Positions 1-24,000 of a stretch of DNA of 24,000 nucleotides are shown here, in pieces. A program made the translations under genes and the position numbers. The stretch comes from Acinetobacter lwoffii (lineage in GTDB: Bacteria; Pseudomonadota; Gammaproteobacteria; Pseudomonadales; Moraxellaceae): the NCBI RefSeq assembly GCF_029024105.1, contig NZ_CP118963.1, positions 384,559 to 408,558 on the forward strand. The letters are read 5' to 3'. The notes below the pieces were generated by a model. The model had not been told where the DNA came from and searched no databases. It saw nothing but the letters and a program-made list of their open reading frames with translations. The stretch's first letter is position 1. Each line of letters begins with the position of its first letter.

Positions 1-216
1 ACTGCTGCTGGACTGGTCAATGGCATGGGCTTAATTGCGAGTTTAATGATTGGTGCCGGAGTATTCTTTTTATTGGTCACTTCACTGGCTCAGCTGATTT
101 TACATGCGTTTATGGCCGGTGGTGGCCGCGGCGGTAATGGTCGTGGTGGTTTTGGTGGCGGCTTCGGTGGTGGCGGTGGCGGTTTTGGTGGGGGAGGAGC
201 ATCAGGCTCATGGTAA
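1..216 (+). CDS. TPM-domain/YgcG-like membrane protein, C-terminal fragment (5' end outside window)
   Basis: Frame 1 is open from nt 1. A hydrophobic helix LIASLMIGAGVFFLLVTSL is followed by the Gly-rich tail GGGRGGNGRGGFGGGFGGGGGGFGGGG typical of YgcG/TPM proteins. The stop overlaps the next start (ATGGTAA). Confidence 0.55.
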   Translation, partial: TAAGLVNGMGLIASLMIGAGVFFLLVTSLAQLILHAFMAGGGRGGNGRGGFGGGFGGGGGGFGGGGASGSW

Positions 217-770
217 CAACAACAGATACAACAGAGATTGTCACACAGCCGAAGTTAGAAGAGCATGCACAGCCGAGTTTTAAGCGCTGGCTCAAGCATT
301 TCTTTTATATGCCGGCGACCAAGCGTTTTTTCTCCAAGCAGGATCAACATGCAATTGCACTAGCTGTTGAAGAAGCAGAGCATGGTCATGTCGGAGAAAT
401 TCAGGTCGTAATCGAGGGATGCTTATCTGCACGATCAGCCTATTATCAGGATACTTTGTGTAGAGCTCGACAACTCTTTGCCGAGCTCGGTGTCTGGGAT
501 ACTGAATATAACAGCGGGGTACTGCTCTATTTGAACCTCTGCGAGCATAAGGTTGAGATTGTGATTGATCGAGGAATTAAAGATGCAACGACCCAGCAAG
601 TTTGGGATGAAATCTGCCAAAATATTATTCAACATCTCGCTCAGCAGAAGTTTAAAGAAGGTGTAATTGAAGGGATTAAGCAGATTGGACAGGTCTTAGA
701 TCAGTACTATGATCGTAAAATAGATGATTTAGAAAATGAATTAGGGAATAAACCCATTGTATTAGGGTGA
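210..770 (+). CDS. TPM-domain protein (TLP18.3/Psb32/MOLO-1 phosphatase-like family)
   Basis: 186-aa ORF translationally coupled to the upstream TPM gene. The motif FFSKQDQHAIALAVEEAEHGHVGEIQVVIEG...GVLLYLNLCEHKVEIVIDRGI resembles TPM-domain proteins recalled from LemA-TPM-TPM clusters. Confidence 0.65.
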   Translation: MVTTTDTTEIVTQPKLEEHAQPSFKRWLKHFFYMPATKRFFSKQDQHAIALAVEEAEHGHVGEIQVVIEGCLSARSAYYQDTLCRARQLFAELGVWDTEYNSGVLLYLNLCEHKVEIVIDRGIKDATTQQVWDEICQNIIQHLAQQKFKEGVIEGIKQIGQVLDQYYDRKIDDLENELGNKPIVLG

Positions 771-773
771 ACT

Positions 774-810
774 GTGTAACTAACTGACAATTTTTGTCAG
801 TTAGTTACAC
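774..810. repeat. Perfect inverted repeat: 16-bp arms GTGTAACTAACTGACA / TGTCAGTTAGTTACAC, 5-nt spacer
   Basis: Read directly. It starts 4 nt after the TPM stop codon and has no U-tract on either strand. It lies about 85-120 nt upstream of the sigma-54 promoter of pilA. Confidence 0.9.
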
Positions 811-891
811 AAAAGAAAACATAATAATTACAAAAATAAAAATATTTTTTTAAAGTACTGTTTTTTATTCTAAAATTATTATAATAAAACT

Positions 892-907
892 TGGCATACT
901 TAGTGCT
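892..907 (+). promoter_or_regulatory. sigma-54 (RpoN) -24/-12 promoter of pilA
   Basis: TGGCAT-ACTTA-GTGCT versus consensus TGGCAC-N5-TTGCW. GG (893-894) and GC (905-906) have the exact 12-nt register. It sits about 75 nt upstream of the pilA ATG. pilA is RpoN/PilSR-dependent in Pseudomonas. Confidence 0.7.
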
Positions 908-980
908 AAATATAAAATTAAGCTAAATGAGCTTTTTCCTTAGGCTTATAAATAAACAATAAACATTTGTGGAGAATGTT

Positions 981-1538
981 ATGAAATCAGTTCAAAAGGG
1001 TTTCACCCTGATCGAATTAATGATCGTTGTTGCGATTATTGGTATTCTTGCTGCGGTTGCTCTTCCTGCTTATCAAGACTATACAGTTCGCGCCAAAGTA
1101 TCTGAAGGTATTTTAGCTGCCTCTTCTTGTCGTTCAGCAGTAACTGAAGCAGTTGATTCAGGTACTATTCCAGCTACAGGTCAAAAATGGGGCTGTGAAC
1201 AAGGTGAAGCTGGTACAGATAAGACAAAAGCAGCAACTAAATATGTTCAACAAGTAGCAGTTTCAAATTCTGGTACCTCTGTAGGACAAATCCGCGTAAC
1301 ATTAACAAATGATACTTCATTGAAAAGTGCAGCAGGTTTAAATATCTATATGACACCTACAACTGATGTTGATGGTAACGTTGCATTAAATTTAACTACT
1401 GTTTCAGGTGTAACTACTGATACAGCTACAACAGCTTTAATTAAGTCTTGGTCTTGTGGTTTAGTGAGTGGCGATGCTGATAAACAGAAATATTTGCCAG
1501 CTACTTGCCGTAAAGTACAAACTGCAGGTACTTTCTAA
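981..1538 (+). CDS. pilA: Type IVa major pilin PilA (prepilin, leader MKSVQKG|FTLIELM)
   Basis: Class III signal peptide with G|[34 protein letters not shown] at 971-975. C-terminal disulfide pair (SWSCG...ATCRK). The track start at 969 is a GTG extension. Confidence 0.93.
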
Positions 1539-1554
1539 GAGTTTGAAAGTAGTA

Positions 1555-1580
1555 AAAGCTGACTTCGGTCAGCTTTTTTT
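1555..1580 (+). terminator. Rho-independent terminator after pilA
   Basis: AAAAGCTGAC-TTCG-GTCAGCTTTT stem-loop followed by a T-run. Confidence 0.8.
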
Positions 1581-1595
1581 ACAAATGAAATTAAT

Positions 1596-3254
1596 ATGAA
1601 AATTATAATTTTTACGATTTTTCTTTGTTTTGCCTTATCTTATTTCATAGGCTTATCAGCACTCCCATGGACATCATCCTCGCAAGATTTTTTATGGTTT
1701 TTGGGTTTAATTTTATGTTTTTTTTTGTTTTATAAAAAAGAAGTTAAACTACCCAAAATTATTATTCCTCTTCTTTATATTTGTTTAATTCCTTTTATCC
1801 AATTTATATTTGGCCAGGTCTATTATTTTTCTACGGCTTTTTTTAGTTTTTGTTTTGTTTTTGGTTTTTTAGCGTCTCTTTTTTATGGTTATAACAGTCA
1901 TCAGTTAGCAGATCGAAATAAAATTATTCAATATATTGCATATTTTTTTACGATTATTGGTTTGATTAGTAGTTTATTCGCCATTGCGCAATGGCTTCAA
2001 ATCTCTCATCCTTATATCTTAAATTTAAGTCATAATCGGCCTTATGCAAACTTAGGGCAACCCAATCATTTAGCAACACTTTTAATGATGAGTATTTGCA
2101 GTGTGGTGTTTTTATATGAGCGGCATGAATATAAATGGTTCTTATGTGTGCTATTACTTGTTTTAGAAATTCATGCTCTTAGCCTGACGCAGTCTAGAAC
2201 GACATGGATTGTTATGATTGTCTTACTAGTTGTATATGTGTTAAAAAAAATAAATTTTCAAAGAACATCAACAGGAAAAATCATATTTTTATCGCTCGCA
2301 TTGTATGTGTTTCTTTTTATTTTTAATGCTGAAATTGCTGAATACTTAAAATTAGTTGCACCGATTCCTTTAGAAGATCGTATCAATAGTGGTTTTGCTC
2401 GTATTGAAATGTGGAAGCATATGATCTATGCCATCCAACAGCAACCTTGGTCGGGTTACGGTTGGTATCAAACTTCGATTGCTCAATTCGAGGGTGCACT
2501 TTTATTTCAAAATGAAGGCAATCTCTCAAGTGCACACAATATTATGATTGATTTAATACTATGGGTAGGCATTCCATTTGGTATTCTTTTGATTTTTTAT
2601 AGTTTGTACTTAATCAAGGTGATTATTTGTAATATTAAAACAACAGATGAACTTTATGTATTTATAATGATGCTATGTATATTGGTGCATGCTCAGCTTG
2701 AATATCCACTATATTATAGCTATTTCTTATTCCCTTTGGGGTTCTTTGTTGGAGTATTATTGATAAATTGCAATGTCAATACAATCTCAATCAATGAAAA
2801 ATTAAAGCAAGTAACTTTTTTATTTTCAATTATATTTTACGCTTTAATATTTCAACAATATGATCAATGGTTGACGAATCTGGGCTATGCATCAGGTATG
2901 GAAAATACAGGTCAATCACAAAATAAGCAATCAGTCATTTTTTCACAGTTTGCAGATCGAGCTGAGTTTATTGTTGCAAAAGTGGATAAACAGTATGCTG
3001 AAGACAAATTAGATTCATTTGAGCACTATGTAGTTAGTCAACCAAGCTACTATAATTTATTTAAAATGGCACAAATATTTTACTTTAATCAAGATTGGGT
3101 GAAAGCAAATTATTATTTTGAAGTATCGAATGCACTATATAATAAAAAGGCTTTATTCAAAGATTTATCAAAAATCGATACACACCAAAGTAATAATATT
3201 GCATCGCTATTTTTAAAAAAGCATGATGATCTATCAGCCCCAAACATGAAGTAA
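1596..3254 (+). CDS. Pilin-linked O-oligosaccharyltransferase, O-antigen-ligase (Wzy_C) superfamily (TfpO/PglS-like)
   Basis: 552-aa polytopic membrane protein. It shares QSRTTW, QPWSGYGWYQTS and SAHN motifs with the second OTase at 4084-5718 and has a TPR-like C-terminal tail. It lies immediately downstream of pilA and is markedly AT-rich. Confidence 0.75.
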   Translation: MKIIIFTIFLCFALSYFIGLSALPWTSSSQDFLWFLGLILCFFLFYKKEVKLPKIIIPLLYICLIPFIQFIFGQVYYFSTAFFSFCFVFGFLASLFYGYNSHQLADRNKIIQYIAYFFTIIGLISSLFAIAQWLQISHPYILNLSHNRPYANLGQPNHLATLLMMSICSVVFLYERHEYKWFLCVLLLVLEIHALSLTQSRTTWIVMIVLLVVYVLKKINFQRTSTGKIIFLSLALYVFLFIFNAEIAEYLKLVAPIPLEDRINSGFARIEMWKHMIYAIQQQPWSGYGWYQTSIAQFEGALLFQNEGNLSSAHNIMIDLILWVGIPFGILLIFYSLYLIKVIICNIKTTDELYVFIMMLCILVHAQLEYPLYYSYFLFPLGFFVGVLLINCNVNTISINEKLKQVTFLFSIIFYALIFQQYDQWLTNLGYASGMENTGQSQNKQSVIFSQFADRAEFIVAKVDKQYAEDKLDSFEHYVVSQPSYYNLFKMAQIFYFNQDWVKANYYFEVSNALYNKKALFKDLSKIDTHQSNNIASLFLKKHDDLSAPNMK

Positions 3255-3260
3255 TTGGTT

Positions 3261-3992
3261 ATGACAAAGCGTATTCAGTTTTTTATCAAGCATCTAACGT
3301 TATCCTTTATCATTGCCCTAGTGGTGCTTGGGGTTGTTTTTTACTGTTGGTACCCTACACCACTTGCAAAAGCTGTTGGTGTAACTTATATCATTTTAAT
3401 GTTATTTGCTATTGATATTATTGTTGGACCTTTATTAGGTTTATTGGTTTATAAAGAACATAAAAAAACCTTAAAATTTGATTTGACTGTCATTATTTTG
3501 ATCCAGATTTCGGCTTTAATGTATGGTATTTATAGTTTGGAGCAGGGGCGACCAGCTTGGATTGTTTATAATGTAGACCGTTTTGAGCTTGTGCGTAAAA
3601 ATGAAATCATCAATGAACATATTGAAAAGGCACAGCCACAGTACAAACAGCCCTCATTATTAAAACCTCAATATGTGATGGTCGAGGTGGCTACAGATAT
3701 TCAAAAGCGTCAAGCCGATTTATTTACGGAAGTGCTTGGAGGAGTGTCATTATCACAAATGCCAGATCGTTATATTGAATTTGATAATAAAGCACTTGTG
3801 CAAGGTAAAAATATTTTGAATATTAGAAAACTTTATGAGTACAATGAGGCATTAAGTGTTCGTAAAATTTTAGACGACTCACCTACAGCAGTAGGATTTG
3901 TACCACTAAAGGCAAGTCAAATAGATATGACGGTACTGCTTGATGCACAGGGTAAACCACTTGCAATCGTCGACCTTCGCCCGTGGAACTAA
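3261..3992 (+). CDS. TfpX/TfpZ-family type IV pilin accessory membrane protein
   Basis: N-terminal region FYCWYPTPLAKAVGVTYIILMLFAIDIIVGPLLGLLVYKEHKKTLKFDL...GRPAWIVYNVDRFELVR matches my recollection of Pseudomonas TfpX/TfpZ proteins. An alternative TTG start at 3255 abuts the upstream stop. Confidence 0.6.
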   Translation: MTKRIQFFIKHLTLSFIIALVVLGVVFYCWYPTPLAKAVGVTYIILMLFAIDIIVGPLLGLLVYKEHKKTLKFDLTVIILIQISALMYGIYSLEQGRPAWIVYNVDRFELVRKNEIINEHIEKAQPQYKQPSLLKPQYVMVEVATDIQKRQADLFTEVLGGVSLSQMPDRYIEFDNKALVQGKNILNIRKLYEYNEALSVRKILDDSPTAVGFVPLKASQIDMTVLLDAQGKPLAIVDLRPWN

Positions 3993-4014
3993 CTTGTATT
4001 TGAAAGATCAAAAC

Positions 4015-4045
4015 AAAAAGCAGATTCCCCTTTAATCTGCTTTTT
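4015..4045 (+). terminator. Rho-independent terminator after the TfpZ-like gene
   Basis: 12-bp stem AAAAAGCAGATT / AATCTGCTTTTT, 7-nt loop, T-run. Confidence 0.75.
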
Positions 4046-4083
4046 GTTTATCATGTGCCAAACTTCTACCGCTTGATATTTCC

Positions 4084-5718
4084 ATGAAATTTATGCTCGC
4101 TCTAATAGCAGCAATCCTCATTTCCCTTGCATGGCTCATGCCCATTCATTATCGGCCTTGGGTGACATATACGGGTGAGCTATATGCCTTTTTTGCACTA
4201 TTTGCTTTAGCTGCAATTTGCCTCAAAGAAAAACTCAAAATTCCAGCTCTCAGTCTGCCATTATTGCTACTCGCCTGTGTACCACTGATACATTTTCTGA
4301 CAGGACAGGTATTTTTCTTTAGCACTGCCATGATGGGCTTTATTTTTGTTTTTAGCTTTTGGCTGGCAAGTGTACTTGGCTATAATTTTTCTAGAGGAAA
4401 CAATAGCCGAGAAGAAACCTTTACCCATTTAAGCTATGTATTCTTGGTGTCAGGCACCATTACAGGCTTAATTGCTCTATGTCAGTGGATAAATCTGGAT
4501 TCAGTCTTGGTAGGCATGGTGAATATCAGTGGTACTCAACGTCCCTATGCCAATTTTGCCCAGCCAAATAATATGGCGACGTTTTTACTTATGTCGCTGA
4601 TGAGTTGCCTATATCTTTATGAAAAGAAAAAGATTCAAACAAAGTGGTTAATGACTTGCGCATTATCGATCATTATGGGCATCGCGCTTAGCCAATCCCG
4701 TACCTCGTGGGTAGCTGCCATAGCCATCATGATTTATCTTGCCATTTATCAATATAAAGGCATTATTCGCCTGAAATGGTATTACAGCATCGCTTGGTTC
4801 ATTTTCTTTATTGCATGTATTGTGGCCTTTCCTTTACTCAGTCAGTTGGCTGCACAGGCGATGAATACGGACATCGTACAAAGCAGGGATGTGGTATCTC
4901 GTGCTACCGGAGATATGTCACGACTCGCCATCTGGCAGCAGATGCTGGCCGCAATTCAGGCGCAGCCATGGTTTGGCTATGGCTGGTATCAGACCAGTGT
5001 GGCTTTTGTCTCGATCAGCGATACCATACAAGGCCCAGTTTGGATTCGAAGTGCGCATAATTTTATTCTGGACTTTTTGCTCTGGAATGGACTGATCATC
5101 GGTCTGCCTTTCTTGGCCTACTTTGGTTATTTGGGCTATCAGTTGCAACGCTGGGTCAATACGCCAGAGTCTGTCATTGGAATTTTGATGATTGGAGCAT
5201 TTGTCACACATGCCATGTTTGAGTTTCCACAGCATTATGCCTATTTCCTGCTGCCAGTCGGTTTTATTCTGGGTACGGTTCTGGCACAAAATCCAAAAAT
5301 TAAAACAGTGGTTATGCCATCAATCGGCATGCAATTCACTTTTGCTGTTGGGTTACTTCTATTGATTGTGATTTATCGGGATTATGACGTTGCAGTACCA
5401 AAACTCGGACAAAGTATTCGTTATGAAAAGCAGCAGGAAAAAATCACCAATGAAAAACCGATCTATCTGCTGACCGAGTTTAATCATCGCATTGGCTGGA
5501 TTCGTTTAAATCCTTATAGCAAAGCGTCTGTTGAACAGATTCAGGAAGGTGAACAAATGGTCTTGAGCTATCCAACCAAATATAACCTGATCAAATATGC
5601 CAAACTCTTAGCTTTTAATGGCTACGAGGCTGAGGCCAAGCATCAGCTGCAACGCTTAAAGACCATTCAGAAAACTGAAATGAGTTATGAGGAATTAACG
5701 CAGGATATGTCTCGCTAA
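4084..5718 (+). CDS. pglL: General protein O-oligosaccharyltransferase PglL-like (O-antigen ligase/Wzy_C family)
   Basis: 544-aa polytopic protein. Motifs: PIHYRPW N-terminal motif, SQSRTSW, QPWFGYGWYQTS, RSAHN. The position between pilA and bfr matches the A. baumannii PglL locus as I recall it. Confidence 0.75.
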   Translation: MKFMLALIAAILISLAWLMPIHYRPWVTYTGELYAFFALFALAAICLKEKLKIPALSLPLLLLACVPLIHFLTGQVFFFSTAMMGFIFVFSFWLASVLGYNFSRGNNSREETFTHLSYVFLVSGTITGLIALCQWINLDSVLVGMVNISGTQRPYANFAQPNNMATFLLMSLMSCLYLYEKKKIQTKWLMTCALSIIMGIALSQSRTSWVAAIAIMIYLAIYQYKGIIRLKWYYSIAWFIFFIACIVAFPLLSQLAAQAMNTDIVQSRDVVSRATGDMSRLAIWQQMLAAIQAQPWFGYGWYQTSVAFVSISDTIQGPVWIRSAHNFILDFLLWNGLIIGLPFLAYFGYLGYQLQRWVNTPESVIGILMIGAFVTHAMFEFPQHYAYFLLPVGFILGTVLAQNPKIKTVVMPSIGMQFTFAVGLLLLIVIYRDYDVAVPKLGQSIRYEKQQEKITNEKPIYLLTEFNHRIGWIRLNPYSKASVEQIQEGEQMVLSYPTKYNLIKYAKLLAFNGYEAEAKHQLQRLKTIQKTEMSYEELTQDMSR

Positions 5719-5722
5719 ATAC

Positions 5723-5750
5723 AAAAAAAGCCAGCAGATGCTGGCTTTTT
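5723..5750. terminator. Bidirectional terminator between convergent pglL and bfr
   Basis: AAAAAGCCAGC-AGAT-GCTGGCTTTTT: perfect stem with an A-run on one side and a T-run on the other. Confidence 0.85.
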
Positions 5751-5768
5751 CTTGGCTTAATTTTAAGT

Positions 5769-6233
5769 TTAGAGCTGACTTTGAATATAGTTTTCAATGC
5801 CAATGCTTTCGATCAAATCAATTTGTGTTGTGGTCCAGTCCAGATAGTTTTCTTCTTTCTCTAGGATTTCCTGAACCAGATCACGCGTCACATAATCCAT
5901 TTGGGTTTCAGCCAATGCCACTGCTTTCTGGATGGCTTCAATATTCTCTTTGACTTTGCGTACATCACAATGCAGCACTTCTTGAGTATACTGACCAATA
6001 TACAGTTTGCCCAGATTTTGTAAATTCGGCAGACCTTCCAAAAATAAAATACGTTCAATAATTTTATCGGCATGTTTCATCTGAACAATGGATTCTTTAT
6101 ATTCTGCCGAGCCCAGTTTCTCAATGCCCCAGTCATTAAACATGCGCGAATGCAGGAAATACTGGTTAATGGCAGTTAAGTGGTGATACAACACCTGATT
6201 GAGCTGATTAATCACATCACGATTGCCTTTCAT
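5769..6233 (-). CDS. bfr: Bacterioferritin subunit (heme-ligand Met52 present, ferroxidase ligands substituted)
   Basis: 154 aa, gapless by-eye alignment to E. coli Bfr (AINQYFLH.RMF, MKHAD, ERILFLEGLPNLQ.LGKL, DW). GGAG SD 8 nt upstream of the ATG. Confidence 0.92.
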   Translation of the reverse strand: MKGNRDVINQLNQVLYHHLTAINQYFLHSRMFNDWGIEKLGSAEYKESIVQMKHADKIIERILFLEGLPNLQNLGKLYIGQYTQEVLHCDVRKVKENIEAIQKAVALAETQMDYVTRDLVQEILEKEENYLDWTTTQIDLIESIGIENYIQSQL

Positions 6234-6339
6234 CGCATAACTCCATTTGGACCTGTTTTATCTTTCTAAGAAAGCGCTCTAATCCTGATAGTAAAGCAAG
6301 TCAGGGGCAAATGGCGAGTAATTTATCAAATCAAACGTA

Positions 6340-7597
6340 AAACCTCGTTTTCAAGGCAGGGATATAAATGAGTGACCTAAGCCATACGACATGAAATGTC
6401 GTTTCAAATTAACATTTTTAACTTTGGATATTCTATTGGTTATTTTCATTGATAAAATAATCGCATGAAAACACTTAAATTACGCATTAAAGATAAACAT
6501 TCCAAGATATTAGAGCAATTAGCATCTGAAGTGAATTTCGTCTGGAATTATGTCAATGATTTAAGCTTTAAACACCTTAAAAGAAAAGGTGAATTTCTCA
6601 GTGCTTACGATATTGCTGAATATACGAAAGGTACATCTAGGCTTTGTGGGTTACATAGTCAAACCATTCAGGCTGTTACCGAAGAATTAGTCATACGCAG
6701 AAAGCAATTCAAGAAGACTAAACTAAAATGGCGGGTCAGTCATAAGAAATCAGCCAGAAGATCACTAGGTTGGATACCCTTTAAGAAAGTAGCAATCAAG
6801 TATGCTGATGGCCATATCCAGTATGGCAAGCATCAGTTTAAAATATGGGATAGCTATGGACTGTCAAATTACAGTATCAAGACTGGTTCGTTTGTCGAGG
6901 ATGCGCGTGGCCGCTGGTATGTCTGCTTAGTTGTGAATAGCTCTAAAATTGAGAAATCGAGTGCGACTAATTTGATTGGGATTGATCTGGGCTTAAAGGA
7001 TATAGCCACTTGTTCGGATGGTACGATAATTTCAAATCCCAAGTTCTACCGTCAATATGAACAGAAATTAGGGATTGCTCAACGAGCGAAAAATAGAAAA
7101 CGGGTCCGTGCATTACACGCCAAGATTGCAAACTGTCGTAAAGACCATTTGCACAAAGCAAGTACGATGCTTATAAAGAAAAATGCACTAATTGTTGTAG
7201 GCGATCTGAGTGCGAAAAAACTGGTGAAAACCAAGATGGCGAAGTCTGTTCTGGATACCGGATTTTCAGCATTCAAGACCATGCTCAAGTATAAATGCGA
7301 GAACGCAGGAGTATGGTTTGAAGAAGTTAGTGAAAGTTTCACAACCCAAATGTGTTCGTGCTGTGGCGAGGTCACTGCAAGCAGTCCGAAAGGTAGAACA
7401 GATTTGCGAATAAGAGTATGGGAATGTGAAAACTGTTCAAGTGTTCTGGATCGGGACTTGAATAGTGCTAAGAACATACTTGCGCTTGGGCATAAGCGTC
7501 TCGCAGGAGGAATCAGCTCTATTTAAAGAGGTGAGGATGTCAAGGAACAGCAAATGAAAATCGACATCGAATCCATTCAGACTCAGATGAATGGCAA
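6340..7597 (+). mobile_element. IS200/IS605-family element carrying tnpB only (IS1341-like); ends approximate
   Basis: tnpB is flanked by perfect 7-bp hairpins (6386-6402 and 7573-7594). It fills an otherwise unexplained 1.45-kb gap between bfd and bfr. No tnpA is present. Exact LE/RE junctions are not determinable from this window. Confidence 0.45.
6465..7526 (+). CDS. tnpB: TnpB/OrfB-family RNA-guided nuclease-like protein (IS200/IS605 accessory protein)
   Basis: 353 aa. RuvC-I IGIDLG (D174), zinc ribbon CSCC...CENC, RuvC-III LDRDLNSAKNI. The canonical RuvC-II xEDL position reads VVGDL (G246). Confidence 0.85.
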   Translation: MKTLKLRIKDKHSKILEQLASEVNFVWNYVNDLSFKHLKRKGEFLSAYDIAEYTKGTSRLCGLHSQTIQAVTEELVIRRKQFKKTKLKWRVSHKKSARRSLGWIPFKKVAIKYADGHIQYGKHQFKIWDSYGLSNYSIKTGSFVEDARGRWYVCLVVNSSKIEKSSATNLIGIDLGLKDIATCSDGTIISNPKFYRQYEQKLGIAQRAKNRKRVRALHAKIANCRKDHLHKASTMLIKKNALIVVGDLSAKKLVKTKMAKSVLDTGFSAFKTMLKYKCENAGVWFEEVSESFTTQMCSCCGEVTASSPKGRTDLRIRVWECENCSSVLDRDLNSAKNILALGHKRLAGGISSI

Positions 7598-7624
7598 TAA
7601 AAACCCGCCAGAGTCAAAGGCGGG
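7598..7624 (-). terminator. Rho-independent terminator downstream of bfd (minus strand)
   Basis: The minus strand reads CCCGCC-TTTGACTCT-GGCGGG followed by TTTTTATT. It lies 65 nt past the bfd stop. Confidence 0.6.
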
Positions 7625-7688
7625 GGAGGAGTAATGACCAAAGATCATTGTTTTTTCATTATGCTTATAGGGAGAAATCTTTTTAAAT

Positions 7689-7883
7689 TTATGCTGCAAC
7701 TGCTAGCCGTGCTGCAATTTGTGAAACCTCATCACTGATGATCATGCGGGCTTCTGGTGCACAGCGACCACAGCAAGTTCCCAAGTCCAACATATCGCGG
7801 ACATCACGATAACTTTCAGCGCCATTTGCAATAGCATCTTTAATGTCTTGATCTGTAATGCCGCGGCATAGACAAACGTACAT
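7689..7883 (-). CDS. bfd: Bacterioferritin-associated ferredoxin, BFD-like [2Fe-2S] protein
   Basis: MYVCLCRGITDQDI...GTCCGRCAP carries the C-x-C...C-x-x-C cluster ligands and resembles E. coli Bfd (MYVCLCNGISD). The track start at 7892 is a TTG extension. Confidence 0.88.
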   Translation of the reverse strand: MYVCLCRGITDQDIKDAIANGAESYRDVRDMLDLGTCCGRCAPEARMIISDEVSQIAARLAVAA

Positions 7884-7919
7884 AGGACACAACCACAGTG
7901 ATTAAATAAGATAAGTAAT

Positions 7920-7938
7920 ATTATTGATAATTGTTATC
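7920..7938 (-). promoter_or_regulatory. Fur box in the bfd promoter region
   Basis: ATTATTGATAATTGTTATC matches 14/19 positions of GATAATGATAATCATTATC, with the palindromic core GATAA-N3-TTATC. It lies 37-55 nt upstream of the bfd ATG. bfd is Fur-repressed in E. coli and Pseudomonas. Confidence 0.65.
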
Positions 7939-8103
7939 GTTTGTCAATAAAAATCATTTGAAATAGCTTTTATCATGATTGATGATTTAGATAAAAAATC
8001 ACCACCTGAGCGGAAATCCAAGTACTGCTCGGATTTCCACACAAAAGCGATTCATGATTTAGAATGAGATATTGCAGGGTGGGGATTGAGTAATTTTTAT
8101 AAC

Positions 8104-8487
8104 TTATTGATTAATTATGACAATGCCATCCATTTCAACCAAGGCATCTTTAGGCAGGCTGGCCACACCTAAAGCGGCACGTGCTGGATAGGGCTGGGCA
8201 AAATACTCACCCATAATTTGATTGACCAGTTGAAAGTGAGATAAGTCGGTCAGGAAAATATTCAGTTTGGCAATATCTGCCAAAGAGCCACCAGCGGCTT
8301 CACAGACTGCTTTTAAGTTATCAAACACCCGGCGAATTTGAGCTTCAATGCCTTCAACCAGTTCCATACTATAAGGATCCAGGCCAATTTGACCTGATAG
8401 ATATAAGGTATCACCCACTAAAATGGCTTGCGAATAAGTGCCAATCGCAGCAGGGGCATTTTCAGTATGGATTACTTGGCGGGACAT
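8104..8487 (-). CDS. ridA: RidA/YjgF-family reactive enamine/imine deaminase
   Basis: 127 aa. [14 protein letters not shown]...[11 protein letters not shown]...[21 protein letters not shown] is typical RidA. Confidence 0.88.
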
Positions 8488-8562
8488 TAATTTCTCCTTT
8501 TATCATCGACATACATCATATTCGATCAATTCGGCCGATCAAAGCACTATCGTTTTAAATGA

Positions 8563-10668
8563 TTAACTCGCTTTAGAGGCTTCACTGAAAACGACGGGCT
8601 GTGCCAGACGGATAATTCGCGGGAAACCGAAATACATGCGTAAATCCCGGATAATCTGTGCAATCTGTTTACGGTTATGCACCACGATATTGACGTAAGT
8701 TTTGTCATCCTGAGTGCGCACCATTTCCACCCCGGAATGCGCTTTACGACATTGGTAAATCAGGTCGGAAATCTGCTCGTCATTCATGTCCAGGTCAATG
8801 CTGAGATAGGCAGTAAAGCTGATATCTTCCAGATCATCAGAGGTCCACTGCAACAACATGATATTTTCTGGATGCTGATGCTGTTCATGCAGCAGGTTAT
8901 GGCAGCGCGCACGATGCACAATCAGACCGCGACGGGTCAAATGCCCCTGAATTGGATCACCCAGCACAGGATTGCAGCAATGTGCATATTTGACATCGAC
9001 ACCTTCCGTTCCCTGAATCAGACGGTCTGAGCTGGCAATATTCTGATGCTGATCTTGGGCAAATAAATGGTTGGCCACCAGTTGCGGTAATAAATCACCG
9101 ACTGCAATCTGTTCAAACAGCTGCTCTTTACTGGAAACATGGCGCCATTCTAAGAGGTTTTTCCAGTCTGCTTCCGTCAGATCACGAATAGAACGATGGA
9201 ACAATTTCAAGGCACGATTGAGAGCCTGTTGTCCGACCAAACGTTGCTCATCTGGATCCTGATCGCGCAGAATATTCTGAATAGCACGACGAGCTTTCTG
9301 GGTATTAATAAAACTGAGCCAATCCGGATTTGGAGTGGCCAAGACATCAGTAATGATTTCTACCACCTGACCACTGACTAGAGGTGTTGAAAGGGGCTTG
9401 GTTTCATTATTAATTTTTGCACCCACCGCATGATTGCCTAGGAATAAACTCGCGGCATAAGCAAAGTCAACCGCCGTGGCGCCTTGTGGCAATTCATGTA
9501 AATGGCCGTGCGGGGTATAGACCCAGATTTTTTCCTGATGTAAATAATCCAGTAATTCACTAAAAGTCGTTTTGGCGCATTCACCATCGACCAGAACATT
9601 CAGATTCTGCATCGAGGCCTGAATCGCAGAGCGGCAGGCCTGCGGGGCACTTTCACCGAGTACGACACCAAAGCGTGCCGCTTTACGCATGAGTTCTGTT
9701 TGAATGGTGAGCGACAAGGTCGTCTTTTCGCCTTTCAGTCGCATCATCAGGGACTGGTTGCCACCCGGTAATGGACGACGGATATGGTCTTCATAGCTTT
9801 GAATCTTAAAGCTATGGGTCAGAATCTCTGCCAGTCGGTCACAATCGGCAATGCTCTGTAAAATAATTTCAAAAGCATGGCTGTGAGTTAATTCTTGTAG
9901 ATCGATGTCATTTTTAACGAAGTGGCGCAGTAGCTCAATATTGTTATTTTTCTTCTTAATTCGGCCCTGAATGGCATTCTGTTGCAGCAGTTCGGTCAGG
10001 TTTTTTTCCCATTTAGCCTGATATTCACAGCGTTTTGGCTTGGTTTCCAACAGGGCGGCCTGCACATTGTTATACATGTCCAGATCTAGATTCTGATAAC
10101 AAAGATGTTCCAGATTATCGGCCATTTCATTCATGCCGACAATACGGGCCATGGGAACAAAAATTTCAAAGGTTTCGCGGGCAATACGCGCGCGTTTGTC
10201 GGGGCGCAATGCGTCCAAAGTGGTCATGTTGTGATAACGGTCGGCCAGTTTCACAATAATGACACGTGGATCTTGTAAAGTCGCTTGCAGAATTTTCCGG
10301 AAAGAAGCCGCTTTATTATATTCTTTATCGCTCGAATGACTCAGTTTGGTGACACCATCGACCAGTTCAGCGACGGTAAAACCAAAAATCTTGCTAATAT
10401 CATCTTTGTTAAATTCGGTATCTTCAATCACATCATGCAGCAGGGCGGCCATTAAGGTTTCAGTGTCCAAACGCATATGTGCCAAGATACAGCTGACCGC
10501 AATCGGATGTAAAATATAAGGTTCACCACTTTTACGCACAATCCCGTCATGTGCCATATCTGCATAATCACAGGCCGCAAGCACACGTTCGACATCGCTT
10601 TCACTTAAATACGCATCGATAATGATCTCTAACTGCTGCTTGGCTTGACTGACCTGTGGGCCTGGCAT
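8563..10668 (-). CDS. spoT: SpoT, long RelA/SpoT-homolog (p)ppGpp hydrolase with degenerate synthetase domain
   Basis: 701 aa. HD hydrolase motifs are intact (HPIAVSCIL...LLHDVIEDT, ADRYHNM). TGS and C-terminal ACT-like regions are present. It sits downstream of rpoZ as in other gamma-proteobacteria. Confidence 0.9.
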   Translation of the reverse strand: MPGPQVSQAKQQLEIIIDAYLSESDVERVLAACDYADMAHDGIVRKSGEPYILHPIAVSCILAHMRLDTETLMAALLHDVIEDTEFNKDDISKIFGFTVAELVDGVTKLSHSSDKEYNKAASFRKILQATLQDPRVIIVKLADRYHNMTTLDALRPDKRARIARETFEIFVPMARIVGMNEMADNLEHLCYQNLDLDMYNNVQAALLETKPKRCEYQAKWEKNLTELLQQNAIQGRIKKKNNNIELLRHFVKNDIDLQELTHSHAFEIILQSIADCDRLAEILTHSFKIQSYEDHIRRPLPGGNQSLMMRLKGEKTTLSLTIQTELMRKAARFGVVLGESAPQACRSAIQASMQNLNVLVDGECAKTTFSELLDYLHQEKIWVYTPHGHLHELPQGATAVDFAYAASLFLGNHAVGAKINNETKPLSTPLVSGQVVEIITDVLATPNPDWLSFINTQKARRAIQNILRDQDPDEQRLVGQQALNRALKLFHRSIRDLTEADWKNLLEWRHVSSKEQLFEQIAVGDLLPQLVANHLFAQDQHQNIASSDRLIQGTEGVDVKYAHCCNPVLGDPIQGHLTRRGLIVHRARCHNLLHEQHQHPENIMLLQWTSDDLEDISFTAYLSIDLDMNDEQISDLIYQCRKAHSGVEMVRTQDDKTYVNIVVHNRKQIAQIIRDLRMYFGFPRIIRLAQPVVFSEASKAS

Positions 10669-10839
10669 AAAACACCTTTTTCAACTGAATTTTTTACAAA
10701 TAAAACGTGAAAGCATTCTAGAAATGTGAATTTCCTGGCTTGATAGTTTTTTGCTGCTACAGAGCAGAAAACCCATTCAAACTTGATAGCTAACCCTTAT
10801 GTTATAACCGTTCTGGCATAAATATAAAAGTCACATAAC

Positions 10840-10870
10840 AAAAAAAGCCTAGTTTAGAACTAGGCTTTTT
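10840..10870 (-). terminator. Rho-independent terminator after rpoZ
   Basis: AGCCTAGTT-TAG-AACTAGGCT stem flanked by an A-run and a T-run. The minus strand has a 7-T tail. Confidence 0.75.
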
Positions 10871-10883
10871 GAGTGACGATCTC

Positions 10884-11165
10884 TTATTGGAAAGAAAAAC
10901 CGTCTAAGTTTAGATTATTTGCAGAAAGTGCAAGATCCAGACTTGATGTTTGATAGTCTTGATCACGTTGTTTCAAAATGTCTTTTGATACATGACCTGA
11001 AGCGATTTCACGTAAAGCAACAACAGTCGGTTTATCATTGTCCCATTCTACAGTTGGTTCAATACCTTGACGTGCCAATTGACGCGCGCGCTTGCTTGCC
11101 ACTAGTACAAGCTCAAAGCGGTTGTCTACATGGTCTAAACAATCTTCAACGGTGACGCGTGCCAT
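10884..11165 (-). CDS. rpoZ: DNA-directed RNA polymerase subunit omega
   Basis: [30 protein letters not shown] is the canonical RpoZ N-terminus. Confidence 0.95.
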
Positions 11166-11241
11166 AAGAATTCTCGTTTGAATAATAAATTTTAACAGAC
11201 TGCACAGTATAAAAGGCTTTGTCTATAGACTCAAGTTTTAA

Positions 11242-11865
11242 TCACTGCTCAGTCGGCGTAATCAGTTTCTGAATCAGTTTTTTATGACGGTTGGCTTGCT
11301 GACTCAGCACCAGACGATTGGCGATAATCACCGCTTCCAGGTCATGCAGCGCCTTATTAAAGTCATCATTAATGATGATATAGTCAAAGTTGCTATATTG
11401 TTGCATATCTTCTACCGCGCAGCTTAGACGATGTTCAATCACATCCACAGCATCAGTACCACGGTTAGATAGGCGTTCACGCAAGTCGAACTGGCTTGGT
11501 GGCAAGATAAAAATTTGTTTAGATTCAGGAAAAAGTCGACGAACCTGTTGTGCACCTTGCCAGTCAATTTCCAGTAGCACATCATGGCCTTTGGCTAGTT
11601 GTTCTTTGACTGTGGCCTGCGCGGTACCGTAGTAATTACCAAATACTTCGGCGTATTCGATAAAACCACCTTCATTGACCAGATTTAAAAAATCGTCTTT
11701 ATTGGAGAAATGATAGTGTACGCCATCGAGTTCGCCAGGTCGTTGACCGCGTGTGGTGTGTGACACAGAAACGTGAAGATTGTTGACACGCTCAAGTAGG
11801 GCTTTAACAAGGGATGTTTTGCCTGTTCCAGACGCTGCAGAAACGACAAACAAGAGACCCGACAT
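11242..11865 (-). CDS. gmk: Guanylate kinase
   Basis: P-loop SAASGTGKTS, TTRGQRPGE and YGT motifs. gmk-rpoZ-spoT synteny. Confidence 0.93.
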   Translation of the reverse strand: MSGLLFVVSAASGTGKTSLVKALLERVNNLHVSVSHTTRGQRPGELDGVHYHFSNKDDFLNLVNEGGFIEYAEVFGNYYGTAQATVKEQLAKGHDVLLEIDWQGAQQVRRLFPESKQIFILPPSQFDLRERLSNRGTDAVDVIEHRLSCAVEDMQQYSNFDYIIINDDFNKALHDLEAVIIANRLVLSQQANRHKKLIQKLITPTEQ

Positions 11866-11998
11866 GATATTTTTCCTGATATGATAAAATATCTTCTCTA
11901 TTTTAGAGTAGAGCGGCTTTAAACTAAATAGTTGTCAGTCGATTGTTTACATTTATTTCAATTGAACCGCTAAAAATGGTGTGAGTATTGAGGATTCT

Positions 11999-12949
11999 AT
12001 GGAAATTGTTTTAGCCAACCCACGTGGTTTTTGTGCTGGTGTAGATCGTGCCATTGCGATCGTGAACCGTGCCCTGGAATGCTTTAACCCACCGATTTAT
12101 GTGCGGCATGAAGTGGTGCACAACAAATTTGTCGTCGATGACCTACGTCAGCGTGGTGCGATTTTTGTCGATGAACTCGACGAAGTTCCTGACGATAATA
12201 TCGTGATTTTTAGCGCACATGGTGTTTCTAAAGCCGTCCAGCTTGAGGCTGAACGCCGTGGTTTAAAAGTTTTTGACGCGACTTGCCCGTTGGTCACTAA
12301 AGTACATATTGAAGTGACCAAATATGCCCGTGAAGGTGTAGAAGCGATCCTGATTGGTCATGAGGGTCACCCTGAAGTCGAAGGTACCATGGGTCAATAT
12401 GACAAGAAAAATGGCGGTGATATCTATTTAGTAGAAGACGAAGAAGACGTTGCTGCTTTAACTGTGCGAAATCCTGAAAAAGTCGCCTTTGTCACGCAAA
12501 CGACTTTATCAATTGATGATACGGCAAAAGTGATTGATGCTTTACGTCAAAAATTCCCAATGATCCAAGGCCCGCGTAAAGATGATATTTGCTACGCTAC
12601 GCAAAACCGTCAGGATGCCGTGCGCGATCTGGCGGAACGTTGTGATGTGGTTCTAGTAGTAGGTTCTCCAAACTCTTCAAATTCAAACCGCCTACGTGAG
12701 CTGGCTGAGCGTATGGGTAAAGCGGCTTATCTAGTCGATAATGCCGATGAGCTAAAGCAGGGATGGTTTGCAGGTAAGTCTCAAATTGGTGTAACTGCTG
12801 GAGCTTCCGCACCAGAGATTCTAATTAAACAGGTGATTCAGCGTTTACAAGATTGGGGTGCAGACGTGCCTCAAGAACTAAATGGACGTGAAGAAAATAT
12901 CACTTTTAGCCTGCCTAAAGAGTTACGTATTCCAGTCACTCAAGCTTAA
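11999..12949 (+). CDS. ispH: 4-hydroxy-3-methylbut-2-enyl diphosphate reductase
   Basis: [19 protein letters not shown]...YVRHEVVHN...[12 protein letters not shown] is near-collinear with E. coli IspH (316 aa). GAGGA SD at 11990-11994. The track GTG start at 11981 is an extension. Confidence 0.93.
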
Positions 12950-12984
12950 AATGTAACGTACTTATCACCTGAATTATAATTTTA

Positions 12985-13023
12985 AAAAATAGATAACTAT
13001 TTTTTGCAGTTATCTGTTTTTTT
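12985..13023 (+). terminator. Probable terminator after ispH
   Basis: AGATAACT-N9-AGTTATCT stem followed by GTTTTTTT. AT-rich, so moderate confidence. Confidence 0.5.
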
Positions 13024-13107
13024 ATGCCATTCATCTCTATTTGTGTGGGTTTTGTAATCTAATTGGATACTATTTTTAATGAGGTAAAGGGTTGCCTTGG
13101 GGATGAT

Positions 13108-13539
13108 ATGCAAAAAAATAAAGGTTTTACACTCATAGAACTTATGGTGACCATTGCGGTGATGGCAATTATCGCGATGATGGCGGCTCCGTCTTTTATC
13201 CAAATGGTTCGGAGTAATCAATTGCGAAGCGATACCCGTGATTTTGTGGATTTATTGAGCGAAACGAGATCAGAAGCGATCTTTAAACAGAGTGATCGGG
13301 TCGTAGCGTTAGATAGTAGTGTGGCAACACCTTTTAAAACTTGGGTGCCAACGCATGTCACAAAAACGAGTGGGGATAGCAGTGTGACTTTTAATCGTTT
13401 GGGGCAGACCAGTGTTTCCACAAACGGACAGTGCTTTATTTTTGAACACAGTAGTGATGCTGCGTTAAAAGCATATGTGTATGTACAAAAGGGTGGAACG
13501 GTTGTTTACAATAAAGCGGCAACAAGTTGTCCGACTTGA
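13108..13539 (+). CDS. fimU: Type IV minor pilin FimU (GspH/FimT family)
   Basis: Leader MQKNKG|FTLIELMVTIAVMAIIAMMAAPSF. First gene of the minor-pilin operon. The track start at 13063 is an extension. Confidence 0.8.
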   Translation: MQKNKGFTLIELMVTIAVMAIIAMMAAPSFIQMVRSNQLRSDTRDFVDLLSETRSEAIFKQSDRVVALDSSVATPFKTWVPTHVTKTSGDSSVTFNRLGQTSVSTNGQCFIFEHSSDAALKAYVYVQKGGTVVYNKAATSCPT

Positions 13540-13557
13540 GGGGAAGGAATAATAAAA

Positions 13558-14043
13558 ATGATGAAACGTCAAACGGGAGTTGGGTTGGTGGAGGTGCTTG
13601 TGGCTTTAGTACTTCTAAGTATTGCTGTATTGGGGTTTGTGGCATTACAAATTAGAGCCATCACGGCTAGCAACGAAGCGACGATGAATGTTCAGGCGAC
13701 CAATATTGCCCGAGATTTGGCGGAGCGGATGCGTATGAATCGGGATGGGTTGGTGGGATATGTTGCGAATACCGATACCACGAATTGCGCAACTGCATTT
13801 TGCTCCCCTGAAGATATGGCTAAATACGATTTTAGACTAGTAAGCAGCCGTGCAACTGGCTTGGGTATGAGCATGAATGTGCTTAATTGTCAAGGATCTA
13901 CCTTAGTGCGTAAATGTGTTTATGTGGCGTGGGAAGAAACAACTGCGACCAATGGTACAAGTAGTTCTGATTGCACCAATGGTGCAGCCTATGTGCCAAA
14001 TGCGAAATGCATCATCATGGAGGTATATAACTATGGCTCATAA
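13558..14043 (+). CDS. pilV: Type IV pilus minor pilin PilV
   Basis: MMKRQTG|VGLVEVLVALVLLSIAVLGFVALQ is a PilV-type N-terminus. SD GAGGGGAAGGA upstream. Confidence 0.8.
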   Translation: MMKRQTGVGLVEVLVALVLLSIAVLGFVALQIRAITASNEATMNVQATNIARDLAERMRMNRDGLVGYVANTDTTNCATAFCSPEDMAKYDFRLVSSRATGLGMSMNVLNCQGSTLVRKCVYVAWEETTATNGTSSSDCTNGAAYVPNAKCIIMEVYNYGS

Positions 14044-14983
14044 GCGATATACCTCAGGTTTCACCCTCATGGAGTTGATGATTGCTTTAGCATTAGGATT
14101 GTTAATTGTTGCCGCAGGTTTGGCTGTGTTTTTGAGTAGTCAGCGTTCTTTGGGTTTACAGTCTGGCATGAGTGAGTTGCAGCAAAATGCTAACTTTGGA
14201 ATGTCGCTCGTTACACATGATTTGAGACATACCAATTTAAATACTGCCTCTTCACATAGGGTGAATAATTATAACAATGGTTCGGGGATTATTTTTAAAA
14301 AAGAAAATCTACCAACTGCATTGCAAGCAACACCTAATTTAGAAGCTGAATTTGTTACTTTGCAAAATAAGGATACTGACAACACTACTGGGACAAGTGA
14401 TCGGTTAACTATACAATATGTCCCTGCAAGCAGTGAGATTTTTAATTGTGAAGGCGTACAGGTGACGAATGCGTCCTCGAAAACCATTGTGCAACGTTAT
14501 TATGTGGCAGAAAGTCCACAACAAGTACCGGGTGAGCCGACCTCGTACTCGCTGTATTGTGATGCTGCTTCTTATGATGGTGCAGGGCTAGTCGGTTTAA
14601 ATACCAATGCACAACAAATTATGCAGCGGGTCGATGCGTTTAAAGTACGCTTAGGGGTAAAAAATCCTGCGGGTCAGTTACGGTATATGACGATTAATGA
14701 ATATATTACTGCGATGGAGACAATCCGTGCAGCTTGTGCCACCCCAATAGTTGAAGATACCTGTTCAAAAACCTATTTGAATGTTGTTTCTATGGAGATT
14801 GGTATTCTGTCTCGGTCTACAGGAACAATTGGGGCAGATGCAAATTTAAATACTCAAACCAGCTTTAATGTTGCTGGAACTCCAGTCACGCTTTCAGGGG
14901 ATGTAGCAGTAAATAAGCGATATTTGCGTCAGGCGGTAAATCAAGTGGTCGCCATTCGTAATACCTTGGGAGCATCATCATGA
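14033..14983 (+). CDS. pilW: Type IV pilus assembly minor pilin PilW
   Basis: MAHKRYTSG|FTLMELMIALALGLLIVAAG. GGAGG SD at 14019-14023. It overlaps the pilV end by 11 nt. The track start at 13916 is an extension inside pilV. Confidence 0.8.
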   Translation: MAHKRYTSGFTLMELMIALALGLLIVAAGLAVFLSSQRSLGLQSGMSELQQNANFGMSLVTHDLRHTNLNTASSHRVNNYNNGSGIIFKKENLPTALQATPNLEAEFVTLQNKDTDNTTGTSDRLTIQYVPASSEIFNCEGVQVTNASSKTIVQRYYVAESPQQVPGEPTSYSLYCDAASYDGAGLVGLNTNAQQIMQRVDAFKVRLGVKNPAGQLRYMTINEYITAMETIRAACATPIVEDTCSKTYLNVVSMEIGILSRSTGTIGADANLNTQTSFNVAGTPVTLSGDVAVNKRYLRQAVNQVVAIRNTLGASS

Positions 14984-15666
14984 AACAACAAAAAGGTGCA
15001 ACACTCATTACGGTATTGGTCATTTTGATCGTTATCACATTACTGGGGACTATAGCGGTAAAAATGGGGATTGTGGGCTTAAAAATTGCAACTAATAGTC
15101 AGGTGAATGCGTTGTTGTTAGAAAACTCCGATTCAGCGTTGTTTAATATTGAAAACCCTGCTGAGGTTGAAAGACAATTGGCTCTGGATGGTATGTTTGC
15201 TTATTTTAACTCGTCTGCCAATACAAATGACGAATTGGTATTTTGCTATCGCGCATCGGAAAATTCTTTCTTTAAATTATCTAAAGCTAGCGCGATTACA
15301 GAGGATGGATCAACGACCAAGATTGGTGTTGATGGCTTTTGTAAAGCCAATCAATTTGCAATGGGGCGTTCTGCAGTGTTGTCACAAGTGTATTTAACCA
15401 AAAATGCAACAACCTCTACACCATTTGGTGGTGTGCCAAAAGGAACAAGTCTTGGACAAAGTCATGTGCCGGTAACCATGCATAATATCGGCGCGACTGT
15501 CATTTCAGTCTTACCAGGTTTTGCAGGTGCGACTACTACGCAAATAGAGAACTGTTTTAAGCAGCGGGCTTCGGCCGTGGGGGCATGTTTTGATGGGTTA
15601 GGTATTCCCTATAACATGCAGCATTCGGACTATACCGTTGGCGGTCAGCCGAAGCTGGTATCGTAA
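14980..15666 (+). CDS. pilX: Type IV pilus minor pilin PilX
   Basis: MKQQKGATLITVLVILIVITLLG is a PilX_N-type N-terminus. ATGA overlap with the pilW stop. Confidence 0.75.
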   Translation: MKQQKGATLITVLVILIVITLLGTIAVKMGIVGLKIATNSQVNALLLENSDSALFNIENPAEVERQLALDGMFAYFNSSANTNDELVFCYRASENSFFKLSKASAITEDGSTTKIGVDGFCKANQFAMGRSAVLSQVYLTKNATTSTPFGGVPKGTSLGQSHVPVTMHNIGATVISVLPGFAGATTTQIENCFKQRASAVGACFDGLGIPYNMQHSDYTVGGQPKLVS

Positions 15667-15683
15667 AGAAAAAGGGTTTAAAG

Positions 15684-18600
15684 ATGGATAAAATAAATCA
15701 TAAAAATACGCTTTCAGCTGCGGTGTCAATGTTCATGACTCTAGCTGTATGTTACAGCGTGTCTGCACAAGCTAGTGATATTGATATTTATAGTAATACG
15801 ACTAGTGGCAAAACCACGATTACCATGATGCTCGATACATCAGGTAGTATGGGTAATGGTCTTTTTTATTATAGTACATTTTTCGGAATTTTTACTGGAT
15901 CTCATTCCACAAATAGTTTACAGGAAGATTATGGAGTTTGTGTGAATGCAAATTCCACTAGATATGAAAGTAATTCGAATATCCGTACAGAGGTGAAAAC
16001 TGTTACATTATCGGATAACACGACTGTTAATTACACAAGATATTATTGTAGGGTAAGAAATTCATCATCGGAATATACAAGACTAAAAGATAAGGGTGTT
16101 TGTACCGAGTCAGGCACTGAACTGCGATGTTTCGACCGGTTAACTCGATTAAAAGATGCTTTGATTGAAGTATTTCAAGATGCTGAAATTAAAGATAATA
16201 ATATTCTTATTGGATTGGGGCAGTATTCTAGTTCAACTTCAAGTATTGAAACCTCAAGTAATGCTGATGGAAGTACTGGACGAATTCTAGTTGCAGCAAA
16301 GCCGATGGATAATACGCATAGTGATAATTTAATTAAGGCTATTGTCAATTTATCCCCATATGGTGGTACACCTACAGCCCATGCTTATGCTGAGATTGGT
16401 GCATATATGTTAGGTAGGACAACTAAAGGCAGTAGTGAGAATGCTGGTAGTGGTTTTGATAAATCTAATACTACAGATATAAAGCAAGACAATAAATATA
16501 AATCACCGTTTGGCACAACTCTACCTTCCCCAACAGACACATGTAATGGTCAAGGTATTTATTTCTTGACTGATGGTGCACCCAACAGTTCGAATAATTC
16601 ATCTAAATTAATGAGACGAGCATTAGGTCTTAGTAGTGATTTTTCTGATTCAGGTGGGTTGCCTAATGGAAGTGAAGATAATAATCAAATGAGTTATGTG
16701 GGAGCGTTCGCTAAAAAAATACGGTCTGATTACAATATAAAAACTGCAGTAGTAGGTTTTGGTAAAGATTTTATTGTTAATGAAAATACTCTTAAACTAT
16801 TAGAAGATCCACTAACAAAGAAAATTAAGCCTTATTATGACTGTTCTCAGTTATCTGGAGATGCTAAAAATGCTTGTAACTGGGGAGCTAAACAACATGC
16901 TCAATTACCTAGTAACGTAGGTGGTTTTGGTAACGGTGGTTTTTATTCTGCTCAATCTACCCAAGATATTATAGATAGTATTAAATATTTCGTGGATGAT
17001 ACTAAACCTCCCTTTGACCCTGTTGCAACAGGTTCACCGACTTTACCGCAAGATGCTTTAAATCCATTACGCATTCAGCCTTATGGTTATTACGCTTCAT
17101 TTTTGCCGAAACCGCAGGAATCGACCCAGCTTTGGGTTGGGAATATGAATAAATATCATATTTTTAACGGCGAACTATATAATGCAAGCAAAACTATTCG
17201 CTTAATTAAGTCAGATGGTTCGCTTGACGCAGCCGCCAAAGGGCTTTGGACCGACGAGGGCATGAAAGGACAATTGCCTTTGGGTTTAAGCACCAATGGC
17301 GCAAATGAAAAAATTGCCAACCGTACTCTTTATACCAATCGGGAAATTACAGGTACTGCGGCTCCGTATGCAGCAAGTGAAATCGGTTCACTGAAAAAAG
17401 TCAATGTGACGACTTTATTTGGTACGGGCACTACAGCGTTATTTGCCAATGACCCAGATAAAAACTATTGGTTGAACCTGCTCGGCTATAATGTTGCCAC
17501 CACAGGTATAGTCACTTTAGCAGATCTTGCGACCAAACCTGAACTGCGTCAGGTCGGTTCGGTTATGCACTCCACTCCTATTTTGCTCACCCAGTCAGGT
17601 AAAATTTCATACACTTCTGGCACTATTGACACCACTGATCGTGACGATTACTTATTATTCGGTAGTACACAAGGATTATTGCATGTCGTACGGGCAGGCA
17701 AAAATGCAACTGATGCAAATCGTGGTAAAGAGGTTTTTGCCTTTGCGCCAAACGAAATGATGCAAAATCAAAAGAATGCTTTTCTATCTGAAACCAGTAC
17801 TACCTTGGGCAAAAATAACCTGTTCTACGGTATAGATGCACCGTGGACGGCTTATACCCAGTATGTTGCAAAAGCAGATGGAACATTGACCGTTAACGAC
17901 TCAGGTCGTGTTGCACAAAATGCCAGTGGTGATGATATTGCCATTAAAGGTTTGCAGTGGGTCTATGGTGGTTTGCGTATGGGAGGCAAAAGTTATTACG
18001 CTTTGAATTTATCTGACTTAGATAATCCAGAGCTCAAATTTCACATCGACCCAGCCAACTCAAAAATTTATAAATCAAGTTCCACAACTACAGGTGTAAC
18101 CGCTCTAAGCTATATGGGACAAAGCTGGTCTAAACCGACCATTGCTTATGTGAATTTTGGTGGGGTCAAGAAACTGGTCATGTTTGTGGGTGGGGGTTAT
18201 GACCCTGGTTATGAAGATGCGGCTTATGACCAAAATACTACAACAGGCGGCGGTGCGGGCGTATATATGTTTGATGCCAATAATGGCGACTTGCTTTGGT
18301 GGACCAGTGCCAATGCAACAGCAGCAGGTGGTGCAGAAGCCTATACCAATGTCAGTGCAACGAGCATTAACATGAAATATAGTGTAGTCAGTCAGATCAA
18401 TGCCATTGACCGTGATAGCGACGGTTTGGTCGACAACTTATACTTTGGTGACTTAGGTGGACAAGGTTTCCGTGTCGACTTAAATAATGCAGCAACAGGT
18501 ACGACCGCAAGTGCTAAAAAAGCGAATTTTGCTAAACGTGTTGTACGCTTATTTGATGAACATGCAACAGGTGGGGCAAGCCCTCGCTTCTATGAAATGC

Positions 18601-19271
18601 CAAGTGTGTCTATACATGACAGCGATGATGGCTATGTTGCTGCCGTTGCGTTTAGCTCAGGTAATCGCAGTTCACCATTGGTTGGGGCGGCTGGCACGAA
18701 TCAGGCGGGTTCAGCAACCAGTGCAGTAGATGGCGTATTTGTGGCTTATGATAAAGACGTTGCAAAAATGGATCTTTATGGTACGCCAACATTAACCACC
18801 CGGACTGCGCTGTCTTCCTTAAACAGTAACATGAGTACAGGTGTTGCAATTAATGGAAATAGCGGTTGGAAATATACCTATTCAAGTACTGCAGGTGCTT
18901 ATAAAGGAATGAATGAGCTATATGCCTTAGATGGTATGTTGTATGTCAATGTGTTTCATCGTGATGGTACAGGTATTGGTGGTTCGTGTGGTGCAGGTGT
19001 CAAAGGTGACAGCTATGTCTATCAGTTCTGTTTGCCTACAGGAAAATGTCCATTTAATACAACCACATCTGGGGTGCCGAATAGCGTAAAACTTGGTGCG
19101 GGTATTTTGGGTGCTGGTTTAGGTCAAGGACGTAGTAGTGCCAATAATACTGGGTTGATTGTAAACCGCCCTAACACGCTCAATTGTACCACTAGCCCAA
19201 ATTTACCTGAATGTCAGGAGTTTACCACCACAGCGAAACTTAGACAGTTACGTTGGTATGAAACTCGTTAA
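15684..19271 (+). CDS. pilY1: PilY1/PilC-family type IV pilus tip adhesin (N-terminal vWA domain, C-terminal beta-propeller)
   Basis: Signal peptide ...SVSAQA|SD. vWA MIDAS residues LDTSGSM / GGTPT / FLTDGAPN. C-terminal PilY1 domain with the Ca-binding loop DRDSDGLVD (18408-18434). 1195 aa. Confidence 0.88.
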   Translation: MDKINHKNTLSAAVSMFMTLAVCYSVSAQASDIDIYSNTTSGKTTITMMLDTSGSMGNGLFYYSTFFGIFTGSHSTNSLQEDYGVCVNANSTRYESNSNIRTEVKTVTLSDNTTVNYTRYYCRVRNSSSEYTRLKDKGVCTESGTELRCFDRLTRLKDALIEVFQDAEIKDNNILIGLGQYSSSTSSIETSSNADGSTGRILVAAKPMDNTHSDNLIKAIVNLSPYGGTPTAHAYAEIGAYMLGRTTKGSSENAGSGFDKSNTTDIKQDNKYKSPFGTTLPSPTDTCNGQGIYFLTDGAPNSSNNSSKLMRRALGLSSDFSDSGGLPNGSEDNNQMSYVGAFAKKIRSDYNIKTAVVGFGKDFIVNENTLKLLEDPLTKKIKPYYDCSQLSGDAKNACNWGAKQHAQLPSNVGGFGNGGFYSAQSTQDIIDSIKYFVDDTKPPFDPVATGSPTLPQDALNPLRIQPYGYYASFLPKPQESTQLWVGNMNKYHIFNGELYNASKTIRLIKSDGSLDAAAKGLWTDEGMKGQLPLGLSTNGANEKIANRTLYTNREITGTAAPYAASEIGSLKKVNVTTLFGTGTTALFANDPDKNYWLNLLGYNVATTGIVTLADLATKPELRQVGSVMHSTPILLTQSGKISYTSGTIDTTDRDDYLLFGSTQGLLHVVRAGKNATDANRGKEVFAFAPNEMMQNQKNAFLSETSTTLGKNNLFYGIDAPWTAYTQYVAKADGTLTVNDSGRVAQNASGDDIAIKGLQWVYGGLRMGGKSYYALNLSDLDNPELKFHIDPANSKIYKSSSTTTGVTALSYMGQSWSKPTIAYVNFGGVKKLVMFVGGGYDPGYEDAAYDQNTTTGGGAGVYMFDANNGDLLWWTSANATAAGGAEAYTNVSATSINMKYSVVSQINAIDRDSDGLVDNLYFGDLGGQGFRVDLNNAATGTTASAKKANFAKRVVRLFDEHATGGASPRFYEMPSVSIHDSDDGYVAAVAFSSGNRSSPLVGAAGTNQAGSATSAVDGVFVAYDKDVAKMDLYGTPTLTTRTALSSLNSNMSTGVAINGNSGWKYTYSSTAGAYKGMNELYALDGMLYVNVFHRDGTGIGGSCGAGVKGDSYVYQFCLPTGKCPFNTTTSGVPNSVKLGAGILGAGLGQGRSSANNTGLIVNRPNTLNCTTSPNLPECQEFTTTAKLRQLRWYETR

Positions 19272-19281
19272 GGGGTAAAGC

Positions 19282-19974
19282 ATGAAAAAATACTTCGCTA
19301 GGGTGGTTTTTTTGCACAGGTCGAATATAGTTGCGAACTCTGCTTGTGAGTTAAAAACTTGCAAGCAGGGATTCGCCCGCCTCAACCGCAATGCTGGATT
19401 TACACTTATTGAACTGATGATTGTTATCGTGATTATGGCAGTTCTTGCTGCCATCGCTTATCCTAATTATACGCAATACATGGAAAGACGAGATTTGGCA
19501 ATCGCGAGACAAGAAGCCTTGCGTATTGCTGCAGAGCTTGAACGGTTTAAATCAAGGAATTTTGGTTATAAAGGTTTTGATGCTAGTTATTTGTATGTAT
19601 ATACAGAGACGGATGCTGATGGAAATCCTACAACTGCCAGTTATTATAATAAAACGACGGGTCAATTGTTGTTGCCACTAGGCTCAACGAGTTCCACTGC
19701 GAAATATACGTTGACATTGGCGAATGGAGGAACAGGACATAAGCCCTTAACGATTGTTAAAGGACCTGATGGTCAAGAAACAGCAGATTCGGCGAGTGTG
19801 AACGGTTTGAGCTGGGTAATGTCGCTAGAGCGGGCTAAGGATAGTGATGGTGAGCCAAAACAGCCACGTAATTACGATCTGCTTTTAAGCAATACAGGTA
19901 TACGTTGTATGACAAAAGTCAAAGATGTAGTGACAGGTTATGCAAATTGCGGCAGTTATAGCGAGTCATGGTAA
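19282..19974 (+). CDS. PilE-like type IV minor pilin with unusually long N-terminal leader
   Basis: AG|[27 protein letters not shown] is preceded by 39 in-frame residues. AAGGGG SD 6 nt before the ATG at 19282. Paralogous to the next gene. Confidence 0.75.
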   Translation: MKKYFARVVFLHRSNIVANSACELKTCKQGFARLNRNAGFTLIELMIVIVIMAVLAAIAYPNYTQYMERRDLAIARQEALRIAAELERFKSRNFGYKGFDASYLYVYTETDADGNPTTASYYNKTTGQLLLPLGSTSSTAKYTLTLANGGTGHKPLTIVKGPDGQETADSASVNGLSWVMSLERAKDSDGEPKQPRNYDLLLSNTGIRCMTKVKDVVTGYANCGSYSESW

Positions 19975-20399
19975 TGAAAAAATACTCTTTAGCATTTACT
20001 TTAATTGAATTAATGATTGTTGTCGCAATTATTGGCATCTTGGCAGCAATTGCTTATCCATCTTACACACAGTACAAAATCCGTACCAATCGGGCAGATG
20101 TGCAAAGTGAAATGATGCAAATAGCCCAACGGTTACAGAGTTATTATGTCATCAATCATAATTATACCAACGCAAGATTGGACAATGGCACAGTGAGTAA
20201 AGCCTATCCTGCTTCAGGAAGTGTATATACCATCACCCTTGCGCCACTCGATCAAACTTGGACGCTTACGGCAGTCCCAACCCCGAATACAGTTCAAGAT
20301 GGTAATGGAGCAGTGGTGCTAAATAGCCAAGGACAAAAATGTTGGGAGAAAGGAACGACATGCAGTGTTTCTACTTCTTCAAATTGGGAAAGTCGTTAA
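19968..20399 (+). CDS. pilE: Type IV minor pilin PilE
   Basis: MVMKKYSLA|[33 protein letters not shown]. An alternative ATG at 19974 overlaps the upstream stop (TAATG). Confidence 0.82.
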   Translation: MVMKKYSLAFTLIELMIVVAIIGILAAIAYPSYTQYKIRTNRADVQSEMMQIAQRLQSYYVINHNYTNARLDNGTVSKAYPASGSVYTITLAPLDQTWTLTAVPTPNTVQDGNGAVVLNSQGQKCWEKGTTCSVSTSSNWESR

Positions 20400-20421
20400 T
20401 TCTCGTTTGATGAAGTCTCTT

Positions 20422-20449
20422 AAAAGAGCATTCCTAGATGCTCTTTTTT
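20422..20449 (+). terminator. Rho-independent terminator ending the minor-pilin operon
   Basis: AAAAGAGCAT-TCCTAG-ATGCTCTTTT stem plus T-run. Confidence 0.8.
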
Positions 20450-20600
20450 GTAAAAAATCCAAATTCAAAACTGTGGATAAATCTAAATTATTCTTTCTTT
20501 CAGCATAAAATTAACGTAAAATACTGCCCTCTATGAAAGGGGTTTGAGGTGTATCGATGGTCGGTACAAGGATAATCCGTAAAAACTATAAGGTTCTATC

Positions 20601-20858
20601 ATGGTTGTTATTCGTCTTGCACGCGGTGGTGCTAAAAAACGTCCGTTCTATCAAATCATTGTGACTGATAGCCGTAATGCACGTGACGGTCGTTTCATCG
20701 AACGTATCGGTTTCTTCAACCCGACAGCTCAAGGTAAAGCAGAAAAGCTTCGTTTAGATGCTGACCGTTTTGCTCACTGGGTTTCTCAAGGTGCTCAACC
20801 TTCTGATCGTGTTGCTTCTTTAGCTGCTCAAGCTAAAAAAGCTGCAGTTGCTGCATAA
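20601..20858 (+). CDS. rpsP: 30S ribosomal protein S16
   Basis: [41 protein letters not shown] is canonical S16. Confidence 0.96.
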
Positions 20859-20888
20859 TTTTTATATAAATTAGGTAGTAGCTTGCCC

Positions 20889-21437
20889 ATGACACCAACA
20901 CAGAATGTTCCCGAAGATCGTATTCAGATTGGACAGTTGCGTTCAGCATATGGATTAAATGGGTGGCTCTGGGTCTATTCCAATACAGAACCTATGAGCA
21001 ACATATTTGACTATCTGCCTTGGTACATTGAGACCAAAGCAGGTTGGCAAATTGTCGATGTAAAACGTTGGAAACCACATGGCAAAGGCTTGGTTGTTTC
21101 GCTGAAAGGTGTGAGTGATCGCACTGGCGCGGATGAATTGGTTGGCGCAAATATCTGGATTTCAAAAGCTCAACTGCCTCAAGCGGGTGTAGATGAATAT
21201 TATTGGTCTGATTTAAAGGGTCTAACAGTGTTAGGTCTGAATGATGAGGATCAAGAAGTGAATCTCGGTCAAATTTTTGAACTGTTTGAAACAGGTGCCA
21301 ATGATGTGATGGTGGTTCGCGCAACTGCCGACAGTATCGATGGCGAAGAGCGCATGATTCCATGGCATAAAGATGTGGTACAACGCGTTGATCTTGAAGC
21401 TGGTCGTATTTACGTCAATTGGGGCGTAGACTACTAA
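20889..21437 (+). CDS. rimM: Ribosome maturation factor RimM
   Basis: MTPTQNVPEDRIQIGQLRSAYGLNGWLWVYS... is a RimM/PRC-barrel protein in rpsP-rimM-trmD-rplS synteny. The track TTG at 20883 is a possible alternative start. Confidence 0.9.
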   Translation: MTPTQNVPEDRIQIGQLRSAYGLNGWLWVYSNTEPMSNIFDYLPWYIETKAGWQIVDVKRWKPHGKGLVVSLKGVSDRTGADELVGANIWISKAQLPQAGVDEYYWSDLKGLTVLGLNDEDQEVNLGQIFELFETGANDVMVVRATADSIDGEERMIPWHKDVVQRVDLEAGRIYVNWGVDY

Positions 21438-21464
21438 CACTTTTTGGAAATAAGGGAGTCTGCG

Positions 21465-22199
21465 ATGTTTTTTGCAGTCATTACGCTTTTTCCTGAAATG
21501 TTTGAAGCGATTACAGCCTACGGTATTAGCGGGCGCGCAGCAAAACGTGATTTGATGCAAATTCATTGCATTAATCCTCGCGATTTTGCGACGGGCAACT
21601 ACAAACGGGTGGATGAACGTCCATTCGGTGGTGGTCCGGGTATGGTGATGATGGCGGAGCCTTTGGCACAAGCAATCCACCGTGCCAAAGAGCTTGCAAA
21701 TGAAGCAGGCGCAGTTCAGGTTCCTGTGGTGTATATGTCACCGCAAGGAAAAACCTTAAACGAAACTGCAGTACAAGACTTCGTTCAATATGACGGATTG
21801 ATTGTACTGTGTGGGCGTTATGAGGGGGTCGATGAACGTTTGATCCAGCAATATGTTGATCAGGAATGGTCAATTGGTGATTATGTTTTGTCGGGTGGTG
21901 AACTGCCAGCGATGGTTTTATTAGACAGTATTATCCGGAGGCTTCCGGGGGCGATGTCTGATGAACAATCCCATGTGCAAGACTCCTTTGTGGATGGTCT
22001 GTTAGACTGCCCACAATATACCAAGCCTGACCAGTTTGAAGGTTTGGATGTGCCTGAGGTACTTAAATCAGGTCATCATGCAAACATTGAAAAATGGCGG
22101 TTTTTGCAGCGTTATCAGCGAACACTTGAACGTCGACCTGAACTGGTCGAACAAGTAGAATTGACCAAGCAGCAAAAAAAATGGCTGAAAGATTTGTAA
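21465..22199 (+). CDS. trmD: tRNA (guanine37-N1)-methyltransferase
   Basis: [16 protein letters not shown]...[11 protein letters not shown]...[10 protein letters not shown]...[24 protein letters not shown] at 21452-21458. The track start at 21444 is an extension. Confidence 0.94.
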
Positions 22200-22271
22200 G
22201 ACATTGCTGAGAAATTGGTGCTGTCTTCGAAAACGGTACTTAAATTGAGTTTAAGTATTCTTTAATAGGCT

Positions 22272-22300
22272 CTTTAAAGTTGAGATGGTCAACTTTAAAG
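22272..22300 (+). other. Perfect 12-bp hairpin in the trmD-rplS spacer (CTTTAAAGTTGA-GATGG-TCAACTTTAAAG)
   Basis: Read directly. No U-tract follows. A second 7-bp hairpin ACTTAAA-TTGAG-TTTAAGT lies at 22238-22256. Confidence 0.85.
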
Positions 22301-22385
22301 GGAAAGATAATCGGGTCTATGCGCTTTAGCCTCTAGCCCCCGCGATGATCAGACCTCTTCTGACTCGCATTATTGGAGATACCCC

Positions 22386-22760
22386 ATGAGCGGTAAGCAT
22401 CCTTTAGTTCAAGTAATTGAAAATGCACAATTGAAACAAGACATCCCTGCATTTGCACCAGGGGATACAGTAATTGTTTCTGTAAAAGTTAAAGAGGGCG
22501 ACCGTGAGCGTCTTCAGGCTTTTGAAGGTGTTGTAATTGCTAAGAAAAACCGTGGTTTGAACTCTGCGTTCACAGTACGTAAAATTTCTAGCGGTGTTGG
22601 TGTTGAGCGTGTATTCCAAACTCACTCTCCAATCGTTGCTAAAGTTGAAGTGAAACGTCGTGGTGACGTTCGTCGCGCTAAACTTTACTACCTACGCGAA
22701 TTGTCTGGTAAAGCTGCACGTATCCGTGAAAAATTACCAGCTCGTAAAGTTAAAGCTTAA
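22386..22760 (+). CDS. rplS: 50S ribosomal protein L19
   Basis: ...[51 protein letters not shown] is canonical L19. Confidence 0.96.
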
Positions 22761-22780
22761 TTTTAAGTTTTATACGAGTA

Positions 22781-22810
22781 AAAAAATGCGCCTTTGGGCG
22801 CATTTTTTTA
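22781..22810 (+). terminator. Rho-independent terminator after rplS
   Basis: AAAAAATGCGCC-TTTG-GGCGCATTTTTTT. Confidence 0.88.
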
Positions 22811-22830
22811 TGCCTGATTTTTTTTCAGAT

Positions 22831-23133
22831 TTATGTGAAATATTCCTGCAAAGGCAAGATCATTGCATCCAAAATATCCAAGAAAATTTTATGAATAAAC
22901 ATCAGCAATAATACAAAATATCCCCAAGACTGGAATCCTGCATTAAAAAGTTGAACGCAAATAAAGCATTGAGTGATAATAAGTAAAATACTGATCCATG
23001 CATTTACGACAATATGTCGATGACAAGAATAAAGCTCATATTTTTTAAATTGAAAAGGATCAATGACTTTTTGTTTGCAGCAGGGACAGGCTCTTTTAAA
23101 TTTGTTTTTGATTTCTATAGAACATCTCTGCAT
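22831..23133 (-). CDS. Hypothetical small membrane protein with Cys/His-rich N-terminus
   Basis: 100-aa ORF in an AT-rich gap. N-terminal CPCC...(17)...CHRH, then two hydrophobic helices (WISILLIITQCFICVQLF, WGYFVLLLMFIHKIF). No clear SD, and I do not recognise a homolog. Confidence 0.35.
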   Translation of the reverse strand: MQRCSIEIKNKFKRACPCCKQKVIDPFQFKKYELYSCHRHIVVNAWISILLIITQCFICVQLFNAGFQSWGYFVLLLMFIHKIFLDILDAMILPLQEYFT

Positions 23134-23237
23134 TTATTTTATTTCACAGTTCTTTTTATATTTGATGAATATTTTATATGCAGTTTGATCATGATTAACA
23201 ATTAAATTTTTAGAAAAAATTTAGGAAAAATAAGGGA

Positions 23238-23263
23238 GAAAAGCCTCTAGATGAATAGAGGCT
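23238..23263 (-). terminator. Probable terminator after the lipase gene
   Basis: The minus strand reads AGCCTCTA-TTCATC-TAGAGGCT followed by TTTTC. It lies 10 nt past the stop. Confidence 0.55.
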
Positions 23264-23272
23264 CGTATAGCT

Positions 23273-24000
23273 TTATAAACCTTGTAATTTTAAGCGGTTA
23301 GCATGTTGACGATACACATCGACCGGATCAGGTGCAAAGATATTTTTCAGTCCAAGAACCATATTGACTTCATCCAGATGGTTCCAGTTGTAGTTATCCC
23401 GAATGGTTTTACCGAATCTGGCACTACAGCGGGAAACCAGACCATCATTGTCCTTGCCGCCGTCAATGAGTAGAGCTGTAACTTTGAGGGCTGAGTCAGG
23501 ATCGAGCGGGTTGGTGACTTGACCTACACCTGTGAATGAATAGCTATAAATCCCTTTTTGCTGATAAATGCCTTCACCACAGGCCGTGGTCGGCATACCC
23601 AGTGGATATTTCTGATTGAATTTAGCAGATCGTGCCATAGTCAGGCTGCTACCACCTGCGAGTGAATCATGCGGAAAACTGTTTGGATCCAGACCTTGCG
23701 CCCAAGTAATAGCTTTTGACACCAGGTTGATGCCACCTACCAAAGGACCTTGTATTGGCGTGCCTTCTGCCTGAAGAATCAGGTCTGCCACTGGCGAGCC
23801 TTTATGCGGTGCACCGACTGAAGTCAGGGAAGCAACCATGCTAGGTTCCACGCCTGCCACATAACGAATGGTCGGGCCGCCATGTGAATGACCAATCAGA
23901 TTAACCTTGGATGCCCCGGTAATCGCCCGAATTTCTTTTACTTGCTGTAAAAGCTGTTCACCACGAATTTCCGATGAGTTAAATGGTGATACCCGTGTGG
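23273..24000 (-). CDS. lipA: Secreted triacylglycerol lipase, family I (LipA-like), 5' end outside window
   Basis: The frame stays open beyond the track's GTG at 23860 up to the window edge. It encodes ...SSEIRGEQLLQQVKEIRAITGASKVNLIGHSHGGPTIRYVAG... with the nucleophile elbow GHSHGG (23876-23893), the catalytic Asp context DNDGLVS and the His context WNHLDEVN. The C-terminus HANRLKLQGL resembles Pseudomonas LipA. Confidence 0.88.
   Translation of the reverse strand, partial: TRVSPFNSSEIRGEQLLQQVKEIRAITGASKVNLIGHSHGGPTIRYVAGVEPSMVASLTSVGAPHKGSPVADLILQAEGTPIQGPLVGGINLVSKAITWAQGLDPNSFPHDSLAGGSSLTMARSAKFNQKYPLGMPTTACGEGIYQQKGIYSYSFTGVGQVTNPLDPDSALKVTALLIDGGKDNDGLVSRCSARFGKTIRDNYNWNHLDEVNMVLGLKNIFAPDPVDVYRQHANRLKLQGL

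Follow-up and report, generated by a model that had tools for sequence, protein, structure and literature searches.

The window is the whole stretch of DNA analysed, 24,000 nucleotides from Acinetobacter lwoffii (contig NZ_CP118963.1, positions 384,559 to 408,558). It contains the major type IV pilin locus of this A. lwoffii/pseudolwoffii-group strain, where pilA is followed by OTase 1, tfpZ, pglL (OTase 2) and the convergent bfr. The four ORFs from pilA to pglL that were named in a preliminary description of this DNA have all been confirmed at their coordinates. The chromosomal site is conserved, with two TPM-domain genes on one side and bfr on the other. Sequence comparisons suggest that pilA, OTase 1 and tfpZ form a variable cassette and that pglL is part of the conserved backbone. 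The features of the locus are as follows.

892..907, + strand: sigma-54-type promoter element TGGCAT-N6-TGCT, 74 nt 5' of the pilA ATG
981..1538, + strand: pilA, 185-aa prepilin with the Pfam domains Pilin and N_methyl
1557..1587, + strand: intrinsic-terminator-like hairpin and U-run, between pilA and OTase 1
1596..3254, + strand: OTase 1, pilin-linked O-oligosaccharyltransferase, 552 aa, with the PglL/PglS-type domain set
2580..4072, + strand: DNA block of near-100% identity, shared with other A. lwoffii-group genomes
3261..3992, + strand: tfpZ, TfpX/TfpZ (TfpY-like, FimB) pilin accessory protein, 243 aa; NF041437, PF27166
4011..4049, no strand assigned: 16-bp palindromic hairpin, terminator-like both ways, between tfpZ and pglL; -19 kcal/mol, z -9.3
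4084..5718, + strand: OTase 2, positional orthologue of the general O-OTase PglL, 544 aa; Wzy_C, Wzy_C_2, PglL_A
5729..5750, no strand assigned: bidirectional terminator hairpin between the convergent pglL and bfr; -17.6 kcal/mol, z -3.9

The pilA product resembles Neisseria PilE, its closest solved relatives being the PilE proteins of N. meningitidis and N. gonorrhoeae (E 6e-20). Besides the disulfide loop near its C-terminus (Cys159-Cys176) it has an extra pair, Cys50-Cys72, and its last residues are ...[10 protein letters not shown]. The TGGCAT-N6-TGCT pattern occurs twice in the window, against 0.37 matches expected, and the element 5' of pilA is kept in 10 of 11 related loci, 69-89 nt from the pilin start. 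By analogy with other gamma-proteobacteria, in which RpoN and PilR control pilA, this sigma-54-type promoter most likely drives pilA. Beyond the gene, the hairpin stem at 1557-1580 (GCUGAC-UUCG-GUCAGC, -17.3 kcal/mol, z -5.0) is followed by a U-run and has been kept in A. wanghuae, sp. A2 and GCA_025513595. It is a probable attenuator.

All three of the terminator hairpins described earlier are present, and A. wanghuae has one similar to that at 4011..4049. The separate transcription units that they had been thought to delimit are doubtful, because no plausible promoter lies between the terminator of pilA and the start codon of OTase 1, tfpZ starts 6 nt past the OTase 1 stop, and there is a precedent for read-through in P. 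aeruginosa. In every locus of the OTase 1 clade that was examined, OTase 1 and tfpZ either overlap or are separated by 6 nt, and the two are possibly translationally coupled.

OTase 1 and OTase 2 are divergent O-OTase paralogues, as had been proposed, with three shared Pfam domains and 29% identity across 530 aa. The scores of OTase 1 (Wzy_C 50 bits, Wzy_C_2 49.5 bits and PglL_A 34.8 bits) all exceed the curated cutoffs. The motifs previously seen in both proteins were located in each, at residues 199 and 204 (QSRT), 283 and 294 (QPW.GYGWYQTS) and 312 and 323 (SAHN) of OTase 1 and OTase 2, respectively. The SAHN-motif histidine is His325 in OTase 2 and His314 in OTase 1, the latter aligning to His349 (own residue count) of the solved 610-aa oligosaccharyltransferase 9rmk_A. 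What had been called a 'TPR-like tail' is the Wzy_C_2 domain, and a comparison of TPR families with the tails of both OTases gave none at E<=0.01.

OTase 2 groups with the OTases next to bfr in 17 other loci, A. calcoaceticus included; this cluster is not exclusive in bootstraps because two labels were omitted from the test set. The A1S_3176 knockout primers encode the pilA start and a segment of bfr, placing the characterised A. baumannii PglL between these genes. OTase 2 occupies the same position as that enzyme.

The assignment of the 243-aa tfpZ product to the TfpX/TfpZ family holds. It matches NCBIfam NF041437, 'TfpX/TfpZ family type IV pilin accessory protein', with 297.4 bits against a cutoff of 200 bits, over profile positions 1-240 of 240, and its precomputed Pfam family is PF27166 FimB. 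There are three N-terminal hydrophobic helices by hydropathy segments, and an AF2 model of low confidence (mean pLDDT 60) has helices at 3-30, 39-65 and 71-95 and a 3-stranded C-terminal sheet. The C-terminal domain is presumably periplasmic. TfpZ is 99-100% identical across strains with pilins that are just 63-72% identical, which argues against a fine-tuned, pilin-specific fit.

In the species-level survey of Acinetobacter, a PglL-type gene is directly 3' of tfpZ in 38 of 49 tfpZ loci and bfr is present in 43. At the pilA locus of Acinetobacter, tfpZ-pglL-bfr is thus the common backbone, and the locus in the window is not the unusual hybrid it was taken for. An OTase is directly 5' of tfpZ in 7 of the 49 species representatives, plus A. 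wanghuae and two further assemblies. The order pilin-OTase-tfpZ-pglL is also found in A. pseudolwoffii ANC 5044, A. lwoffii VE245-5, A. wanghuae and several other strains; the layout of pilin, uncharacterised OTase, tfpZ and pglL is genuine and recurs in several species. PglL identity within the A. lwoffii group is 81-94%, but that of TfpZ falls to 43-57% where the locus carries other pilin types, showing that tfpZ belongs to the exchangeable pilin cassette. The literature searched includes no paper treating a TfpX/Y/Z-type gene jointly with an Acinetobacter pilin OTase cassette, and TfpZ is unmentioned in the TfpM paper. To this extent the cassette is uncharacterised, as had been supposed, although the pairing of TfpW with TfpX in P. 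aeruginosa group IV is known.

OTase 1 belongs to a clade of its own, with bootstrap values of 100% for the core and 75% with distant members. In seven loci of this clade (L001, L002, L004, L010, L011, L012 and L059; OTase 1 identity 71-100%) the pilin gene is directly 5' and TfpZ then PglL are 3'. The same order surrounds a divergent 567-aa member (39% identity) in L060 and L061, with a MazE/PemK toxin-antitoxin pair inserted between tfpZ and pglL in L060. Every clade locus examined has a single common pilin family with the extra Cys50-Cys72 loop, the signature SSCR(T/S)[12 protein letters not shown]...WGCEQG, an invariant Ser142 and a variable C-terminus. This is consistent with an enzyme and substrate that have stayed paired, the acceptor site being internal.

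Taken together, the locus is probably best explained by a pilin-dedicated OTase 1, an independent assembly factor TfpZ, expression by read-through and a general PglL in OTase 2. Transcription of pilA would start at the sigma-54-type promoter, with most transcripts ending at the hairpin 3' of the gene. Read-through would generate a low-level bicistronic OTase 1-tfpZ message, by analogy with P. aeruginosa, where it is established that terminator read-through from pilA sets accessory-gene levels. In the periplasm, OTase 1 would move a glycan en bloc from its lipid carrier onto the cognate pilin, at an internal Ser or Thr, and sequence comparison suggests that the enzyme is specific for pilin. The acceptor site is a guess; candidates are Ser60 (within the Cys50-Cys72 loop), Thr86 and the invariant Ser142. 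Ser60 is replaced by Ala in one of seven pilin alleles, and the window pilin has Glu at the position aligned to PilE Ser63. TfpZ would act independently of OTase 1 as an inner-membrane factor promoting pilus assembly, like P. aeruginosa TfpY, which is co-regulated with pilA via the terminator; pilin glycosylation does not require TfpX. OTase 2 would glycosylate many periplasmic and membrane proteins. OTase 1 is not necessarily the sole pilin OTase, since pilins can be PglL substrates in Neisseria.

Orthology of OTase 1 with TfpO, PglS or TfpM, each a known class of pilin OTase, with tfpZ as an addition, is very unlikely, for all that tfpO, pglS and tfpM are likewise directly 3' of a pilin gene and two of the seven cognate pilin alleles end in Ser. 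TfpO and TfpM, at 420-460 aa, have neither PglL_A nor Wzy_C_2, which characterise the PglL and PglS classes. The A. nosocomialis M2-type locus pilA-tfpO-pglL has a pilin-specific OTase after the pilin and the general pglL in the same locus, as in the window, but TfpO targets a C-terminal Ser and the published description of this locus includes no tfpZ. Judged by the description of TfpO (size, domain set and cognate-pilin features), OTase 1 is not TfpO. Among the pilin-tfpM pairs of Moraxellaceae, the locus pilin-TfpM-TfpZ-PglL-bfr of A. parvus DSM 16617, a strain with a published TfpM, occupies the same chromosomal site and is built on the same four-gene plan; however, its 422-aa TfpM contains Wzy_C only, targets a C-terminal Thr or Ser and, like TfpM of A. 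terrae, is 13% identical to OTase 1, and the pilin-tfpM terminator is missing. The comP-pglS loci of A. baylyi ADP1 and A. soli encode a long OTase of 548-553 aa that carries Wzy_C and Wzy_C_2, and PglS glycosylates an internal Ser, as is proposed for OTase 1. The match to A. baylyi PglS is nevertheless confined to the core, at 32% identity (trimmed alignment: 22-24%), and none of 100 bootstraps groups the two. ComP, of 140-150 aa, has its sequon between Cys75 and Cys95, whereas the cognate pilins of OTase 1 are 174-186 aa without a ComP-type sequon, the window pilin lacking an Asn at +5 and having the Cys loop at residues 50-72. The comP-pglS loci have no tfpZ, and pglL is elsewhere in A. baylyi. 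PglS and TfpM are largely refuted as identities for OTase 1.

It is unlikely that OTase 1 is not pilin-specific and is instead a second general O-OTase with other glycans or targets, an O-antigen/LOS ligase or a decaying duplicate. In favour of this reading, the domain set is identical to that of PglL, the Wzy_C motif alone does not tell O-OTases from WaaL-type ligases, for which experiment is needed, and sequence alone is insufficient to assign an OTase class. Against this, the ORF is intact and the histidine conserved in every allele (39-100% identity), the gene is always between the same pilin family and tfpZ, and its N-terminal catalytic part varies together with pilA while the neighbouring PglL is retained. 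A functional pair, in which TfpZ presents or holds the pilin for OTase 1 or couples glycosylation to assembly, is quite improbable. It would suit the constant tight spacing, the probable contact of TfpY with the major pilin, and the block 2580..4072, where the C-terminal third of OTase 1 (residues 329-552), the whole of tfpZ and the hairpin form a single near-invariant unit. However, 35 of the 49 tfpZ loci have no OTase in the pilin cassette, and A. guillouiae and A. ursingii have a long pilin-linked OTase without tfpZ. The sharp recombination breakpoints of this block, one within OTase 1 at 2579/2580 and one around 4072-4121, would suit the earlier proposal of a recent recombinant hybrid of TfpO-type and TfpZ-type cassettes, which is nonetheless highly improbable. 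Both divide alleles of the same cassette type, not differing types, and the gene order is shared by lineages in which identity has fallen to 39-71% for OTase 1, 56-67% for TfpZ and ~64-77% for the pilin, so the arrangement is old.

Outside Acinetobacter, the P. aeruginosa group IV cassette pilA-tfpW-tfpX (Pa5196, PA7) has the same sequence of pilin, pilin-modifying membrane glycosyltransferase or OTase, and TfpX/TfpZ-family gene. TfpW, however, is an arabinofuranosyltransferase unrelated to the Wzy_C OTases, whereas the enzyme in the window is a PglL-like Wzy_C O-OTase, and here a general pglL comes after the cassette. The accessory proteins of P. aeruginosa group V (pilA-tfpZ) and group III (pilA-tfpY) and of D. 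nodosus fimA-fimB belong to the same family as TfpZ (NF041437, PF27166), with ~235-245 aa and three N-terminal helices, and there is likewise a terminator between pilin and accessory gene. Unlike the locus in the window, these cassettes contain no OTase; the pilins they encode are reportedly unmodified. The Neisseria PilE/PglL (PglO) system provides the nearest solved structure to the window pilin, and its PglL has a domain set and catalytic histidine common to OTase 1 and OTase 2. Neisseria has one general OTase for pilin and other proteins, to which the window adds a second, pilin-linked paralogue.

The pilA locus consists of four genes, flanked on one side by two TPM-domain genes and on the other by a convergent bacterioferritin gene (bfr), beyond which lie a TnpB gene, bfd, ridA and spoT. 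The features are as follows.

Features of the pilA locus (window positions)
981-1538, forward strand: pilA, co-oriented with the next three genes; Pfam Pilin and N_methyl domains
1557-1580: hairpin between pilA and OTase 1
1596-3254, forward strand: OTase 1, an O-oligosaccharyltransferase (OTase) of 552 aa; Wzy_C, Wzy_C_2 and PglL_A, each above its curated cutoff
3261-3992, forward strand: tfpZ, 243 aa; NCBIfam NF041437, and PF27166 FimB in precomputed Pfam
4011-4049: hairpin between tfpZ and OTase 2
4084-5718, forward strand: OTase 2, 544 aa; the same three domains as OTase 1, above their cutoffs
5729-5750: hairpin between OTase 2 and bfr

The four open reading frames of the preliminary description, with the motifs shared by the OTases and the SAHN sequence, were all confirmed, and its three hairpins are real, being far more stable than shuffled sequence. 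Profile searches of the three downstream proteins recovered the OTase domains and the TfpX/TfpZ model that it had anticipated, but not the 'TPR-like tail' given to the two OTases: there is no match to a TPR family at E<=0.01 and the tail is the Wzy_C_2 domain. An Rfam search of the window returned no RNA families. Scaffold KB849157.1 (Acinetobacter assembly GCA_000367905.1) is identical in sequence to the window, and cluster members of the window's proteins carry the names A. pseudolwoffii and A. lwoffii.

The marks used to separate the OTase classes come from published heuristics and a 2025 review. TfpO and TfpM are proteins of about 420-460 aa without PglL_A and Wzy_C_2, and their target is the last residue of the pilin. 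Both domains are found in PglS and PglL, which are 525-600 aa long; the partner of PglS is a ComP of 140-150 aa with a Cys-flanked sequon of 19-23 aa around Ser82/84 and an Asn at +5, and in these genomes pglL is elsewhere. Both OTases of the window, which are 29% identical across 530 aa, combine Wzy_C, PglL_A and Wzy_C_2 in the manner of PglL and PglS. The catalytic histidine is also present in both, the SAHN His being residue 314 of OTase 1 and 325 of OTase 2. His314 aligns with His349 of 9rmk_A, a 610-aa oligosaccharyltransferase that is the sole solved relative. The equivalent histidine is essential in N. meningitidis PglL. In TfpM, H286A was used as an active-site mutant by Knoot et al. 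OTases and WaaL ligases, which transfer glycan to protein and to lipid A-core respectively, are told apart by experiment only, and OTase 1 and OTase 2 are predicted to be protein-directed transferases. No NCBIfam model names either protein.

Among the known pilin-dedicated classes, PglS has the same domain architecture as OTase 1. It is ruled out by the cognate pilin, which is 174-186 aa rather than 140-150 aa and has no ComP-type sequon, and by the presence of pglL 830 nt downstream in the same locus. For this comparison authentic comP-pglS loci were taken from A. baylyi and A. soli by finding ComP in a protein search and then extracting its locus. OTase 1 matches A. baylyi PglS in the core only (32% over residues 73-398). 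In a neighbour-joining (NJ) tree of 46 sequences, with capped Kimura distances and 100 bootstraps, 98 of 100 replicates unite the two PglS sequences, and OTase 1 joins them in none. TfpM is excluded by length (552 aa for OTase 1 versus about 422-440 aa), by 13% identity to the A. parvus and A. terrae enzymes, by its separate branch and by a pilin that ends in Phe, whereas the pilins of TfpM end in Thr or Ser. TfpO, compared here through its published description, is excluded by the 552-aa length, the presence of PglL_A and Wzy_C_2, and the pilin C-terminus, which in the window is Phe and not the acceptor Ser of TfpO pilins.

OTase 1 instead falls in a clade of its own. In the 46-sequence NJ tree the core of this clade has 100% bootstrap support, and the clade with its distant members 75%. 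With the bfr-adjacent PglL group OTase 1 shares about 26% identity, with other pilin-linked long OTases 27-31%, and with TfpM 13%. Only about 35 clusters hold homologues that reach 50% identity, and every named one is from Acinetobacter.

OTase 2, between tfpZ and the convergent bfr, groups in the same NJ tree with OTases that lie next to bfr in 17 other loci, that of A. calcoaceticus among them. The published primers for the A. baumannii A1S_3176 knockout, when translated, encode a 13-residue segment from the start of pilA and the bfr segment RMFNDWGIE, so the experimentally defined general PglL occupies the same position as OTase 2. By position, OTase 2 is the orthologue of A1S_3176 and a putative general PglL, predicted to act on multiple proteins.

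The seven pilins compared from OTase 1-clade loci, together with the pilin beside a 39%-identical enzyme of 567 aa, are one family. It is marked by an extra Cys50-Cys72 loop, with a consensus that opens with SSCR(T/S), continues through 12 further letters and later reads WGCEQG. A Thr or Ser is conserved immediately ahead of KYVQ, and Ser142 is invariant within variable surroundings. The C-terminus differs between alleles, ending QTAGTF, QTAGA, Q or QS; alleles are 174-186 aa, the window pilin is 185 aa with a final Phe, and two of the seven alleles end in Ser. The long association of a single OTase clade with a single pilin family, coupled with this variable C-terminus, points to OTase 1 being a dedicated pilin enzyme that would act at an internal acceptor site. 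The Cys50-Cys72 loop is 23 aa, equal in length to the ComP110264 glycotag. Its identification as a ComP-type sequon was rejected, as it lies at 50-72 rather than at 75-95 as in A. baylyi ComP and has no Asn at +5 from Ser60.

The resemblance of the 243-aa product to the TfpX/TfpZ proteins, noted in the preliminary description, holds. It matches NF041437, 'TfpX/TfpZ family type IV pilin accessory protein', with 297.4 bits against a cutoff of 200 and over the whole profile (positions 1-240 of 240); a DUF6512 match was dismissed at 18.5 bits, below the cutoff of 26. Its gene is downstream of pilA within the cassette of the major pilin, as is expected of the family, and the size of the protein is within the family's range of about 235-245 aa. 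By description, the N-terminus of family members is short and cytoplasmic and leads into three transmembrane helices; a periplasmic domain follows, in which a mixed beta-sheet precedes a helix that leads into a 3-stranded antiparallel sheet. In TfpZ there are three hydrophobic stretches inside residues 4-93. The AlphaFold2 model, built on a 35-sequence alignment and too poor for a fold search (mean pLDDT 59.9, pTM 0.31, residues 92-174 below 50), has helices at 3-30, 39-65 and 71-95 and a terminal 3-stranded sheet at 212-237 with pLDDT 72-90.

Among A. lwoffii-group genomes PglL is 81-94% identical, while TfpZ falls to 43-57% where the locus has other pilin types. This puts tfpZ among the exchangeable genes of the pilin cassette, as in Pseudomonas. 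In cassettes of the OTase 1 type, TfpZ is 99-100% identical beside pilins that are only 63-72% identical, which argues against fine matching of TfpZ to a particular pilin. Pilus assembly and twitching are the processes that a member of the family is expected to promote. In P. aeruginosa, TfpY promotes pilus assembly and TfpX is not needed for glycosylation. The simplest reading is that glycosylation by OTase 1 and assembly through TfpZ would be two independent accessory functions.

The distribution of this arrangement was surveyed with a TfpZ alignment, scanned against a single genome from each GTDB species; the loci were annotated by phmmer, a Wzy_C HMM and Pfam. The scan identified 50 loci, almost all in Acinetobacter with a few in Moraxella and Neisseria. 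A TfpZ open reading frame is present in 49; a PglL-type OTase is immediately downstream of it in 38 of these and bfr is downstream in 43, so that tfpZ-pglL-bfr is the standard backbone of the pilA locus in Acinetobacter. The variable part lies between the TPM genes and tfpZ. A Wzy_C OTase is on the pilin side in 14 of the 49, and in seven an OTase is immediately upstream of tfpZ. The order pilin-OTase-tfpZ-pglL is found in A. pseudolwoffii ANC 5044, A. lwoffii VE245-5, strains YH16052 and A2, and A. wanghuae. It is also found in strain ANC 4862, whose long OTase is a different one, in two further assemblies with the 567-aa OTase (one with a toxin-antitoxin pair ahead of pglL), and, with the 422-aa TfpM that Knoot et al. 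list as its OTase, in A. parvus DSM 16617. The 'hybrid' order is recurrent and old, not an oddity.

The TfpM paper of Knoot et al. does not mention TfpZ, and a literature search found no TfpX/Y/Z-type gene tied to an Acinetobacter OTase cassette, although TfpY-like proteins were noted in A. baumannii by Qaderi et al. The survey shows that tfpZ is a routine component of the Acinetobacter pilA locus that is absent from the published Acinetobacter OTase-locus descriptions examined. P. aeruginosa group IV, in which tfpW and tfpX are already combined, is a precedent for setting a TfpX-like gene beside an enzyme that modifies the pilin. The new element is modest but concrete: PglL-like, pilin-linked OTases that make up a so far uncharacterised clade, have a pilin family of their own and are closely coupled to tfpZ.

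It is possible, although we regard it as somewhat doubtful, that the OTase 1 clade is a further pilin-dedicated class beside TfpO, TfpM and PglS. Such a class would have PglL-like architecture, recognise an internal site in a distinct PilE-like family of Cys50-Cys72-loop pilins, and always be co-expressed with a closely coupled TfpZ. More broadly, and as part of the same tentative proposal, the pilA locus of Acinetobacter would form a hypervariable island for pilin modification, its conserved tfpZ/pglL backbone hosting modifiers that are interchangeable: several OTase lineages, EptA-like transferases, beta-lactamase-fold proteins and a large protein without assignment beside a GT2 glycosyltransferase. 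The O-OTases of Acinetobacter and Moraxella (PglS, TfpM) are working enzymes for bioconjugate vaccines made in E. coli, and with every new OTase class so far both the sequon and the glycan range have been new. In the OTase 1 clade and its own pilin family there is a concrete candidate for a further pair of enzyme and sequon. The locus is also a natural system with a TfpY-like assembly factor 6 nt from a pilin OTase, in which it could be tested whether these two accessory functions interact.

The hairpins had been taken to divide the locus into three separate transcription units. A sigma-54-type element, TGGCAT-N6-TGCT, lies at 892-907 upstream of pilA, and in 10 of 11 related loci the same element recurs 69-89 nt ahead of the pilin gene. 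Downstream, pilA and OTase 1 are 57 nt apart and the conserved terminator hairpin takes up nearly all of this gap, the sole promoter candidate for OTase 1 (1578-1606) overlaps its start codon, and promoter-like matches in the region show no excess (29, versus 27.8 in shuffled sequence). Only 6 nt separate the OTase 1 stop from the tfpZ start. The filled gap, the 6-nt spacing and the lack of a promoter excess favour read-through from the pilA promoter, through an attenuating hairpin, over three independent units; attenuated read-through is documented for pilA-tfpY in P. aeruginosa.

A block from 2580 to about 4072-4121, covering OTase 1 residues 329-552, tfpZ and the hairpin that follows, is about 100% identical in DNA to five other genomes, including three GTDB species representatives. 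The five are A. pseudolwoffii ANC 5044, A. lwoffii VE245-5, YH16052 and two other assemblies. The left breakpoint, at 2579/2580, is sharp and common to all comparisons. The flanks diverge by 8-40%; nucleotide identity is 57-68% for pilA, 68-92% for the 5' 1 kb of OTase 1 and 66-100% for pglL. At the amino-acid level the N-terminal part of OTase 1 is 76-86% identical and the C-terminal part 99.6-100%. An identical block between divergent flanks suggests recent recombination or gene conversion, or a sweep, between species.

The slot between pilA and tfpZ has other occupants elsewhere in Acinetobacter. Sulfatase/EptA-like transferases, candidate pilin modifiers reminiscent of Neisseria PptA, are present in four surveyed loci (L019, L022, L039 and L054). 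Beta-lactamase-fold proteins of 392-399 aa, also candidate modifiers, are present in six (L015, L019, L032, L034, L046 and L047), and a 394-aa Wzy_C protein is a further candidate in other species. A spermine-synthase-like methyltransferase with an MFS fragment is another candidate, and L054:5419-6963 is among the slot entries. In A. guillouiae (L062) and A. ursingii (L064), a pilin-linked long OTase of 543-553 aa and PglL are present in one locus and a small pilin-like gene replaces tfpZ; in the A. guillouiae pilin, a Cys-flanked loop occurs together with a C-terminal Ser. Cassette type differs between strains of A. pseudolwoffii: ANC 5044 (L009) has the OTase 1 type, and the published listing for strain Acilw_F78 gives a TfpM of 424 aa and a pilin of 142 aa.

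Inverted second cassettes adjoin the pilA locus in three cases (L021:1132-4482, L061:1-3331 and L060:395-3569). Each has a pilin gene, then a 623-648-aa protein without a Pfam family, then a GT2 glycosyltransferase gene (L021, L061) or another TfpZ-family gene (L060). These may be TfpW-like glycosylation modules. Two ANC 4862 contigs (L013, L028) each have a 551-aa OTase followed by TfpZ, at the end of one contig and the start of the other, and are either a single locus split in assembly or a duplication. Two loci are syntenic apart from insertions: in L060 the insert between tfpZ and pglL is the toxin-antitoxin pair MazE/PemK (7551-8128), and in L006, a metagenome contig, two integrase genes and a DUF6262 gene (11345-14230) adjoin TnpB.

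In the window, the TnpB gene between bfr and bfd (6465-7526) is an orphan of the RNA-guided endonuclease family (NF040570, 242 bits). It appears to be mobile, since it is not at this site in locus L003 and is between ridA and spoT in L004-L006. About 7 kb downstream of the pilA locus is a minor-pilin and PilY1-like operon (13063-20399) encoding N_methyl proteins, PilW, PilX and a 1195-aa protein, which is relevant here because TfpY has been proposed to act jointly with minor pilins. At the other end of the window, the open reading frame at 25-216 encodes the C-terminal end of the 349-aa TPM-domain protein upstream, with a glycine-rich tail (GGGRGGNGRGGFGGGFGGGGGGFGGGG), and overlaps the start of the second TPM-domain gene (210-770).

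Follow-up and report, generated by a model that had tools for sequence, protein, structure and literature searches.

The chromosome of Acinetobacter lwoffii very probably carries, between bfd and bfr, a tnpB-only IS200/IS605 element that encodes an intact RNA-guided TnpB nuclease of the Ealt type, with the catalytic triad D174/E290/D331 and an omega RNA whose guide is supplied by the flanking DNA. The element lies in the 24,000-nt stretch of chromosomal DNA that was analysed (hereafter, the window), and the other ORFs of the window are housekeeping genes (pilins, PglL, bfr, bfd, ridA, spoT, gmk, ispH, rimM, trmD, and rplS). The protein has a glycine, G246, where the RuvC-II glutamate of TnpB is expected. 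On comparison with its relatives, this glycine is a family trait and not the mark of a dead enzyme.

The tnpB ORF (6465..7526, + strand, ATG start) encodes 353 aa. By sequence-profile membership the protein is a clear TnpB: it scored 242 bits against NCBIfam NF040570 guided_TnpB (cutoff 100), 52.3 against Pfam PF01385 (OrfB_IS605; cutoff 30.5), and 76.7 against Pfam PF07282 (Cas12f1-like_TNB; cutoff 26.3). The RuvC-I motif IGIDLG occupies residues 171–176, with the D174 codon at 6984–6986; the RuvC-III motif LDRDLNSAKNI, which holds D329 and D331, occupies residues 328–338, with the D331 codon at 7455–7457. The zinc ribbon C297/C300/C321/C324 is encoded at 7353–7436 as CSCC (297–300) and CENC (321–324). 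The glycine at the canonical RuvC-II position is encoded by GGC at 7200–7202, and the putative alternative catalytic glutamate, designated by family conservation and alignment, is E290 (codon 7332–7334). With E290 as its alternative glutamate, the RuvC D-E-D triad is present together with the C4 zinc ribbon, and each residue of the triad and each of the four cysteines is invariant or at least 90% conserved among 62 homologs.

A first-pass annotation of the window had recognized this TnpB layout, and each residue and coordinate that it named was found in the ORF translation, including the GGC codon, which would need two substitutions to become GAA or GAG. A sequencing error at codon 246 was ruled out, as Gly is found at this codon in 13 orthologs and in 74/77 family representatives. 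The same annotation had placed G246 at the RuvC-II glutamate after aligning VVGDL with xEDL by eye. HMMER alignment to the solved ISDra2 TnpB (8bf8/8exa/8h1j) paired D174 with D191, G246 with E278, and D331 with D361. A 62-sequence family profile, compared with ISDra2, an AI-designed TnpB, and LaTranC, returned the identical pairing. Since the profile gave the ISDra2 pairing again, the by-eye alignment was correct.

The conservation of the glycine and of the candidate glutamates was assessed in two sets. The first was a curated alignment of 62 homologs with 34–86% identity to the query; the second was a wider set of 75 full-length representatives of 50%-identity clusters, obtained by an exhaustive phmmer search, in which columns were counted over 77 sequences. 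Among the closest database clusters (at least 81% identity), 119/120 have the motif [LI][IV][VI]G[DN]L. In the wider set, the G246 column is Gly in 74 of the 77 sequences and the E290 column is Glu in 73; ISDra2 has Glu at the former and Pro at the latter. The residues invariant in the 62-sequence alignment are D174, G176, G246, E290, C300, C321, C324, R330, D331, and N333. Glycine at RuvC-II is therefore normal in this branch of TnpB, and so is not evidence of a dead enzyme. E290 lies 44 residues past G246, in the motif E290-SFTTQM-C297SCC300, i.e., E-x6-CxxC. When residues 280–342 were compared by phmmer with the solved ApmFanzor2 chain (9b0l), E290 aligned with Glu467 and D331 with Asp501. 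The suggestion in the first-pass annotation that a rearranged catalytic glutamate is supplied from another position thus gains support from the invariance of E290 and its alignment with Glu467. Of the glutamates that it had put forward, E290 stands, while E279 (Glu in 7/77), E286 (11/77), and E287 (37/77) are weakly conserved at their columns.

Reports from 2023 identified the replacement of the RuvC-II glutamate by glycine, with a compensating glutamate downstream, as the defining feature of one of the largest TnpB clades (PMC10691335, PMC10530073, PMC10711439). Altae-Tran et al. 2023 stated that RIIr-5, the rearranged clade with the most members, has Gly in place of the RuvC-II Glu and another Glu that compensates (PMC10691335). 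Jiang et al. 2023 reported that Fanzors and ‘TnpB2’ proteins have an alternative conserved Glu about 45 residues downstream, that the E467A mutant of ApmFanzor is dead, and that DNA cleavage by the rearranged TvTnpB depends on the TAM (PMC10530073). Yoon et al. 2023 defined Ealt by a Glu that precedes the zinc-finger CxxC by six residues, and sorted Ealt proteins into two clades, one with D-Phi-G and one, pro-Fanzor/Fanzor, with DPG (PMC10711439). In the cryo-EM structure of ApmFanzor2, Asp324/Glu467/Asp501 form the metal-binding triad (PMC11832414). Published work also suggests that Ealt enzymes have no collateral ssDNA cleavage (PMC10530073). The tested Acinetobacter TnpB ISAba30 was rejected as evidence for this family, having been chosen in the papers for its canonical Glu.

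The window TnpB resembles RIIr-5, ‘TnpB2’, and the D-Phi-G clade of Ealt proteins in having Gly at the canonical Glu position and a Glu about 45 residues downstream (44 here), six before CxxC; its placement in RIIr-5, and not in another of the RIIr branches, is based on this signature. It also shares with RIIr-5, ‘TnpB2’, and Ealt proteins the D-L-G of RuvC-I, the DRDxN of RuvC-III, a C4 zinc ribbon, and a mobile family with a Y1 TnpA. The strict form of the published Ealt expression, D{P}G-x(120,160)-E-x6-CxxC-x(12,18)-CxxC-x(4,8)-D (PMC10711439), was unmatched by the 353-aa protein, whose spacers are slightly shorter or longer than those of the Ealt clade of Yoon et al.: 113 residues from DxG to E (120–160 required) and 20 between the CxxC pairs (12–18 required). 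The motif order and the E-x6-CxxC core were both matched, and the published expression is therefore a search heuristic too narrow for this TnpB family. Because the strict expression fails on the two spacers, the Ealt assignment rests on the E-x6-CxxC core.

Several known proteins allow a closer comparison. From pro-Fanzors and Fanzors the window TnpB is distinguished by its RuvC-I, which reads D174-L-G176 rather than DPG, and by the partner of its family, which is a Y1 transposase (PF01797) rather than an IS607 serine recombinase. The Fanzor2 of Acanthamoeba polyphaga mimivirus (PDB 9B0L; PMC11832414) nevertheless shares the E290/Glu467 and D331/Asp501 equivalences and was the third-best structural match (TM 0.70). 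Unlike the window TnpB, it has DPG at RuvC-I, an N-terminal extension, an NLS, and an IS607 and eukaryotic-virus context, and the two proteins are about 20% identical. The active TvTnpB of Thermoplasma volcanium (PMC10530073), compared by description only, is similar in its IS605 affiliation, the TnpA partner in its family, its alternative Glu (E323), and its right-end guide RNA; unlike the window TnpB, it is archaeal and thermophilic, with the TAM NTGAC. ISDra2 TnpB (8EXA/8H1J; TM 0.75) has the same WED, REC, RuvC, and zinc-finger domains, an omega RNA that overlaps the 3′ end of the ORF, and the same arrangement of TAM on the left and guide on the right. It differs in having Glu278 at the end of beta-4, Pro at the E290 position, and the TAM TTGAT instead of TTTAT.

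An AlphaFold2 model of the 353-aa TnpB, computed from the 62-sequence alignment, reached a pLDDT of 91.9. Its best structural matches were the ternary complexes of ISFba1 TnpB, ISDra2 TnpB, and Fanzor2. The model has the RNase-H strand order, with beta-1 at residues 169–175, beta-4 at 240–246, ending at G246, and beta-5 at 284–288. E290 is two residues past beta-5, a strand beside beta-4 and beta-1, and D331 is at the start of the C-terminal helix; these placements are read from the secondary structure. The active site would accordingly consist of D174 on beta-1, E290 past beta-5 and before CxxC, and D331 on the C-terminal helix, while G246 would fill the vacated position at the end of beta-4.

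The boundaries of the element were determined by comparison with other copies and with empty sites. In comparison with about 60 paralogous copies in Acinetobacter genomes, homology begins near 6322 and stops abruptly at 7543 (...GAGGATGTCAA), 17 nt past the tnpB stop codon. Empty sites were sought in metagenome contigs with a pattern of the left flank, a gap of 0–12 nt, and the right flank. Sixteen contigs had the exact empty site GGCGAGTAA-TTTAT-GGAACAGCAAATG, whose right side begins GGAACAGC, and all 16 come from syntenic bfr-bfd regions in Acinetobacter lineages other than this one. Past TTTAT, the empty alleles continue with precisely the bases found beyond the right end in the window. From the filled site and the 16 empty sites, the element was delimited to 6327..7543 (+ strand; 1,217 bp), inserted 3′ of TTTAT with no target-site duplication. 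The target motif, or TAM, TTTAT (6322..6326, + strand) is in the left flank, outside the element, and was identified both from the empty sites and from the insertions of the family: TTTAT precedes the left end in 33/37 independent insertions, and ATTAT in 2. The tnpB gene, which the first-pass annotation had viewed as a solo accessory gene, is solo in that the window has no tnpA; it is not free-standing, being the cargo of a delimitable IS200/IS605 element.

The insertion is in the region upstream of bfr (bacterioferritin; 5769..6233, − strand; Pfam Ferritin), the left neighbor, where the element interrupts a deeply conserved promoter-like motif. The right neighbor is bfd (bacterioferritin-associated ferredoxin; 7689..7892, − strand; Pfam Fer2_BFD). 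The left end (6327..6464, + strand) opens with 16 nt ending in AAAA (6339–6342, + strand), a candidate left guide tetranucleotide, and continues with the subterminal hairpin region at 6343–6361. At the right end, a terminal stem-loop (7513..7534, + strand) probably constitutes the subterminal palindrome; it holds the stop codon (7524–7526) in its loop. GAAT stands 5′ of the foot of this stem-loop, and 10 nt separate the stem-loop from the cleavage point. The last bases of the element, TCAA (7540..7543, + strand), form the right-end cleavage tetranucleotide, which is invariant in 33/33 aligned copies; the sequence past it is unrelated among copies.

This organization is like that of IS608 of Helicobacter pylori (PMC3201880), which inserts 3′ of a short T-rich motif without duplication, has a Y1 transposase as its TnpA, ends in TCAA 10 nt past the subterminal hairpin on the right, and has a 4-nt guide 5′ of each hairpin. 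The differences are in the target, TTTAT (last four bases TTAT) versus TTAC, and in the tetranucleotide 5′ of the left hairpin, AAAA versus AAAG, and the two together suggest a matched change. In addition, the left hairpin is 16 nt from the cleavage site versus 19 nt in IS608, and the window copy has no tnpA.

We predicted an omega (right-end) RNA whose scaffold spans 7346..7543 (+ strand), overlaps both the 3′ end of the ORF and the right end of the element, and ends in ...GTCAA. The predicted guide, and thus its target, is GGAACAGCAAATGAAAATCG (7544..7563, + strand), the first flanking bases past the right end, with a length assumed to be about 16–20 nt; in the empty alleles this 20-mer directly follows TTTAT. 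An alignment of the final 220 nt from 33 copies (non-redundant at 95%) contains nucleotide stretches conserved beyond the requirement of the protein. RNAalifold on the 33 copies gave 41 pairs, 10 of them with compensatory double changes. In the predicted structure 97.2% of the cells are paired, compared with 32–44% when the partners were slid by 1–3 columns; the covariation score was 0.262, compared with 0.03–0.05 when slid, and none of 500 column shuffles reached it. The helix richest in covariation is the terminal stem-loop, in which 5/5 counted pairs change on both sides. This stem-loop is probably also the right-end palindrome bound by TnpA, and part of its covariation may therefore reflect a constraint on the DNA besides that on the RNA. 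Single mismatches in two helices, one of which is the terminal stem, break 2 of the 41 pairs in the window copy (0–5 in the other copies). Rfam yielded nothing in the whole window at the gathering threshold, and a permissive scan of 6250–7700 yielded chance matches only; thus, the predicted omega RNA is not a curated family. The Rfam scans also ruled out RAGATH-18, which is the scaffold of ISFba1, the best structural match. Within the window, the guide GGAACAGCAAATGAAAATCG has no second close match. Its sole match adjoins the right end and is preceded by GTCAA, not by the TAM, and the ribonucleoprotein would therefore have no licensed target in cis.

A tblastn search with the Y1 TnpA of the family found no tnpA in the window (chance matches only, E ≥ 0.95), which bears out the first-pass annotation. 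Seven loci of the family have a divergently oriented Y1 transposase directly upstream of tnpB (PF01797, E = 1e-45 to 1e-47); these were first found with a crude motif heuristic and then confirmed by Pfam and tblastn. The window copy is hence non-autonomous, since the Y1 TnpA of the seven related loci is missing from it and from the window. The family is multi-copy, with 2–5 copies per genome (80 loci kept), and also occurs on Acinetobacter and Moraxella plasmids. Contigs of the Logan assemblies break inside tnpB, which suggests a repeat; these breaks were left out of the evidence.

The left-end alignment contains paralogs with compensatory stems. DNA folding of two paralogous copies, one of them TnpA-linked, placed the left-end hairpin at the expected position, with −7.7 and −8.4 kcal/mol. 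In the window copy, the family hairpin is missing from the minimum-energy DNA fold (−2.6 kcal/mol), and this end is degenerate; the right end has its hairpin, with a single G-G mismatch. All 13 A. lwoffii-type genomes retrieved have the copy between bfr and bfd, with 97–100% protein identity, and the site is empty in a sister lineage with 95.6% identity in the right flank. Thus, the window copy appears to be fixed in the species. It is doubtful that the copy is still mobile, given the degenerate left hairpin, the mismatch in the terminal stem, the lack of a nearby TnpA, and the fixation at one locus. A promoter scan gave no convincing sigma-70-like site upstream of tnpB.

The gene is under purifying selection. 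The dN/dS between the window tnpB and its paralogs is 0.06–0.10. The variant states among the 13 orthologs comprise 31 synonymous and 25 nonsynonymous ones, against a neutral expectation of 79% nonsynonymous (binomial p = 2e-8). The orthologs, which have diverged up to dS 0.066, have no stop or frameshift, and D174, G246, E290, D331, and the four cysteines are unchanged in all of them. The window copy is probably hard to mobilize, with its protein and RNA still maintained. Such a copy fits the role in retention of the element for which TnpB is known; early domestication is a further scenario of small probability.

These observations bear on several other explanations of the locus. If the insertion were an inert relic, the ORF would be open while protein and omega RNA had lost their function, and the fixed insertion would be awaiting decay. 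The window without TnpA, the degenerate left-end hairpin, the lack of a promoter match upstream of tnpB, and the single mismatches in two omega-RNA helices are all what such a relic might have. Thirteen orthologs without a stop or frameshift, with catalytic and zinc residues kept and a marked deficit of nonsynonymous changes, are not, and the predicted scaffold is as intact as those of the other copies; we consider a relic unlikely. Still less likely is the reading, raised by the first-pass annotation, of a nuclease-dead exapted TnpB that acts in the manner of TldR, with guide-RNA-directed DNA binding repressing an adjacent promoter, e.g., that of bfr. The window copy does resemble TldR in being a TnpB homolog without the canonical RuvC-II Glu at a fixed chromosomal locus by a conserved promoter region: in A. 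lwoffii it is fixed at one locus, between bfd and bfr, under persisting purifying selection, its left-end hairpin is degenerate, and it sits within the deeply conserved motif upstream of bfr. Unlike TldR, however, it has a complete alternative triad, an untruncated C-terminus with an intact zinc ribbon, both transposon ends, and mobile relatives. The whole family, mobile and TnpA-linked copies included, shares the Gly and an invariant Glu at a validated alternative position, and selection preserves the triad and the zinc cysteines. Moreover, the guide match in the window is without a TAM, leaving a repressor no licensed target in cis. Together, these points do not support a dead repressor, which we regard as very improbable.

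A different glutamate, E279, E286, or E287, might complete the active site in place of E290. In the AlphaFold2 model all three fall no more than 11 residues from E290, in or close to beta-5 and the helix before it, and Glu is the majority residue at the column of E287. Nevertheless, none approaches the 73/77 of E290 at its column, and only E290 is invariant in the curated alignment and aligned with Glu467 of Fanzor2; this assignment of the active site would be extremely surprising. There is, in addition, a low probability that the window copy has become an immobilized, still catalytic Ealt TnpB-omega-RNA unit that is kept for a role at the level of the host or the locus. Such a unit could destroy incoming empty bfd-bfr alleles, which have the exact TTTAT and 20-nt target, when they arrive from other Acinetobacter by natural transformation. 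It could also have rewired bfr expression, a candidate role suggested by the splitting of the deeply conserved promoter-like motif.

Under the favored explanation, an active Ealt TnpB of a tnpB-only element, the process would run as follows. The 3′ ~200 nt of the element would be transcribed into the omega RNA, in which the scaffold ending ...GTCAA (7543) is followed by the flanking GGAACAGCAAATGAAAATCG as guide. As canonical TnpB systems suggest, the element may be excised by the Y1 TnpA of an autonomous relative. Excision would re-form the donor joint TTTAT|GGAACAGC..., which consists of the TAM and the target. TnpB would then cut this joint, and recombinational repair would restore the element. 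An incoming empty allele would be cut likewise.

The Ealt TnpB class is well described, and the window gene adds a member to it. A Gly at the textbook RuvC-II position does not imply a dead or exapted TnpB, and screens for TldR-like regulators should inspect the E-x6-CxxC position before inactivation is called. The locus offers a fully specified, compact (353 aa), and mesophilic Ealt TnpB system, with its TAM TTTAT, its scaffold boundary, a natural 20-nt target, and empty sites. It further provides a naturally occurring example of selection on a tnpB-only copy that is fixed in its species and sits in a conserved promoter region of iron storage.

The element, a tnpB-only IS200/IS605 insertion, divides a conserved motif in the bfd-bfr intergenic region, GGCGAGTAA-TTTAT-GGAACAGCAAATGAAAATCG, so that its parts now lie at window positions 6313–6326 and 7544–7576, while the motif is undivided in the empty-site contigs (L094–L109). 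The motif is identical across Acinetobacter lineages in which the flanking genes are only ~74–85% identical, in a set biased toward motif-bearing lineages since the empty-site search demanded an exact 27-mer. Read on the bfr-sense strand, it contains TTGCGA-N17-ATAAAT in most species, an arrangement that looks like a sigma-70 promoter. In A. lwoffii, ATAAAT is cut off from the remaining motif by the element, and thus bfr regulation may have been altered in this species.

Upstream of bfd, a Fur-box-like sequence (gataagtaatattattgataattgttatc, 7910–7947) overlaps a strong minus-strand promoter match, TTGACA-16-AATAAT; this arrangement is consistent with iron-regulated bfd expression. The likely intrinsic terminator of bfd is a GC-rich hairpin (cccgcc...ggcggg, 7613–7640) with a T-run after it on the minus strand. 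If bfd transcription ends there, bfr would need its own promoter, located within the region disrupted by the IS.

The two flanks of the element differ in their similarity to the empty-site sister lineage L096: the left flank (1596–5718) is only 85% identical and the right flank 95.6%. In the left flank, two PglL/Wzy_C-type O-oligosaccharyltransferase genes lie on either side of a FimB-like gene, beside the pilin gene. The pattern suggests that pilin glycosylation is encoded in a hypervariable region, with a breakpoint of recombination located close to the IS or right at it. Elsewhere in the window, a type IV minor-pilin cluster includes a 1,195-aa ORF (15684–19271), placed between its PilW-like and N_methyl/ComP-like genes. 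A Pfam search of this ORF returned no match at E≤1e-5, and the same was true of the 228-aa ORF that precedes it (14980–15666). The larger ORF probably encodes a PilY1-like tip adhesin of divergent sequence.

Within tnpB, the codons for E-E-V-N directly before the alternative Glu read GAGGAAGTCAA in many family copies (L028, L032, L033, L037–L044 and others; locus position ~4856–4866). This sequence is located ~211–220 nt upstream of the right-end terminus, GAGGATGTCAA, with which it is identical at 10 of 11 positions; the window counterpart (7320–7330) reads GAAGAAGTTAG. The likeness could be a chance product of coding constraint, or could be tied to 5' processing of the omega RNA. At the left end, the subterminal hairpin (6343–6361) is degenerate in the window copy. 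Its counterparts in paralogs keep stems of 7 bp, in which changes on one side are compensated on the other. The contrast suggests that the window copy has lost efficient mobilization by TnpA. Among plasmid matches H1–H15, plasmids of Acinetobacter and Moraxella osloensis carry related elements with 67–79% nucleotide identity, and weaker matches are on plasmids of Klebsiella, Pseudomonas and Shewanella. Plasmids bearing such elements are plausible vehicles for the spread of the family.
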